From a virus (taxonomy: Duplodnaviria; Caudoviricetes), in IMG/VR virus record IMGVR_UViG_2910441116_000002, positions 1-64,000 of that record: a stretch of 64,000 nt of DNA, one strand, 5' to 3'. Made by a program: the position numbers and the translations under genes. Position 1 is the stretch's first letter. The number at the start of each line of letters is the position of its first letter. The notes under the pieces were generated by a model. That model did not search any database, had not been told where the DNA came from, and saw only the letters and a list, made by a program, of their open reading frames with translations. This document shows, piece by piece, positions 1 through 64,000 of the stretch.

Positions 1-1593
1 TTAAAAGAAATAGGTCACCAAGTTTATTAGTGGACTGAAGAAATCATTTATTTTATCTTGTTTTTCACTATCCAATTGAAGGTAAAATGAAACCCCAGCA
101 ATAACAGTTGCAAATATTGAAATCACTACAGTAGTTACGGTGAGGGAGATTGAAATTTTTCTCAATGAATTATTGGTTTTTATCTCCAACAACTTAGAAG
201 TATCGTCAATTATTTTGGCAAAGTTTAGTGAGTGGTCATATGTTTTATCAACTAATTCACTCGTATTATCAACAATAAGTTCAGTTTCAGTCTCGCCATT
301 TGAAATCCTTGGTCTTGAAGGTTCAAATTCGGTCATTTCTAAAAGTCTTTCCTTTACTCTTTCAAAGTAATTTTCTCCAATTTCATTTTTAAATCTTTTG
401 AGGAGTTGAATATCCCGCTCCAAATCAAGCCTTATTTTTATTAATTTTTTATATTTAGGGTTCTCCTTTTTAATGGAAGAAAATGTATTGCTTTGTTGAA
501 TTGAAACTTTCTTTCCTGTTTCCAAAGCATACTCTCGCATTACCATTATAGGAAGCATTTTCTTAGTAAATTCTTCTAACATATGAACTATTTGAAAATC
601 TAATGAGTAATACATATGCATTCTACTAATAAAAGAATTACACGTTACCTTTAATGTACTATCAATACTACGATCCACCCTGTTACCTGAAAACAAATTC
701 CAGCACCCATCTTTGGATATATCATACAGGAAATCATCTAATCCAACCGAATGCCAAAATCTACTCATCTTTTCTTCTTCTGTAGGCTTATATATACAAG
801 AAGGCTGATCTAATTTGTAAACTTCGATTCCCGGAGGTATCAAATTATTTTTTGTAAAGTACAAATCAAAATACTTACTGATCTTATTCATTGTTCTCCA
901 TTTCAGTTCCAACATTTGATCTTCAAGCATTTGATTCTTTACAATCTCAGACGGAATTTCTTGACCTCCCCAAAACTTAAAAGGTTTCTTCAAAAAAGAG
1001 TTGAATGTCCTTCTATCATCTATATCCCTCTCAATTAATGTCTTATGTTCGTGTAAAAATTTATCTGAAGGAGATATAACAAATTGTAATATTATTGAAG
1101 ATGAAGACAAGTGTGTTCCATGAATATGTACGCTTTTCACAAAATCAGACAGTGTGTCTTCTTCTCCAAATTCAATATAACCAAAATCACTCCATCGTCC
1201 ACCGTGAATACTTTGTTTTACTGCATTACAAAATTCATTCAATCTACCAACCTGCCCATATTGGTGACTCATTGGATACTTCTTCATTAGTTTCTTAAGC
1301 CCTTTGTTCAATTCATCTACATTTTCAATAGGAATATATTCAGCTACATATAGTGAAAGCAAATCCAACTCAACACCAATTGGGTTAGTGCTTGCCCACT
1401 TCCTCGTTCCCCACCCGTCAACAATACTTCTTGCCCAACCTAACGCCTTAGGGATATATTTGGATTTTGTATTCCCATTTTCATCAATTTCAATTTTTTC
1501 AATATAGGGCAAAATAAAGTTAGTGAATTTTATATCAAACTTTTCTTTAATACTTAATCTTTTACGAGTATGTGGGTTTTTTATATCAAGCAT
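1..1593 (-). CDS. Hypothetical 530-aa protein with C-terminal transmembrane segment (cargo, possible anti-phage effector)
   Basis: Long AT-rich ORF with own promoter; hydrophobic ISISLTVTTVVISIFATVIAGVSFYL near C-terminus after a helical region. Confidence 0.6.
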   Translation of the reverse strand: MLDIKNPHTRKRLSIKEKFDIKFTNFILPYIEKIEIDENGNTKSKYIPKALGWARSIVDGWGTRKWASTNPIGVELDLLSLYVAEYIPIENVDELNKGLKKLMKKYPMSHQYGQVGRLNEFCNAVKQSIHGGRWSDFGYIEFGEEDTLSDFVKSVHIHGTHLSSSSIILQFVISPSDKFLHEHKTLIERDIDDRRTFNSFLKKPFKFWGGQEIPSEIVKNQMLEDQMLELKWRTMNKISKYFDLYFTKNNLIPPGIEVYKLDQPSCIYKPTEEEKMSRFWHSVGLDDFLYDISKDGCWNLFSGNRVDRSIDSTLKVTCNSFISRMHMYYSLDFQIVHMLEEFTKKMLPIMVMREYALETGKKVSIQQSNTFSSIKKENPKYKKLIKIRLDLERDIQLLKRFKNEIGENYFERVKERLLEMTEFEPSRPRISNGETETELIVDNTSELVDKTYDHSLNFAKIIDDTSKLLEIKTNNSLRKISISLTVTTVVISIFATVIAGVSFYLQLDSEKQDKINDFFSPLINLVTYFF

Positions 1594-1623
1594 TCTATTC
1601 CCCCAAATTCTTCCTTTGTTGAA

Positions 1624-1652
1624 ATTGTATCTTATTACCTAGGTTCTTGCCA
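1624..1652 (-). promoter_or_regulatory. SigmaA-like promoter for the 530-aa gene
   Basis: TGGCAA-N17-TACAAT on minus strand. Confidence 0.45.
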
Positions 1653-1653
1653 C

Positions 1654-1685
1654 AAAAAAAAAAATGACTCCAAATAAATGGAGTC
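1654..1685 (-). terminator. Rho-independent terminator
   Basis: GACTCCA/TGGAGTC stem followed by long T run on minus strand, just after the 67-aa ORF. Confidence 0.7.
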
Positions 1686-1691
1686 TTGGTA

Positions 1692-1895
1692 TTAATTTAA
1701 AAACATTTTCAAATGTTTATCGAATACAAGGGTGTCTTCTACAACCTTATATTGTGACGTGAACCATTGCCCATTCACGTGAAAAACTTTGAGAATCACC
1801 TTTTTATCTGTGGCTTTCATCACAATAAAATCCCGTACTTCTTCGTGTTTCATTATATCTTGTTGCAATGCTTGTTTTACCTTTGATTTCTTCAT
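1692..1895 (-). CDS. Hypothetical protein (67 aa)
   Basis: RBS AGGAGTGGAG before ATG; followed by terminator. Confidence 0.65.
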   Translation of the reverse strand: MKKSKVKQALQQDIMKHEEVRDFIVMKATDKKVILKVFHVNGQWFTSQYKVVEDTLVFDKHLKMFLN

Positions 1896-1951
1896 GCTTC
1901 ACTCCACTCCTTTTTAAAATAAAGAGAGCCACATTGTGACTCCCCTGTTAT

Positions 1952-4591
1952 TTACCTTCCTCCCCATCGGTTTGTTCGTTTTTGCTTGGCAAGCAATTTC
2001 CTAGCAATGCGGTCAATATCTGCTTCCTCACGTACAACAAACGCTCCTTCTGCAAAGTGAAAGTTCTGCTCAACCTTGCCTTCACCCTGTTCCTTCATAG
2101 ACTCCATGTTGTCAGCAACCGCACTTGCAAATGGTTTCATATAACGCTTGTGTTGGATTGGAAGGACGGCTTCCGCTCCAGCTTCACCAACACCTTGACC
2201 ACCACCAAGAACAGACGCACCGTTGAAAATGGCTCCCTTTGCGTTCCAATTCACATTGAAGTCAGGGTAAGGAATTCCCATGATTCCCTTCTTCTTAGTT
2301 ACGCTAATACTCGGTAATTTTGGCTTAGGAATCTTGATCTTCATGAGATTAAAGGCATTTTTGATCTTGTCGATAATCCCCAACACTGTCTTTTTAGCAG
2401 ATTCAATTGGTGAGGTGATTGCTTTCTTAATACCGTTCCACACGGTTGAAGCCGTGGATTTGATACCATTGAAGATAGTCCTAATAGTTGATTTCATTGT
2501 GTTAAACGTTGTCTTGATACCATTCCACAAGGAACTTGCAACTTTTGTGACCGTGCTTTTTATTCCATTCCAAACACTTGAAGCGGTTGACTTAATGCCA
2601 TTGAAGATATTGGATACACCGGACTTCATGGAGTTGAAAATTCCTTTTGTTGTATTCCACAAGGCTTTAATGGAATTAATGACACCATTTTTCAGTTTAG
2701 AGACAATGACTTTAATCAATGCCCACATATTATCCATGAGAGAAACAACTTTGTCTTTCCCGTAACTGAAAGCAAGCCTGATTGAATCCCATTTTCCTTT
2801 AATAAGTTTTACAATTGTTTTGACAAAGTTGACTACAAGTTTTCGGATTGCTCCCACAAAACTCAAGTTCATGAGGTTCCAAACAAACTTGATTGCTCCT
2901 CCAAACAATTGTTTAATACCTTCCCACATTTTTGAAAAGTCACCTGTGAAAAGACCTGCAAATGTTTTTATGAGTCCCATGATTATATTGAGTGCCCCGT
3001 CAATTACGCCTTTGATTGAATTCCAAATATATTTAACAATAGCCAATGTTGCCTTCAAAGCAATGTTCACAATTGGAGAGATAGCGTTCCAAACATTCTT
3101 TATTGCTTGGAGGATACTTTCACCGTTCTCCTTCCAAAATTGCTTTATTTGAGCAAGTTTTTCACGTAAGAACGTGACAATTGTGTTTATTGCTTGAACA
3201 ATCAATTCTTTCGCTTGTGTGAATGTTCTGTTTACAATCTCCCTGAATGGTTCAATCTTTGCATAAGCAATTGCTAAACCTGCGACAAGTAAAGCGATAC
3301 CTGCAACAATTGCTAATACAGGAGCACTCACCATTCCAAACACTGTAACCAATGCTCCTACACCTTGAGCAATAAAACCAATGAACATTAATAATGGAGG
3401 TAACATTGCGGTTAGTCCTGCAAGAATAGTTATTGCAGTCTTTGTTGAGGGGGATAATGCGTTGAATTTGTTTGTGAGGGAAGTGATTCCGTCTGTAATC
3501 TTGCGTATGGCAGGAGTCAATACGTCTGAAATAGATATTGCAGACTCGCTCAATGCGCTTCCTAATTTCTTGAAGGCTCCATGAGCATTGTCGCTCATGA
3601 CTTTTGCCATTTCACTGGTTTGACCTTTTGATTTCTTTAACTCTCCCGTGTAATTACTCATTTTCTCTGAACCCTGATCAAGTAGTACCTGCCATCCCGA
3701 CATAGCTTCTTGACCAAACATTGTTGCAAGAGTCTGTGCCTTTTGCTTATCGGTCATGCCTTTGGTTCCCTGTTCAATACTCTTGAGAACTTCAGGCATT
3801 GATTTCATATTGCCTTGTGCGTCAAAAACACTGATACTTAACTTATCCATAAGTGACCTTGCTTCTTTACTTGGATTTGCTAACTTGGTTAGTCCACCAC
3901 GTAAGGCAGTTCCAGCTTGTGAGCCTTGAATACCAGCGTCAGACATTTTACCAATAGCTGAAGCCGTTTCCTCAATGCTCCAACCCATACCTGAAGCAAC
4001 GGGAGCAACATACTTCATTGCGTCCCCTAACTGGCTCATGTCTGTGTTTGCCGTAGCCGTTGTTTTAGCAAGCACGTCTGCCATTTTTCCTGCCTTGTTT
4101 GCTTCAATGCCAAATCCACTCATAATATTTGAAGCAATATCTGCCGTTGTAGCTAGGTCAGTGTTACTTGCAGTTGCAAGGTTCAATACACTAGGAAGAC
4201 CACTCATGATCTCCTGTGTGCTCCAACCTGCTCTCCCCAACATCTCCATACCTGTACTTGCCTCCTTTGCAGAAAACATTGTGGTTGATCCTAAATCCCT
4301 TGCAAGAGACCTCATGGAATCGAACTCTTTTCCAGTTGCTCCCGTGACCGCTGCCACATTAGACATTTGTTTGTCAAATGTCGCTCCTATGGTTACGGCA
4401 GTAACACCAATCCCCATAAGTGGAGCAGTAATTGAAGCAGTCATGGCTTTTCCTGCACTAGACATTGACTTTCCCATTTTGCCAAAGGTTTTTCCGGCAC
4501 CTTGTATGTCCTTGTCAACTTTTTTCATTCCACGGGTAAAGTCTGATATATCAGCGCCAACAGACACCATTAATTCCGATAAACTCGCCAT
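1952..4591 (-). CDS. Phage tail tape measure protein, TP901 family (879 aa from the RBS-supported ATG)
   Basis: FDKQMSNVAAVTGAT..A..LG.TT.FSA.EA core, GIQGSQAGTALR, FGQEA, hydrophobic middle, 11-residue W/F periodic repeats, C-terminal GEAGAEAVLP and VVREEADID motifs; RBS GGAAGGTG before ATG at 4591. Confidence 0.93.
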   Translation of the reverse strand: MASLSELMVSVGADISDFTRGMKKVDKDIQGAGKTFGKMGKSMSSAGKAMTASITAPLMGIGVTAVTIGATFDKQMSNVAAVTGATGKEFDSMRSLARDLGSTTMFSAKEASTGMEMLGRAGWSTQEIMSGLPSVLNLATASNTDLATTADIASNIMSGFGIEANKAGKMADVLAKTTATANTDMSQLGDAMKYVAPVASGMGWSIEETASAIGKMSDAGIQGSQAGTALRGGLTKLANPSKEARSLMDKLSISVFDAQGNMKSMPEVLKSIEQGTKGMTDKQKAQTLATMFGQEAMSGWQVLLDQGSEKMSNYTGELKKSKGQTSEMAKVMSDNAHGAFKKLGSALSESAISISDVLTPAIRKITDGITSLTNKFNALSPSTKTAITILAGLTAMLPPLLMFIGFIAQGVGALVTVFGMVSAPVLAIVAGIALLVAGLAIAYAKIEPFREIVNRTFTQAKELIVQAINTIVTFLREKLAQIKQFWKENGESILQAIKNVWNAISPIVNIALKATLAIVKYIWNSIKGVIDGALNIIMGLIKTFAGLFTGDFSKMWEGIKQLFGGAIKFVWNLMNLSFVGAIRKLVVNFVKTIVKLIKGKWDSIRLAFSYGKDKVVSLMDNMWALIKVIVSKLKNGVINSIKALWNTTKGIFNSMKSGVSNIFNGIKSTASSVWNGIKSTVTKVASSLWNGIKTTFNTMKSTIRTIFNGIKSTASTVWNGIKKAITSPIESAKKTVLGIIDKIKNAFNLMKIKIPKPKLPSISVTKKKGIMGIPYPDFNVNWNAKGAIFNGASVLGGGQGVGEAGAEAVLPIQHKRYMKPFASAVADNMESMKEQGEGKVEQNFHFAEGAFVVREEADIDRIARKLLAKQKRTNRWGGR

Positions 4592-4633
4592 TGTTTCCAC
4601 CTTCCTTTTTATTTAATACAAAAAAAAGAGTCC

Positions 4634-5119
4634 TCATAATTGAAGGACTCGTTCATAATTATCTCGACAGTATCTTAAAAACTTTTCTGTAGTTCCTTGC
4701 TTACACTTGATATATTGAGGAATCATGGAAACAAAATAACCCATTTCGTAATATTGAAATGCTCTTGAGCACACATACCGAAACAAATAGTCATCTGAAC
4801 GTATCCACTTGTTTGTTATATCTTCCTCAATTTTTTCAGCTTCCTTGAACTCTTTCTTCAGGTCTTCTGCAAGTTCTCCAACCGTCACTCCTTCTAACTC
4901 CTCATACGTCCTATACAAAATGGCTCTTTGATTCATATTGTCATTAAGATCGAATGAGTAAAGGTCATTGTTATCACGATCAATAAATTGAATGTCAATC
5001 GTGTAACTATTTTTGGGGTTATTTACGGACTTAAACAATTCAATCTCCAAGGTATGAAACGTGCAATCCAAAACAAGAAGATTTTTATTTTTAATGAGAA
5101 TCACTCTCCATGACTTCAA
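4634..5119 (-). CDS. Hypothetical protein (~155-161 aa); start uncertain
   Basis: ORF co-oriented and overlapping upstream gene; best SD (GGAGAGTG) precedes an ATT codon. Confidence 0.6.
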   Translation of the reverse strand: MKSWRVILIKNKNLLVLDCTFHTLEIELFKSVNNPKNSYTIDIQFIDRDNNDLYSFDLNDNMNQRAILYRTYEELEGVTVGELAEDLKKEFKEAEKIEEDITNKWIRSDDYLFRYVCSRAFQYYEMGYFVSMIPQYIKCKQGTTEKFLRYCRDNYERVLQL

Positions 5120-5381
5120 TCCTTACTTGTGCACTCCAAGGGTTCTTGTTACGGAATTTGAATGAGAAACACTTCTTTATTTGAACGGGTTCCCTGAACA
5201 CAAGCGTTTGCCTTGAAGCGTTCATATTACTGAAATATTGCTTGTCAATGAATAAGGTGTGACTCTGAGTCGTACAAGATTCATCCACAATTCTCATAGA
5301 TTCAGCCTTACATGGTGAATCAAGTTCAAACACGTGAATATCGTCCGAAAATGGTTCAACCGTGGTCATGAAATGTCTCAT
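5091..5381 (-). CDS. Hypothetical protein (96 aa)
   Basis: RBS AAGGAG before ATG. Confidence 0.6.
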   Translation of the reverse strand: MRHFMTTVEPFSDDIHVFELDSPCKAESMRIVDESCTTQSHTLFIDKQYFSNMNASRQTLVFREPVQIKKCFSFKFRNKNPWSAQVRIEVMESDSH

Positions 5382-5504
5382 TGGTAACTCCTTTGCATGA
5401 TTTTATCCAATAAAAAAGAGTCAACCGCTTCATTTCGGGATTGACTCGACACGATCAGTAACAACAGGCAAATTACTGGTAACATTTGAGATTCACTCCT
5501 TTAT

Positions 5505-5999
5505 TTATTCTAATGAATCAATGTCCATATCAATAATCTCTTTACGTTTTGCTTCAACGTCATAAGTTTCTTCTTGCTTAACAGTAAGTTCATGTTGTTC
5601 CTTGAACATACCCCTTGATTTTAAGATCATCTCAGCGACCTTGACTTTGTTACCCTCCGAATGAGAGGTTTTCAAAATAGAACGTAACTCCCTCACGGTA
5701 TCCTGAAACAATTCAGCAAACAATTGTTCGTTAATGTGTTCAATAAATCGTTTTGCTTCAGGTTTCTTGGTTATCTTGTAAAGTCGACTCCTCTGAAGAC
5801 CAAACTGTTCAGCGATTTCTTGGTTAGTCATCCCTGTCATGTCTTTCACAGTGTGAAGTAAACAAATCATGCGGTCTCTATGGGAGAGGTCAAATTGGGG
5901 AGAAGTGAGGTCTATATTTTCATATTGCTCAAGTTGTTCGTGGATTTCATAGAGTTCGGGTAACGTATCATCATGTTTAAATGGCTTCGTATATTGCAC
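5505..5999 (-). CDS. HTH protein, putative small terminase subunit (phBC6A51-like HTH family)
   Basis: HTH TNQEIAEQFGLQRSRLYKI; C-terminal EGNKVKVAEMILKSRGMFKEQHEL aligns by eye with EGNAAMYRTFMQSLGLLTEKHEV of the prophage protein at 40268-40645. Confidence 0.65.
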   Translation of the reverse strand: MQYTKPFKHDDTLPELYEIHEQLEQYENIDLTSPQFDLSHRDRMICLLHTVKDMTGMTNQEIAEQFGLQRSRLYKITKKPEAKRFIEHINEQLFAELFQDTVRELRSILKTSHSEGNKVKVAEMILKSRGMFKEQHELTVKQEETYDVEAKRKEIIDMDIDSLE

Positions 6000-6004
6000 T
6001 ATTC

Positions 6005-6262
6005 TTACCCTCCCACGTTGTCAGGATTACCGTGGTCATCATCCTTGCCTTCTTCTTCTGCAATCTTCCGCTTTAGGAACCCGATTCTCATTTGAAGCAT
6101 GGCACTCAAAGGCTCCCCGTCTTCTTCCATTTTAAGAAGTTGTTTGTCTTCATCATCCAGTACAGTTTTTTCTTCCTCATATTCATATTGAACAGGCTTA
6201 CCTTCGTTTTGTTTTACGTCCTCTCCATAACCTTCCGAGAGTAACTCATAAATTGATTTCAT
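6005..6262 (-). CDS. Small acidic hypothetical protein (85 aa)
   Basis: RBS GGAG; tightly packed operon with neighbours. Confidence 0.65.
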   Translation of the reverse strand: MKSIYELLSEGYGEDVKQNEGKPVQYEYEEEKTVLDDEDKQLLKMEEDGEPLSAMLQMRIGFLKRKIAEEEGKDDDHGNPDNVGG

Positions 6263-6265
6263 TGT

Positions 6266-6967
6266 TTATTTCTCCTTTCTTTTGATCTCACGGTAACGTT
6301 TTTGAGCCGTTTTTTGATCGGCTTCAATTTCACCAAATTCTTTATAAAGTAGAAAACCAAAATCTTGTTGACGTGAGAACAGTTCCATATAGTCATCCCC
6401 ACTCACAAAATAACCGGGTAAATCTTTACGTCCATATCCCGTATCAAGGAGATAGCGTCCACTCTTTTCTTTGTATTCACTGGCACCCACTGATTTGGCA
6501 TTGCCGTGTTGTAGAATGAATTCGTTGAAATCCTCCAATTGTCGGTCAACATGGCTCCGTGCTTGATAGATTTTTTGCTCAAGTTCCACAAGATAATCAA
6601 ATTTCATTTTCAAAATATCCCTCTCCTTTTTCTCCATGTATTCACGTGATTTATTCATCTGCTCACGTCTTAGTTGAACCGCTTCTTGAAGGGACTCCTG
6701 AATAAACTGTGCCTTCTCACTTTCCAGTTCATCAATCACCTCTTGCAATGATTTCACGTCACTCCACAAAGATGATTCCTCTTGGTTTATATTGCTTATT
6801 TCAGTCCTGTTTTTAGCGAAGTCTTTTCTAGTTAGATCATAGCGTTCTCGTCTTTTCTCTTGAGCCTTAGACTTTGTCATGTTTTTCTGATTGCTTAGAT
6901 CAAAAATTGTATTTTCCAAATGCTCTATTTTCTCAACTATTTCAGTCATTCTTGATTTTTGTTTCAT
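6266..6967 (-). CDS. Coiled-coil hypothetical protein (233 aa)
   Basis: RBS AAGGAG; E/K/R/Q-rich heptad pattern. Confidence 0.7.
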   Translation of the reverse strand: MKQKSRMTEIVEKIEHLENTIFDLSNQKNMTKSKAQEKRRERYDLTRKDFAKNRTEISNINQEESSLWSDVKSLQEVIDELESEKAQFIQESLQEAVQLRREQMNKSREYMEKKERDILKMKFDYLVELEQKIYQARSHVDRQLEDFNEFILQHGNAKSVGASEYKEKSGRYLLDTGYGRKDLPGYFVSGDDYMELFSRQQDFGFLLYKEFGEIEADQKTAQKRYREIKRKEK

Positions 6968-7072
6968 TTTGAATCTCCTTTTCCATAAATTCTTTTGTCA
7001 GTAATGCAACTTGACGTTTTTCTTCAGAATCGCGAGCTTGCCAATATAATTTCATTAGTGTATAAAGCATTT

Positions 7073-7318
7073 TCACAATATCCCTCTCCTTTTTGCGATC
7101 TCCAGAATGTCCTCAAGGTCTAAATATAGTCGTTCCAATGTTTCCTTCACTGTTTCATCCAGTCTTTTACTTACTGCATATTGGTGTTTACTATTCACTT
7201 CTTCAGTACGAGACACGTGAGCCACTGAAATGCCAAGTAGTTCTGCAAAGTCAGGTTGCGTAAACGATAATACAAGACGAATAGCCTTAAATTCTGCCTT
7301 GGTCAGCTTTCTTTCCAC
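7073..7318 (-). CDS. XRE-family HTH regulator
   Basis: FKAIRLVLSFTQPDFAELLGISVAHVSRTE; GTG start with AAGGAG. Confidence 0.8.
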   Translation of the reverse strand: MERKLTKAEFKAIRLVLSFTQPDFAELLGISVAHVSRTEEVNSKHQYAVSKRLDETVKETLERLYLDLEDILEIAKRRGIL

Positions 7319-7517
7319 TGTTTTTCCAACTCCTTTAAATGATGATGAATGTATGTGATTTCACCTACATTGTGGTCAAAATAAAGAAGCCCTCCATAAA
7401 GGAAGACCTCTTGCCTGTTTCTTCACTTTTGTATAAGGAGTGAAGTTCCTCTACACTTATAGGTTACTGCCTTATCTCTTTTACAACTGTCACAATATAA
7501 CCTACAAATTGTTATTC

Positions 7518-7829
7518 TTAATAAGAAAACCTATCAAGAATTCGTTTCACGGAATCAATTTCTTTGTTGGTATATGGCTTTTGGAGAACAACAAGTTCAC
7601 CATCTTTTTTCACATATACGTTACTTTCTTCAATGCCATATTCGTGCAAACTTTCACGTGTTTTCTCTGTCCACTGACTTTGAGGATATTCGTCCATAAC
7701 CTCACCAACAATGTCCTCATAAGTTCCATTGGAGACTCCGTATGAGTCAACTTCTTTTCTCCACTGTTCCATCCTCATTTCATATATTTCCATTTCGTGT
7801 TGATTGTTTGGTTTTTGGGGTTTGTTCAT
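7518..7829 (-). CDS. Hypothetical protein (103 aa)
   Basis: Abuts rep gene; RBS GGAGAAGTGG. Confidence 0.65.
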   Translation of the reverse strand: MNKPQKPNNQHEMEIYEMRMEQWRKEVDSYGVSNGTYEDIVGEVMDEYPQSQWTEKTRESLHEYGIEESNVYVKKDGELVVLQKPYTNKEIDSVKRILDRFSY

Positions 7830-8876
7830 TTAAACCACTTCTCCTTTTTTAACTTTTTTATAAAAATCTGCTTGTTCTCTGATCGTAGTATTCAAACGTT
7901 TGGCTTCTCCTTTTAACCAAGGCAAAATAGCCTCTGCTTCTTCTAAGGGAATATCAATATAATCTGCTAGTTGAAGACCATTTTTAATATCTGTGACCCT
8001 TGCCGTAATTCTATCCAGCGCTTTTTCGGTCTTCTCTGCATTTTCATTTTCTTCTTTTGAAGGTTCTTTCTGTTTATCGGAATGAGCCTTCTTTTTTTCT
8101 TGTTTTTGTTTGTATTCTTTCAAGGCAACGTCTTCGTAAAAAGCGCCACCGTTTTTGGGGTCTCTCAACAATGCTCTCTTTTCGGGTATTTTACTGCCTT
8201 TTGAGGACTCTTGAGGGGTATTGGGCTTGGGGAGTTTTTCTTGTGGTTCTGTGTGGCTCTCTGCAAGTCTCACACAATGTTGAGGGTGTTCATAATTCCA
8301 TTCTTGAATTCCAAAATATTGAGGGTTCAGATAATATTGATTATCCGCTTGTTTACCTCTTTCAACGTAACTTCCAGAATCCTTTTCCAAGGCTCCAAGT
8401 TCCTCAAGACGTTTCACAATCCTTTGTACAGTTCCATTCGTGGTTCCAGTCAATGTTCGAATTTTTGAGAAGGACAAGCGACAAGTTTTATTGTGCTTTT
8501 GGTGTCGGTAAATAAAGGAGAACATTGCAAACTCCTCCACATTCGCTTTTTCAAGAACCTCCCTTGGTAAAATGTCATAGTGTTGTGATTTATCAATGTG
8601 GAAAGTCAACTTGAAAACTCGCTTGGAAAATTCCTCAATGTCGATCAACCCTTTTTCTTGTAATGTCACCAAGGCATTATCAATATGCTTTCTATTCTTG
8701 TAAATGTCCTTCACAATGGGAACCAATTCACCAAGAACCTCAATTGAAGTCGTGTATTCCCCGTGATAATTCATGTGCTCCAGCAAATACACCAATACAT
8801 ATAATTCTGTTTCATTTAAGCGGTCAGGGTTTGAAGGTTCAACCCAATGTTGTTCAATTCGTACCGTTTTCCCCAT
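7830..8876 (-). CDS. Putative replication initiator with two winged-HTH domains
   Basis: ELYVLVYL..IDNALVTLQEKGLI and EFAMFSFI..SFSKIRTLTGTTNGTVQRIVKRLEELG..NQY resemble phage replisome-organiser wHTH; iteron region nearby. Confidence 0.65.
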   Translation of the reverse strand: MGKTVRIEQHWVEPSNPDRLNETELYVLVYLLEHMNYHGEYTTSIEVLGELVPIVKDIYKNRKHIDNALVTLQEKGLIDIEEFSKRVFKLTFHIDKSQHYDILPREVLEKANVEEFAMFSFIYRHQKHNKTCRLSFSKIRTLTGTTNGTVQRIVKRLEELGALEKDSGSYVERGKQADNQYYLNPQYFGIQEWNYEHPQHCVRLAESHTEPQEKLPKPNTPQESSKGSKIPEKRALLRDPKNGGAFYEDVALKEYKQKQEKKKAHSDKQKEPSKEENENAEKTEKALDRITARVTDIKNGLQLADYIDIPLEEAEAILPWLKGEAKRLNTTIREQADFYKKVKKGEVV

Positions 8877-8894
8877 TTCAATGAATTCTCCTTT

Positions 8895-9128
8895 TTAGAC
8901 TAGTTTTGAAAATGCTTTTTCATTTCTCTCCACAAACTTTTTAACGTCCGTCAACTCTTGAAACATGAGATTTAATTTTCTTTGTAGGTTATCCGTGAAA
9001 TCTCTTTCACCTTGCATAACCATGCTAATATAACTCATGGTGTATCCCGTTCTCCTTGCAACGTCCGTCTTTTTCAACTCAAATTCATTCATTAAAATTT
9101 GCAACTTCTCCACATTAAATTGAATCAT
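8895..9128 (-). CDS. XRE/Cro-like HTH regulator (77 aa)
   Basis: LKKTDVARRTGYTMSYISMVMQGER; RBS AAAAGGAG before ATG at 9128. Confidence 0.8.
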   Translation of the reverse strand: MIQFNVEKLQILMNEFELKKTDVARRTGYTMSYISMVMQGERDFTDNLQRKLNLMFQELTDVKKFVERNEKAFSKLV

Positions 9129-9319
9129 GTAAAAATCTCCTTTTGTGTTAGATTTAATTACACTATCTCCCCAAATAAAAAGAACACGGAAAATCCGTGC
9201 TCCAAACACATGGGGAAATGTGTACGTTTATTCCTTCTCATACTAATAGGTGGCTGGTTGAGTAGTTTAACAACCTTTCACAAAATGAGCGGTGCGGAAC
9301 CCTATAATAATCTTTATTC

Positions 9320-9822
9320 AAGATTCCACAAGTAATTATTTATTTAAGTGATTCCACAAAAGTATTTATTCAATGCTCCGCAATTCTTTGCAAGTTCTTT
9401 ATTCCAGTTATTCCACAAGGTATTTATTCAATGATCTGCGAATCTTCAATTTCTTTATTCAGTTACTTATTTATTTTTGTGGAAATTATTTTTATTAATT
9501 AAATTAAACTTTGTGGATTCTTCTGTCTAAGTATTATTTTAAGTCTAAAAATTATTAAAGAGTCTAAAACATTATTCTCTTGATAAATTCGCTCAAAAAA
9601 TTAGCCAAATTCTCACACCTATGATAAATTAGCTAAAATTTTGTCAATTTTTATCATACCTATGATAATTCAGCAAATATTTTCACCTTTTTTATCATAG
9701 TTACTTTTGCGACTCCACACCCGATTACCCAAGTTGGTCAACTCACCACACACGGTTCCCCAAAAAATACCCTGTGGTATTCAATTCACAAGGTATTTAT
9801 TCATTTGCTCATTGTGGAATAA
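9320..9822. repeat. Putative replication origin: TTCCACAA repeats, three GTCTAA repeats, three 41-bp quasi-palindromic iterons
   Basis: TTCCACAA at 9324, 9352, 9411 and inverted at 9477, 9812; GTCTAA at 9525, 9543, 9562; TGATAA units at 9581, 9622, 9663 (41-bp period); very AT-rich. Confidence 0.7.
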
Positions 9823-11128
9823 TTGAGTTGCTTTGCAACTCGCAATCTTCGATTGCCATTCTTTTGACTTTGAACTTGTTCTTTTAATGTTTTTATCTTT
9901 CTTAACAGTTTTCATATCCACTTGTGACAATTGTGTGCTTCTCAATTCCTGCAATGTAAAATCCACTTGAAATTATACTGTGTATTTTTTAGACAGGAGT
10001 TGCAGTGGTTCAGGTACCCCCGTCCCCCGTTGGTGGGGTGTCAAGTTATTTTACTTAACATTGATTAATCCTTTGTATAGCCATGAGAGTAAAATATAGC
10101 CTCACTGAATAGCTTTGTAGTGTTTCGAGTGATATACCATTCATTGAATACTTGAGTCTTATTTGAGCCATTTATGAGCGAATGAGGAAATTCAGTCTCA
10201 ATAACTTGTGATCAATTACTTCAAAGTAACACAATAGATAGAGTGTTACATTCACATGTTATAATATCAATGTTTTCATGAATGTGAATAAAACCCTTGT
10301 GTATGCACTTGAATTAAAATACAAAATAACTTCCGATAACATATCATATGTAAACTAGTGTTGGTCATGGGCAAAACCATGTAAGCCTTGGTAGAGTAAG
10401 TTGGGGTGTGGTTTTTATTCCTTGAGTCAAAATGTATGAGAATCAATTGTTTTATGCAATGGTGTAGAACCCTTGATTTATAGGGATTTGTCATTTATAC
10501 CCACGGTGAAAAGGTGTATATGTCACATTGAATATTCCTTGTTGTTATCTCCTAATAAAAGGAGTAATGGCATGGATAGTTCAAGAGTTCTCAAGAAACC
10601 TCAACGCCTTAAAACAACATTGTTCCAAATACATGGAGAAACTTGTGGAGCGGTTGAAGGTCTCACGGTTCACCGCTCTCTCCAACGTGAAGGAATCGAA
10701 CAACCATTGTGTCAATACAAAGAAGTGCAATGATCTAACCATTGAGGTTCAACGGTATATACCCATGCAGGTATGCAATGATCGTGCTTTCCCTTTGTAA
10801 AAGAATATTTTAATCAAGCCTCTCTAACATACCCCTATCGGTATTTGAGTACCTTGATTACTTTACATTGCCTACAACAACGCATATAAAGGTGTAAAAT
10901 TACACCATACTACTCATTGTTATCTCTAATGAAAATCAAGTATTGGCAATGCCTTCTCAATAAAAGTTACAAGTACACACTACCTCTCTGAACAAATCTC
11001 TAAACCTGATCAGATTAACATTATAACTTGTATTATTGTACCAATGCTGGAACAACGATTAATATAACAAACGAGCATGCTTTGTTATACCAAGGACAAG
11101 GGGGATTGGTATACTAACCAACCCCGTG

Positions 11129-11941
11129 TTATCCAATTATTCCTCCCAAGGTATTCACTATCTGATTTCCAAGGTTAAACAAATTACTTCCTGCACTCGC
11201 TAACTCGTTTACTCCTCTTACCTTGTCCATTGCGGTTCTCATGATTGATTTCTTTGGGTTCTCACTTTCAGCTTCTTGAACTGCTACTTCTAAAAACTCA
11301 ACGGTTTCCTCTTTTTCTTGATCAGGAATCTCATTGCTCTGATTTAGTTCTTCAACAAATTTTTGAACTAATTCTCCTAGTCCTTCAACCCGTGTCTCGT
11401 TATAAGTTTGTTCAGCAGTTACTTGTCCTTGACTTTCTGCGTGGTTGAGTTGTCCCCTGAATTCATTGATAGAAAAATGTGTGCCCGATTTCTTATCATA
11501 TCCCAAATCAATTTTCACCTCCGTTAAATAAGTCACAATATGGTCAACAAGCTGTTTTACAATTTGATTGTTAAAACCGTCAACATGATTTTGAACCTTA
11601 GTGGAACTCCCATAACCATATGAAACACCTAAAATGTCAAGTTCATTATCTGAGATATAATTCAGCATTTGATAAATGAAGGCAATTTCTTCGGACTCTC
11701 GAATTGGCAATTCGTATCGGACATGATGACCTTCTTTCTCAAATACTTTTTCCATGTCAAACTCTTTAACATTGTTCTCTTTAATAAATTCATTAATCGT
11801 AGGTGATTCCTCAATAAACAGAAGAAACCTTTTCAAATTTTCATGGTAATTTTGGAAGTTACAGTTCAAAAACCTACTTGCTAATTTTCTGAAACTAATT
11901 GAAAGTTTTTCATATTCCTTCTCTGTCAACACTTCGCTCAA
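11129..11941 (-). CDS. Hypothetical 270-aa cargo protein (candidate defence)
   Basis: Start abuts the stop of the upstream Zn-ribbon gene; helical N-domain, N/Q/G-rich linker, small helical C-domain. Confidence 0.7.
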   Translation of the reverse strand: MSEVLTEKEYEKLSISFRKLASRFLNCNFQNYHENLKRFLLFIEESPTINEFIKENNVKEFDMEKVFEKEGHHVRYELPIRESEEIAFIYQMLNYISDNELDILGVSYGYGSSTKVQNHVDGFNNQIVKQLVDHIVTYLTEVKIDLGYDKKSGTHFSINEFRGQLNHAESQGQVTAEQTYNETRVEGLGELVQKFVEELNQSNEIPDQEKEETVEFLEVAVQEAESENPKKSIMRTAMDKVRGVNELASAGSNLFNLGNQIVNTLGGIIG

Positions 11942-12376
11942 TTAATTCACCCCACAATATGGACAATAAATTGTATCTCTTGTTTGGTCTCCGTGTATCT
12001 TTATCGTTTTGTTACAACAATGAAGCTTAACTTGCTCCAAATTCTCATCTTCGATTAATTCCTTGGGTTGCTCCTCTTTCATCTTTTTACAATCAAAAGT
12101 AAGACCAGAACCTTTCATGCTCCGCTTTGACTTCTTGAATGTTTTATTAATTTCTTGTTTCATGTAGTTCATAGCAAGCGTTTGAGCATGTTCAATAACG
12201 GCTTCAGGTATGAAATTACTACTATCATCCGTAAGACCACAACTAGGACAGAATAGTTCTAAAGTGTCCTCTGCGTCTATATCACCGCCCAATGCCTTAA
12301 ATCTCTGCTTGCAATATGGACATTCTAATGAATAATACCCCTCACTGTCAGTCGGTATTGAGATATTTTCCTCCAC
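11942..12376 (-). CDS. Zinc-ribbon protein (CPYC, CPSC, HCC, CPYC)
   Basis: Four Cys clusters; GTG start at 12376 after GGAGGTGA; extended -10 TGATATAAT upstream. Confidence 0.75.
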   Translation of the reverse strand: MEENISIPTDSEGYYSLECPYCKQRFKALGGDIDAEDTLELFCPSCGLTDDSSNFIPEAVIEHAQTLAMNYMKQEINKTFKKSKRSMKGSGLTFDCKKMKEEQPKELIEDENLEQVKLHCCNKTIKIHGDQTRDTIYCPYCGVN

Positions 12377-12476
12377 GCTATCACCTCCATAGTAATACAC
12401 CTATTATATCACTGTGTTGTTATTTTTTGGGTATTTATAATTATTATTTGCTACAATAAGACAAAAAAAAGACTCC

Positions 12477-12575
12477 CTATTTGGAAGCCTTCAAGATTGC
12501 TTTTATTAACTTTTCCGGGTCAGGTTTTCCGTGGCTCGTAACAGTACCCACACCTTTTATATGCTTTGAACTCAT
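12477..12575 (-). CDS. Unlisted 32-aa basic peptide MSSKHIKGVGTVTSHGKPDPEKLIKAILKASK
   Basis: Strong SD AAGGAGGTG just before ATG; ends inside the terminator closing the integrase unit. Confidence 0.6.
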   Translation of the reverse strand: MSSKHIKGVGTVTSHGKPDPEKLIKAILKASK

Positions 12576-12634
12576 GTTGACCACCTCCTTCTTTTGTTTC
12601 CACACGGAATAATGATCTACCTTCCACCATGCTT

Positions 12635-13609
12635 CTACACTCTTTTTTCTAAATGCTTCAATGGTGAAAACTTCATGTGATTGTAGTTCACTTCTTCACT
12701 AAACAAGTTCACATATTTCTTTGTCATGCTCATGTCCGTATGTCCCAATAATCTTTGTAAGGTAAATGGGTCTGCTCCCCCAACTACACACAAACGAGCA
12801 AAAGTATGTCTAAAGGTGTGGCAGGAACAACGCACTCCTTTTAAATTTGCTTTTTTACCATAGTAGGTAATTCTAGATTGAAGTTGTCTCTTTGTTAAGG
12901 GAGTTTCGTCAATGGTTATAAACAAAGAATCACATTCACATACCCCTCTTATTGAAAGCCAACGTTCTAACATTTTAGCCATTGTATTTTGGAAAGGCAA
13001 GATTCTTTGATAGTAAGTTTTTGTATGCTTTACGTGGATTACGCCTTCTTTTAGCTTTATGTCATGTATTGAAAGGTTAGAGAGTTCATTGGCTCTCATA
13101 CCTGTTTCAAGCAATAAAAGCATAATCGTGTAATCCCTAATTCCAATGAACGTATGCAGGTCAGGTTGCCGAAACAAATGATTTAATTGTTCAGTTGTAA
13201 AGGTCTCCACAATTGTTTCCCTGTCCTTGAGAAGTTTTACAGATTTCATTGGATTGTTCTTTATGTAATTCTCACGGTGTAAATAATTAAAGTAAGATCG
13301 TATGGCACGTAATCTTGTGTTTATTGTGACTGTCTTTATACCTTGTTTCTTCATATAAAGTATCACATTGTTTTTTATAATGTTAGTGGTAATTTTTGAA
13401 GGAGAGGTATCAATCTCTTGTTCCCTCAAATGTTTGTAATAAACATTGAGTTCATTACGGTAATAATTAATGGTGTACGGTCTCAAGTTTCTAATGTTGC
13501 AATCATCTAAAAACAACTCAAGTGAATCCTGAAAGCTAATTTGAATAAGTGAAAAATCATTGTGGAGAGTGGCAAGTTCTTGTGGGGACAATTGCAAGTT
13601 CCTTCTCAA
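12635..13609 (-). CDS. int: Tyrosine recombinase/integrase
   Basis: N-terminal core-binding region, TGMRANEL (R), KHTK, HTFRH, LGH and catalytic Y (MTKKY); adjacent to tRNA 3' end. Confidence 0.95.
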   Translation of the reverse strand: MRRNLQLSPQELATLHNDFSLIQISFQDSLELFLDDCNIRNLRPYTINYYRNELNVYYKHLREQEIDTSPSKITTNIIKNNVILYMKKQGIKTVTINTRLRAIRSYFNYLHRENYIKNNPMKSVKLLKDRETIVETFTTEQLNHLFRQPDLHTFIGIRDYTIMLLLLETGMRANELSNLSIHDIKLKEGVIHVKHTKTYYQRILPFQNTMAKMLERWLSIRGVCECDSLFITIDETPLTKRQLQSRITYYGKKANLKGVRCSCHTFRHTFARLCVVGGADPFTLQRLLGHTDMSMTKKYVNLFSEEVNYNHMKFSPLKHLEKRV

Positions 13610-13736
13610 TGTTATTCCTCCTTAGAATTACATACGAGTTGGAACATACGATTATTTGAGGGAAAATCGTGTGAAGTAAACACAAAAAAGACTCCCTCAA
13701 CGCATTGAGGAAGCCCATTGTTTCAACACTTATTAG

Positions 13737-13818
13737 TACCGGTGGTCGGGTTCGAACCGACACTCCCGAAGGAACACGATTTTGAGTCGTGCGCGTCTGC
13801 CAATTCCGCCACACCGGC
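13737..13818 (-). tRNA. tRNA-Leu (anticodon CAA), CCA not encoded
   Basis: GCCGGTGTGGCGGAATTGGCAGACGCGCACGACTCAAAATCGTGTTCCTTCGGGAGTGTCGGTTCGAACCCGACCACCGGTA folds as a cloverleaf with long variable arm; followed by CTA. Confidence 0.97.
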
Positions 13819-13965
13819 TCTGTGCCGCGCTTGAACGCGGTTAGGGGTGCGTATTACCCCGATAGGGTTCGTACGACCCGTCTGTTTCTGCGATAATCGC
13901 ACCGTTATGTCATACGATTTAGTCGTTGCGCGCCTGAATCGTGCGCACCTAAACGGACAATTAAT

Positions 13966-13995
13966 AATATAGCACGCGTGATAGATTTACGTCAA
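13966..13995 (-). promoter_or_regulatory. SigmaA-like promoter reading into tRNA-Leu
   Basis: TTGACG-N18-TATATT with extended TGn motif, overlapping stop of the 267-aa gene. Confidence 0.65.
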
Positions 13996-14790
13996 GCCTT
14001 CGAGCCAATCGTACGTAATTAATTTCGCCTCGCCTTTTTCCTCCGCGTCCGTCCAGGCGTTTCTCCGCGCAACTTCCGCCGCCGCTTTTTCGAAAGCAAC
14101 GTACAGGTACCGTTCAATGTTCCGGATTAATCCGCGCTTTGCCTTGAACATGACCGCGTTGAACGCCTCGACGTATGGCGCGGAGTCGTTTTCGATTAGC
14201 GTTGATGGCGCGACCTTGCGTTTTGCTTTAAGGAGAAGGCCGTAATATTTATATAATACGTCGGAGTTCACGAAGGGTGACATCGCCTTATAGACCGCGG
14301 AAGGCAACGCCGACCGCAACGCATTGTTAGGAACGCGCGGAGTATCTTTGTTTATAGTATGTTTTAATAGCTTAATAGAATCCGATGGTTCGTTTTCGTT
14401 TCGTCCGTCTTCCGCTTTACTCTCCGTAAGCTTTTCGCCATCTGCCCGAGTGGACACGCTCGACTGGTCACTTGGAAGAATCACGATTATATTAGCGCCT
14501 TTTCCTCCGTTAACTTTCCGTACAGTTGCGTGCTTTTTTACGATGCCTAACCGTTCGAGCTTCGTAAGTACGCGCCGAGCAGTCTTAACGGACTTTCCGA
14601 TGGCTTTCCCGATAGAGTCCGCTTTGAGGTGCGCGGCGCCTGCGTATTTAACGGCGTATCTTGCGATGAGTTTAAGCGTCGTGCGATCCGTTTCGTTGAG
14701 GTCGTATGTATGATTACGGATATGTTCGTAGATTGCCCGGTTGAGCTGCGCGGTATTTTCGAACGTGCTGAATTCGTTAAGATAGTGCAT
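13987..14790 (-). CDS. Winged-HTH DNA-binding protein (Rep-like, associated with FtsK/relaxase module)
   Basis: KADSIGKAIGKSVKTARRVLTKLERLGIVK..GGKGANI. Confidence 0.75.
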   Translation of the reverse strand: MHYLNEFSTFENTAQLNRAIYEHIRNHTYDLNETDRTTLKLIARYAVKYAGAAHLKADSIGKAIGKSVKTARRVLTKLERLGIVKKHATVRKVNGGKGANIIVILPSDQSSVSTRADGEKLTESKAEDGRNENEPSDSIKLLKHTINKDTPRVPNNALRSALPSAVYKAMSPFVNSDVLYKYYGLLLKAKRKVAPSTLIENDSAPYVEAFNAVMFKAKRGLIRNIERYLYVAFEKAAAEVARRNAWTDAEEKGEAKLITYDWLEGLT

Positions 14791-14829
14791 AGTTTTCGCT
14801 CCCTTTTCGCAATTCTCGCTATTACGTAA

Positions 14830-14922
14830 ATTCGAAATTGCGTAATCTATACTACGAGTTTAAATTACGAAATTACGTAAGTCAATGAAAAACTTTACGC
14901 GATTACGAAATTTTAGTATAAT
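14830..14922. promoter_or_regulatory. Divergent sigmaA promoters with three 16-bp operators
   Basis: Plus: TTTACG-N17-TATAAT (14894-14922); minus: TTGACT-N17-TAAACT (14885-14857); TTACGAAATTACGTAA-like sites at 14830, 14865, 14895. Confidence 0.7.
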
Positions 14923-14956
14923 CTACGTAAGATAAGAATATAGGGAGGCGTTATAA

Positions 14957-15166
14957 ATGAGGCTATATTTAAAGGTGGATAAAGTTTTAAAAGCGAGGGG
15001 TATGACGCAAAAAGAATTGGCCGACCGAACAGGTGTCCGATCAGCCGCAATTAACGAAATGTGTTCGAACTATCGCACGGCCATTAACCGTGATTACGTC
15101 GGAAAGATTGCGGAGGCTTTGCAAATTACGGATGTCTCGGAGTTATTGGAGTTCCGTGAAGATTAA
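14957..15166 (+). CDS. XRE-family HTH repressor
   Basis: RGMTQKELADRTGVRSAAINEMC; RBS GGGAGG. Confidence 0.9.
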   Translation: MRLYLKVDKVLKARGMTQKELADRTGVRSAAINEMCSNYRTAINRDYVGKIAEALQITDVSELLEFRED

Positions 15167-15606
15167 ATCGCCTGCCCGACGCCGGCAAGTAAATCGATGA
15201 ATAGAGGCGACATTTGTACGAGGACGTATCCGATGCCCGCCTTCATCAATAAACCGTAACCTTTGTCGTTCAGTCCGATCATGACTAACAACGCGCCACC
15301 CGTCACCATGACGCCGGCAATCGGAAGCGACAACGCAATCATGACGTCAATGATCGGATCAAACGCGTTCGTTATCTGCGTACGGATTGCGTCACCGACC
15401 GCGTTCGCTTGGATTACGTCGGGGCTTCCCGAAACCTCCGCGAATGACCGAGAAGGCAACGCCAGCGCAACCGGTGTTAGTACGCCTAGTTTTGCGGCTT
15501 TTTTGACGCGGGAATTAACGTTTTTGTTCGCTTTCGGAGCCGTAACCCCTCCGCTCATGAAATCCTTGAAATCGACCGTTTTCGTGCGGTTAAATAGTGC
15601 GCCCAT
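15163..15606 (-). CDS. TrbC/VirB2 pilin-like membrane protein
   Basis: Signal-like LALPSRSFA then two hydrophobic helices separated by a short charged loop. Confidence 0.6.
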   Translation of the reverse strand: MGALFNRTKTVDFKDFMSGGVTAPKANKNVNSRVKKAAKLGVLTPVALALPSRSFAEVSGSPDVIQANAVGDAIRTQITNAFDPIIDVMIALSLPIAGVMVTGGALLVMIGLNDKGYGLLMKAGIGYVLVQMSPLFIDLLAGVGQAI

Positions 15607-15621
15607 AGTTCCGCGCCTCCT

Positions 15622-16206
15622 TCATAATATTTCGTTCAGCGTGTAAACCTGACCGGGAAGTCCGTTCATTAACCGGTTGAGTGTCGCTCGCCTACTTTCC
15701 AATTCCGTCACCCATATGAGAAAGAACGGCTCTTGTGAGTTCCGCAACATTTTCGCGTACTTCTCGATTTTCCGGCTGTTCGTCGCCATCGGCTGAGATA
15801 CGTCGACTTCTACGAATACCTTCGCGTCCTTATACTTGAACATGGCGTCAGCTACGATCGACTCCTTTCCGATAACCATTTTAACTTCGTTTTCCCAGGA
15901 CTTCGGGCGTTTCCAGTAAATATAAAGCTGATTACGGATAAGGAAGTGCTGAACGTTCGGCGTTTTCTTGCGCGTAGTCGTGCACTGTACACGTTCCCTT
16001 CCGGCTTTGTTGAGCGTATAAACCTTCTCCCACCCGTTTCGAAACGAGTTTAAATACGCTGACATATCGTTTAAAATTCGGTTGGCGTTTCGGTCACCTT
16101 TTAGCCGGTGCATCGTTTGAATTTGTGACCGCGTAAGATAATCATACCTTTTCAACGATAAGAGGATGTTTTCGATCCTCTGTTCTTTCGCTGCGCTTTT
16201 GTTCAA
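15622..16206 (-). CDS. Replication-relaxation (Replic_Relax) family protein
   Basis: LTRSQI..H, H..IRN, AD....VFVEVD....KIEKY motifs; follows FtsK. Confidence 0.8.
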   Translation of the reverse strand: MNKSAAKEQRIENILLSLKRYDYLTRSQIQTMHRLKGDRNANRILNDMSAYLNSFRNGWEKVYTLNKAGRERVQCTTTRKKTPNVQHFLIRNQLYIYWKRPKSWENEVKMVIGKESIVADAMFKYKDAKVFVEVDVSQPMATNSRKIEKYAKMLRNSQEPFFLIWVTELESRRATLNRLMNGLPGQVYTLNEIL

Positions 16207-17422
16207 ACCGGTCGCCTCCTTTTGCCTTTACGTTGATGTGCGGTTTAACTTGGCGCTCGACTTCCTTATTCGTAATATATGGAGTTTGGATAATTACATT
16301 TTTCACGCGTCGATAAATCGCCCGCCCTTCGATTTCCGGCAAATCTTCCGCGCCACCTTCGTCAAGCACCGCCCGGCTCGCCGCGTTCGTCTCGAGTACG
16401 AAACAAACGCGTCCTCCGATGTTTTGGCGTACCTGCGAGGGTAGCGTTTCATTCGTCGGGTACTGGGTTGCGTAGATTAAACGTACTCCCGCACCCCTGC
16501 CTTGTCGGGATAAATCCGTAATGATTTCCATAGCTTCGTCGTTGTCGGAGAGATCGGCCGCCTCGTCGATGATTACGAAATGGCGGTCGGGAATACCCGC
16601 CTCTATAACGTCCTCATGTCCGTTCTGAACGAGTTTGCGGAGTACGGAGGACATACGTCGCTGAATCGCTTTTAATTCGTCTAACGCCTCCTCAGGCCCC
16701 GTTGCGTATCCGGAAACTTGCGTCATGTTCCGGAACCGCTGAAACGCCGTTCCGCCTTTTAAGTCGATTAACGTAAAGCTGACGTCGGTCGGCTTTTGGC
16801 GTACGAGGGACGTAATCAGCAGCTTCAAAAATTGCGACTTGCCGAAGCCGGTCGCGCCAGCTACGATCATGTGCGGCCTCTTCTCAAAGTTGTGGTAAAC
16901 GTCCGAACTCCTCGACTTGCCGACAATCACCCGCCAACCTTTCGTTAAATAAGCGTCACTCCACGGCAGGTTATCCGTCAAAGGTTCGTCGTAAACTTTA
17001 ATACATAGCATACCGTCGAAGGTAACGTCGATCTCCTTCCGCTTGGTGCGTTGTTCCGTGATTATCTTGCGTATTTGTTCGAGAGCCGGCCGAAGCCCTT
17101 CTGCCCACTCGACGGTTAAGAAATCACGCGGATCAAATTCGAAATACTTACCACGTACGTTCAAGCCGTCCTCGATGACCGCTTTATTTTCGATGATTTT
17201 TCGTGAAGATACGCCGAGTGGAAGCTGAACGACGTACTCTACGCCACCTTCGATTTTTCGTTTGCGGTGAATACGGGCGTTTGCATCGCGTACATTCCAT
17301 CCGGCGTTTGCGAAAATCCGCTGAATCTTTTCGCCTTCGTTCGTTGCTCCTCCGTTTGTTTTCAGATAAGAATAACCGGCTACTCCCGCCATTAAAACAG
17401 TCGTTCCGATTTCTACGAACAT
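16142..17422 (-). CDS. FtsK/SpoIIIE-family ATPase with N-terminal membrane anchor
   Basis: PHMIVAGATGFGKS Walker A, IDLKGG, IIDEAA Walker B, GRGAG..ATQ. Confidence 0.93.
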   Translation of the reverse strand: MFVEIGTTVLMAGVAGYSYLKTNGGATNEGEKIQRIFANAGWNVRDANARIHRKRKIEGGVEYVVQLPLGVSSRKIIENKAVIEDGLNVRGKYFEFDPRDFLTVEWAEGLRPALEQIRKIITEQRTKRKEIDVTFDGMLCIKVYDEPLTDNLPWSDAYLTKGWRVIVGKSRSSDVYHNFEKRPHMIVAGATGFGKSQFLKLLITSLVRQKPTDVSFTLIDLKGGTAFQRFRNMTQVSGYATGPEEALDELKAIQRRMSSVLRKLVQNGHEDVIEAGIPDRHFVIIDEAADLSDNDEAMEIITDLSRQGRGAGVRLIYATQYPTNETLPSQVRQNIGGRVCFVLETNAASRAVLDEGGAEDLPEIEGRAIYRRVKNVIIQTPYITNKEVERQVKPHINVKAKGGDRFEQKRSERTEDRKHPLIVEKV

Positions 17423-17669
17423 CGCGCCACCTCCTTAGGTATTTACAACGTAAATAGTTCACCGGGAAAAGAACGTTCCGAATTGGGCGTTATCCGCACA
17501 GTTAGGGGATTAGGAACATTCCGGCTAAAATTCTGCTGCGGCATTTACTTAAGAATATTCCGCAATTTCGTAATTTATGCGAAAAAATTCGTATTCTCGG
17601 AAGGATGGGCGGAAGTAGTTAAAGAAGACAAAAAAAATAAGCGACCCTCCGAAGAGAGCCGCCGTAAAA

Positions 17670-18323
17670 TTATTCTCCTGATAAATCCAATTCGATTTCG
17701 TAATCTTTTCTTTTATCCATTTCCATATTATCTTCGGCGCCTTTACGTGCATCCCACGACATTTTAATCCATTCGATCTCCTTAGCCTTTCCGCGTTCAA
17801 GATACCAAATGATCGCGCCCTCTTTGATTACGCCTTTATCGATTTCTCCGCCGATGTTGTCGGACATAAACATGTCGGGCATATCGATTTGCTCGCCTGT
17901 TGACGTAACTAGCGTAGCTTGATCGGGATATGTCGTAAATTTACCTTCCGTTGTGTTCTCGAGTTTAAACTTTACGCCTACTGCCGATTCCTCTGCGGTT
18001 TCGTCCTCCATTGTCGGAGCCTTTTCCGTAACTACAACTTTTTGTATTTCCGATTTAAGTCCGTTAAAATCGTCGCTCCAAGTTACGTCATCATAGTACG
18101 TCCATAGATCGTTTTTCTCGCCCTCTTTTGCCGCCTCTGTTTCCGCAGCTTCCGTTTCGGACTCAGACTCGGAGGCAGTCGCTTCGTCGTCTACTTTAGC
18201 TTCCGCTTTGTTGTCGTCGTTCTCCTCTAATTCCTCTTTGGCCGCGTCTTCCCCGCAAGCACTTAACGAAACTGCTCCAACTAAAAGCGCCGTCAACATC
18301 CAGTTTTTCTTCTTCCTTAACAT
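17670..18323 (-). CDS. Acidic lipoprotein (moron/lysogenic conversion)
   Basis: Basic N-terminus, hydrophobic core, LSAC lipobox; beta-rich C-domain. Confidence 0.85.
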   Translation of the reverse strand: MLRKKKNWMLTALLVGAVSLSACGEDAAKEELEENDDNKAEAKVDDEATASESESETEAAETEAAKEGEKNDLWTYYDDVTWSDDFNGLKSEIQKVVVTEKAPTMEDETAEESAVGVKFKLENTTEGKFTTYPDQATLVTSTGEQIDMPDMFMSDNIGGEIDKGVIKEGAIIWYLERGKAKEIEWIKMSWDARKGAEDNMEMDKRKDYEIELDLSGE

Positions 18324-18355
18324 TTAATCTCTCCCTTTCTTCTTGCGTATATTGG

Positions 18356-18976
18356 TTATTCAGAATACACCGTAAAATATTCGTGCTCGAAGTAATCCCT
18401 CGCTGTACTCGTAAATTCCTCGTTAGAAACGCTGCCTAACCCGCCGATATCTTCATACGCTTCCTTCGATATCTCAGAACTTACCGCCACATCTACGCGT
18501 TCTTCAATATCGAAAACACCGTTCCATTCGACCGTTGCATTTTCAACCGCATAATTTTCGTACGTTTCCGTGAAGATTTGCTTAGCTCCGCTCAATAATT
18601 CGTCTACGCGATCGGACGTTGAGTCGCTGCTTGACGTACCTTCCATGAGTTTATACGTAACTTTTCCGTTTTCAACCGTAATGTCCATGATCGTTTCGCG
18701 GTTATTACGTCCCTCCGCCTGGACTTCATTAACGATAAACTCCGCCATTTCCGATTCGATTACGCTAGGATCGGAGGTTAGTTCGGCTTCCTTCTGCTCC
18801 GTCGACTCCTCCGTACTTCCGTCCGCTGAGCTTCCCGTACTCTCCGTCGTTGTAACCTCCGCTTTAGCTTCGTTATTTCCGTTCGCGCTATCCTCGCCTT
18901 CTCCGTCTGTAACCGTTGCAAGCGTAAGTCCTCCGGCAATTACGACCGCGCCAATTCCCGCTAACCATCGCTTCAT
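18356..18976 (-). CDS. Acidic secreted or membrane-anchored protein
   Basis: N-terminal signal/anchor, S/T/E linker; own promoter TTGTAA-N17-TATACT at ~19017-19045. Confidence 0.75.
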   Translation of the reverse strand: MKRWLAGIGAVVIAGGLTLATVTDGEGEDSANGNNEAKAEVTTTESTGSSADGSTEESTEQKEAELTSDPSVIESEMAEFIVNEVQAEGRNNRETIMDITVENGKVTYKLMEGTSSSDSTSDRVDELLSGAKQIFTETYENYAVENATVEWNGVFDIEERVDVAVSSEISKEAYEDIGGLGSVSNEEFTSTARDYFEHEYFTVYSE

Positions 18977-19078
18977 GTTTTCGTCATCCTTTCGCTTTTT
19001 ATAGTATGTACGATTAAGTATAGTCTAAGTTTCACGAAATTACAACTTAATTACAAAAAAAAGATTGGCGACCCGTTG

Positions 19079-19189
19079 TTAAGGATCGCCTTTAAGAACT
19101 AACAAAACCTGAATGAATGACGCTACGATAATGAGTGGGAGTAGAATCAAGAAAACATAAAGAAAAGAGATGAAATCCCCGCCTTCCAT
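19079..19189 (-). CDS. Unlisted 36-aa hydrophobic peptide MEGGDFISFLYVFLILLPLIIVASFIQVLLVLKGDP
   Basis: Single TM helix; promoter TTTACA-N17-TAATAT upstream; terminator overlapping stop; SD weak. Confidence 0.45.
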   Translation of the reverse strand: MEGGDFISFLYVFLILLPLIIVASFIQVLLVLKGDP

Positions 19190-19268
19190 GTTTTTCTTGT
19201 TACAACCATATTACAATATTTCCTTTTTTATGTAAATACCGAGGATGAAATTCCCCGGTAAAATTTTC

Positions 19269-20351
19269 TTATTTATCCTTTAAAGCTTGTTTATAAGCGT
19301 TTAACGCAAACGTGACAGCTTCTGCTCTTGTGACGTGGTTATCAGGTCTGAATGTGCCGTCTGGATAACCTTCTGTAATGCCTAAGTCTTTAGCTTCTGT
19401 AATCTGCTTTTGGAGGTTACTCTCCTTTTCTACATCTCTGAATCCGGTATTCGCCATATTATAATCCCCCTCGTCTTTTTTGTCCGCAAGCTCCACGAAT
19501 TTTTCATGCGCCGTAATGCAATGAACCTCGCCCGAAACGCCGCGTACCTTGTACATCTTCTTACCGTCTACCTCTAATAAGCCGAGCACTTCCGCAAAGC
19601 CTTCGGTTGCTGCGCCGACTTTGAACGCGTCATCCCACGTAGCTTTCGAGTAGAAGTCAACGCCTTTTTTTCCGTTGTAAATCACGTTCAACCGTTTACC
19701 TTCGTATCTCTTCGCGCCTCTTAACCGCTTAACTTCCGCCGGTTTATCGCCTTTGTACTCCACGCCGAGGTACGAAAGGATCGCCTTCGCGTCTGCCTCC
19801 GCGCATTTCTGCCGGTATTCCTTCGAGTTTTTTCCGAAGATATTCTCGAAGTCGCGGGCGTTCGTCATAAATCCGTGCTCGATTAGAATCGCCGTCATGG
19901 CCGTTTCCCGCAACATATGGAAGTTCGTCCAGCTTCCTTCCTGCGAGTAATGCCGACCGCTTCCGTGGAGTGCGATTCCTTTCGCTTTAAATTCGCGAAC
20001 GACTGCATCCGCGAGTTTATTCGATCCGCTATAACCTTTCCACGCGAATACGCACGCGCCACTTGCCGATGGATCCCCCGCGTTAGCGTGAATAGATACG
20101 AGTAAATCAACGTTCTTCCTGTTCGCTAAATTCGTCCGGTGGTCGAGTCCAACATCGCGCTTATATGGCGGTTGAGTTACGAGGACTTTTACGTTATGCT
20201 CCTCGAGAATTTTCCGTACTTTCTCGCCGACGTCCGCGTTAAAGTGGTGCTCCTCGTAATTTTTTCCGGCACGCCGAACGCCTTTACTATCGTGGTCATT
20301 GAACGTATTCTCTCCGTGTCCGTAATCTAATGCGACGTATGCTTTCGCCAT
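19269..20351 (-). CDS. Endolysin: N-acetylmuramoyl-L-alanine amidase (Amidase_3) with C-terminal SLH domain
   Basis: LDYGHG, E, SIHAN, ILIEHGFMTN; C-terminal FRDV..GITEGYPDGTFRPDNHVTRAEA. Confidence 0.93.
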   Translation of the reverse strand: MAKAYVALDYGHGENTFNDHDSKGVRRAGKNYEEHHFNADVGEKVRKILEEHNVKVLVTQPPYKRDVGLDHRTNLANRKNVDLLVSIHANAGDPSASGACVFAWKGYSGSNKLADAVVREFKAKGIALHGSGRHYSQEGSWTNFHMLRETAMTAILIEHGFMTNARDFENIFGKNSKEYRQKCAEADAKAILSYLGVEYKGDKPAEVKRLRGAKRYEGKRLNVIYNGKKGVDFYSKATWDDAFKVGAATEGFAEVLGLLEVDGKKMYKVRGVSGEVHCITAHEKFVELADKKDEGDYNMANTGFRDVEKESNLQKQITEAKDLGITEGYPDGTFRPDNHVTRAEAVTFALNAYKQALKDK

Positions 20352-20352
20352 A

Positions 20353-20586
20353 TTATTCGCCTCCGTTCGGATTCTCCGCTTGCTTCCGTCGAGCCTCCGG
20401 TTTCAACCCTTCGCCGTTTGACGGATTAATTATGACGCCTGCCGCGATGAGTACGGCAAAAGCTGCGTCGACGTACGTTTGGTACTGTTCCGGCGCGACT
20501 AATCCTGCGTCGTTTAAAATTAAACCGATTAAACTCGCCAAAGCCGTCCATAGCCCGTAGTTCTTAAACCTTTTTGGAATACGCAT
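20353..20586 (-). CDS. Holin
   Basis: RFKNYGLW, two TM helices, GVIINPS; immediately upstream of endolysin. Confidence 0.9.
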   Translation of the reverse strand: MRIPKRFKNYGLWTALASLIGLILNDAGLVAPEQYQTYVDAAFAVLIAAGVIINPSNGEGLKPEARRKQAENPNGGE

Positions 20587-20735
20587 AATAAAATCGTCTC
20601 CTTTTCGTTATAATTTCGCAAAACCCGTCCAATTACCTATTGAATCCCCGTGATATTCCGTATATGCTTATCACATGGGACGTCACTTCCGTTCTCCTGC
20701 CGTAGCCATACGTGGGAGGGACGGTCGTGACGTCC

Positions 20736-21029
20736 CTAATTAAATAAAATCATCATCGCCGATCCCGCTATTGCCGCAGCTACCGCAAAAATCCCTCCAA
20801 TAAACGCAATCCACATCGCCTTCTTTTCGCTTCTGTCCGTATCCCACTTCTTGTCGTTGTTATCCAACCTACGCTCAACGTCGTCGATTCGATGCGAGTT
20901 TCCGCGTCCGAGTTCGAGAGACTGTTTCGCCGTCTCTTTTAACTCGCCCTGATCGTCTAACTTCGTCTCTAAACGCGCAAGCCGGTCGAGTATTTCGAGC
21001 AAGTAGGCGTCACGCTCCTTATCATCCAT
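20736..21029 (-). CDS. XhlA-like lysis-associated protein (coiled coil plus C-terminal TM)
   Basis: RLARLETKLD..HRIDDVE, C-terminal hydrophobic helix; RBS GGAGG. Confidence 0.7.
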   Translation of the reverse strand: MDDKERDAYLLEILDRLARLETKLDDQGELKETAKQSLELGRGNSHRIDDVERRLDNNDKKWDTDRSEKKAMWIAFIGGIFAVAAAIAGSAMMILFN

Positions 21030-21210
21030 CACCGTTAGCCTCCTTCTGAGGATGAACGCGCTTAACGTCAATCCTGGCGAATATTTCTCCGCCGAGTTCG
21101 ACGACATGTACCGTACTATCGTTCAATAACTCCGCAAATGCTTTCGGGTTGAAATCGTCGACCGTTACATACGTTTCTTCTCCGCTATGTGTTACGACTC
21201 GTAATTCCAT
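21022..21210 (-). CDS. Small tail-associated hypothetical protein
   Basis: RBS AGGCGGTG; position after tail spike. Confidence 0.65.
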   Translation of the reverse strand: MELRVVTHSGEETYVTVDDFNPKAFAELLNDSTVHVVELGGEIFARIDVKRVHPQKEANGDG

Positions 21211-21230
21211 CGGTTATCCACCGCCTTTTC

Positions 21231-23207
21231 CTAGAAATTTCCGCCGATTCTCGATTGAATGAACAGACGAGATACGACGTTTGCGTTGATTCTTGCGAGC
21301 GTGTCGGGCGTAAGCGTTATTTCGTGCCACGTACCTCTTTGTACGCGACCTCCGCCGTCTTTCGATAAGTACGGGATTAAGTCGATCATTTCTCCGTTCG
21401 TGCTAGAGTCCGGCAACAAATTACCGTCCACGCGTACTTCGATAGAACTAGGCGTTTCGCTCAGCTTATATATGCCGTGTTTGACCTCGTGCGTATGGTC
21501 GGGCAGCGTAATACTGTGCGTATGTGACGGGATTGTAACGTCGTGAGAGTGGTTAGGTATCGTCACATTATGCGAATGGTTTGGGGTAGAAAAATCGTGC
21601 GAGTGTGACGGAATCGAAACGCTGTGCGAGTGATTCCCGGAAGAACCGGCCGTGTAAATATTACCTTGTTGATTCGTCTCGATATCCACCGCAACGTTCA
21701 ATCCAGAGCTTCCGCTCGAGCGCGTATAGTATCGCTTTTTACCCATGTCCGATGTGTCACTTCCGGAGTAATCGAACATCATGTGCGTGTGGTTTCCGCC
21801 GCCGCTTGACGTTTGCGTCGTACTTCCTCCGGAAAGCGTCGATTTACTTACGCCGCCTCCGCTTGTAGAAGTCGCCGTCGTTCCGCCACCACTCGTCGTC
21901 GTTTCGGTCGTACTTCCGCCACTTGAGGTCGATTCAACGATTGCACCACCGCCCTCCGTCGCTTTCGCATACGCCCGGAATTCTTCGGACTCGTACGTAA
22001 GGTCAAGCGTGTTGATGTTTACGAGGTCATCCGGTAAGTAAAATCGAATAACCGCCGGATTTTGCGGATCTGCGTTGTCCTGGTAATCGTGCGAGTCGAT
22101 GTTCGTCGCGCCTTGTGAATACGCCTCATTTACGCGAATTTTTCGCTCTAAATCCGTTTGAATGTCCGCAGCATCATCGAGCTTATTGGCGATAGTATAT
22201 TTAACGTCCCATTCGTCGGATAAGTCCGATATGCTTTCGCCGGTTATGCGTGCTTTGTACGTTTTGTCCTCGACAACTACGTTAATGACGTCATTTAAAT
22301 CGCGTTGTTCGTGCGCGTACTCAGGTAAAACGGAGAGGTCAATCGCGTCCGTTTCGAAGGAGAATAACGGATCTTTCCGTTGATTAAGAATCGAACGCCC
22401 CGATTCGAGTAACGATTCTGCGATTTGGAAACGCCGGTCGACCCAAATGTACGGATGTTTGCCCCATTTGGAAATGGATTCGTCGTCCTTCAAAAAACGC
22501 TCACCTCCGTTGACCTCCTCGATCCCGAGCTGGTTGACGCCTTCTCCGTAACCTTTCGGGATAATATAATTGACGAGTTCCGACGTATCTGAGACGTCCT
22601 CAAATGACGCGATGTCCTTGCCCCACCGGATTTCGCCCTTTAGCGCGTCGGATGGGCGAACGAGATTCAGCGTCCACGGGTAGGATTCGGTATCAAACGT
22701 AAATTGGAACGCCTCATCAAACGGTTGCGGGATCGAAAGAACCGGCGCAAGAAGGCCGTTTTCGTTTTCGAAGGAATAATGGAAATAGCGCTCGAAATCA
22801 ACCGTGCCGAGTTTCCACGGCTTAACTCCGTCCGAGTCCAGCTCTTGTAAATCGATGAGCGCCTGCAGTACGTCGGTCGTCGTGTGATTCGTGAATTGGT
22901 AGTATCCGTCCATAACCGTGTCGAGTAGCGTGGACAAAACGTGGTCGCATTCGTATTCGATCGAACCTCCGTTGTCGCTTCGTTTGGTGCGCGTCGGCAT
23001 AATGCGGTAGAGTCCGTAGTACCTCCCCGTTGCGTCACCGTAAATTTCAACGAAATTATAGTGCTGGCAATTTTCCGTTTTTTCGTCGTCTATAGGCATA
23101 GAAAAAGACGCTGACCAAACTTCGTTGGCGCGCCTTTCTACGGAGATGGCGTATGCGTTTTCGAGATATGCGAGCAAGTTGCGGTTGCGGTCGAGTATTT
23201 TAATTAT
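21231..23207 (-). CDS. Tail spike / Tal-like structural protein with C-terminal HxH repeats; probable ATA start
   Basis: KILD..LAYLENA N-terminus typical of prophage tail proteins; SSGG/T repeats and HSH/HTH motifs; SD AGAGGTGATC. Confidence 0.85.
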   Translation of the reverse strand: MIKILDRNRNLLAYLENAYAISVERRANEVWSASFSMPIDDEKTENCQHYNFVEIYGDATGRYYGLYRIMPTRTKRSDNGGSIEYECDHVLSTLLDTVMDGYYQFTNHTTTDVLQALIDLQELDSDGVKPWKLGTVDFERYFHYSFENENGLLAPVLSIPQPFDEAFQFTFDTESYPWTLNLVRPSDALKGEIRWGKDIASFEDVSDTSELVNYIIPKGYGEGVNQLGIEEVNGGERFLKDDESISKWGKHPYIWVDRRFQIAESLLESGRSILNQRKDPLFSFETDAIDLSVLPEYAHEQRDLNDVINVVVEDKTYKARITGESISDLSDEWDVKYTIANKLDDAADIQTDLERKIRVNEAYSQGATNIDSHDYQDNADPQNPAVIRFYLPDDLVNINTLDLTYESEEFRAYAKATEGGGAIVESTSSGGSTTETTTSGGGTTATSTSGGGVSKSTLSGGSTTQTSSGGGNHTHMMFDYSGSDTSDMGKKRYYTRSSGSSGLNVAVDIETNQQGNIYTAGSSGNHSHSVSIPSHSHDFSTPNHSHNVTIPNHSHDVTIPSHTHSITLPDHTHEVKHGIYKLSETPSSIEVRVDGNLLPDSSTNGEMIDLIPYLSKDGGGRVQRGTWHEITLTPDTLARINANVVSRLFIQSRIGGNF

Positions 23208-23236
23208 TACGATCACCTCTTTTCATCAAAAAAAAA

Positions 23237-25648
23237 TTACCCATTAAATCTTAAACCACTTTCAATCGCGGATGGGATGCTCCCCATTTTGTCGGACAGT
23301 TTACAGAAAAGAAAGTTTCCATAAACCACGCCGCCACTCCCCGCTGCGTAACTAAACGTACCATATTGCTCTTCTGTTTGAGTTAAGTTTTCCGACCCGT
23401 CGTAAATAATCGGGAAGAAAATACAATCAATATAAGTTGACCTATCACTTTCGATAAATAAAGCGTCCTGCCCTGTATCACTTGTGATATTAGGTTTGAA
23501 TTCACAATTTATGAACGTATTCGTTCCTTTTCCATGAGCACCTCCATTATAATGGTCTATCACGCTTATTTGAGAACGTTCGCATGTTAATTTATGCGCT
23601 GTCTTGGATGCATTGTAGTGGAAATGTTTGCAATCAATTACTGTTATTTTCGGGTAAATAGAATTAGGGCCATAATTATCATCGTTACCCACGCCTACAT
23701 AGATATGGTTTTGTCCGATTGAATTCGTGGGAGCTGACATACTTTCTAATTCTAAGTTTTCAAAATGCCAGGTTGTATTAGTTGTAACTTCATCTGAATC
23801 AATACTACCTACTTTCGGAACATAATAATTGATTGGGTCAGCCATATGGAAAAGTCGTATGCCTTTATCACGGCCTTGCACTTTTACGTTTTTCACATTA
23901 ATTTGTGTAGGAAATCTACGCCGTTCATTGGTTGTTGTGATTAGACCGTCGGTGTGAAACGTCATCAACCTAGCAATATTATCATTAGATGGGTCATCAT
24001 AATCGAACGTAAAATTATTAATGTTAATATTCTTCCCATTCGTAATGATATACCCGTAGTCCGTGTCTTGGCCGACAAACTCTAAAATATAGGCTGTTTC
24101 GGTGTCTTGAATTTTTTGAGTACAGTTATCAATGTCAATGTCACCATCCCATTTAGAACCGTAATCACCACGGAAGAAAATAAAACTATTTTTCTTAACA
24201 GATGTGTTGTTGATTCTTAGTTTGCCACCTCCCGTCAACGTGAACCCTTTCTCTCCGACGAACGTATCATTTACTGTTAAATTCCAACAATGGAAGTGAA
24301 TATCAACTCGGTTCAAAGCACAATTTTCGATATTGAAGTCTTTGAACATGTTCGTTCCGAATACTCCCCAATGTACTTCCGACCCGTTTGCAGACACATT
24401 TTTAAAGGTGGATCGCAAAACCCTACGCCCGCCTATACCATATGTGCCGGCTCCAATATCTTCTGATGTTCCTGATCGATCTTTTTCTCTTGGCATGACT
24501 CTAACATCTTCTAACTTGACATCATAAACATCTTCATAATAATAAAACCCATGAACCGGGTCTTGGTTGTTATCGGATGTTCCTTCTTCCAACCCGACAA
24601 ATTGACCTCTAATGATAGTGCGGGCGCGTGTGATTAAAAACCCATTATCTCCGTAAGTGGTACTAGTCGAACCGTCATCCCATTGACCATTCAATAGGAA
24701 TGTTCCGCCTTCTACAATCAAGTAATTCTTTTCAGCTTCTTTTGCGGTAATACTTGTAATACCTCCCCAATCCCATGTAATTTCGCCTACAATACGACCG
24801 TGTTCATCTAAATAACATATATCCGTCATATTCCAACTTACACTTGAACCGACACGTTTACCGACCTGGTTATTTGCGTCCTCAATAACTAAAAAATGAT
24901 TGTTGTATTGGTCTAACTCACTTATAACCGGTTCTGTTCCTTTGATTAGTTGTGGAAGGATTGCATCATATAAACCTGAGTCAACCGTCACAAACTCATT
25001 ATCTGACTCCACAAGGAATACATGACCTTGGTCGTTATACGTTTCGTCAATATGGAAAATAGACGAACCTAAGTCGGTGTTTGTTTTGACTGGTATATTC
25101 CGCGTGTTGTTAATCCAATATTCACCCGCTGTATTGATAACAGGTAGATTGTTTTGGTTTGCATATTCATGGGCTTCTTTAATTGCCGGCCCATCGTCCG
25201 ACACACCATCACTAGGCGGGCTAAACATTGCGTATGTGACGTATTGAATACGTTTAGTACGGATGTCGTTCAACTCCGAGCTGAGTCGGTCATCCACCTC
25301 ATTAACTGGCCCCGCCGTGATTTCGGAAAATTCCTTCCAACTTCCATCGCTTTCTTTTACGTAAACCTTTCCGGTATCCCTAACGAAAACCCGATCATTT
25401 TCTTCCGCGCCAGGATGGTCGGTGTCAATGTCGGAAAACGTTGCGGAAGGTGTTCGGTATTTACCTACGTTGTATTGTAACGCCGCACTCGAGTCGTTTA
25501 TCGCTTGGTCGGATTGTGTTTTGGCTATATCAGCCGTTGATTTGGCGGTATCCGCGGTTGTACGAGCGTAATTAGCGTCGTTAATCGAATCGTTTAGTTT
25601 GTCCGTTCCCCTCCGAAGAGTATCGGTATAATTTATATTCTCGGCCAT
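23237..25648 (-). CDS. Tail fibre / receptor-binding protein with beta-helix (depolymerase-like) domain
   Basis: Phage-type N-terminal anchor, DGVSDDGPAI..A motif, N/I/D/T-rich repeats; AT-richer C-terminal part. Confidence 0.75.
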   Translation of the reverse strand: MAENINYTDTLRRGTDKLNDSINDANYARTTADTAKSTADIAKTQSDQAINDSSAALQYNVGKYRTPSATFSDIDTDHPGAEENDRVFVRDTGKVYVKESDGSWKEFSEITAGPVNEVDDRLSSELNDIRTKRIQYVTYAMFSPPSDGVSDDGPAIKEAHEYANQNNLPVINTAGEYWINNTRNIPVKTNTDLGSSIFHIDETYNDQGHVFLVESDNEFVTVDSGLYDAILPQLIKGTEPVISELDQYNNHFLVIEDANNQVGKRVGSSVSWNMTDICYLDEHGRIVGEITWDWGGITSITAKEAEKNYLIVEGGTFLLNGQWDDGSTSTTYGDNGFLITRARTIIRGQFVGLEEGTSDNNQDPVHGFYYYEDVYDVKLEDVRVMPREKDRSGTSEDIGAGTYGIGGRRVLRSTFKNVSANGSEVHWGVFGTNMFKDFNIENCALNRVDIHFHCWNLTVNDTFVGEKGFTLTGGGKLRINNTSVKKNSFIFFRGDYGSKWDGDIDIDNCTQKIQDTETAYILEFVGQDTDYGYIITNGKNININNFTFDYDDPSNDNIARLMTFHTDGLITTTNERRRFPTQINVKNVKVQGRDKGIRLFHMADPINYYVPKVGSIDSDEVTTNTTWHFENLELESMSAPTNSIGQNHIYVGVGNDDNYGPNSIYPKITVIDCKHFHYNASKTAHKLTCERSQISVIDHYNGGAHGKGTNTFINCEFKPNITSDTGQDALFIESDRSTYIDCIFFPIIYDGSENLTQTEEQYGTFSYAAGSGGVVYGNFLFCKLSDKMGSIPSAIESGLRFNG

Positions 25649-25678
25649 TCTTTCGCCTCCTTTTCGTACTTTCTTCGA

Positions 25679-26500
25679 TTACATGAACCTGTCGCGGAAT
25701 TTAACGGTTAAATCGAAATTCATGCCGTATCCCCATATATGAATCTCGTTATCGCCCGGTAATAACTCAAGGAACTCACCGGAAAAGTCCGGCATACCAT
25801 TTTGACCGTTATGCTTAACCGTGTATCGTTCGCCGTCTATAGTCCAACTTTCGTTGCTGAATGAAGGTAAATCGAACTGTTTCCCGTTTAACTGAAAATG
25901 TGCGTCGCCCGCCGAACCGTTTATATCGAATATTGGACGGACGGCATATCCGCGTATTTTTGCTTCGATTACCTTATCAGCCGTAATAGTGAACGTGTTG
26001 TCGCCCGTTTCTTCGTTTCCGAGGAGGTAGTGATATTCGAAGGTAACGTCGTCCGATCCCCATGTCGGAACTCCATCGGAATTATCTCGAACGGAATAGG
26101 CCCACGGATCATGCGCCGTAAGAGGTAGCGTAAACTCACCGGCTTTGACGACGCGCTCCAACGAAACACCGTTCACCAACCGCACGTTGTAAAATTTGTC
26201 CGGCTCATAATCGTAAATTAGTCGCGCTGTTTTCGGGCGTCCGTAGTCGTCGAGCAATACACGCGCAATCTCCCGCGCCTTTTCTTGTACGCCATATAAC
26301 GTTTCATTCCGCGGAATCATACACGCCAATTCAAACTCGCGTACGTCCGGTCGTCCGCCGAAATCATAAACGCCCGGCCTGCCCGGAATTTCCACCGTAG
26401 AACTACGAAAGCCCGGCGAAATAGGGTGCGCCGAGCCTTCGCGGTGTATGATGCCGAGGTCATCCGTAAAATGTACGCCGTCTATCGAGAAACCGCTCAT
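25679..26500 (-). CDS. Distal tail protein (Dit)
   Basis: Follows TMP; EIPGRPGVY, EPDKFY, DPWAYS, FLELLPGDN motifs. Confidence 0.88.
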   Translation of the reverse strand: MSGFSIDGVHFTDDLGIIHREGSAHPISPGFRSSTVEIPGRPGVYDFGGRPDVREFELACMIPRNETLYGVQEKAREIARVLLDDYGRPKTARLIYDYEPDKFYNVRLVNGVSLERVVKAGEFTLPLTAHDPWAYSVRDNSDGVPTWGSDDVTFEYHYLLGNEETGDNTFTITADKVIEAKIRGYAVRPIFDINGSAGDAHFQLNGKQFDLPSFSNESWTIDGERYTVKHNGQNGMPDFSGEFLELLPGDNEIHIWGYGMNFDLTVKFRDRFM

Positions 26501-26503
26501 GTT

Positions 26504-29065
26504 CTACCGCACCCCTTTCCGTCGTTTAGTCGTCTTGATTTTCTGGCCTTGCCGCTTGTTTACGTCGTCTATGAACGCGTCGTAATCTTCGTCGCCGAGT
26601 TGGAACGTCATATACAACGGTTGTGCCGGTGCTTGTGCGCCGCCTGCCGCCGCAGCTTCCGCCGGTTGCGTTTGTTGCCCGCGTCTAGGAACGCTCGCTG
26701 CCCGCGCTTTGAAGTCAAATTGCGTATCCATCTTGTCGAACGGTTTCCGGATAGCGTTGGCCGTATTTTGTGCCGCACGTTCTGCCGGTGATTTTGCGTT
26801 CTTGATCGAGTCTGCGATAGGGCCTCCGAAATCAACCTTATTCAAGTCGGACAATGGCCCGCGCTTTGCGGGAGAGAACGGCCAAAAGTCACGGATTGCG
26901 CCCGCTACCTCTCCGACTGCGCTAGTGGCCGACGACTTCATCGACTTGATTCCGTCAATTGCCGATTGGACGATAGCTTTACCGGACTCGAAGAGGTCGA
27001 GGTCGAATAAACCTTTGATATTCTCGATAATTTCGTCGACGGTCGATTCCGCCGCCTCCATTTTTTCGGAGATAGCACGCTTGATTTCGTTGAATTTCGT
27101 TTTGACCGTTTTAGCGATTTCCTTTGCCTTGTTGAATGCGCTTGTAATGCTATTCCAAACCGTTTTTATCTTGTTCCATACGGCGGTCATTTTCTCGATT
27201 ACGTTGTCGCGAATTTCGGTGAATTTATTCCAAATTAACTTCGCTATTTGCTTTGCGATGAAGAATTTCAAACGTATCTGATACCAGGTACTCGCTAAGA
27301 AGCCGAGCACTTTCGTGAAGATGTTCTTCGTAGTCGCCCAAATAGAGTCCCAGTTTTTATAAATGAGAATAGCGAGCATAATGACACCCTGGATAAGCAA
27401 GCCGATTGGCCCCGTAAGGAAACGGAGAATAGCCGAGCCACCTACGCGTAATCCCGCAATGATTTGCGATTTAAACGGCTTTAAAATGTTAAGTAGTTTC
27501 GTGAAGCCATTCCACGCCCACTTAAGTCCGTTCCAAATTAATTTGAACACCGGCCAAACTAAACGTAACGCCGAAACAAGTACCGCGATAAGAGGAGCGA
27601 GTATTTTGACTACGCCTGTCAAAGAGAAAAACCATGCGACTGCTTTAGCAATCCACGGATTATTTTCCATCAGCGTATTTACCCACTCTAGGAAACTATT
27701 TACTACTGGCATGATTTGTTCACCGACTGCAGAGAACCCTTTTCCGAGCTCTTTAAGGAAGTCAACCATATTCTCAATGAACGACATCATTTCGGGGCCA
27801 TTTTCTACGACTCTATCAATCCATTCTTGGAAGCCTTTGTCGTTTTTAAGGTTCTTGCCCCATTCCTCGAATCTATCCGTTAAATCCACAAGGCCGTCGA
27901 GCATCTTCGAAGCAAACGGCGCGAATGCTTCGCCCATTCCAACTAAACCGTCCGTTATGTTGCCGAATATCTTAAGCAACTTCGGTCCGTTTTCGCGTAC
28001 GTAGTCGAGGAATGCGTTGAATCTCTCGGACTCTGAAAGCCCGGCCGCCCACTCGCTAAATCGCTTCGTCATTCCGAGTAACCCCTCTTGCATGTCCTTC
28101 GCCAACGGATCGAACGCCGCTAGAATCGAAAGCAACCCACGTACGAGATAGCCCGCCGATTTTCCGAGGGAAGTCAATGCCGGAGCCGCGCTCGTATTCA
28201 GCCATTCGATAATCGCCTTTACGTCCTCTGCGCCCAACGCGGCGTTGAAACTATCGAATAAGCCCGAAACGGCTTCCGTTGATGTCCGGATAGCTGGCTC
28301 GAGACGCTCGAGTAAATTACGCGCTGTCCGCATAGACCCCATGAATACGTCGAGTACCGGCTCCTCGAGGGACTTCGCAAACTCCGAATAGAATTTCTTG
28401 AAACGTTGCGTCGCTTTAATCGCCTCTTGTTGTTTCTCGGAAACGTTGCCGAGCACGCGTTCCATTTCGCTCATAAGCTCGTTATACTTTTCGATGTCGC
28501 CCGTTTGCCGCGCTTTTGTCGCCCGTTCCTGTAACGTCGCCAGTTCATCGGTTTTATCGATTACGCTTCCGATACTTGGCGCAGCTACCGACGCGAACCC
28601 TGCCGCCCCGACTGCCGCCGCACTAAACGCGGAAGCAAGTCCAAGTACGCCGCCGGCTGCGGTTCCGATTATCGGGAGTAGCCCGCCGACTGCCGCTGTT
28701 AATCCGGAGCCTAACGAAGCGCCTATCGGAGATAGCGCCATTAATGCGCCTGAGCCGACGTTCTGTGCTACGACGCCAAAGTTCCGCACCATGCTCGACA
28801 TTTTGTCGATGTTCGAGTTAAACTGCTTGAAATTGGACGCGAAATGTATATAGATGAGGTTCGGAATGCTTTTTGCTTTCCGATTAACGTCGTCGAGGTC
28901 ATCTTCCGCTTTCTCCGTATGAGCATCTACTTGCGGTGTTATGTTCATATTGTCGACGCGCTCTGCCGTCCGTTTGAACGACTCTAGTTGCGCGTGCATT
29001 TTCCGGAGGGGCTTCGTGAACCTATCGGTTATGCTGACTTTGTACGAGATATTCATCTTCGCCAT
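26504..29065 (-). CDS. Tail tape measure protein (853 aa)
   Basis: Long helical A/G-rich protein with TM stretches, W/F periodicity, FSPAKRGPL motif; lies between chaperone and Dit. Confidence 0.92.
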   Translation of the reverse strand: MAKMNISYKVSITDRFTKPLRKMHAQLESFKRTAERVDNMNITPQVDAHTEKAEDDLDDVNRKAKSIPNLIYIHFASNFKQFNSNIDKMSSMVRNFGVVAQNVGSGALMALSPIGASLGSGLTAAVGGLLPIIGTAAGGVLGLASAFSAAAVGAAGFASVAAPSIGSVIDKTDELATLQERATKARQTGDIEKYNELMSEMERVLGNVSEKQQEAIKATQRFKKFYSEFAKSLEEPVLDVFMGSMRTARNLLERLEPAIRTSTEAVSGLFDSFNAALGAEDVKAIIEWLNTSAAPALTSLGKSAGYLVRGLLSILAAFDPLAKDMQEGLLGMTKRFSEWAAGLSESERFNAFLDYVRENGPKLLKIFGNITDGLVGMGEAFAPFASKMLDGLVDLTDRFEEWGKNLKNDKGFQEWIDRVVENGPEMMSFIENMVDFLKELGKGFSAVGEQIMPVVNSFLEWVNTLMENNPWIAKAVAWFFSLTGVVKILAPLIAVLVSALRLVWPVFKLIWNGLKWAWNGFTKLLNILKPFKSQIIAGLRVGGSAILRFLTGPIGLLIQGVIMLAILIYKNWDSIWATTKNIFTKVLGFLASTWYQIRLKFFIAKQIAKLIWNKFTEIRDNVIEKMTAVWNKIKTVWNSITSAFNKAKEIAKTVKTKFNEIKRAISEKMEAAESTVDEIIENIKGLFDLDLFESGKAIVQSAIDGIKSMKSSATSAVGEVAGAIRDFWPFSPAKRGPLSDLNKVDFGGPIADSIKNAKSPAERAAQNTANAIRKPFDKMDTQFDFKARAASVPRRGQQTQPAEAAAAGGAQAPAQPLYMTFQLGDEDYDAFIDDVNKRQGQKIKTTKRRKGVR

Positions 29066-29089
29066 TAAACAGCCTCCTTTCGTTAGAAA

Positions 29090-29359
29090 TTACGAGTTGT
29101 TCCGATTGTTCTCTCGGTCTTTCATTCGCCAGAATGCCGACCAATACGGAATCTCACTAGCCGACATCCCTTCGTCGTAATGTTCGATGTGTATTTCGGC
29201 TTCCTCGGCCTCTAGTCCGAACGCTTGCGCAATGCGCTCGGGTAGTTGCACTTTGGAATAACGGCGACGACTACCGGTTAATTCACCGACCGTTTGCTGT
29301 TTTGCGTCGGCTATTTCGTAAAGGGATCGGAGGTAGTCGTTCCGTTCAATTAGTTTTTT
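29090..29359 (-). CDS. Tail assembly chaperone -1 frameshift extension (gpT-like)
   Basis: Slippery A AAA AAC at 29359-29353; open -1 frame of ~89 codons with MSASEIPYWSAFW motif. Confidence 0.8.
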   Translation of the reverse strand, partial: KKLIERNDYLRSLYEIADAKQQTVGELTGSRRRYSKVQLPERIAQAFGLEAEEAEIHIEHYDEGMSASEIPYWSAFWRMKDRENNRNNS

Positions 29360-29697
29360 GCTTCGTTTTCCGCTTTTCCGTCAAATCCGGAGATATCGAA
29401 TATCTTCTCGCCAATTCTCATGAGGGCGCCGAACGATTTTTCCGCCTCGAATTTCGCTACGTCCTTTTCGGTGAAAACGGCTTCGCCTTCTTCCGTTTTG
29501 CAGCCGTAAACAACTGCGAGCATCATCATGCGGGTTTCGTCTTCTTTATATTTCATAACCTGCTTCATTTCGCCGGCGGATAACGTTTTAACCGGGAGAG
29601 TTGCGTCCCATTCTTTTACGTAAACCTCGTCGTATTTAATGTCGTCGCTCGCCATTACCTTTTCGCGTAGTGCTTTTACGTCGTATTTGTTCGCCAT
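29350..29697 (-). CDS. Tail assembly chaperone (gpG-like)
   Basis: VYVKEW..VKTLS; ends EAKN at slippery site; between tail tube and TMP. Confidence 0.85.
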   Translation of the reverse strand: MANKYDVKALREKVMASDDIKYDEVYVKEWDATLPVKTLSAGEMKQVMKYKEDETRMMMLAVVYGCKTEEGEAVFTEKDVAKFEAEKSFGALMRIGEKIFDISGFDGKAENEAKN

Positions 29698-29774
29698 GTA
29701 TATAGCCTCCGTTTGGTTTATTAGTTAATTAATTTGAAAACGCCCGTCGCTATTGAAACGGCGGGCGCGTATGA

Positions 29775-30173
29775 TTAAGAGCTTGTTTGCGCGTCTTCTG
29801 CCGGGCTTGTCAATTCACCGGCTCCCGTGAACGTCAAGGAATTTTCGATCAGGTCGTCGTGAGTTGTGGAATGTTCGAAGTCGATAGACGCCGTACCTTG
29901 ATACGACGGCTCCGCGTCGTTGGCGTCGTCGAAGAAATCAATCGTCAGCTTTTTCGTAATGTGCTTAAGCCAGAATTGATCGGCGCTCACACACGTCGCT
30001 TCACCTTCCCATGAGTAACGACCGATTACGTGATCCGCCCAGTCTTCTCCGGCTACGTTTGCGTCAATTTTTTCGGAGCTAACCGAAATCGACCATTCGC
30101 GTAACTCAAGTACATCGACCGGAGTGCCGTCGACTTGCATTGCGACCTTTGCGTATTGGCCCTTCTTTTTCAT
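29775..30173 (-). CDS. Major tail tube protein
   Basis: EWSIS..DA..W..HVIG..SWEGE..SLTFTGAGEL; followed by terminator-like CGCCCG stem. Confidence 0.8.
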   Translation of the reverse strand: MKKKGQYAKVAMQVDGTPVDVLELREWSISVSSEKIDANVAGEDWADHVIGRYSWEGEATCVSADQFWLKHITKKLTIDFFDDANDAEPSYQGTASIDFEHSTTHDDLIENSLTFTGAGELTSPAEDAQTSS

Positions 30174-30213
30174 TAGTTAAACACCCTTTCGTATTTGGTT
30201 GAAGTCTCCGAAA

Positions 30214-30672
30214 TTACTGCGTAAACTCGGACTCTCCGTTATTTCGCAAAATAAAAACGGCTACATCGAAGTAACCGTGGTGATTGTTCGTTTCATTCGC
30301 TATTTCGTCGTTTGATATCGGCGTAAATTCGCTTACGTCGCAAAGGAGATGTTTTCCCGTCGGTAATAAATCAGCGTCAAAGTACGGAATACCGTCCGCT
30401 GCTCGCAATACCGTCGCGAATTTCTCTTGGAGCTTCAACCGCTCAGTATACCCGTTCGCATATACGCCGACTTGAAAGCGATAGCCATCCTCGTAACTTG
30501 TGCGTCCGGCCGATAACAGCTCGGAATTAATCGCCAAATCCTCAACGGTTGCAAACGGTTTATCCAGCTTCGTCAGGTCAACGCCATCGTAAATAATCTG
30601 CGCGGTTGCGATTTCTCCGATTTCCGTTTCGAGCGCCGTTTTGATCGAGTAAATGATTTCGAACGCACTCAT
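30214..30672 (-). CDS. Tail terminator / completion protein
   Basis: Position and size in head-tail connector block. Confidence 0.65.
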   Translation of the reverse strand: MSAFEIIYSIKTALETEIGEIATAQIIYDGVDLTKLDKPFATVEDLAINSELLSAGRTSYEDGYRFQVGVYANGYTERLKLQEKFATVLRAADGIPYFDADLLPTGKHLLCDVSEFTPISNDEIANETNNHHGYFDVAVFILRNNGESEFTQ

Positions 30673-31013
30673 CGGACGCCCCACCTCCGTTCAACCGTCT
30701 GTCGTATCTGCCGCTCTAACGGGCCTTCGCCCGCCCAAATGGCGCGGCGGAAGTACGCCTTTTTCGTCCGGTGCTCGTACTCTTGTCGCTGGGCGTAAGG
30801 AAGATGAGAGCCGAATAGCCACGACAACTCTTCCTCTTGCTGAACGCTCGCCGGAATGGACGCCTTCAAAGCACCCGTGTCAATCGGAGCGTTTTTCGAA
30901 GCCTGATTCGCCATTGACCGCGTGCCTCGTTCGGCTGTTTTATCCAAGTCGGCGCGGAGTTCGTTTGCGTCCGGTAATTTAAAGTCGCCGCGTCGGTCGA
31001 AGTGTAACGACAT
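30669..31013 (-). CDS. HK97 gp10-like tail completion protein
   Basis: APIDTGALKASI, YA..QEY, YFRRA. Confidence 0.85.
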   Translation of the reverse strand: MSLHFDRRGDFKLPDANELRADLDKTAERGTRSMANQASKNAPIDTGALKASIPASVQQEEELSWLFGSHLPYAQRQEYEHRTKKAYFRRAIWAGEGPLERQIRQTVERRWGVR

Positions 31014-31384
31014 TAAACCACCCGCCTTACGAGCGCTTCTGTACGGGAAGGAGTGATCCCGAGTTTATCCCGCTCAATTATCTTGTAAGATACGCCGTCT
31101 TTCGTGACATTCTCGACGTCAGTTAAATCGACGGTTAGCGGAAAGGAAACGAGGTAGTCGCCCGCCTGTATTTTTACGCCGGCTATATACTGAATGTCTT
31201 CGTCGCCTGTAGCCGCGCTCCATATAACGTCAACCTCTACAGGTTCTTCCGAATAAATCGGCTCGCCGGTTAACGGATCCTCGCCCGTTTTGACGCGTTG
31301 TACGATAGAAACCGGAGTCGTACGGTTCTGCCGGATATCTTCATGCGACGATTTCATAAATTCTAAGTCATGGTTCCTAAGCAT
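31013..31384 (-). CDS. Head closure / head-tail joining protein
   Basis: DPLTGEP motif; position. Confidence 0.65.
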   Translation of the reverse strand: MLRNHDLEFMKSSHEDIRQNRTTPVSIVQRVKTGEDPLTGEPIYSEEPVEVDVIWSAATGDEDIQYIAGVKIQAGDYLVSFPLTVDLTDVENVTKDGVSYKIIERDKLGITPSRTEALVRRVV

Positions 31385-32297
31385 TTTCCGTAGCCTCCTC
31401 AGTTAATACGTAATGAAGCGTGGCGCGGCAGTTCGGATGTGGCTGCAAAATTTTCTGCGTACCTGGCGGATAGACGCCCTTCCCCATTCCGTGTTCGTCC
31501 GCTCGAGCGTACTTGTAGCATTCATGCGTTTGGTGGTGCGAATGGCCGTCCGGATGGTCGACGATTCTCACGCCTTTTACCACGTCGGAGTTTTCCGCAC
31601 CCAGCGCCGTAGCCTCCCGATATCCGGTCATTGTTTCCGTTTCGATTAGCCGGTCAATCTTCCACCGTTCGTTGTCGTACGTCTTTTTGACCTCGCGTTG
31701 AATGTCCGTGACCTGCCGGCCTTGTAGCGCGCCTCGGCGGACGGTATTCGCAATCGAACTGCGTAAGTCTCCGGCAAACTGCCATATCCGGTCGTTTAAC
31801 GTTTTACCGTCATTTCCTACGCGTTCAAATACGGAGGTACGAACATACCGCCGATACGTGTTAAGCGAAATGTTTCCGAGGGTTAATATAGAACCGGCGC
31901 CTAGAAACGCGGAGAACGACAACGCCAACTGAGCACGTAAAGCCTCCGGCGTAAACCCGAGGATGTTCGCGAGTGCAACGGCGCCCACACCCGCAATCAA
32001 CGCGGAACTAGCCGCGTACACGCCGTAATTAGCCGCCTGGTTGACCGCCTGTTGTAACGCGCGTTCCCCTTCGGTTCGTGCGTAGTTCTCCACCGATTCC
32101 AATTCCCGTATTAACGCATTGATTCGCGACTTCGATATAGTACCGTCGTTTTTCGCGTGTTCCGATAATACGTCGTTAACTTGAAGGCGAGTAGCGTAAA
32201 TTACGGCGCGTGCTTCGTTGGTTATCCGAGGTAAATGTGAGCGTTCGAAGGTGCCGGCGTATTCCGCTAATTTCTCGTTTACTTTCGTTTCACTCAT
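31377..32297 (-). CDS. Minor head protein (Mu gpF / SPP1 gp7-like)
   Basis: LNDRIW, RLIETE, C..YA, HPNCR. Confidence 0.8.
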   Translation of the reverse strand: MSETKVNEKLAEYAGTFERSHLPRITNEARAVIYATRLQVNDVLSEHAKNDGTISKSRINALIRELESVENYARTEGERALQQAVNQAANYGVYAASSALIAGVGAVALANILGFTPEALRAQLALSFSAFLGAGSILTLGNISLNTYRRYVRTSVFERVGNDGKTLNDRIWQFAGDLRSSIANTVRRGALQGRQVTDIQREVKKTYDNERWKIDRLIETETMTGYREATALGAENSDVVKGVRIVDHPDGHSHHQTHECYKYARADEHGMGKGVYPPGTQKILQPHPNCRATLHYVLTEEATENA

Positions 32298-32617
32298 CGT
32301 CTAACCACCGCCGCCGTTACGCTTGTAGCCGAGGAAAAGTCGACCGCTACGTTTTCTCCGAAGAGAGCGCGCGGGAACGGGCCGAGTACGGCTGTCGCAC
32401 CGGCTGCAACCGACTTAACTTCGTCCTGTGTGCGCCCGTGCGAGCAAGGTACGGATAAGACCGTTACGTCGATCGAAGATGCATCATCGTTTTTGACGAA
32501 GAGATAATCGTTGTTACTGTTCGGAAATACGTTCCCTTCCGTGCCGTCAACCGAGTCGAATACGACGTCTGCTCCGCTTAATTCCGAGTCTGTAATCGTA
32601 AGTTGTGTACGTGCCAA
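32294..32617 (-). CDS. Small beta-rich virion protein (possible decoration)
   Basis: TTG start with GGAGGTG; LFVKN..SIDVT..VAAG..GPF pattern. Confidence 0.6.
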   Translation of the reverse strand: MARTQLTITDSELSGADVVFDSVDGTEGNVFPNSNNDYLFVKNDDASSIDVTVLSVPCSHGRTQDEVKSVAAGATAVLGPFPRALFGENVAVDFSSATSVTAAVVRR

Positions 32618-32636
32618 AGAATCACCTCCGTTTCAT

Positions 32637-33008
32637 TTACCGTCTGTCTGCGCGTTTCATGATTTTAAACGATGATCCCGAACGTTCCGATTTCTTCTGC
32701 GCGTACTTTGTTTGTAATGTGTTCGCTAGTTTTCGGTATTGTTCAGATATCATCGATTTATCTACTTGCTCATTTCCGTCGGAAAACGAGAAGTAATACG
32801 CCGTTCTTAACGCGATTTGACCTGCTCCGTCTGCTTCGGCGTACAGCAAAATCAACGTGATATCATCGGTAAGGACGTTCTCATTAGCGGCATATCCGTG
32901 CTCGTTCATCGCCGTTAAAATCCATTCGTCTACGTCCGACGAGTCTACGTTGGGAACGTCCTTAAACCTCGTTAATAGACGCTGCGATAGTTCGGTTTTT
33001 GTCGCCAT
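32637..33008 (-). CDS. Head-tail adaptor
   Basis: Helical 123-aa protein downstream of capsid genes. Confidence 0.7.
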   Translation of the reverse strand: MATKTELSQRLLTRFKDVPNVDSSDVDEWILTAMNEHGYAANENVLTDDITLILLYAEADGAGQIALRTAYYFSFSDGNEQVDKSMISEQYRKLANTLQTKYAQKKSERSGSSFKIMKRADRR

Positions 33009-33026
33009 GATTACGTCCTCCCGAGT

Positions 33027-33242
33027 TTATTTATTTTCCGGCTTGGCTTTCGGCTTTTGTTTAGGTTGCTTCGGTTTTTCAGGCTCCGGCTTCGGTTCCG
33101 GTTTTGGCTCCGGCTTAGCAACCTTTTTCGCATAACCAATCGCCTCTAAATGCTCAGCCGACTTTTCATCGATTTCGATTGTTTCGCCAGGGCCGTGTCC
33201 ATCCACATAAGCCCCGACGATTTCTACTTTATCTTTCGCCAT
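33027..33242 (-). CDS. Small capsid-associated protein with KPEP-rich tail
   Basis: GPGETIEI..AEHL..IG then KPEP repeats; follows MCP. Confidence 0.7.
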   Translation of the reverse strand: MAKDKVEIVGAYVDGHGPGETIEIDEKSAEHLEAIGYAKKVAKPEPKPEPKPEPEKPKQPKQKPKAKPENK

Positions 33243-33264
33243 TTATTCGTTCCTCCTTCGTTAC

Positions 33265-34281
33265 TTACGGCGTATATACGTCAGCGTGGAAAATGTAATC
33301 CGGACGCTCAACCGCAGGGAATCCGGCAGCTACAGAACGTAGGATAGATTCGATTGGCTCGTCTTTATCCTTCGCGGTTAGTACGATGCCTGGTTGGAAG
33401 TTATTTTCGACGGTTGGGCCGAATAGGAAGTTACCTACGCCTTCCGAAAGCATAACGACTCTCTCTGCTGGCATAAATTCGATTTCCTCGTTTTGACCGG
33501 AGTAAATGTCTTTAACTGTTACTTTACGCTCAGTTACGATTTGAATCGGAGGCAAGCCGAATCCGCCTAGAACTTCGTTCAGTTCCGCTTGACTTACGCG
33601 GGTAGAACCTTCCGGACGTCCTGCTTCCGTTACAATTACGTTGTTACGCAAAAGTTTCGCTTGTGCTTCGCGAGACATAAGAATAACGGACGGTGTTTGA
33701 CCGGTGGACGCTTCATACGTCTCAACCCAATCGAGCAAGTCGCCGATTACGTCGCGGGAAGTTTCGTCCCAATCAGCACCGGAAGACAACGCGACTTTAT
33801 GTTCGGCTGGAACGCCAAAGTCAACGTTTACTTTTACGCCGTTTTTGTTATACGAGAATTGACCTTTCGCGAGCGCCTCCATTTTAATTACGTTAACACG
33901 ACGGTTAAGCGCTTGAACGAGCTCAACACCGCGAATCGTTAGACGGTCAACCATCGATTGTCTTTCCGCGTCGTTACGTGCTTGGTTAAGGTGTAATAGC
34001 TCCTCTTCGGTCGCGATGTATTTCAGACCCATTTTCGCGATTTCGCCCATTTTAGAAGCAACCGCGTCACGGTCAACAACGGGAGGTTCGGAACCATAGC
34101 CGATCATCGCACCGATGTATTTGTTCTCCTTAATGATGTCGTAAGCGAACGTGTTAGAGAAGATTTGGTCGTTTGGTAAAAAGCGATCTCCTAGCGTTGG
34201 TACTGCGTCCTGTACTGTTTCGTCCACCAATCCACGTAGTGCCGGTTCTTGAAACTCTTTGAAATGTTGTATGCCTGCCAT
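33265..34281 (-). CDS. Major capsid protein (lambda gpE-like family)
   Basis: 338 aa after scaffold/decoration; VDFGVP..HK..W....D.IGD motif. Confidence 0.9.
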   Translation of the reverse strand: MAGIQHFKEFQEPALRGLVDETVQDAVPTLGDRFLPNDQIFSNTFAYDIIKENKYIGAMIGYGSEPPVVDRDAVASKMGEIAKMGLKYIATEEELLHLNQARNDAERQSMVDRLTIRGVELVQALNRRVNVIKMEALAKGQFSYNKNGVKVNVDFGVPAEHKVALSSGADWDETSRDVIGDLLDWVETYEASTGQTPSVILMSREAQAKLLRNNVIVTEAGRPEGSTRVSQAELNEVLGGFGLPPIQIVTERKVTVKDIYSGQNEEIEFMPAERVVMLSEGVGNFLFGPTVENNFQPGIVLTAKDKDEPIESILRSVAAGFPAVERPDYIFHADVYTP

Positions 34282-34338
34282 TATAAATTCCTCCTAGTAA
34301 TTTTTCGTTTTTAAATATTTGTGGCTGAATGCAATTAA

Positions 34339-34725
34339 TTAAATGTGTTTTACATATCTGATGCGATCTTTTGTCTCGGTCTTGAAAGCGTCTGTCACGT
34401 TCGAAGGTAGTTTAGCGTCGTAAACTGAACCGCGGAAAATAACCTCGCCTACAACTACGTCGTTTGTTCCGTCTACTTCTACGTCAATGTTCAAAATCGT
34501 AAATTCGTCGTAACCGCTCGGTACAGCGCCGGTGTCGTCTGCGTACTCCTCGAATTTTCCGGAAGTTGTATTACGCATAATTGCCGTACCTACTTCCAAT
34601 GTTTTAGCGCCAATTGTTGCGGCGTCTAAGGTCGCGCCTGCCTCGATGAATTGTAAGTGTTCAGACGCAAGGATGTTCTTTCCGCCTTTGAATGATGTTT
34701 GGCTAGTTTGTAGAGTGTAAGCCAT
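34339..34725 (-). CDS. Head decoration protein
   Basis: GT....SGK..Y, IL, GSVY.AKLP; between scaffold and MCP. Confidence 0.75.
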   Translation of the reverse strand: MAYTLQTSQTSFKGGKNILASEHLQFIEAGATLDAATIGAKTLEVGTAIMRNTTSGKFEEYADDTGAVPSGYDEFTILNIDVEVDGTNDVVVGEVIFRGSVYDAKLPSNVTDAFKTETKDRIRYVKHI

Positions 34726-34737
34726 TTAAAATTCCTC

Positions 34738-35358
34738 CTAGTTTTTATTATTTTGCGAGCCTTTGATCTTTCCGCTCGCTTTTAAACGTTGATAAAGCGA
34801 CTTGCCCTCGTCTTGCAAATCGGTCGGCTCCGGCTTCGGTTTACTGCCGTTGCCTGCGTTAGGATCTGCGTAATTTTTCTTCGGTGGAATGTCTTGTTTA
34901 AGCTGATCCAACGCCGATTTCAATTCCTCGTCTGTATCCCCGTCGAGATACTTTCGGTACCTTTCCGCCTGTTCTTCGCTGTAGCCGGCCTTTGCGAGCA
35001 TAGCGTCCTTTTTCGCGTTGAGTGATTCCGCTTTGAAAGCGTCCAACTCTTCGCGGTATCTATCCGCCAGCTCCTTGTACTGTTCTTGCTCCTCGAGCTT
35101 TTTGCGCTCCGCCTCATCGCGCTCTTTCTGGATAGCCTCGTCGCGTTTCTTACGTTCGCGTTCGAGCCTTTTCCGAATCTGTTCGTCTAACTCCGCCTGT
35201 GTGAATCGTTTTTCTTCGCCTTCGGTTGCTTCCGTTTCTTCTTCGGTATTATTTTCCGACTCCTCAGTCGTAGGTGGTGTTTCGGAAGACTCCGGGTTAG
35301 TTTCCTCGCCTTTTTCGGCGAAATGTTGCAGGTTTAGTCGTAGTAATTTCGTATCCAT
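34738..35358 (-). CDS. Capsid scaffolding protein
   Basis: LNLQHFAE N-terminal motif, FTQAELD..RLERE coiled coil. Confidence 0.88.
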   Translation of the reverse strand: MDTKLLRLNLQHFAEKGEETNPESSETPPTTEESENNTEEETEATEGEEKRFTQAELDEQIRKRLERERKKRDEAIQKERDEAERKKLEEQEQYKELADRYREELDAFKAESLNAKKDAMLAKAGYSEEQAERYRKYLDGDTDEELKSALDQLKQDIPPKKNYADPNAGNGSKPKPEPTDLQDEGKSLYQRLKASGKIKGSQNNKN

Positions 35359-35428
35359 AATAAAACTCCTTCCGCTTTTTAAGCGTGTAATATCTCCGGA
35401 AGTTTAACGCCGTTCCGTAAGGCAATTT

Positions 35429-37153
35429 TTACGCGGTTTGGACTATCCCGTCACCTTTACACGTATTACAAGTAACTTCTCTACCTTGGTTGTCACTATA
35501 TACGGTTCCGGATCCTCCACACTCTGGGCAGATTTTCTCTTGTTCGGTTGTTTCGCTAGAGGATCCGCTCGTCTTTGACGGACTGCCGCCTTGATTTCCG
35601 TAAGGATCGCCACTAGCTCGATCTTGCATGCGCTCCTGTTCGATTTCTGCTTTCTTCGCTTGTACATTATCTACACCTGCGCGTTGCATTCCTCCGGCTT
35701 GAGATTCTAATCCCATTCCGATTTCTTCGCCTAACAACTCGACGAGTTCTTTACGGTTATCCGGCAATGGAAGTACGAATTTCATTTCGTTTGTATAATC
35801 GGTTATACTCGAAACTTCCGTCTTGTCATACGCAAAGTTGTTCTCGGCAGTTCGCGCTTGGAGATAACGGACTGATTTTTCGTGGAGCTCCGAAAGCTGA
35901 TAGCCCCAAACGTGCCAATGTTCTTCGGTGTCCGTGATGATGTCGTGGAAAAGGACTTGTAATGCCTCACCGTTTAGTCCACCGAAGTTCAACTCCTGTG
36001 GTACAATTTGTGGTAAGCCGGAGACCTCATGCATTGCGCCTTTCACTCGCGCGTATTGGTCTTTAAATGCGTCCTTCCAACGGAAACTCGATTCGACCTT
36101 TTTAATATCCGGTGATTGTCCTTCGTAATTTCCAGTCGCTTCAAGTACGGAGCCTGGCGCAACCTCCATTTTGTCGGCGGTTCCTTCCGGCGCGTTTAGT
36201 ACGGCGGTCATCGAAAACATTTCGAATTTCATCGAGTCGATTGCGTCCTCGTTCATCTGGTTAAGAACGTCGTTTTGTTCGCGTAAATCTGAAATCTCGC
36301 CTTCGCCGGTTTCTTCGCCTAATAGATCGTTCACCGGAAAAGTAACAACCGGAATAAAATCGATGCCCATCGGAGAATACGGCGTGATTTCCTCGAGTAA
36401 TTCGAGGTCATCCTGGCGGTATACGCCTTCTTCGAGGTAACACCCGCCGTCTTCTTCGATGCGAAACGTCTGCTTCTGAATAGCGCGGATTTCTTCGCCG
36501 TCTGGCGCTTCGACGATTTTCTGCCGGACGAAATGAGCCGCGATTAAGTCCTCGAAATCATCGTCGGAGAAAACCGGGATGAACTCGGTGTCAGGGCGCC
36601 AAATCCAACGTAATTTCCCTGTCCGCTGATTAAATACGATCTTACATACGACTCTATCCGCGATTAACCGGTCACGCGCCGCTTGTATCAATTTCGAGCG
36701 CATCTTGTTTTCGTCCCATAACCGATAAAGCAACCGTTCGTAAGCGTCCGCCTGGTTATCTACGCGTTTTTGTTCGGGAGACGGCGTGTAACCTTCGGCC
36801 AACCTCGCCTCCTGCGAATCAACGTCTTTACGCGGAACCTGGATGCCGTGTTTTCCGCCCATCTGCCAACGTGCTTTACGGTCGATAATCGCCTTGAAAT
36901 AATTCGTTGCATAACGCGTTGGGTCGTAATCTAATCCGGCGGGACGTTCTAACTCCGTCGCTTTAACGAGTCGGCCGGTTTTCGGGTCGACGTGCTGCTT
37001 ACCGTCGTAATATTCGTAGTTTTCGAATTGCGTCCGGAGCCTTTCGCGTGTTTCCGAGCCTAGCGATTGATCGAAGGCGTCGAATAGAAGGTCGTCCATC
37101 GTCTCCGGTGCTAGTAAATTGTAATCAGCCATGTATTTCGTGAATCTCGCGAT
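35429..37153 (-). CDS. Portal protein (SPP1 gp6-like) with C-terminal CxxCxGxG zinc finger; probable ATC start (ATG alternative at 37132)
   Basis: YYDGKQ, NY.K.IID, IPVV.F.N, LNGEAL; follows TerL; SD AAAGGAGGCGATC. Confidence 0.88.
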   Translation of the reverse strand: MARFTKYMADYNLLAPETMDDLLFDAFDQSLGSETRERLRTQFENYEYYDGKQHVDPKTGRLVKATELERPAGLDYDPTRYATNYFKAIIDRKARWQMGGKHGIQVPRKDVDSQEARLAEGYTPSPEQKRVDNQADAYERLLYRLWDENKMRSKLIQAARDRLIADRVVCKIVFNQRTGKLRWIWRPDTEFIPVFSDDDFEDLIAAHFVRQKIVEAPDGEEIRAIQKQTFRIEEDGGCYLEEGVYRQDDLELLEEITPYSPMGIDFIPVVTFPVNDLLGEETGEGEISDLREQNDVLNQMNEDAIDSMKFEMFSMTAVLNAPEGTADKMEVAPGSVLEATGNYEGQSPDIKKVESSFRWKDAFKDQYARVKGAMHEVSGLPQIVPQELNFGGLNGEALQVLFHDIITDTEEHWHVWGYQLSELHEKSVRYLQARTAENNFAYDKTEVSSITDYTNEMKFVLPLPDNRKELVELLGEEIGMGLESQAGGMQRAGVDNVQAKKAEIEQERMQDRASGDPYGNQGGSPSKTSGSSSETTEQEKICPECGGSGTVYSDNQGREVTCNTCKGDGIVQTA

Positions 37154-37196
37154 TATGATCGCCTCCTTTCGTGAGTTTGGTTGCTACCGCCGCTTG

Positions 37197-38963
37197 CTAC
37201 CGCATTCTCTTACGTGACATCCGGACAACGGCGTCGTTTGCCTTGCTCGCGGAAACGGCCATTTCCACCGCGTCAATTACGTCGTCATGCGCGCCTTGTC
37301 CGTACCGCTCGAATTGCTCGAGCATTAAGTGATGTTTGCGGGAAAAGCGAATAGCCCCGGACTCTATCCGAGGTAACATCGTTTCTATACGTAGCTCTTT
37401 CCGCGAGCGTTGATGGACTTTCTTTACGCGTGTATGAGCCGGATAACCTTCCGCCGTTAGCCGCGTTTTGAGCGTTTCGACGAAAAACTCTTGCGCTGCT
37501 TGCGCTTCTGCCGCGATTATGTCCGGTTGATATTCGAGAACCTTTTCGACTATATCGTCGATGAATTTGTCGGGGAGTACCCGTTCACCGTACGTATCAA
37601 TTACGTTATCGATATCCTTTTCGCGATGGTGTGCGTTAATTGCGATAGCGGAGTAATCACCGCGTTCTTTACCGAGCGCAAAGTCGATACCCATCGAGAA
37701 TAAATAACCCGCGTGAGTAAAGTCGGATTTCGTTTGGTGTTCGTCCCAGTACGTAAAGTGCTCCGGATTAAAGATCATCGATTCCTCGTCGACCGGATTA
37801 TTCATATACTCCGTGTTAAACGCTTTAGATCCGTTATCCCATTTCCACTCCATAAGCTCGAGAATCGGCTTTACTTCCGGCCACAAAACCTTAACGCCTT
37901 TTAACATTTCGTCCTCATTTTCGTGATAGAATTGCTCGGCGTCTTGCTTTCGGTTTTTGTTGTCGCGGTCGATGTAAATTTCTCGGCATTGTTCCCATAA
38001 GTCCGTTCGTACTGGGTGCTCAATAATAGCTTTATAAATTCGTGACTCGAAATCTGAACGGTGGTGTAGAACCTGCATTAACAACGCTTCCCAATGAACT
38101 GTCGTACCCATGTAGACGAACGCGGTCTTTTTACCTTTCGGATCGCCTAACGGCATAACCGTTTGCGAAAACCAATCCTTTAGTTTCGCCCGTTGTTCCG
38201 GCGTACTTGCGTTTCCTCCTGGGCGGGCGTCTTCTAAGTCGTCCATGACTATAAGCGAAGGTCGTGAGCCGTTCCAGTTTCGTCCACGCAACGCCTGCCC
38301 GGTTGAAGCCGCCTCAACTAACGAAAGTTGCCGGCGTTTTTCTCCGGTGGAATCGAGGTGCCACGCGATAAATGACTCGGAGTTGTCTTGTATGTTCGAT
38401 TGATCTTTCGGTGACAACAACGGCCCGAAGTCTGCGCGTAGTTTCTCGTTAAACTTCATCTGATTACGGATCCATTCCATGTTACCTTTCGAGACGTTCG
38501 GCGTTTCCGAGATAATGATGATGTACTTGCGGAGCCGGTAAACGACCTGGTGTACCGGAAAGTTTTTCGATAAGTACGTTGATTTCGCGTGCGAACGCGG
38601 AGCAGCAACCGCAACCTTCGCGTTTACTTTTTCCGTGGAAACCTCGTTCATAATCCCCGCTATTTCTTCGTGAAAGCCGGGCGCTTCCGATTTATCCTCG
38701 ATGTCAAAGCCGTCCCAGTTACCTTCATTTCCGGGGTTTCGTGATTCCGAGAAATATTCGATGGCAAACTCGAGCTGGTCGTCCTTGCAGCGTTCAACCC
38801 GTTCGAGCTTCGACCAAACGAGGAAATTTTCCTGCGCTTCGGGCGGCCAATCGCTCGGGTCTGCGCCGTATTCTACTTCGTAGGTTTCGATGAGTTCCGT
38901 GTATAAAGCGAGCATTTCTTTGCGTTCTTCGTCGTATAGCCAACGTTGGTCAACCCAAGCGAT
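37197..38963 (-). CDS. terL: Terminase large subunit; probable ATC start
   Basis: APRSHAKST Walker A, LIVMDDLED, GTT, IDFA, HDDVIDA nuclease motif; SD GGAGGTG 6 nt before ATC. Confidence 0.93.
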   Translation of the reverse strand: MAWVDQRWLYDEERKEMLALYTELIETYEVEYGADPSDWPPEAQENFLVWSKLERVERCKDDQLEFAIEYFSESRNPGNEGNWDGFDIEDKSEAPGFHEEIAGIMNEVSTEKVNAKVAVAAPRSHAKSTYLSKNFPVHQVVYRLRKYIIIISETPNVSKGNMEWIRNQMKFNEKLRADFGPLLSPKDQSNIQDNSESFIAWHLDSTGEKRRQLSLVEAASTGQALRGRNWNGSRPSLIVMDDLEDARPGGNASTPEQRAKLKDWFSQTVMPLGDPKGKKTAFVYMGTTVHWEALLMQVLHHRSDFESRIYKAIIEHPVRTDLWEQCREIYIDRDNKNRKQDAEQFYHENEDEMLKGVKVLWPEVKPILELMEWKWDNGSKAFNTEYMNNPVDEESMIFNPEHFTYWDEHQTKSDFTHAGYLFSMGIDFALGKERGDYSAIAINAHHREKDIDNVIDTYGERVLPDKFIDDIVEKVLEYQPDIIAAEAQAAQEFFVETLKTRLTAEGYPAHTRVKKVHQRSRKELRIETMLPRIESGAIRFSRKHHLMLEQFERYGQGAHDDVIDAVEMAVSASKANDAVVRMSRKRMR

Positions 38964-38989
38964 CGTAACCACCTCCGTTTCTTTCGTTG

Positions 38990-39027
38990 ATATTTCGCTT
39001 GACTTTCGGCTCTCCCCGTTATATACT
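38990..39027 (+). promoter_or_regulatory. SigmaA promoter for mini-recombinase
   Basis: TTGACT-N17-TATACT; 20-bp block identical to 44805-44824. Confidence 0.75.
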
Positions 39028-39061
39028 GAATGCAACACAAATTACGAGGGAGTTGTTTTCC

Positions 39062-39601
39062 GTGAATATCGTAGAACCCATACGTGACACCGCCGATATT
39101 GAGCGCATGAAAAAAGAGCTAACACCCGGAAGAGATCGGTTACTCTTCATCATCGGCATTAACTCGGGACTCCGGATTTCCGACGTCCTACCACTACGCG
39201 TAAAAGATGTCCGCGACCAAAAAGCGATTACCGTCCGCGAAGGTAAAACGGGGAAAACCCGGACGTTCGCGCTTAACCAGGCGATTCAAACCGCTGTTAG
39301 CGAAAACATTCCGGCGGATGAGCCGGACGATAACCTCCTTTTTCCGTCGCGTAAAGGAAACAAGCCGATTACACGGACGACTGCTTGGCGGATTCTGAAT
39401 ACCGCGGCCGAACGAGCCGGCGTAGAAAAGATCGGGACACATTCACTTCGAAAAACGATGGGATATCACGCGTACCAAAACGGCGTCGACCTTACGGTTA
39501 TTCAAGCGATCCTTAATCACGCCAGTCAACGCGAAACTTTGCGGTATATCGGCATCGTCCAAGACGACATCGACAACGTATTCAACGCGATTAACCTGTA
39601 G
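39062..39601 (+). CDS. Short tyrosine recombinase (catalytic domain only, 179 aa)
   Basis: VEPIRD, SGLRISD, EGKTGK, HSLRKT, LNH, TLRYIG; GTG start with GAGGGAG. Confidence 0.92.
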   Translation: MNIVEPIRDTADIERMKKELTPGRDRLLFIIGINSGLRISDVLPLRVKDVRDQKAITVREGKTGKTRTFALNQAIQTAVSENIPADEPDDNLLFPSRKGNKPITRTTAWRILNTAAERAGVEKIGTHSLRKTMGYHAYQNGVDLTVIQAILNHASQRETLRYIGIVQDDIDNVFNAINL

Positions 39602-39624
39602 CTTCGCCCGGACTACGTCCAGCT

Positions 39625-39666
39625 TACGTCACATTTCCGTTTTAAAGCGGGCGTGTGGCGTTTTTG
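39625..39666 (+). terminator. Rho-independent terminator
   Basis: ACGTCACA..TGTGGCGT imperfect stem followed by T run. Confidence 0.55.
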
Positions 39667-40267
39667 TTCGTTTAGAGGGCGTAAGTACCCGATAGGCTAC
39701 AAAACGGCTTAGAGGCGTTAATTTTGCGGGAATACTACGTGATTACATCGTCAGGGTTCCGTCGGCTACGGGAGTTGCGTATAATGTGCGTATCAGGTAC
39801 GTTGAGAGGACGGAGGTCAAAGCGAAAATTTGATTCGCGGATTTTAGAGTCGCCCGGCGGCGGCCCGGCGGTTTCGACCCGCCCCCGCCCTTTTTCGTCC
39901 GACCGTATACGCATGCAATACTCCGCATAAGCGACTCTCTATGAGTGTGTTGCATTCACCGCAAGATCCCCGTCATATCAACGCGTAATTCCTCCGTAAA
40001 ATCCTCCGCATAATATGCAGGGGAATAATCCGCGCTATGACAGCGTTATTCCTCCGCAAATCCTGCATAAAATTCCGTATAAACGCCACGCCAAATCCGC
40101 CAAAGTGTTCGGGAGGGCGCGCGTCTAGTGGGCGTTGCTGATAAATCCGGTCAACACACGTCACTACCGCTTGCTACGGCGTACACTATATCCGTAACAT
40201 ATCCGCTTTCCTTCCTATTATATGTGCGCCATATATCACGTATAAGCGGTACTTCGTATTCCGCTAC

Positions 40268-40645
40268 CTATTCCTCGTCATTATTCCGCTGCTTGAACCG
40301 AGCTAACTCCGCTCTAACTGCGTCCGTGTTCGCCTTCTCTTCCTTCGTATTAACTTCGTGCTTTTCCGTAAGTAAACCGAGGCTCTGCATAAACGTACGG
40401 TACATGGCCGCGTTACCCTCGTCTACAATATGATCCGGAATAGAGCGCATTACTCTCGGTAAGTCACCGACTGCTGCCCGCATAACCTGACGCTTAAGCT
40501 CGTCGTTAAAGTCGTCCTGGCTGCGCCATCTCCTCAGCGTACTAACGTCACATCCGACCTTTTCCGCCACTTCCTCGTACATTAAGTCCGTTTCCGTCAA
40601 TAATGCGATAGCTGCGTACTGCTTCTCGTTCAGTTTCTTCGCCAT
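40268..40645 (-). CDS. Putative terminase small subunit (phBC6A51-like HTH)
   Basis: LNEKQYAAIALL..YEEVAEKVGCDVSTLRRW; nearest HTH gene upstream of terL. Confidence 0.75.
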   Translation of the reverse strand: MAKKLNEKQYAAIALLTETDLMYEEVAEKVGCDVSTLRRWRSQDDFNDELKRQVMRAAVGDLPRVMRSIPDHIVDEGNAAMYRTFMQSLGLLTEKHEVNTKEEKANTDAVRAELARFKQRNNDEE

Positions 40646-40650
40646 TTGCG

Positions 40651-40848
40651 TTAACCTCCTTTCCGTTCCGATTTATCTCCGAAAGTACAACCGTCCTCAG
40701 GCGTTACGTATATCGCACTATATTCGTAATCATCCTCGTCATAACCGAACAGTTTCGTACAAAAGCCGTAATGTTCCTCGTAAAATACGCAGTCCTTACA
40801 TCGGACTAGCTCGTTTGCCTCCGGTTTGTTTGCGTTTGTGTTCGCCAT
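40651..40848 (-). CDS. Small Cys-rich protein
   Basis: VRCKDC..C..C; strong RBS. Confidence 0.6.
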   Translation of the reverse strand: MANTNANKPEANELVRCKDCVFYEEHYGFCTKLFGYDEDDYEYSAIYVTPEDGCTFGDKSERKGG

Positions 40849-41015
40849 ACTAAAACCTCCTCCTTCGCTATACCTACGATCTTATGTGACGCCCATTCAT
40901 CGCCAGGTTGCGTAGTATCCTCCGTAATGGACGTTAATCGGACGGCACGTTCTCCGTCTGGCTTGTCGTTCAACTTACGTGTCATATGTCCGTGCCTCCT
41001 TCGGAATGATTAAGT

Positions 41016-41276
41016 TCAAGATGTTCTAAAAACGTTTCTTACGTCATACCACGATTGACCTTGCGTTAACATCTCTTCGTATTCTTCGTGCCTCTTAACG
41101 TCTTGTATACGGTACTCAAGCGTGTTATATCGAACACCTAAAGCAGATTTTCCGTAGGATATAGCGTAGTCATCTTGGTACAATCCGTCAGTAGATTCTG
41201 CGTTTAACGCGCGTGCTTGGTCGGTTGTATCAACGACAATGAGACGGTTCACAAATTTCGCCATTGCTCGGTCCAC
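41016..41276 (-). CDS. Hypothetical protein
   Basis: RBS GGAGGTG. Confidence 0.55.
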   Translation of the reverse strand: MDRAMAKFVNRLIVVDTTDQARALNAESTDGLYQDDYAISYGKSALGVRYNTLEYRIQDVKRHEEYEEMLTQGQSWYDVRNVFRTS

Positions 41277-41577
41277 CTCCGTTAATATTAAAGTTGCAGC
41301 GCGCTTACCTTTTCTTTCTTTTTAGCGCCACTTTTTCTTTCTTTTGGTCAACTTCTTTGGCGTACTTGACACCCTTTAAATAATCCCTTGCCCTTTATCA
41401 CGTTATCTTTTACGTTTGTAACGAACTTCTCGTAATTAGCCTATTGGAAGCGAACTCTGCTTCCCGGAAACAACGAACGTAAGTGAGTAAGTTTCCAAGG
41501 GGTTTCCGTACTTTCTCTTTTGCTTCGCTATTACTATTCTTTTTAATTCGTTCTCTTTAGTTCGTTCTTATTACTGA

Positions 41578-41640
41578 GCCTGATCGGGTACATGACGTGT
41601 GCCTCCGCAGGTACATGACGTGTGCCTGATCGGGTACACG
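41578..41640. repeat. Three tandem 23-bp iterons (putative prophage origin)
   Basis: GCCTGATCGGGTACATGACGTGT / GCCTCCGCAGGTACATGACGTGT / GCCTGATCGGGTACACG next to AT-rich tract and wHTH gene. Confidence 0.75.
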
Positions 41641-41646
41641 GGAACT

Positions 41647-42042
41647 TTACCCGCTACCTTTCCGTCTGTACAACGGAAGATAAAATAGCTTCTCGCGGCC
41701 TGCGTGGTATTCTTTCTTCGTCTCCATCAGGCCCTCTGCGCGAAGGATCTCGGTAAGCCGCGTATATCTGTTCCGTTTGATGCCTGTATCACACTCGATC
41801 TGCGTCTGATTCGGAAACGCCCACATATATCGTTCGCCACCGCTCTCACCGTTCACATACGCCTGTAGATAGCCGTATAAGATTACGCAAGCCTGCGCTG
41901 TCCTGGCGTCGTACTTCTCTTTTATCTCCGGTAATATTTCGCGATACAGGACGTGCGGCGTAACCGCGTAGCCTCCTTCGCGTAATACCTCCGCCTTTTC
42001 TTGGGCGGCTTTTTGCGCTAATTGCCGGTAGTTCTCTTCCAT
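41647..42042 (-). CDS. Single winged-HTH protein (replisome-organiser-like N-domain)
   Basis: ILYGYL..WAFPNQTQIECDTGI.R..L..EGL. Confidence 0.75.
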   Translation of the reverse strand: MEENYRQLAQKAAQEKAEVLREGGYAVTPHVLYREILPEIKEKYDARTAQACVILYGYLQAYVNGESGGERYMWAFPNQTQIECDTGIKRNRYTRLTEILRAEGLMETKKEYHAGREKLFYLPLYRRKGSG

Positions 42043-42113
42043 ATCTTATTCCTCCGTTACTGTTGTCGTAATATACTGTCGAGGGCCAACTGGCCGTTAA
42101 TTTAAGGTTGTGC

Positions 42114-42290
42114 TTAACTTTTCTCACGCTTCCACTCGGAAAGCACGCCGGTTAACTTGTCCGTTTGCTTAAAGAGCCAGAATTTCTTTCCGGTTTTCTC
42201 GTTTAATCCAACGCAAATAAAACGCTCGCCTTCGTTCAGCAAGCGCCCTTTTAAGCGCGGAGAGTAACAATAGAAATACTGTTCGTTCAT
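42114..42290 (-). CDS. Unlisted 58-aa hypothetical protein
   Basis: MNEQYFYCYSPRLK..FWLF; RBS GGAGGG. Confidence 0.65.
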   Translation of the reverse strand: MNEQYFYCYSPRLKGRLLNEGERFICVGLNEKTGKKFWLFKQTDKLTGVLSEWKREKS

Positions 42291-42456
42291 TCGTAATCCC
42301 TCCGTTTACTATTTATGCGAACTCCCGATCACTTCAACCGCTTGCATAACGTCGACTGTCTCGTACGCCTTATCGACCATTTCGGCTGTCACGCCGTAAT
42401 ATGTGCCGAGTGTTTTGTCGTCCAATTCGTCTATGATTCGGATATCGTACGTCGTA

Positions 42457-43035
42457 TTAATCGTGATTCACCACGATCCTAGCCGGACCACTCGTACGGA
42501 ATGCCCGCTCTTGCCCGTCGAAAGCGTCCGCGTAATGGACGACAATATCTCCGTGAGCTGCACGCTCTTCATCGACGCCTTCTCGCTGCGCTAATTCGTC
42601 CGCTAACTCTGCGGTTGAGTACCGGCTTATGTCACGCGCCTTTTGCCAAAAGTACTCCGCAGTACCTGGCGGTTTTGTTTCGCTCGTCAGAACCTCGAGC
42701 GCGCGTTTGTAATCGCTCAAGTCCGTAGCTTTACCCGCCTCTTCAACGTCCTTTAACGCCCTCGCAGCCGCTTTTGCTTCGCGCTGTACCGCTTTGAGTC
42801 CGGTTAGGGCCTCGGAGCAATCGAGGTCCACCGTAAGCTCTCCGACTGATTTCCGCTTTGACTCCGGAGGCTCGGTCGATAGGAGGTGCGTATAGTAGTA
42901 CGTTCCGTCCGATAGCCAGACGTTATAGTCGCCTTCTTGCGCGAGTATTCGATTACCTTCTCGTTTAAGTACCTTAAGTAATTCTCTTCCGCCTCTTCGT
43001 ACGACAAATCCGCGCGCATTGTTTTCTGCCGCCAT
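42457..43035 (-). CDS. Hypothetical protein
   Basis: RBS AAGGAG; GLKAVQREA and YSTAELADELAQREGV segments typical of Bacillus phage small proteins. Confidence 0.65.
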   Translation of the reverse strand: MAAENNARGFVVRRGGRELLKVLKREGNRILAQEGDYNVWLSDGTYYYTHLLSTEPPESKRKSVGELTVDLDCSEALTGLKAVQREAKAAARALKDVEEAGKATDLSDYKRALEVLTSETKPPGTAEYFWQKARDISRYSTAELADELAQREGVDEERAAHGDIVVHYADAFDGQERAFRTSGPARIVVNHD

Positions 43036-43162
43036 TTTCGTCAGCTCCTTTTCGCCTTTCGGCTCGATTTAATTCGTCAAATTTTCGCAAAGGAAAACGC
43101 CGGCCGTTAAGCCCGCGTAATTTTACCTAAATTTCCCTTACATTCTTTAATACCCAACGTTT

Positions 43163-43945
43163 TTAGGGTAAATACAGGGTTTCTCCGAAAAATTCCTTTA
43201 AATCTTCTTCGTTTGTCCGGTATTTTCCGTATATTCCGTGGAACTCGTAGTGGCATGGCTCGCACAATGTAACGCCGTTGTCGGTATCCATCCGTAATTC
43301 CGGATAGTCTGCGTAGTTATGAATATGATGGGCGTGCATTATTCCGGCCCTGCGGTCACACATCGGATTTTGGCATCGGTATCTATCGCGCTCTTTAACC
43401 GTAGCCGCCCATTGCTGAACGCCGTCTCCTCTGCCTTCGCTATTCTTTCGCTTATCAATCGGCGAAGAAGGGTCGGTAAAATACGTAGTAACAGGCTGTT
43501 CCTCGTTTATTTGGTCGTATTCATCGACTTCCTTAGTTACCTGCGCCTTTAATGTTACCTTATTACATTCCGGGTACATGCTAATATCCTCTCTCATAAT
43601 AAGTAACTTATCGATTTCTTCCTTATGAAATGGAACCTCATAACGTTTTGATTCATTTCTTTTATTACCGCCGTTCTTTCTCCGATTCAATTGAGATTCA
43701 CTAAGAATAGGGTATTCTTCACGTTTCATTTTACCAGGACTAGAGTTAGACAACGTTTCGTGCAATAGTGCGTCCGCCATCTTCTCAAGGAAATAATCAG
43801 CCGGATAATCTCCGTGGTCGTCGTAGTATTGCTCACACATCTCGTGAGATAAAAATCCTCGGCTTTCCGGAGGTTCTTCGTGAAGGTGCTTAACAGCTTT
43901 TCGAAATGAAACGTCGTAATCATTCCTCTTCTTTAATGACAACAT
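43163..43945 (-). CDS. Paralogue of upstream gene fused to C-terminal HNH endonuclease
   Basis: RDRYRCQ..C..HAHHI..NGVTLCEPCH..FH. Confidence 0.85.
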   Translation of the reverse strand: MLSLKKRNDYDVSFRKAVKHLHEEPPESRGFLSHEMCEQYYDDHGDYPADYFLEKMADALLHETLSNSSPGKMKREEYPILSESQLNRRKNGGNKRNESKRYEVPFHKEEIDKLLIMREDISMYPECNKVTLKAQVTKEVDEYDQINEEQPVTTYFTDPSSPIDKRKNSEGRGDGVQQWAATVKERDRYRCQNPMCDRRAGIMHAHHIHNYADYPELRMDTDNGVTLCEPCHYEFHGIYGKYRTNEEDLKEFFGETLYLP

Positions 43946-44441
43946 TAAGCACCCCTTCCGTCCTACCTTTAATAAAGTCGTTATACCGTTTTCTCATCGC
44001 TTTGTTATGCGCTTTATGTCTACGATCCATAAAAGAATTTTCGTATTTAGTACGTTGCCTACGTGTTCCCCTCGATACCCTCTCGGACTCCTTGTCGATA
44101 GCGGTGTCTTTCGTGTCCTTAGACGTCCTTTTATCTATCATCCGGTCGCTCATAAACGGATACTCCGCGTTGGCTATTTTATACGCGGTTGGATCACGTA
44201 ATTCTTCGTCTAGCATCAAGTCGGATAGTTGATCGAGGAGTTTTTCGTCTCTCATTCGTACATCTATCGGAGTTTTATCCGGATTTAGGCTGTCGATATG
44301 TTCCGCGTGTGCTAGCGCATATTCCTGCGTAGCCCTGTCGATAAGTACCGCTCTTTCCTCTCGAGTAAGTAATCCCGATTTTGTGTCGTGTTTTATTTTC
44401 GTTAATTGTTCGTTTAGTTTTTCGTTGTAATTTGCCGTCAT
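43920..44441 (-). CDS. Conserved phage hypothetical protein
   Basis: LDQLSDLMLDEEL.D..K....EYPFMS; coupled to sigma-like gene. Confidence 0.7.
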   Translation of the reverse strand: MTANYNEKLNEQLTKIKHDTKSGLLTREERAVLIDRATQEYALAHAEHIDSLNPDKTPIDVRMRDEKLLDQLSDLMLDEELRDPTAYKIANAEYPFMSDRMIDKRTSKDTKDTAIDKESERVSRGTRRQRTKYENSFMDRRHKAHNKAMRKRYNDFIKGRTEGVLNVVIKEEE

Positions 44442-44785
44442 TACTCCGCCTCCAATTCGTCTTTTGCGTCCTTGTGCCCCCATTGCTCGTACACTTCCGC
44501 AATCTTATCAACCGCACGCTCGTACGTTTCAATCACCGTCTGCTGACTCACGCCCATCCGCTCACCTGCGGCAACCTGCGTCATGTCCTCCTCGTAAATG
44601 TAGCGAAGCGCCTCCGCCTGCCTACCGGTTAGCTTCGCTTTCTCAACCGCCCGCTCAAGATCGAGGAGTATGTCGGTTGCCTCGAAATCGCCCGCGTACT
44701 TTTTCGCCTGGAAGGCCGGGTAGTTGCGGAGGAGGCGTTTCGTCTTTTGCGTATAGTCTTCCGTTTCTTCGCTATTGTCCGTCAT
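44441..44785 (-). CDS. Sigma-70 region 4-like HTH regulator (late control candidate)
   Basis: LTGRQAEAL..Y.EDMTQVAAGERMGVSQQTV. Confidence 0.8.
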   Translation of the reverse strand: MTDNSEETEDYTQKTKRLLRNYPAFQAKKYAGDFEATDILLDLERAVEKAKLTGRQAEALRYIYEEDMTQVAAGERMGVSQQTVIETYERAVDKIAEVYEQWGHKDAKDELEAE

Positions 44786-44804
44786 TTAATCGCTCCTCTT
44801 ACGT

Positions 44805-44842
44805 ATATTTCGCTTGACTTTCGGGTAAACTCGTAGTAACAT
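44805..44842 (+). promoter_or_regulatory. SigmaA promoter
   Basis: TTGACT-N17-TAACAT; first 20 bp identical to 38990-39009. Confidence 0.65.
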
Positions 44843-44900
44843 GTCGTTAGATATTCGCTGTATTAACGTAAACAGACCGGCTATGAAAGGATTGAATACG

Positions 44901-45257
44901 ATGCCATTCGAATGGATCTCGAACGATGCGCCCGCTTTCGTCACACTCGACCGCGAGCGGCGCTTTTATTTCAACGCGACCACGCAACGCCAGCTGGGTC
45001 TCCGACCGTACGACGCCGTATACATCGCCTACGACTCCGATCAAAAATTGCTTGCGGTGGCCTCGGCGGAAACGTCGGAGCAATCGGGGTTGAGTCCGTA
45101 TCCGCTCGACAAACGGTGCTACGCCTCCGCCCGGCAATTCGTGAAATATTACGCATTTGCCGCAGGACAGGCGCCACACAAGTTCGAGTATATCGGAAAG
45201 GGCGTAAAGGGCGCTCCGAAGAATGCGTTTATCTTCCGCCTGGTGCAGGGCGCTTAA
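44901..45257 (+). CDS. Counter-oriented hypothetical protein, possibly AbrB-like fold
   Basis: Own promoter, SD AAAGGA, terminator at ~45249-45284; VTLD..FYF..LGL..D.V pattern. Confidence 0.65.
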   Translation: MPFEWISNDAPAFVTLDRERRFYFNATTQRQLGLRPYDAVYIAYDSDQKLLAVASAETSEQSGLSPYPLDKRCYASARQFVKYYAFAAGQAPHKFEYIGKGVKGAPKNAFIFRLVQGA

Positions 45258-45287
45258 CTTTCGTCGGTTAGGCGTCTTTTTTTTGCG

Positions 45288-46061
45288 TTATACTTTCGCT
45301 AATCTTCCGCGGGCGATTTCGTTATAATCCTCGGAACAATCGATATGAATGTACTGGCGGTTATTTAGCGCGGCCATCTTCGCTGTAGTTCCGGATCCGC
45401 CGAACGGATCTAGTACGACGTCACCTTCGTTTGACCACGTAATTATATGATCGTTCGCTAGTTTTTCCGGGAAAATTGCCGGGTGTTTGTACGCCTCTTT
45501 GTCCGTTGTTGACTTATTACATCCGGTAGATATACGCCAGATATTATTCCTCACGCCGAGCGGTTGGAGTAAGTTCTGCTTATTGTGTCGCTTTGTTTGC
45601 CCGTCTGCTGTACGATAATTACCTTTTATATGCTTACGTCCATTCGCGTGCTTATTCGGACGGTCTTTGATAAGATTAATCGTTTTTGGACGGCTTTTAC
45701 TAAATACGAACATATACTCGAATATTTGATTGTACCTTGTTTTATCCGGAAAACTGAGGCTATCCTTCTCATAAATCATCGTATCGTGCAAACGGAAACC
45801 GGCGTCTATGAATTTTAAGGCTTGGCGGAAAGACATTCCACTTTCGGATCCTTTGACTGTCTTATCTCCGACCACCCAAACAACCACTCCACCTTCTTTT
45901 GTAACTCGGTATAGCTCACTGACCAACCCGTCGAAATCTAATGAAAAGCCGTTGTACTTACGTAAGTCTTCGTATGGAGGGCTAGTAACCGTAAGGTCGA
46001 CGTATCCACCCTTCATTGTCCGCAGTACATCAACGTTATTACCCGTTATAATCTCGCTCAT
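45288..46061 (-). CDS. Orphan DNA amino-methyltransferase (N4-C/N6-A, beta class)
   Basis: TSPPY catalytic motif, HPAIFP, VLDPFGGSGTT. Confidence 0.92.
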   Translation of the reverse strand: MSEIITGNNVDVLRTMKGGYVDLTVTSPPYEDLRKYNGFSLDFDGLVSELYRVTKEGGVVVWVVGDKTVKGSESGMSFRQALKFIDAGFRLHDTMIYEKDSLSFPDKTRYNQIFEYMFVFSKSRPKTINLIKDRPNKHANGRKHIKGNYRTADGQTKRHNKQNLLQPLGVRNNIWRISTGCNKSTTDKEAYKHPAIFPEKLANDHIITWSNEGDVVLDPFGGSGTTAKMAALNNRQYIHIDCSEDYNEIARGRLAKV

Positions 46062-46507
46062 TCATCGCCCTCCTTCGGATTTTCCTTCCTCTCTAAATAT
46101 TCCGTAGCAAACTCGATATATTTCGTTGCCTTGGCAAGGTCTTCACTCGGCTCAGCGTGCTTGTACGGCGCGCGGGCCAAATATTTCAGCGCGTTTCCTA
46201 CGCACATTCCAACGAAACCATCGTCGTAACCCTGCGTGATTTCCTCGATAATTTCGATCGTTTCGAATTTTGACCGGGTATAGTGCGAAGGTTGCGAAAC
46301 TACGTCGGGGGTTCCCGGTTGTCCGTATTCGATTATTCCGCAATGCTCCTCGTAGACAAACGCCGCCTCGCCTTCGCGTTTATTCATTTCGTGCTTTACG
46401 AAAAACCCGAACTTGTCTCCGTGGAGCGAACGCTCTTTTCCTCCGATTGTCTCGTAAATTTCGCCTTCTTTATAAAAACCGAAAGATTCCGTAATCCTAA
46501 TCTCCAT
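46058..46507 (-). CDS. DUF3310-like protein
   Basis: VSQPSHY..ETIE..GNALKY..RA..K..EDL.KA..Y. Confidence 0.8.
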   Translation of the reverse strand: MEIRITESFGFYKEGEIYETIGGKERSLHGDKFGFFVKHEMNKREGEAAFVYEEHCGIIEYGQPGTPDVVSQPSHYTRSKFETIEIIEEITQGYDDGFVGMCVGNALKYLARAPYKHAEPSEDLAKATKYIEFATEYLERKENPKEGDE

Positions 46508-46508
46508 C

Positions 46509-47312
46509 CTATACGCACCCACCTTTTCGGAAATATTCGGCCTTCGCCGCGTCGAACTTCCGTTTGCTCTCCGCCTGCTCCTTCGCGACTGCCTCCGCTA
46601 AGGATTCCGGCTGCGTTCGTTCATCGAGCGTAATAATGTCCTTCGAATTATCCTCGGACAAATCCCGCGCATGTTTCGCCTGATACTTCGCTTGTTCGGC
46701 CACTTGCGCGAACGTCTGCAGGTCGCGGCGAATTGCGTCATTTTCGTCGTTATAGTTGTCAATTACGCGTACTTTCTGCTCAAGCTCCGCCACTCGCCGG
46801 ACTAAATTTGCGAAGAGCTGTTCGGGGCTGGCTGGCGCGGAGGATTGCGGCGGGGATTGCGCCGGCTCAATCGGCTCGAGTACGGTATACTCATCCGTCC
46901 GGCAATACGGGTATATTCCTCCAATTCCGTCGACAGGCGTACTACTTACGAAATCTCCGAAGGATTTAACCTCCGTTACTTCGAGAATTCTTCCGCGATG
47001 GTTTGGGTGCGTAATGATAATCCGCTCACCTACGTCCGCCTTCCGGTCGGTTAAAGCGTAGGTTTCTCCGGGGCTTCCGTCCGGTTTAGGGACGCGCACG
47101 TTGCCGGTCGGGGCGAGTTTTCTCATACGTGATTTATCGAAATAAAAAATTCCGTTAAGTTGATATTCAAGTGCGGTAACGTAAGTAACTTTGCTGACGG
47201 GGCCTTCTAGTGGATCGTAAACGTAATCGCCTACGCTCGCTTCTCCGCCAACCTCCGCGTACTCCCGCTCAACCTTCAGCTCATCGTCGTAAATGTAATG
47301 CTTCTTCGTCAT
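46509..47312 (-). CDS. Hypothetical protein (SH3-like repeats plus coiled coil)
   Basis: RKADVGERIII..EY.VL motif shared with 59257-59991. Confidence 0.65.
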   Translation of the reverse strand: MTKKHYIYDDELKVEREYAEVGGEASVGDYVYDPLEGPVSKVTYVTALEYQLNGIFYFDKSRMRKLAPTGNVRVPKPDGSPGETYALTDRKADVGERIIITHPNHRGRILEVTEVKSFGDFVSSTPVDGIGGIYPYCRTDEYTVLEPIEPAQSPPQSSAPASPEQLFANLVRRVAELEQKVRVIDNYNDENDAIRRDLQTFAQVAEQAKYQAKHARDLSEDNSKDIITLDERTQPESLAEAVAKEQAESKRKFDAAKAEYFRKGGCV

Positions 47313-47330
47313 ATTTTCGTCCACCTTTCG

Positions 47331-47828
47331 TTATTTTAGCACCGTAACCTCCACGTCCTGCCTTCCGAAGTCTAGTGCATCCTGTTTATCCGCCATTAAG
47401 ACGTCTATACGTTCGCCCCGAATTGCGCCGCCTGTGTCCGCGGCTATACCTTTAATCACGCGACCGCCTCCCGTTTCAATCCGTAACTCGCTACCTAGCG
47501 GAATCTCAGCCGGATCTACCGCAATTACGCGCCGTCCGTCGTGTTTGACCGTATTGCTTACGTCGATTCCCGTCGCGGTTACGCCTATGCAACCGGAATC
47601 ACAAAAGGCTGTGTACGCCGTGGCTTCGAACGTTTGCGCGGGAGTTACATCGTTGTTACCGCTGTTACCACCAGAACCTGCGCCATTAGCGTCAGGATTA
47701 TCGCTAGTAGTAACGTGAGTATCCGTAGCCTCAACCTCGGCTTGCTCCGCTTGTTCCGCCGGTAATTCCGCCTCATCCGGTTGTCCGACGAGCATGAGCG
47801 CGGTGAGCACGGGGAGAAAGGGCGTCAT
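47331..47828 (-). CDS. Secreted 3D-domain protein (MltA-like lytic transglycosylase domain)
   Basis: ATAYT, TATG, IAVDP..IPLGS, DTGGAIRG.RIDV; signal-like N-terminus. Confidence 0.9.
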   Translation of the reverse strand: MTPFLPVLTALMLVGQPDEAELPAEQAEQAEVEATDTHVTTSDNPDANGAGSGGNSGNNDVTPAQTFEATAYTAFCDSGCIGVTATGIDVSNTVKHDGRRVIAVDPAEIPLGSELRIETGGGRVIKGIAADTGGAIRGERIDVLMADKQDALDFGRQDVEVTVLK

Positions 47829-48658
47829 TGCGTGGCCCCTTCGAAAAACTGCTCCGTCCACGGCTCGACTTCCGTCACGGCTGCTCGAACTGATTCCGCC
47901 AAGTCCGCAATTTCCGACTGTGCTCCGTTGCCTTTACGCCGTTTTGCGTAAAAGGACAGCAACGCGGTAAGGTTAGCCGTCATTACGAGATTACATGCGG
48001 TGGCGTTCGGCAATACGGCGCGGGCATCTTCCGGAGGTACGCCGGCTTCTCGAAGCCAATCGTAGTAGAATTGCGCTTCTTCCATCGCAGATTCAAATAT
48101 ATCTTCCGCGGACGTTTCCGTATCTAACCGCGCCATTGATTCGCTCTTAAAATTCGGCTTATACGTCTTATGCCTCGTTTTCTCCGGTACAACGTAATTC
48201 ATTCCGCCTGATTTATTCTCGCTCCCGAGCTTGACGTACCTTTGCGACTGTACGCTGAAAGAGAAACCGACTCTATGGCGAGTCAGTTGAGCCAACAACG
48301 CCCGACTCACGCCTTCAATAGCGAAGGTGAACGATATATGCTCGAGGGTGCTAGTATGACCGCTCTTTACGATATGGCGGAACAAACGGTCAGCGTCCGA
48401 TCCTTTTCCGCCGTCTGACGCCTGTTTGCCGAAGTATTTTCCGCCTTCTTTCGGAATAACCTCCGTCGGTTTGTTCGGGGAATAACACGTACGGATGGCG
48501 GTAAGTGCGACCGCTTGGCCGTCGGAAGCTCCGAGTATCTGCAAGTCTGTGTCAATTTCATCTAACTTACCGCTCAAATACGAATGGAAATCGTCGCTCA
48601 GTTGCGTATGTGCCATTAATGTTACATTCATCGTAGTTTCCGCCAAGCTATCGCTCAT
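47825..48658 (-). CDS. thyX: FAD-dependent thymidylate synthase
   Basis: GHTSTLEH, RHRVGFSFSVQSQRY, EDARAVLP. Confidence 0.95.
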   Translation of the reverse strand: MSDSLAETTMNVTLMAHTQLSDDFHSYLSGKLDEIDTDLQILGASDGQAVALTAIRTCYSPNKPTEVIPKEGGKYFGKQASDGGKGSDADRLFRHIVKSGHTSTLEHISFTFAIEGVSRALLAQLTRHRVGFSFSVQSQRYVKLGSENKSGGMNYVVPEKTRHKTYKPNFKSESMARLDTETSAEDIFESAMEEAQFYYDWLREAGVPPEDARAVLPNATACNLVMTANLTALLSFYAKRRKGNGAQSEIADLAESVRAAVTEVEPWTEQFFEGATQ

Positions 48659-48660
48659 AG

Positions 48661-49383
48661 TCAATCGTCCTCCCTTTCGAATTTGTCCGCGAGTTCTTCG
48701 TCCGGCCAATTGTCCTCGGATTCCTCCGTATTCCTTACGCCCGAGCTTCCGTAGCCACCTTCGCCTCTATCCGACTCATCCAACGTATCAACTTCGACGA
48801 ACGTTGCGGAAGCAACCGGCGCGAGGATGGCTTGGGCTATGCGTTCTCCTTTGCGGATATGGTACGAACAATCTACCTCGTCATCCTTCGCCATCCTAGA
48901 GCTTATTCCGTCCGTATATAGCACGATATCTTCCGTCGTAGGGAAATCGTGATCCTGCGCCACATTATCCATAATCACGCCGACCTCTCCCTTAAAGCCA
49001 AAATCCACCGTACCTGGCGCGTTTGCTACGCGAAGTTTCGTCCTCGCAGAAATGCCGGAACGCGGCCGGATTTGCCATTCGTAACCCGCCGGAAGCTCGA
49101 CGGATATCCCCGTTTTAATGACGGCGGTATCTCCAGGTTCAATCACCGTATCTTCTACCGCGTACAAGTCCGCGCCGGCGTCGCCTTCGTGGGCGTACGT
49201 TGGGATGATGGCGTCCGGGTGTAACTTGCGTATTTTGACGCGTTGCTTGCTCGGCGGGTTTAATAGCGCGCGTGCCTCCGCCAACCTTAACGAATAGTCA
49301 TCGTCCATTTTCGGAGAGCCTAAGTCCATGTCCGCTAAAAAGCGCGCTAATGCTTCGGCAGATTTCGTTTGTCGTCCGCTCAT
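48661..49383 (-). CDS. dut: Trimeric dUTPase
   Basis: AGADL, RPRSG, GTVD..F.G, RIAQ, RGEGGYGSSG. Confidence 0.93.
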   Translation of the reverse strand: MSGRQTKSAEALARFLADMDLGSPKMDDDYSLRLAEARALLNPPSKQRVKIRKLHPDAIIPTYAHEGDAGADLYAVEDTVIEPGDTAVIKTGISVELPAGYEWQIRPRSGISARTKLRVANAPGTVDFGFKGEVGVIMDNVAQDHDFPTTEDIVLYTDGISSRMAKDDEVDCSYHIRKGERIAQAILAPVASATFVEVDTLDESDRGEGGYGSSGVRNTEESEDNWPDEELADKFEREDD

Positions 49384-49575
49384 TTAATCGTCTCCTTTCC
49401 GTTCGTTCCATTTCATCGCTAATACCCGGGCATTGTCCGTCGTAATATGAAGGAACGTGCTCGGCTGGAATGCGCACTTTCTATTCGCGCATTCAATGAC
49501 CGGCTCATCTAACGTCCACCTCATCGCGGGAGGTTTTCCGCAGAACGGACACGGCTTTAATGCCGGAATAGTCAT
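49384..49575 (-). CDS. Lar-like (restriction alleviation family) Zn protein
   Basis: LKPCPFCG..C...C..WNER. Confidence 0.7.
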   Translation of the reverse strand: MTIPALKPCPFCGKPPAMRWTLDEPVIECANRKCAFQPSTFLHITTDNARVLAMKWNERKGDD

Positions 49576-49747
49576 CGTACGTCCTCCCCGTGTTCCCACA
49601 ACACGCCGTCTGCCGCGAAGTAAAATCCGTTGCGTTCCGCGATTTCCTCGACCTCCGCAAAGTCCGGTTCCTCCGGGGAAGATAGATACCGGAGGAGGTT
49701 GGCGAAGTCTTGGCGGGAAAGGTTGGTCTTTCGTACGTTTGTTTGCG

Positions 49748-49936
49748 TCATATTATCGTCTCCTTTTCGTTAAAATCGTCCTCACATACGCGCTTGATTC
49801 GGTGGCCGTGGATGTCCGGCTCATCTAGCGTAATCTGATACGGGTAAACTTCACTCGGAATATAGTCGGTGATTTCCGCCCAGCCTTCGAATAAGAACGT
49901 TGATACGTAAACTCTTTTCGCCCCTCCGCTCACCAC
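49748..49936 (-). CDS. Hypothetical protein
   Basis: Packed in operon. Confidence 0.5.
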   Translation of the reverse strand: MVSGGAKRVYVSTFLFEGWAEITDYIPSEVYPYQITLDEPDIHGHRIKRVCEDDFNEKETII

Positions 49937-50577
49937 TCGAGCAAGTCCGCCTTCGTCGCTAGTTCACCTCGGAAGTTGTGCGTTAATCCGACGACCTTTG
50001 CGTACGGCTCATTTCGGAAATGTTCGAGGTAAGGAACGAAGCCACTCTTCGCCGGATTCGGAAGGTCGCATTGTTTGTCGTGTCCGATCATAATAACCTT
50101 CGTCGATGAATGTACGCGGGTTAAAACCTTCTTCAAGTCTCCGCGCGTAAAATTCGCAGCTTCGTCGATTACCAACGTCGAGTCCTTGATATTCGACCCG
50201 CGCATGAATACGTGCGACTTCGCCGTAATCCACGTCTGCCGGTTGATGAGCTCCGGATTTTCTTCGCGGTAAATTGAAAATCGCGGATCTTCGCCTATTT
50301 CCGAAAGCGCATCGTACAATGGCGTCAGATACTTCGACTCCTTCTCCTCGAGCGAGCCGGGCGTTGCGCCGAGCTTTTGCTCCTCGACCGGGCTGAACGT
50401 GTATACTAACGGCTTTCCGAGGATTTTCGCCGCGCCGATGGCGAGCGTCGTTTTTCCGCTGCCCGCACCGGCGTTGACGATCGTAAGTTGATTATCGAAA
50501 ATGGAATCGACGTAAATCCGTTGCTCGTCCGTCAGGTTGAGTCCGTAAAACAATTCGGCTGATTCCGGAAGTCCCAT
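49930..50577 (-). CDS. phoH: PhoH-family ATPase
   Basis: AGSGKT, LGATPG..EK, FMRG, IDEA.N, IGH..Q.D. Confidence 0.9.
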   Translation of the reverse strand: MGLPESAELFYGLNLTDEQRIYVDSIFDNQLTIVNAGAGSGKTTLAIGAAKILGKPLVYTFSPVEEQKLGATPGSLEEKESKYLTPLYDALSEIGEDPRFSIYREENPELINRQTWITAKSHVFMRGSNIKDSTLVIDEAANFTRGDLKKVLTRVHSSTKVIMIGHDKQCDLPNPAKSGFVPYLEHFRNEPYAKVVGLTHNFRGELATKADLLEW

Positions 50578-50670
50578 TCTATTCCGCCTCCTTTATATTT
50601 GCGTGCCTTTCGTCTTTCTACGTGTTATAGGCGTAAAACGCGAGAATCGTGCCGGTTATAGTCCGCATTT

Positions 50671-52926
50671 TTACCGAACCGGACATACGCCACCTTCGCA
50701 GCCGTCAGCGCCTTCTAAGTCCGAACCTTCTCCCGTTTCGTACCGCTCGAGGGCAGCCGGATCGAAGTCGGTCATCTTCGCCTTCATTTCGTCGTATTGT
50801 TCCTTCGTTATTTTCTCGTAAGGTGCGAGCTCGTAAGAACCTCCGTCCAATTGGAGGAATGATACACCTACGAAGTCGTCCCAATTATCGTACACAACGT
50901 CCTCAACTACACCCCATTCATCCGGCCGGACGGTAATCGTATTAGACGAGTTGTGCTCCGTATAATTACGTTGGAATGTAAAGTAGGTATCAAGTTGTTC
51001 CGCAGCAGGCACGTCGTCTTTCGTTCTTTCAGCGCCGGATTTAATCGGAAAGTCGATGACGAGCGTACGAGCGTTTGCAAGGCGTTCTTCGTTCGTTTCG
51101 CCTGGCGTACCTACTTCCGCATTTATCGTCCAACCTAAGTCCTTCGCGGCCTCGGTTAACGGATCATTCGCGCTGATTCGGATTCGGCGGATGTAGTACG
51201 GTGAATGCGAGTAATGCAATCCGCTCGATACGCCGCCTGCTACTTGCGAAATAGTACCCTCCGGCTTTACCGTTGTTACGAGTAACGGCGCATTCACGCG
51301 GAGTTCTTTCGCGTAGTCGTCGGCTGCTTTGCGCGCTTCGTATCCGAGCATATCGACGAGCGTTTTTTCGTAATCTATGGCGGTGAGTGAATCCGGAATA
51401 TCGATTAAAGCGAGCGCATCTTTTACGCCAGTTAACGATGTTCCGAGTAGGCGGTCGCGTTGCTGTACTTCGTTCCAATGCGGAATTTCGAGGTCAACGA
51501 GGGTCATCCGTAAACCTGCACGTGCAGAATGGCGTTGAGCTTCCATAAGACCTTCCATATCCAATTGCCCGTCCTTTACGAATTCAACGAGGTTTACCGT
51601 CGTTAAGTTACATACGCCGTAAGAGTCAAGTAATATCTCGAAACATGGGTTTACACCTTCCGCGTTCGGTCGTCGTCTTTTCGCTTCCGCCGCATTTCCT
51701 AGTCCGGGTTCACCTTCCGCCTGCATTAATTCAAATACGAGATTCAACGTCTGCTTGCTCGGCTTATCTTCGAACCATACCGAATTGTTCGACATTCTCC
51801 GGTGGTGCAACGGCCTTGCGTTCGGATCCATCGTAGGCAGCTCGGCCAGTTTATTCGCTAACGCGTTTAACCCCGCCTTTTCTACGAGTCCGACGACCTT
51901 TTCGTGCTGCTCGACGTTCCATATTCCGTTAATTCCGTACTTTGCGAACATAGACTCGTAGTCGTCCGCGTCGAACAGAAATATCTCGGCCGTTCTTCGT
52001 ACACCCCCAACGACCACGTTATTTCCGATTAAGTTTCCGATATCCAGGATATGAACCGGACGTAGTTTAACCTTACCTTCGCCCACCTTTTCCAACGGAT
52101 CGAGCGAAGAATCAATTTCATTCCGGATTACCTTCGCGATTCCTTCGAACATTTCTTTCAACGGCTCATATCCGCTGGCAGTTCCGCCGAACGTATGCAG
52201 CCTCGCACCTTTCGGACGGATGTAGTCGTAGAAAATTCCGATTTCCTCGATTCCTTCGTACTCTGACTCGGTGTGCAAACGGAAGAATGTCCGGAGCGCC
52301 TCGACCCAACCTTCCTTCGAGTCTCCTACGTGAATGACCGCCTTTTTGCCTTCGTTAATTACGAATAGGTTCGTAGTGTCCTCTTTGACTAGCGGGTAGC
52401 GCTGCGTATATTCTTCGTGGATTACGTCGATGTCGTTACGAATAGGCGGAAGTTCTTGCGCGAATTGCTTCGTACATTTAAATCCGACGCCGGTGCCTAC
52501 GAGGAGCAAGTAGAACAAGTCGCCTAAGTCTTCGTAGCTTCGGATGTTCGTATAGCTGCAGTTAAAATTAGAGAGCGGATATTTGTCGGCCACGCTTCCG
52601 TCTGCACCGCCCACCCAAAGTGTACGCCCCGATAGGAACTGGCGGAGGTTGAACATGTTATCGAAAAACTCCTCGGCCTCTTTGCGGAATCCATCGTAAT
52701 CCACCGCATAGCCGATCTTTTCCGTATGCTTTACGCCGAGTTCTACGTTATATTCCGTCGCCCGCTTGACCGTCTCTTTCCACGTTTCTCTCCGACCTTT
52801 CTCCGGAAGGTAACGGGAGTAAGTCCGGTAGTATACGAATTTACCTAGTTCGTTCATATGCTCGGGAAAGTCCGCGTATTGCCCGAGAAATTCCTCCGTT
52901 AGTAGCTTCGATTCCATTTGCGTCAT
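50671..52926 (-). CDS. nrdJ: Class II (adenosylcobalamin-dependent) ribonucleotide reductase
   Basis: RTYSR, FNC, GGVRRTA, NPCFEI, CNL, VKPEGT, C-terminal CEGGVCPVR; no small subunit gene. Confidence 0.93.
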   Translation of the reverse strand: MTQMESKLLTEEFLGQYADFPEHMNELGKFVYYRTYSRYLPEKGRRETWKETVKRATEYNVELGVKHTEKIGYAVDYDGFRKEAEEFFDNMFNLRQFLSGRTLWVGGADGSVADKYPLSNFNCSYTNIRSYEDLGDLFYLLLVGTGVGFKCTKQFAQELPPIRNDIDVIHEEYTQRYPLVKEDTTNLFVINEGKKAVIHVGDSKEGWVEALRTFFRLHTESEYEGIEEIGIFYDYIRPKGARLHTFGGTASGYEPLKEMFEGIAKVIRNEIDSSLDPLEKVGEGKVKLRPVHILDIGNLIGNNVVVGGVRRTAEIFLFDADDYESMFAKYGINGIWNVEQHEKVVGLVEKAGLNALANKLAELPTMDPNARPLHHRRMSNNSVWFEDKPSKQTLNLVFELMQAEGEPGLGNAAEAKRRRPNAEGVNPCFEILLDSYGVCNLTTVNLVEFVKDGQLDMEGLMEAQRHSARAGLRMTLVDLEIPHWNEVQQRDRLLGTSLTGVKDALALIDIPDSLTAIDYEKTLVDMLGYEARKAADDYAKELRVNAPLLVTTVKPEGTISQVAGGVSSGLHYSHSPYYIRRIRISANDPLTEAAKDLGWTINAEVGTPGETNEERLANARTLVIDFPIKSGAERTKDDVPAAEQLDTYFTFQRNYTEHNSSNTITVRPDEWGVVEDVVYDNWDDFVGVSFLQLDGGSYELAPYEKITKEQYDEMKAKMTDFDPAALERYETGEGSDLEGADGCEGGVCPVR

Positions 52927-52945
52927 TTAATCGTCTCCTTTTCGG

Positions 52946-53197
52946 TTATAACTTGAAAAACTTTTCCGGAAATCCTCGTTTTCTTGGACGGATTTTCTCC
53001 GCTAAAATAGCAAACGCATTTAACACCATTATCACGACGTTAACGCCTGGTATTACGGTAAAAAGTATATCTATCGAGGTCGGCGTAATATTTTTAAATA
53101 TGTGCGTGTGCATCCACCGTACCTGCCGCCAATTTATATACGCAGGCAGCACGTAAAACACCGCGATCAAAACGGTAATCGTCAGAAACTCGCTCAT
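52946..53197 (-). CDS. Small membrane protein
   Basis: Two hydrophobic segments; RBS GAGGAGGG. Confidence 0.6.
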   Translation of the reverse strand: MSEFLTITVLIAVFYVLPAYINWRQVRWMHTHIFKNITPTSIDILFTVIPGVNVVIMVLNAFAILAEKIRPRKRGFPEKFFKL

Positions 53198-53412
53198 TCG
53201 TCGCCCTCCTCTCCGCCAAACTTTTCGAGCAACGCCCGCGATTCCGCAACCCCGCGTTCTGTCTCCGCGAGCTCCGCCTTAAGCGCCTGTACGCGTTCCT
53301 TTGCCGCCAAAAGATCGTACTCCAACTCGCCGCGCCTCCGTTCCTGGTGGCGTTCGATTTGCCGGAGTTGGGCGAGGAAGGTTGCGGAAAATTCGTTGTT
53401 TAATCGGGGCAT
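53194..53412 (-). CDS. Small coiled-coil protein
   Basis: RBS GGAGG; packed operon. Confidence 0.6.
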   Translation of the reverse strand: MPRLNNEFSATFLAQLRQIERHQERRRGELEYDLLAAKERVQALKAELAETERGVAESRALLEKFGGEEGDE

Positions 53413-53415
53413 GCG

Positions 53416-53598
53416 TTATTCCTCCTGTCCGATGATATCGTCGACTCTTCTTACTTCCTCGGCAACGTAGAAAATACGATATCCTTCTCCGCGTAATGTT
53501 TCGATCGCCTCATCCGGATTGCCGACAAGAAATGTTTTTCCGTCCGAGAATTCGAAACCTTCCTCTTTACCTGCGATTAAAAATAGTAAGTTTTTCAT
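53416..53598 (-). CDS. Hypothetical protein
   Basis: RBS GGAGG. Confidence 0.55.
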   Translation of the reverse strand: MKNLLFLIAGKEEGFEFSDGKTFLVGNPDEAIETLRGEGYRIFYVAEEVRRVDDIIGQEE

Positions 53599-53702
53599 TT
53601 AACCATCCTCCTTATTCTTCTCGTAAAGACGTACGCTAATTGCGCCGAATACGTACGTTAATACCATCACCGTTAACATCTCCGGAATATAATCGACGAG
53701 TA

Positions 53703-53915
53703 TCATTCGTCCTCCCTTTCCGTTTCGCGTACGACATCTACGCCGTCTACCTTCGTAAACGCCAGCGCCATTAATCCGCAAGCCGCCGCATTCAGCGCAT
53801 AACTCACGAATATGACGAAGCCAGGTTGCGGATAGCCGACGGTTAAGCAGACGATCGCCGTGAGCCAAATGACGGACATGAGTATGAAGGTGTTGCGTAG
53901 TATTCCGGCCATCAA
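53703..53915 (-). CDS. Small membrane protein
   Basis: Two hydrophobic segments; overlaps neighbours. Confidence 0.55.
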   Translation of the reverse strand: MMAGILRNTFILMSVIWLTAIVCLTVGYPQPGFVIFVSYALNAAACGLMALAFTKVDGVDVVRETEREDE

Positions 53916-54127
53916 ATCCGCCCCTTTCGGATGTCTTCGATAATTTCGTTCATCCCCTCGTTAAAATCCGACTTGAAGTCCGCGATGATGTCGGCTTTTT
54001 CGTCCTCGGTTACGTCGATTTGGCGTAAGGTTTCTCGCATTTCTTCGGCGATTTCCTTCGCCCCTTTTGCGCAATTTGCTCGCGTAGCTGACGCCATTGA
54101 TAGTCCGATAATCCGATCGTAGTTCAT
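53912..54127 (-). CDS. Hypothetical protein
   Basis: ATGA overlap, RBS GAGGCGG. Confidence 0.55.
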   Translation of the reverse strand: MNYDRIIGLSMASATRANCAKGAKEIAEEMRETLRQIDVTEDEKADIIADFKSDFNEGMNEIIEDIRKGRI

Positions 54128-54465
54128 TTCTTATCCGCCTCTCTAATGATTTCATCGTAACTCTTTAACGTGTATCCTTTCGGCTTGTGGTAAACCGTTT
54201 CTCCATCCATTTCAATTTTTACGTCGAGGTCTGTACCGAAATCTAAACTCTCCTCATTCTTTTTGGATGTTACTTTTGTAGCTAAATCTAGCATTAGTAA
54301 CAAGAATCGTCCGACTCCATAATGGACTGCAAAATTCACGACTACGATGATTAAAGTAGGAAGTTGGAAGAAAGGGTTTCCGTCTACAAGAAAAGCCACC
54401 AGTTTAATTAACGTCATAACCCCTGCAAGCATTACCGCCAAATTATGGTTGAAATTTTTCGTCAT
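54124..54465 (-). CDS. Membrane protein
   Basis: Two TM segments; RBS GGAGGT; AT-richer patch. Confidence 0.6.
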   Translation of the reverse strand: MTKNFNHNLAVMLAGVMTLIKLVAFLVDGNPFFQLPTLIIVVVNFAVHYGVGRFLLLMLDLATKVTSKKNEESLDFGTDLDVKIEMDGETVYHKPKGYTLKSYDEIIREADKK

Positions 54466-54651
54466 TTAATCGACCTCCTTAGTGAATTCAATAAAAATTA
54501 TCTCGGAAGGCGCTATATTTAATCGACCGTTAATTGTCTCAAGTGAAGAGGATTTAAAACTTTCTGACTGAAAACGTTTATACGTTTTATGGTCAATCTG
54601 CGTTTTATGAACGTATCTTTCCGTACCAATCAGCGCGTAGTATTTATACAC
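54466..54651 (-). CDS. Hypothetical protein
   Basis: GTG start with GGAGG. Confidence 0.5.
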   Translation of the reverse strand: MYKYYALIGTERYVHKTQIDHKTYKRFQSESFKSSSLETINGRLNIAPSEIIFIEFTKEVD

Positions 54652-54837
54652 TTATTCGTCCTCCTTAGCTTTGTACGAAAGTAAGAACATCATCGCCCGC
54701 TTACTGATATATCCGCCATGGATAAGCGCTACGTAATTATCCGCAGTCCTGCGTTTCTTGAACGTTAAATGTGCGATTGTATTAAAGAATCGGTATATGC
54801 GGTATTTCATCCGATCGCCTCCTTCTAATTCTCCGAA

Positions 54838-55368
54838 CTAACTTTGCGGAATTCCTTCCAAGTAACCTTCGCGTATCAACCACGCCAATCCAATCGCAGC
54901 CGCGTCGCTTTCATCGTCGTAAGCAAATTCCCCGCTAAAGCCCGTAAGCTCCCGAACAGCCGCCTCAACCTCCGCCTTTTCTGCGCGCCCTTTTCCGACG
55001 ACGAGCTTTTTTACGGATTGCTGCGGAATAGGCTTCGCGGTGTCTGCGAGTGAAAAATCGAACATTGCCCGATCTATTCCGGCGTGGGCGGTGAATATCG
55101 AGTGGTTGCCGAATTTGCCGGAATATTTTTCGCGGAGGATTACGGAATACGGTCGAGACGGCGTTTGGTTGTCCGCGATGAATAAGTGCGCCCAAGCCTC
55201 GATCGTTTTGCCGCGAACGGCGTACGGCTGTTTGGCGTCGGTGCGGACGTGAGAAAGGGCAATTATCTTCGCCGTGCCGTTCTTGTATTCGAGGACTGCG
55301 GCGCCCGGACGCGAAAGCGAGATATCGAACGTGAGTATACGGATAGTCGGCGCCTTAGTTTCCGGCAT
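54838..55368 (-). CDS. RuvC-like Holliday junction resolvase
   Basis: ILTFDIS..PG, VILRE, VKK.V.GKGRAEK, DESDA.AI. Confidence 0.88.
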   Translation of the reverse strand: MPETKAPTIRILTFDISLSRPGAAVLEYKNGTAKIIALSHVRTDAKQPYAVRGKTIEAWAHLFIADNQTPSRPYSVILREKYSGKFGNHSIFTAHAGIDRAMFDFSLADTAKPIPQQSVKKLVVGKGRAEKAEVEAAVRELTGFSGEFAYDDESDAAAIGLAWLIREGYLEGIPQS

Positions 55369-55537
55369 TGCTTGAGTCCCTTCCGAGTATTAAGGCGGAC
55401 ATTGTGTGGTCCGATTGTTGGTATTGAATTTCGCAAATAATCCCCTTTGACTGGAGACTATCTACATATTCCGTTAAATCCGCATGGAATTTATCAGGAT
55501 CAGATTGCGTAATGTGTCCGATAGTTTTTATCATCAC
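55355..55537 (-). CDS. Hypothetical protein
   Basis: RBS GGAGGCGG; overlaps neighbours. Confidence 0.5.
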   Translation of the reverse strand: MMIKTIGHITQSDPDKFHADLTEYVDSLQSKGIICEIQYQQSDHTMSALILGRDSSNAGN

Positions 55538-56592
55538 TCCGCCTCCTCACGTAATTGTTCGATCTGCTCAACCGCGTCAACTATCTGCGCCTTTTTGAAG
55601 CCGGGCATGTTCGACTTAAGTGCCGCCTTTTTCTTACGTTGTAACTCCGCTAGTTCATCGTCGGAAAGAGACGTCGCGCACGCCTGCTTGAAGTTGTTGA
55701 ACGTCCAATTGTCGAGGTCTAACGGTAATGGGTCGTTCGCGTCAATCGACGTCTGCACCTTCGTAAAGTAGTCGAATAGCTCGCGTTTATCAGCCTCCGT
55801 AATATTCACGCCAAACGCCCGGATGTCCGGATTCTTTGCGTAGGTGTCATCGTCGTAAACCCACGTCTTTTTCGCGGCGTTGACGTATAGGATGATGAAT
55901 TTTGACACGTTATACATTTCCGCATAAGCTACGCATTGTTTGACGTGCTTCTCCTCCGGTTGGCGCATCGAATAATGGGACGTCTTAGCTGCGGAGGTCT
56001 GCTTCGACTTTATCTCGAGGCCGACGCGTAAAAGCTCGCCTGTTTCCGGATCGGCGTACTCGAGGATTCCGTCGCATGTTCCGTATAGATAGAAGGATTT
56101 GCCGTTATGCTCGACGCGGTGATTCTTTTTGGCGAAGTCCTCAAATTGCGGAAATCCTTCCGGCGTCCGTTCAAACTTAAACGGCGTCGGCTTTCCGCGC
56201 TTCTTTTCGTAGTTTCTCTCCATTGCGAGTATATCCCGCTGAATCACGCTGCCGATTGCCGTCCCGATCGCCGCCCATCGCGTTTGGTGCGGCTGCTTAT
56301 CGAAATTGTCCTTCTTCGCGCGCTTGGCTTTCATATAAAGCATACGCGGACAGGCGTTGGCGCTCGACGGAGAAAAGTACGGGCGTTTCGGAAATAGCTT
56401 CGGGGCGTTCGCGTACCACCGGTTAATCTGCGTGTCGAGTTCGTTGTCCCAGACTTCGCTAAGCGCGTGAAAGTCGTCGAGGTAATCAAGGAATACGTCC
56501 GCAATTTCTTGGGCTTTACTGTTATTAATTTCATCAATTCCAGTTTGAAGTGTGTTTACAGCTGATTCTTCTTCTCGTTTTTTATTCGTCAA
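55534..56592 (-). CDS. PD-(D/E)xK exonuclease (Cas4/RecB-like)
   Basis: FSPS..CPR, GT..., GTCDG, LEIKS, Q..AY. Confidence 0.8.
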   Translation of the reverse strand: MTNKKREEESAVNTLQTGIDEINNSKAQEIADVFLDYLDDFHALSEVWDNELDTQINRWYANAPKLFPKRPYFSPSSANACPRMLYMKAKRAKKDNFDKQPHQTRWAAIGTAIGSVIQRDILAMERNYEKKRGKPTPFKFERTPEGFPQFEDFAKKNHRVEHNGKSFYLYGTCDGILEYADPETGELLRVGLEIKSKQTSAAKTSHYSMRQPEEKHVKQCVAYAEMYNVSKFIILYVNAAKKTWVYDDDTYAKNPDIRAFGVNITEADKRELFDYFTKVQTSIDANDPLPLDLDNWTFNNFKQACATSLSDDELAELQRKKKAALKSNMPGFKKAQIVDAVEQIEQLREEAE

Positions 56593-57078
56593 TTAATCGT
56601 CTCCTTTTATCTCGTTTTTGAACGCGAACTCTCCGTACAACTCTTCTGCTTTCTGGTTATAGGCGCTTGCTGCTTCTTCTCTGTTTTCAAAACAACCTAT
56701 AATAATCTCTTTTCCGTTTTTATATATTCTCGACCGCCATTTCTGACCACATCGGCTGACTCCTTTGTAACCAGATGTGTTGTTTGTTTTAACTCCGGTG
56801 TTGAACATGTTTTTACTTCTGTCTGTAAATCTGAGGTTTTTCTTTCGGTTATCTAACCCGCTCCTGTTTACGTGGTCTACTTCTGTGTTTTCCTTGGCTT
56901 TCATAATCTCTCGGTGCATATAAACTTTTTTATACTGTCTGTATCCTACCTTCTTCCGTCTGCAAACGTATCCGCACCCAGTGTCCTCGAAGTACCAGCT
57001 ATTTTCGTTTAACCAATCAAAATCCTCATCGTCCACTAAGGTAAACTTTCCTTTAGTTAACGGTAGTCTTTTTGTCAT
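56593..57078 (-). CDS. Free-standing HNH-AP2 homing endonuclease
   Basis: LVDDED, MHREIM, VDHVN..LDNRK.NL, SGYKGV, EEAA.AY; AT-rich; overlaps pol 3' end. Confidence 0.9.
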   Translation of the reverse strand: MTKRLPLTKGKFTLVDDEDFDWLNENSWYFEDTGCGYVCRRKKVGYRQYKKVYMHREIMKAKENTEVDHVNRSGLDNRKKNLRFTDRSKNMFNTGVKTNNTSGYKGVSRCGQKWRSRIYKNGKEIIIGCFENREEAASAYNQKAEELYGEFAFKNEIKGDD

Positions 57079-59212
57079 TGAACCACTCCTCTATGCTTAT
57101 ACCTACGCCCCATCTACGGTAGAACTCGAGGTCTGTGGCGTTCGGTATATTGCCGAAAATGTACGTATTTACCATGACGTCCTCGAACTCTTTTACGTCC
57201 TGCCTCGTAATAGTCTCCGGAACTAGGACTAATGCCTCATCATGGACAACGCAGTAAAGACGCCATTCTCCGTTACCTTCCGCAGTTTTCCGGTCACATA
57301 ACGATTGAAGCTCGTTCATCGTCACCTTCGTCTGAATCGCCGCGGAGCCTTGTACTCGGGCGTTGGTTGATTGCGTAAATACGGCGGAGTAATGTCCGTT
57401 TGCGCTCCGATCCTTTGCGTCAGGCAGGCGGCGTTTCCGTTGATTACGATCCATCCATACGTAGCCGTGCTTTTTTACGTACTTCTGATTTTCCTCGACC
57501 CATTGCTTAACGACAGGGAAACGTTCGAAAAAGTTATCGAGGAATTTTTGCGCCTCTTTCTTGTCGATTCCGATAGCGTCCTTAAGCATGTTTGGCCCTC
57601 CGCCGTAAGCTACCGCAAGCATGATTACCTTCGCCTGACTTCGATAGGTTGTTCCGTCTCCGCACTCCTCGATCGGTTTCTCGAATACTTCCGAGGCGAT
57701 GGACGCGTAAAGGTCGTGGCCTTTTTCGTAATTTTCGACTAGCTTCGGGTCTTGCGAGAAGTACGCTAGACAACGGTATTCTTGTTGCGACCAATCTCCG
57801 CCGAGTATTACGTAACCTTTTGGCGCCGTGAATAGTTTACGTGCTTTCTTAGGTTGATTTTGAAGATTGACACCTGATCCTCCGGAAGAAAAGCGCCCTG
57901 TCTTGGCGCCGTTCTGATTAAAGTTTGTATATAACTTACCGGTACGCTCATCGACTAACTCAGGAAGCGCGTTTATATACGTTGAGTAAAGTTTGAAGTT
58001 ATCTTTATAGTCGAGTAGTTTAGCTATTACGGAATGTTTTTTCTTTAACGGCTTAAGGACTTTCTTAGCGTCCGTTGATTCGAGTGTTTCGCCCGTTGCC
58101 GCCTCTAGCGCAGGTTTAAGTTGAGCCGGAGAGTTGAGGTTAATGTCGCCTAACTCGTCAATCAACTCCGCGTATAACCGATCAATCTCCGCTTTGATTT
58201 CCGCCCCGTATTCCTTCGCGTATTCCAGGTCGATGTCGAATCCGGTCATTTCCATTTGCGCCACCGTATGAATTAGCGGAACTTCGACGGAGGTGTAATA
58301 TTCGAGAATATCCGGAAACCTCGCTAAATGCTCCCGTTGGAAGTCTCGTAGTTTCCTAGTTACGTCACCGTCTTTCGCCGCATATGCAAGCGCCACTTGT
58401 AAATCGTCCACTTCGTCAAATCCCGTATTTTTTCCGAAAAGCTCATCGTACTTTTCCGATTGTATATCGAGGTATTTCGTAACCAACGGCTTAAGCGCAA
58501 AGGACGGCTCATTCTCGTTAAGCATCCGCATAGCTTCCTGCGTATCCCACGTTAAACCTCGTAAATCAACGCCGTCTCGGTCGAGCATGTGTATATCGTA
58601 CTTGGCATTGTGGGCGAGCTTCCCTAGCGATGGATTCTCGTAATACGGCTTAAGCGTTTTAACCACGTACTCATTATCGAGCTGCGGATGATCCGTTTTG
58701 TGCTTCGTAGGAATGTACGCATGAATGTCCGCCTGTATAGCCGTGATTACGTGGCCGACTATTCTATCGCGCCATACGTTAACACCCGTCGTTTCTACGT
58801 CGAATACGATTTCTTTTTCGTCGTCCAATATATGAGTTAGTTCGGTCAGGCTCGCTTCGTCCGTAACTAGCCAGTAGTTGTCCGGAACTGATTCCGCCAT
58901 ATCACGCAGGCGTTCTTCGCGTTTTTGTTCGGCCAGGTACTTGTATAAACGGAGTGCTTCGGCAGCCGAGAACTTCCCTTTCGCGCCATCCTCACGCCCG
59001 AGCTCTCCGGAAAACATCGCCTGCTTCACCGCGTCCATTTTCGCCTGGTTGTTCGCGTAAGACTTCGATCGCATAATTCTGCCCCACGCCTCTTCCAACG
59101 GCTCCGCGTTAGCTTCCTGCGCGTCAGCCTGCCGTTTTCGGGCGTCGGCTACTTTCGCTTCCGCCTCGTTATTTTCCGTCTGCTCGCCCGCTAAGTTCAA
59201 CCGTAATTGCAT
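57053..59212 (-). CDS. polA: Family A DNA polymerase with 3'-5' exonuclease
   Basis: FDVETTG, HNAKYD, TGRFSS, NLQN, DWSQQEYR, R..AK...YG, VHDE. Confidence 0.95.
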   Translation of the reverse strand: MQLRLNLAGEQTENNEAEAKVADARKRQADAQEANAEPLEEAWGRIMRSKSYANNQAKMDAVKQAMFSGELGREDGAKGKFSAAEALRLYKYLAEQKREERLRDMAESVPDNYWLVTDEASLTELTHILDDEKEIVFDVETTGVNVWRDRIVGHVITAIQADIHAYIPTKHKTDHPQLDNEYVVKTLKPYYENPSLGKLAHNAKYDIHMLDRDGVDLRGLTWDTQEAMRMLNENEPSFALKPLVTKYLDIQSEKYDELFGKNTGFDEVDDLQVALAYAAKDGDVTRKLRDFQREHLARFPDILEYYTSVEVPLIHTVAQMEMTGFDIDLEYAKEYGAEIKAEIDRLYAELIDELGDINLNSPAQLKPALEAATGETLESTDAKKVLKPLKKKHSVIAKLLDYKDNFKLYSTYINALPELVDERTGKLYTNFNQNGAKTGRFSSGGSGVNLQNQPKKARKLFTAPKGYVILGGDWSQQEYRCLAYFSQDPKLVENYEKGHDLYASIASEVFEKPIEECGDGTTYRSQAKVIMLAVAYGGGPNMLKDAIGIDKKEAQKFLDNFFERFPVVKQWVEENQKYVKKHGYVWMDRNQRKRRLPDAKDRSANGHYSAVFTQSTNARVQGSAAIQTKVTMNELQSLCDRKTAEGNGEWRLYCVVHDEALVLVPETITRQDVKEFEDVMVNTYIFGNIPNATDLEFYRRWGVGISIEEWFNDKKTTVN

Positions 59213-59256
59213 ATTCCCGCGCCACCTCCTTCCGTTCCTTTGGCGTTGTTAATACG

Positions 59257-59991
59257 TTAGTTATCGAGGCGATTTTCTACGAATACGACCGGAACACACC
59301 AGCTCGGCTCTCCGTGATATCCGTCGAAGTGGAAATCTCCGTCCGACATAACCTCGCCTACAATTGCGGTATCTCCTTCGCCGTATTCAGATCCGGTTGA
59401 CTCCGTAAATCTAACGACATCCCCTTCGCGATATTCGTCGACCTTGCGTCCGGCGTCCGTGAATATCTTTTCGCGTCGGTGCTCCGCCGCTTTCCGTTTA
59501 GCTTCCGCGACTTCTTCGTCGGTTGCTGGCGTTAAGTCTCCGGCGTGGAACAACTCGTCTTCGCTATCGTCCAGGAGGTAGCATCGGAAATCATACGCCC
59601 TCCCGGCATTTTTCGTGACTTTGACGATATCTCCTTTTCGTAACTTTTCCGTTTCTTCCGTAATAACCTTCGCATAATCTCCGGGTTTCAACTCCGGCTG
59701 CCTATCCTTTCCCACGATAACCTCGTATTCCTTGAAGTCGATGAATTCCGGCTGTTCCGCTACGTGTACGTCATTTCTTGCGCAAGCATGCGTCTCTGTT
59801 ACGGTTAATACATCGCCGTCTTCATGCGTCTGACCGTCGATCCGATCAGCTTTCGTAATCAGAATACGTTCGCCCACTTTCGCCGGACGTTTCTCCGTTT
59901 TGTATTCCGATTGCTCAAACTCGAACCCCATTTCGCGCAACTCCTCGACTGATCCTTCGATTGTAATTCCGTCCTGCGTAATTTTCGCCAT
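59257..59991 (-). CDS. Hypothetical protein with SH3-like repeats
   Basis: Repeated VGE/PGD/EGD + V.I strand units. Confidence 0.65.
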   Translation of the reverse strand: MAKITQDGITIEGSVEELREMGFEFEQSEYKTEKRPAKVGERILITKADRIDGQTHEDGDVLTVTETHACARNDVHVAEQPEFIDFKEYEVIVGKDRQPELKPGDYAKVITEETEKLRKGDIVKVTKNAGRAYDFRCYLLDDSEDELFHAGDLTPATDEEVAEAKRKAAEHRREKIFTDAGRKVDEYREGDVVRFTESTGSEYGEGDTAIVGEVMSDGDFHFDGYHGEPSWCVPVVFVENRLDN

Positions 59992-60204
59992 CTATAAATC
60001 GCTCCTTTTTCGTTTAATTTTCGCCCGCAACCGCCTTGTTAAAGTCCTCTCCCGCGCAAGTTATGCCGCAAGCCCAGGCGCCTGACTCCGCAAGCACCCA
60101 CGCCTCATGCCCGCTCAATATCTCGTCGCCGCAATTTACGCAAGTTGTGTACGTGGGCAACGCCGGAGGGTCGGTCGGCAGGCGGCGGGAGAACCGGTCT
60201 AGAC

Positions 60205-60654
60205 TCACGCGCTCACTTCCGTTGTAATACCGATCTTTTCGCGTAAGGAAGCCCGGTCGAGTCCGATTGGTAGCTCCGTCCACTTTTCCGTAGCTTCGTA
60301 CGTTTTGCTCCAATACTCCGCTTGGCTCGGATTGCTATTTTCGATGAGGAAAATACGCGGTGTTTCGCCATCGTCGACCAGCACTCCGATGTAATAATCC
60401 GAGGCGTTGTCGACCCCATACGCCTTTCCTTGTCCGTTCCGCGCATAAAGCACGTACCAGTCTCCGCCTTTATCGCGGCGTTTGAGCGTTTTAACCTGGA
60501 ATTTCTTATTAACGCCCGTTGCCGGATCATTGGCGGAAAGGTCGTAATATTCGTGCGTTTCCGGCTCCGATACGCCTTCCCAACCTCCGGCAATTAGCGC
60601 TGATTTTGCGATTAGCTGCGAGTAAATTCCGATTTTCTCCGTGTAGTATGCGAT
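60205..60654 (-). CDS. PD-(D/E)xK endonuclease (149 aa); requires non-canonical ATC start
   Basis: Frame of the 82-aa ORF stays open 67 codons further upstream, giving G..S..IA...L..G..VS.P....YDL...QVKT; SD GAGGGGAAG before ATC. Confidence 0.7.
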   Translation of the reverse strand: MAYYTEKIGIYSQLIAKSALIAGGWEGVSEPETHEYYDLSANDPATGVNKKFQVKTLKRRDKGGDWYVLYARNGQGKAYGVDNASDYYIGVLVDDGETPRIFLIENSNPSQAEYWSKTYEATEKWTELPIGLDRASLREKIGITTEVSA

Positions 60655-61046
60655 AATGATCTTCCCCTCTCCATGATTAAGCGAATTGCCAATCGTCTAG
60701 TGTTGCTCCTGATTCCGTTACCTCTTGTTCGCCGATTTCCATACATTCTTTGAGAGACGGAGATTCTACGAGAAAATGTCCGTTCTTTTCTCCATTACTC
60801 CAATAAAATTTAACGCGTACCATATTACTTCGCCCCTTTCCGTTTAACTCCGTAACCCCCGTAATATTCCGCGTAATTCTTCGGCTCCATTCCGTAATGG
60901 TACCTCGGTTGGAATGGCTCGCCGGCCTCGCGCGCTTCTTCGCGGCGTTGTCGGCGGGATTTCGTGAATATTTTGCGCATGTTATTCGTCCTCCTATTTC
61001 GGATAAGTTTCGTCAGTCGTACGGAATTGTCCGGAGGAGTATCCGA

Positions 61047-61850
61047 TTAAAAAGGATATTCCTCCGTGTCATCCGCACCTTCGCCAACTTCCTCGTTACT
61101 GCCCGTATTGTCGTCCGGGTCGTCGCCTTGTTTATCGGGTAGCACGTCTTTATTCACGTGGTCAGGGTGAGCATCACGCAAGATTTCGATGATGTCCGAT
61201 TCTTCACGGAAGTTTGCGAGTTCTTCATAGTCGATGTCCTCGTCCATGAACGGCTTTGCTTCCTCGATAACCTTGTCGTCTAGGTCGCCCATTTCGATCA
61301 TGAACGTTTTGTCGTCCTTTTTAATCGTGAATGCGTCGCCGATTAACGAGTATTCTTTGTTGAATTTCTTTGCGGATTTCTCGATAGAATCGTAACCTTT
61401 AAGGATGTTCATTACGTGAAACTCTTTCGTGTCAATTACGCGCCACGTTTTATACTCGGGGTCATATACCGGAATCATAAAGTAGAGAACACGTTTAGCT
61501 TCGGCTGCGTCCGAAATACATACCTTTGGATTCGGTTTCTCGTACTTAGCGAATAACTGCTCGGCTTCTTCGACCGTTTCCGGTGCTTTACGTGGTGAAT
61601 TAAGGCACGTATGTTTTTTGATGTAAAGCTCAAACGGTGAGAAATTCGATTTTTCGTGTACGTAATAAAAGAACCACAAATCAGGGTCGCGTAGCATTAC
61701 AAACGTTTTTCCTTCCGGGCCTAGCTCGCTGCCTTGTCCGCCTAGTCTTACGTATCTCGTAACGCCGTCCGGCAAATCCCCGTTAATTCCTCCGTTTGCT
61801 GCCTGATCGCGCTTTTCCTCACGTTTTTTCAAGTTGTCGCGTAGTCCCAT
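61047..61850 (-). CDS. Putative single-stranded DNA-binding protein
   Basis: YYVH..HTCL..C, acidic tail ending YPF; upstream of pol. Confidence 0.65.
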   Translation of the reverse strand: MGLRDNLKKREEKRDQAANGGINGDLPDGVTRYVRLGGQGSELGPEGKTFVMLRDPDLWFFYYVHEKSNFSPFELYIKKHTCLNSPRKAPETVEEAEQLFAKYEKPNPKVCISDAAEAKRVLYFMIPVYDPEYKTWRVIDTKEFHVMNILKGYDSIEKSAKKFNKEYSLIGDAFTIKKDDKTFMIEMGDLDDKVIEEAKPFMDEDIDYEELANFREESDIIEILRDAHPDHVNKDVLPDKQGDDPDDNTGSNEEVGEGADDTEEYPF

Positions 61851-62092
61851 TCAATCGTCTCCTTTTCGTTGTTTTATTTGTTGGGTAATGAAATCTAGCG
61901 TTAGTAAATCGGAGAAGGTACGGAATTATCTCCCGTAATCACTTCGTATTCACTAACGACCTCTTCATCCGACATTTTTGCAATCATACCCACCGGATAA
62001 TTGGCGTTCAATAGAAACGCGCGCAAATTCTTTACGTTCTCCATTCAATCGTCCCCTTTCGGCTTTCGCCTGCGTTTAATTTTCGGAGGATG

Positions 62093-62290
62093 CTTCCGGC
62101 AAGGTTGCGACCCTAGCGCCGGAAGGCTTACGTCACTCCCGAGAAGCCTCCGCCCTACTTTCCTACGCTCACGAGGTACGATTTACGCGTGCCGGCGTCG
62201 CGACCTCGGCGAATATGTTGCGTAGGCGTCCGGGCTAGCCCCGAACCTTCAGGCGAAGACCTCTCGGGAATGGGCGGGGTAATCCCCGCC
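62093..62290 (-). ncRNA. Candidate structured RNA (~200 nt), family unknown
   Basis: 21-bp closing helix with four G-U pairs valid only on minus strand, enclosed three-way junction, flanking hairpins. Confidence 0.6.
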
Positions 62291-62328
62291 GGTTATTCCG
62301 TTTTATAAAACCCGCGCAACCCGTTCGC

Positions 62329-62877
62329 TTATAGCACTCTAGCGAACCCCCGCGCTCTTACGACGTGCTCCCGCTGAGCCTCCGTCTTTTCTTCGGGCAA
62401 ATCGGACAACCGCGCTTCCAACGCTTTTATCCGCGCCTGTACTACGATTTTTCTTTCCGGATTTCGTACGCGTTTAAGCTGCGCCTTTCGGTCGGCTAAT
62501 TCCCGCTCTATTTTCGCCCGTAGGACGTTGAGCTGCCGGAGTGTGCGGTTTTGTGTGCGCTCGCTTGCTACGATTTGATGGCGGGCGAATTGGCGTACAA
62601 GCTCGCGTGGTTTACCGGTCTCTTGCTGAGGATATACGCTAACAATCCGATCAACTTCCGGGTCGAGTATCAGCGTAATTTTATCTCGGGTAAACATGCG
62701 TAGCTTTCTGCCGTCTTCCTGCGTAATCCACGTAACAAATTCCGCATTCGCCATTTGTTTCCGGAACCATTTTTCCGCGTTGTTCGGAGCCACTTTAAAC
62801 CGTTCTTGTGCGCGTTGTCGGGCGTGCTTGGTTACGGTTAAGTTGCCGGGGTTTATCGTCGTGCCTACTCCGTTCAT
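62329..62877 (-). CDS. Hypothetical protein (TKHA..R..ER motif plus coiled coil)
   Basis: RBS AGGCGGTG; motif common in phage early proteins. Confidence 0.65.
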   Translation of the reverse strand: MNGVGTTINPGNLTVTKHARQRAQERFKVAPNNAEKWFRKQMANAEFVTWITQEDGRKLRMFTRDKITLILDPEVDRIVSVYPQQETGKPRELVRQFARHQIVASERTQNRTLRQLNVLRAKIERELADRKAQLKRVRNPERKIVVQARIKALEARLSDLPEEKTEAQREHVVRARGFARVL

Positions 62878-63093
62878 CCGACCCGCACCGCCTTTATAGA
62901 AAATCCGTAATAATCTGCCGGATCTTCGTCCTCGGCTAGTGCGCCGTTGTAGACAACCTCCGGGAACTTTTGCGTTAGCTCGTTGCGTTCGAATTCCGCC
63001 TCTAGTTGCGTTAAAGACTCCGTTAAACCTTCGTTCAAATTTCGGTTCATTTTAACTCCGCCTTTCCGGCTCGCGGTCGCCTCTTACGCCCGT

Positions 63094-63222
63094 TCACAGT
63101 ACGTGGAGAATAGCCGCTTGGAACAGGACTAACGTAATAGCCGCGAGCCATAGAATAATTTTATCGTTCAAATTTTCCGTCTTAATATCGAAATAGTTTG
63201 ATAATAATCGTATGATTTGCAT
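63094..63222 (-). CDS. Small membrane peptide (42 aa)
   Basis: RBS GGAGGT before ATG; hydrophobic C-terminus. Confidence 0.5.
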   Translation of the reverse strand: MQIIRLLSNYFDIKTENLNDKIILWLAAITLVLFQAAILHVL

Positions 63223-63314
63223 GTTACCTCCGCCTTTCCGAACGGGTGTTCCTGTTGTCCGGTTTACTGGTTTAGCGTAAAATATAAACGTAGAACAAGC
63301 TAGGCACTCGTATT

Positions 63315-63971
63315 TCAGCCGCACAGATAATCGCGGTATGAGTCGCCGAATTGACTGCTATCGTAATTTTTAGCGAGGTTGCGTAGCTTGCGCTTGATTC
63401 TACTGCGCTCAACCTTTACGACCTCCGCGATTGCCGTCGCGTTGAAGTCGCGTTTATAGGTTGTGTCGCTCAAGATTTCTCTTACTATTAACGCGGTGGA
63501 GGAATCTGCATTTCGTACGAGGGAGTCTAGCAGTTGCCGCTGCTCGGCTTCCTTTTTTATTACGTAATTTTCCGGTGGTGCTTCGGGTTCTGCATCCGTA
63601 TGTTGCTGGTGGATCCGGTCGAACGTTGCCGCGTCCGATTCGTCATCATTTCCGTATAGTAACGTTTCCTTATCACGTCGTTTCTTCGTCTTTCCAGCGA
63701 TGCGTTTTCGTCCGTTTACGAGTATGACCGAGAAGTACGGTTCGAAATCGCCTTTCTCCGGTTCGTACGACGCGATTGCTTCGAGGAGCTTATCGTCCTG
63801 TAACGCGGTTATTTCGAGCTCGTCCACGTTGAACGATCGGGCGAGTTGGTACTCCTTGCCGAAGTACTTTTCCGAGATAGTCTGATAGATTTCGTTGAAG
63901 TCCGAATCGCTTCGGCTCTCCTTGTACCTCATAACTAACTCATTTAATTGTTTGTGTTTACTCACGTTCAT
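63315..63971 (-). CDS. Phage sigma-70-like factor
   Basis: F.EIY, LLEAIASYEPEKGDF..Y (region 2), C-terminal HTH ATAIAEVVKVERSRIKRKL. Confidence 0.75.
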   Translation of the reverse strand: MNVSKHKQLNELVMRYKESRSDSDFNEIYQTISEKYFGKEYQLARSFNVDELEITALQDDKLLEAIASYEPEKGDFEPYFSVILVNGRKRIAGKTKKRRDKETLLYGNDDESDAATFDRIHQQHTDAEPEAPPENYVIKKEAEQRQLLDSLVRNADSSTALIVREILSDTTYKRDFNATAIAEVVKVERSRIKRKLRNLAKNYDSSQFGDSYRDYLCG

Positions 63972-64000
63972 TCCCCTTTCTGTTCTCTTAAAGTGTTATA

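Follow-up and report, generated by a model that had tools for sequence, protein, structure and literature searches.

An intact tape measure gene in a small integrative element beside a PK2-like prophage: a possible satellite with an accessory tail gene

Introduction

Why would a complete tail tape measure protein (TMP) gene lie among genes for integration, replication and DNA packaging? The question is raised by the left part of the window, i.e. the whole 64,000-nucleotide stretch analysed here, which the initial annotation had put forward as a candidate for a new kind of satellite, marked by a TMP without other recognisable virion genes. The limits of the region, the state and kinship of its TMP and the make-up of related elements were analysed, and the possible roles of the gene were weighed against known satellites.

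Results

Limits and neighbourhood of the element

The element measures 14,412 bp, corresponding to window positions 1-13792 plus 683 bases further left, and is bordered by a perfect 64-bp repeat from the 3' part of tRNA-Leu(CAA), whose copies lie 14,412 bp apart and number only two in the whole 4.03-Mb genome (Table 1). The tRNA-fragment repeat that the initial annotation had suggested seeking on the left therefore exists, and sizes the element. Because of these perfect att repeats and of the chromosomal genes forming its left flank, the view of a discrete, integrative element, and not a prophage stump, is supported. Its GC content is ca. 35%, vs. 43.9% genome-wide, and all its genes are on the minus strand.

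Directly right of the tRNA starts the full head, tail and lysis gene set of a 62.9-kb prophage, colinear by tblastx with Bacillus phage PK2 (recombinase, TerL, primase, PolA, RNR, dUTPase, amidase), and regarded as a candidate helper. Neighbouring head and tail genes, which according to the initial annotation would speak against an independent element if found just left of the window, do exist on the right, but the prophage is a separate element with att repeats of its own. Likewise, the claimed lack of other virion genes holds inside the repeat-bounded element, where the TMP alone gave a Pfam or PHROG match to a virion family, but not beyond the tRNA. The att repeats of the two elements overlap in the anticodon stem-loop (tRNA nt 27-41), and the two integrases share 51% identity.

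Table 1. Features of the element, its tRNA target and the adjacent prophage (window coordinates unless stated otherwise)
Feature	Position	Strand	Evidence or remark
attL copy	window -683 to -620 (L002:19317-19380)		64-bp perfect repeat
Third HTH regulator	L001:1174-1380, left of window		profile match
p530, 530 aa, accessory gene	1-1593	-	C-terminal membrane segment; homologues only
p67, 67 aa, inserted together with TMP	1692-1895	-	own SD; terminator 1685-1666
TP901-type TMP, full-length, 879 aa	1952-4591	-	PF10145 E 1e-59; phrog_1533 E 5.6e-154
p161, variable gene of the backbone, next to TMP on its upstream side	4634-5119	-	37% homologue in G446
p96, small backbone gene	5091-5381	-	overlaps p161 in +1 frame; weakly matching homologues: G331 (E 1e-4), G446 (31%)
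TerS homologue, 164 aa	5505-5999	-	PF13022 E 1e-9; phrog_2538, phrog_7344
p85 and p233 (coiled coil), conserved backbone genes	6005-6967	-	45% homologues in G331, order kept
HTH regulator, 81 aa	7073-7318	-	weak HTH matches
Rep-type replication initiator, 348 aa	7830-8876	-	HTH_36 E 2.8e-7; Rep3_N E 4.8e-4 (weak); phrog_270 'replication initiation' E 6e-9
XRE-type regulator	8895-9209	-	HTH_31/HTH_3, phrog_5736
Five iteron-like repeats, candidate origin	9313-9442	+	TTTATTY, 3-7 nt, YYYSVSAA
PDC-M14, two-gene candidate defence system	11129-12400	-	B: 11129-11941; A: 11942-12400
Tyrosine integrase	12635-13609	-	PF00589 E 7e-35; phrog_1 E 1.6e-51
attR	13729-13792		64-bp perfect repeat (tRNA-Leu nt 27-83 + 7 nt)
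tRNA-Leu(CAA), target common to element and prophage	13736-13818	-	ARAGORN, Rfam
Prophage att repeat, 41 nt, left copy	13778-13818		tRNA nt 1-41
PK2-like siphovirus-type prophage, 62,877 bp	13819-64000, continuing past window	-	candidate helper
Prophage amidase	19269-20351	-	
Prophage Tal-type protein	21231-23216	-	PF06605 Prophage_tail
Prophage Dit	25679-26500	-	
Prophage TMP	26504-29065	-	
Prophage capsid	33265-34281	-	
Prophage TerL	37197-39038	-	
Prophage TerS candidate, 125 aa	40268-40645	-	PF13022 E 1.7e-10, Pfam family of the satellite TerS
Prophage att repeat, 41 nt, right copy	window-equivalent 76655-76695		
Prophage integrase	L112:11520-12404		

Integration, replication, defence and packaging genes

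The integrase, two HTH regulators, Rep, TerS-like protein and TMP annotated initially were all confirmed in place, on the minus strand, by Pfam and PHROG matches, and a third HTH regulator lies left of the window. Rep comes with five iterons, and the TMP is intact, of the TP901 type and 879 aa long. The genes had also been described as uninterrupted; they are present, but the region 9210-11128 has no ORF above 90 aa. As for the SD sites and flanking terminators also claimed, the TMP and p67 genes each have an SD of their own, terminator-like sites are in excess (16 vs. 7.4 +/- 2.9 in shuffles), and promoter-like sites are not enriched (39 vs. 44.3 +/- 7.0).

The XRE-type regulator probably starts at an ATG near 9128, the long ORF containing a terminator-like site (9203-9181) and the G331 homologue being 74 aa long; the 81-aa HTH regulator has a 48% homologue in the same genome. 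In Rep, initially described as a double-wHTH protein, Pfam recognises one wHTH (residues 114-165). The proposed iterons were borne out, all five matches to the loose bipartite motif on both strands of the 64-kb window falling within the candidate origin, where repeat families D2, D4, D5 and D12 are also found. Both candidate defence genes have PADLOC matches (PDC-M14B, E 1.7e-94; PDC-M14A, E 9.3e-51) and are kept in G331 and G446 at 51-60%.

For the 164-aa protein, the TerS assignment is firm at the family level: 43 of its 50 remote homologues match the phrog_2538 TerS. Its AF2 model has a pLDDT of 92.7, and of the PDB folds it resembles 2AO9 most, a prophage protein of B. cereus with nine chains. 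BLASTP aligns it to the prophage PF13022 protein, positioned upstream of TerL, with 28% identity over 101 aa (E 2e-7).

The tape measure protein

The TMP is the sole PF10145 match in the genome. Its start is most likely the ATG at 4591, preceded by AGGAAGGTGG, rather than the ORF end at 4600; from this ATG the N-terminus aligns at residue 1 with the PK2 TMP, and the 879-aa form is present in a public protein collection. The identity with the PK2 TMP (OM112210.1) reaches 58% over 100% of the length, and the two proteins are colinear end to end, with a single 44-residue gap in the repeat zone. They have in common the PF10145 core, hydrophobic middle segments and a W-x-x-I-K-type repeat zone; identity rises to 64-72% in the PF10145 part and to 76-90% at residues 701-800, and the C-terminal block is nearly identical. 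Exactly one whole gene was captured, its ends matching the PK2 TMP termini with no fragments of neighbouring genes, and the 2.6-kb frame remains open in 41% GC DNA. The TMP looks functional.

Similarity between the element and PK2 is confined to this protein. The TMP of the adjacent prophage (853 aa) lacks PF10145 and is only 22% identical to it, and the second prophage of the genome (contig C3) offers no closer match. Every sampled relative is 56-62% identical to the element TMP, vs. 72-88% among the TMPs of the PK2 clade, so that no recent donor is in view. In the tree, the TMP is placed outside that clade, with a branch length of 0.45 vs. a median of 0.23, which is not extreme. Its GC3 of 0.38 lies inside the element range (0.28-0.42), while the PK2 gene has a GC content of 44.7%, which argues against a very recent arrival. 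Its source would be the tail-gene pool of PK2-like phages.

Terminators are found upstream (4650-4628) and downstream (1946-1922) of the gene. The former is strong and sits 37 nt ahead of the start, and no promoter-like site was found in between; the TMP has its own SD.

Backbone and related elements

Ten backbone genes are conserved in order in another genome, G331 (Zn152, p270, XRE, Rep, HTH81, p233, p85, TerS, p93 and p530), with TerS among the best kept (60%, G000 vs. G331); the G331 element has a serine recombinase and no TMP. The element of a further genome, G446, keeps p96, p161 and p530, with the +1-frame overlap of p96 and p161 recurring, and also has no TMP. Since both elements keep the backbone without it, TMP and p67 are, on this comparison, an inserted cassette between p161 and p530, outside the family backbone. 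The TMP being present in one of the three elements having the p96-p530 part, the idea of a satellite type defined by it fell. The reading that this is not a deleted prophage held: the relatives, too, consist of this small backbone, accompanied neither by virion genes nor by adjacent phage genes.

Homologues of p530 occur at 47-56% identity in G331, G446 and G671, in the last case alone within a small low-GC islet; no Pfam, PHROG or PADLOC family was found for it, and only unnamed bacterial clusters in the Atlas. By tblastn, p67 is absent from G331 and G446, and it has neither a Pfam or PHROG family nor an informative Atlas match. No p161 homologue was found in G331, and its model (AF2 pLDDT 63.9) gave no BFVD fold match at E <= 0.001. 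Profile searches with p85 and p233 gave only weak, coiled-coil-type matches.

Eight of the ten element sequences asked were found in a collection of ~15 billion proteins, alone or with at most two others in their 90% cluster, all on the contig that carries the element. The TerS family was found neither in 55 genomes of the same family nor in the IMG/VR and JGI metagenome scans. With the prophage TerL as query, no PK2-like TerL was found in G331, G446 or G671. In relatives, the same tRNA holds other low-GC islands with related integrases and none of the satellite genes.

Comparison with known satellites

The element resembles the PICIs of the SaPI type, whose five core components are given in PMC10085698, by its size (~14 kb), terminal integrase, regulators, replication module with origin, terS homologue related to that of the helper, and accessory or defence genes beside int and after terS; like them, it is devoid of capsid, portal, TerL and lysis genes. 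It differs by a Rep-type initiator with iterons in place of a primase-replicase, by the lack of recognised AlpA, MerR and Stl homologues and capsid-morphogenesis gene, by an att core shared with the prophage, by having all genes on one strand, and by carrying a tail gene, a class 'forbidden' in SatelliteFinder.

TMP-bearing satellites are already published, as Vibrio cholerae PLEs (PMC12987554) and as EPIPs (preprint PMC12822802), the latter being the mycobacterial case mentioned in the initial annotation; putative TMP genes are also reported in some cf-PICIs, PICI-related islands found partly in Bacillota (PMC12987554). According to PMC12987554, the PLE TMPs are distant from that of the helper (20% for PLE11, vs. 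22% between element and resident prophage here) and have a small gene nearby, as here, where the TMP lengths are also similar (879 vs. 853 aa); in PLE11, Rta is not adjacent to tmp. The same source describes a tail chaperone and a baseplate hub in PLEs, and tmp in all their variants, whereas the TMP of the present element stands alone and is missing from relatives; it also gives a contractile-tailed virulent phage as the PLE helper, vs. a siphovirus-type temperate candidate here. PLEs and the element have no sequence relation. The EPIPs of Mycolicibacterium aichiense are likewise small satellites with TerS and TMP, but are reported with head-to-tail adaptor/stopper, scaffold and capsid-related genes and a serine integrase (PMC12822802), and none of these head genes is present here. 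Genes for capsid, portal, TerL and connectors, which cf-PICIs carry themselves, are all missing from the element. In PK2, whose relatives are roughly 59 kb, the TMP gene has the tail tube/chaperone region on one side and Dit/Tal on the other; here it lies between unrelated small genes.

Discussion

The reading we prefer, with a probability of about 0.45, is that of a PICI-like integrative satellite, with an accessory TMP that was drawn from the pool of PK2-like phages and serves to build chimeric tails. Satellite behaviour of the 14.4-kb element is, taken separately, quite probable; use of the TMP in tails is tentative. Element and PK2-like prophage are arranged in tandem at tRNA-Leu(CAA), with the anticodon-loop core in common. 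Upon induction of, or infection by, a PK2-like helper, the island would excise and replicate from its iterons, and its TerS would recruit the helper large terminase, island DNA being packed into helper-made particles. The cassette (SD, TMP, terminator and the 67-aa gene), placed between p161 and p530, would provide a TMP that is most likely produced during helper growth and replaces the helper TMP in hijacked tails, as in the Vibrio PLEs. PLE TMPs are reported to enter chimeric tails and to be required for transfer (PMC12987554), and a TMP-only swap between related phages reportedly gave an infectious hybrid escaping Tab (PMC10884400). The typical places of accessory genes in PICIs are described as the stretch separating int from the regulators and the one following terS (PMC10085698), exactly the positions of PDC-M14 and the TMP at the two element ends. 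Against a use in tails, no tail chaperone or hub gene lies beside the TMP, p161 having given no fold match, and both relatives keeping its slot lack it. Also counting against the preferred reading are the doubtful expression of the TMP behind a strong terminator, the lack of a matching tail in this genome, the rarity of the element in the collections searched, and the absence of a PK2-like TerL from G331, G446 and G671 in the search with the prophage protein.

It is somewhat unlikely that the TMP is instead an inert passenger of a satellite or mobile island, acquired by recombination with a PK2-like phage, little expressed and so far undecayed. The relatives without TMP, the terminator directly upstream with no promoter-like site found, the missing chaperone or hub partner, the lack of a resident phage with a matching tail and an element known from a single genome all fit this view; the precise capture of one whole gene, its long open frame, its best conservation in the domains expected to matter, the GC3 value and the lack of a recent donor speak against it. 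A slim chance is given to an interference or defence module, in which the foreign TMP, possibly with p67, would compete, upon infection by PK2-like phages, for the phages' chaperone, tube and tip proteins, yielding dead-end tails while satellite transfer would be independent of it. The gene does occupy the hotspot after terS where PICIs hold anti-phage genes (PMC10085698), it adjoins p530 in an island also carrying PDC-M14, defences are known that act on tail assembly and TMPs, namely Rta (PMC12987554) and Tab (PMC10884400), and satellites are reported to interfere by homologues of helper structural proteins, e.g. Ccm of SaPIbov5. However, a TMP decoy is not described in the literature searched, no promoter for constitutive expression was seen, p67 has no informative relative, and the island's own transfer would suffer from a poison TMP as well if it depends on the same helper.

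That the element is no satellite, and rather an integrative Rep-plasmid-like defence island with an HTH regulator mistaken for TerS and a TMP left as phage debris, is unlikely. Such an island would account for the Rep and iterons, the lack of a recognised capsid-remodelling gene, the modest E-values of the TerS itself (1e-9), the lack of any member among IMG/VR viral contigs and the low-GC islands in the same tRNA of relatives, but it is at odds with the strong profile-level link to TerS, the fold match to the nine-chain prophage protein, the homology with the protein found in the adjacent prophage at the place of TerS and the good conservation of the gene. Finally, an arm or decayed piece of the neighbouring prophage, as the common strand, the adjacency to a complete prophage and the related integrases might suggest, is highly improbable and runs counter to the att structure, in which element and prophage are each flanked by exact repeats of their own, with the whole tRNA in between. 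Moreover, GC contents differ (35% vs. about 50%), the proteins shared are limited to the integrase, the TMP (weakly) and TerS, and the backbone is found elsewhere without adjacent phage genes.

Should the preferred reading of a satellite building chimeric tails be true, satellite particles would carry a different ejection and tail-core protein, and could evade inhibitors or exclusion systems directed at the helper TMP. The element would then represent a new, minimal form of the recently described satellite TMP strategy.

Boundaries and gene content of the island

From position 1 to 13700, every gene lies on the minus strand. Pfam and PHROGs agree with the initial annotation as to the integrase, the HTH regulators, the Rep-type initiator, the TerS-like protein (TerS, small terminase subunit) and the tape measure protein (TMP), all of which were recovered where it had placed them. 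It had also predicted a tRNA fragment left of the window, from which the element could be sized: a perfect 64-bp repeat, made of nt 27-83 of tRNA-Leu(CAA) plus 7 nt, does recur there, so that the element measures 14,412 bp. This repeat has two copies only in the whole genome (G000), in which the window occupies C45:164079-228078. To the left of attL lie chromosomal genes (transporter, methionine-pathway, queG-like and lipA-like). The part of the island outside the window, 683 bases long, contributes a further small XRE gene; the GC content of the island is ~35% vs. 43.9% for the genome.

Features of the island and of the neighbouring prophage (window positions; negative values lie left of the window)
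Feature	Position	Strand	Support or remark
64-bp repeat, left copy	-683 to -620		perfect
p530 (530 aa)	1-1593	-	membrane-anchored; unnamed family, Bacillota and Actinomycetota
TMP	1952-4600 (longest ORF); start probably ATG 4591	-	Pfam, PHROGs
TerS-like protein	5505-5999	-	Pfam, PHROGs
HTH regulators	8895-9209 and 7073-7318	-	Pfam, PHROGs
Rep-type initiator, wHTH	7830-8876	-	HTH_36, Rep3_N, phrog_270
Five iteron-like repeats	9313-9442		upstream of regulator-Rep operon
PDC-M14 gene pair	11129-12400	-	PADLOC (A: E 9e-51; B: E 1.7e-94)
Tyrosine integrase	12635-13609	-	PF00589 E 7e-35, phrog_1 E 1.6e-51
64-bp repeat, right copy	13729-13792		perfect
tRNA-Leu(CAA)	13736-13818		sole tRNA in the window
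41-nt repeat, left copy	13778-13818		exact
Prophage Tal-type protein	21231-23216		PF06605 Prophage_tail
Putative prophage TMP, 853 aa	26504-29065		upstream of Dit, weak match to satellite and PK2 TMPs; no TMP Pfam family
Putative prophage portal, 567-aa ORF	35429-37132		by position only; no portal family match
Prophage TerL, capsid protein, Dit, amidase			Pfam-confirmed
Prophage integrase	far end		Pfam-confirmed
41-nt repeat, right copy	76655-76695		exact

Concerning the signals initially described as SD sites, flanking terminators and an iteron origin, the terminators and iterons stood up: terminator-like hairpins number 16 vs. 7.4 +/- 2.9 in shuffles (~2x), and a loose bipartite iteron motif, written as a variable-gap regular expression, has 5 matches in the 64-kb window, all within the listed repeats. 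Promoter-like sites showed no enrichment over shuffles. Between the iterons and the PDC-M14 pair lies an ORF-poor stretch of ~1.6 kb (9500-11128) with a 48-nt imperfect inverted repeat (9581-9628 / 9650-9697) lacking any Rfam match; its counterpart in the related genome G331 holds a resolvase/invertase-like gene.

A HMMER scan of 1.84 billion representatives with the island TerS gave 71 matches at E <= 0.001. Forty-nine of them (118-200 aa, single matched stretch) were aligned with the island protein, long multi-stretch proteins and short fragments being left out; among these 50 sequences, 43 match phrog_2538 and 38 phrog_7344, both 'terminase small subunit'. The AF2 model of TerS has a pLDDT of 92.7 and its best PDB matches are the nine chains of 2AO9, a protein from a B. 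cereus prophage that is usually regarded as a small-terminase-like nonamer (Foldseek E 6e-3 with probability 1.00; TM-score by target length 0.64).

The gene pair next to the integrase corresponds to the PADLOC candidate system PDC-M14 and is kept in the relatives in genomes G331 and G446; a full-text literature search found no paper naming this system. Two small proteins encoded beside the TMP were considered. As a possible tail chaperone, p161 (161 aa) gave a mediocre AF2 model (pLDDT 63.9) and no fold match at E <= 0.001, and for p67 (67 aa) as an Rta-like protein the Atlas search gave nothing informative. The p96 and p161 genes overlap (4634-5381), p161 being in the +1 frame, and coupling or frameshifting is conceivable; G446 (L050:3985-4840) has the same overlap and frame offset with no TMP behind.

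The neighbouring prophage and the shared tRNA gene

Proteins of Bacillus phage PK2 (OM112210.1), used as genome queries, led to a TerL (large terminase subunit) and an amidase within the window. They belong to a prophage of ~50% GC extending from 13.8 kb to a window-equivalent of 76.7 kb (right end C45:240773, i.e. 76695) and flanked, over a span of 62,877 bp, by two exact copies of a 41-nt repeat corresponding to nt 1-41 of tRNA-Leu. The right-hand one forms a 5' half-tRNA directly behind the tRNA-Cys of a chromosomal tRNA operon. The insertion point is the anticodon loop of tRNA-Leu(CAA), with the 5' half left beside tRNA-Cys; since a 5' half-tRNA is also brought along at the distal end of the prophage, the intact tRNA has been rebuilt away from its operon. 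Satellite and prophage repeats overlap over tRNA nt 27-41, the anticodon stem-loop, and the two integrases share 51% identity. As each has its own repeat set and these overlap in one core, prophage and island are separate units inserted in tandem.

An empty-site search by flank gave no result in the relatives, as the flanking gene and the tRNA are not in synteny in other genera, and the tRNA operons were compared instead. In four relatives (G014, G038, G006 and G047), tRNA-Leu(CAA) is intact after tRNA-Cys in the same operon, with tRNA-Leu(TAA) and tRNA-Arg intervening in G038; it usually ends this conserved operon. Beyond it, all four carry low-GC islands of ~7-14 kb (loci L123 to L126, in the same genome order). 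The integrase is related in those of G014 (55%), G038 (~51%, split) and G006 (38%), the match in G047 being of 27 residues only, and none of the satellite's other genes occurs in any of these four islands. Such differing islands behind the same tRNA-Leu(CAA) indicate an integration hotspot with diverse cargo.

By tblastx, the prophage is colinear with PK2 in the small recombinase, TerL, primase, PolA, RNR, dUTPase, 3D-domain protein and amidase. It also holds a replication-relaxase and FtsK/DUF87 pair according to Pfam, such a pair being annotated in the PK2 record. The protein in its TerS position (125 aa) belongs to the same Pfam family as the island TerS (PF13022, E 1.7e-10), with 28% identity between the two (E 2e-7). 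As for the island, its sole common gene with PK2 is the TMP (tblastx), which, the prophage being PK2-like, places the origin of the island TMP in the gene pool of its neighbour's phage group. However, the TMP of the neighbour itself belongs to a different type (22% identity to the island TMP, no PF10145), as does that of a second prophage on contig C3. The adjoining prophage would be a candidate helper of the island.

Three further observations concern the prophages. A small tyrosine recombinase (38987-39601, + strand) lies on the opposite strand between the prophage TerS and TerL, an odd position that is conserved, PK2 having a recombinase in the same place (54% identical by tblastx). At the lysis-side end (13987-17422), a RepA-like HTH_36 protein, the replication-relaxase (PF13814) and the FtsK/DUF87 ATPase form a plasmid- or ICE-like module inside the phage. 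In the second prophage (G000:C3:~50000-65000; L005, L054), the capsid gene is of the HK97 type and the TMP has 874 aa.

Relatives of the island and the TMP cassette

With the island TerS as query, a relative was found in G331 (61% identity). The gene order there is the same: Zn152 (56%), p270 (51%), XRE, Rep (27%), HTH81 (48%), p233 (45%), p85 (45%), TerS (60%), a p96-like gene and p530 (48%). This backbone goes with a large serine recombinase, neither a tRNA nor a TMP being present, and its TerS, p93 (p96-like) and p534 (p530-like) genes directly adjoin one another. The p530 query led to G446 and G671. G446 has a decayed copy, with Zn152, p270 and fragments of HTH81 and TerS followed by p96-, p161- and p530-like genes, the last two being separated by ~160 bp and a terminator. 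In G671, p530 stands by itself in a small low-GC islet (L051/L052), an arrangement pointing to an accessory gene that is self-contained and possibly serves in defence.

The TMP and p67 genes are thus present in only one of the three elements sharing the p96-p530 end of the backbone (G000, the genome of the window, vs. G331 and G446), which points to an inserted cassette of ~2.9 kb. It is bordered by the p161 terminator (4650-4628) on one side and the promoter region of p530 on the other, and TMP and p67 each have their own SD and terminator. The TMP is an accessory cassette and would have joined the backbone recently, being missing from the relatives. As to the int-rep-terS-TMP synteny for which a search of Bacillaceae genomes had been suggested, the relatives found keep the backbone without the TMP, and the TMP loci found in species-representative genomes lack the other island genes.

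The initial annotation had allowed for relatives that are full prophages, and those in G331 and G446 are not, no virion gene having been found in either. Nor did any PK2 gene other than the TMP match in the island. A defective prophage was rejected on both grounds, relatives without virion genes and no PK2 gene fragments beside the TMP.

Beyond G331, G446 and G671, the island family is very rare. At the DNA level, 60 related genomes gave integrase or TMP matches only, of <=304 nt; IMG/VR scans with the p530 and TerS alignments and a JGI metagenome scan with a three-sequence TerS alignment gave none. A word-index search with TerS returned itself and one 40% relative only, TerS was found in 0 of 55 genomes of the same family, and a 400-genome sample of the class yielded the G446 fragment only.

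The tape measure protein

Starting at ATG 4591, behind AGGAAGGTGG, the TMP would have 879 aa. It carries PF10145 with 202 bits vs. a curated cut-off of 33.2, and aligns end-to-end with the 922-aa TMP of PK2 (100% coverage, 58% identity), the first residues being identical. Within the PF10145 part the two proteins agree at 64-72% of positions, and over residues 701-800 at 76-90%; the alignment has one gap, of 44 residues, in the repeat zone. The nearest relatives in a search of 5.8 billion proteins are 55-62% identical, mostly on contigs of ~59 kb, and are named 'TP901 family phage tail tape measure protein' by their sources. As TMPs of the PK2 clade are mutually 72-88% identical, the island TMP falls outside their clade; in a quick tree its terminal branch is 0.45 vs. 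a median of 0.23. Judging from these sequences, no recent donor is in view and the rate does not appear wildly raised. Among species-representative genomes, 17 TMP loci were found (best 51% identical over part of the protein), none with other island genes, and an IMG/VR scan gave 57 loci, the best at 35% near full length or 50% partial.

Comparison with known satellites

In the classical definition, the att site of a PICI is not used by prophages; the island, unlike this, shares its anticodon-loop core with the adjacent prophage. PMC10085698 names five core components of PICIs, says where their accessory genes usually lie, and treats tail genes as 'forbidden' components. The island has the integrase, with perfect att repeats, and a TerS homologue. 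Its three XRE/HTH proteins match no family named AlpA, MerR or Stl, and all lie on one strand instead of forming a divergent pair. The primase-replicase is absent, with no primase or helicase domain in the island proteins by Pfam or PHROGs, and the Rep-type initiator with its iterons is an analogue, not a homologue. Pfam and PHROGs likewise recognised no capsid morphogenesis gene, a component that, according to PMC10085698, many genuine PICIs also lack; p233, p85, p103, p96 and p161, like p67 and p530, are unassigned. Among forbidden components, the island has a full TMP and no holin was found. That source also reports PICIs in Bacillus, and cf-PICIs in <2% of Bacillaceae; the latter carry their own capsid, portal, TerL and head-tail connectors, none of which lies inside the island att repeats. 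That the element holds no further recognisable virion gene was confirmed, since no island protein other than the TMP matched a virion family in Pfam or PHROGs. On paper, the element would be a TerS-type PICI analogue with defence cargo, beside a likely helper.

Satellites with a TMP are already known. In PMC12987554, TMP and hub of Vibrio PLEs replace those of ICP1 in chimeric tails, tmp deletions lower PLE transduction by 96-99.9%, and the legend of Extended Data Fig. 10 mentions putative tmp genes in PLE-like elements and some cf-PICIs. The island resembles PLE-type satellites in having its own TMP; these also bring a tail assembly chaperone and a baseplate hub, families found in no island protein, and their tmp is conserved across the family, whereas the island TMP occurs in 1/3 related elements. 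The mycobacterial TMP-bearing satellites mentioned initially are the EPIPs of Mycolicibacterium, reported with a TMP and altered tails in the preprint PMC12822802. No Bacillaceae satellite with a TMP was found in the literature searched. With relatives devoid of the gene and satellite TMPs on record (PMC12987554, PMC12822802), the proposal that a lone TMP defines a new type of satellite is not supported; what the data do support is a variant of the TMP-encoding satellites described recently.

Possible roles of the TMP

Most likely the TMP would go into tails hijacked from a PK2-type helper, a tentative reading to which we assign a probability of about 0.35-0.4. Set beside TP901-family TMPs (PF10145), the island protein has a core above the cut-off and the full length of its phage homologues. 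An inert passenger is doubtful in its own right and nearly as likely as use in tails. The main points against use are a terminator upstream with no promoter, no accompanying chaperone, relatives in which the TMP is missing, and no tail in this genome that would match.

A decoy or interference role seems improbable. Equally hard to favour is the idea that a lone TMP alters the tail by one gene, without its own chaperone or hub, being either a weapon that ruins PK2-like tail assembly or an aid to entry into lysogens excluding the helper TMP. As a weapon, it may be a structural mimic in the satellite's defence hotspot, possibly acting together with the co-inserted 67-aa protein. Published systems directed at TMPs include the 80-aa Rta of PLE11, which blocks the helper TMP (PMC12987554), and the Tab defence, aimed at the TMP C-terminus, where exchange of the TMP alone gave infectious escape phage (PMC10884400).

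Returning to use in hijacked tails, functional satellite TMPs have been shown recently, and only in Vibrio PLEs, which add chaperone and hub; the present case would be a Gram-positive PICI-style island with a TMP alone, standing in tandem with a candidate helper at the tRNA core that both occupy. Without use of the TMP, the island is an ordinary rare one that has captured a phage gene. Use of the TMP would mean that a single gene suffices to give a hijacked siphovirus tail a new core, that satellites can acquire tail genes as accessory cassettes, and that such elements escape tools in which a tail gene counts as proof of 'not a satellite' (the forbidden components of SatelliteFinder).
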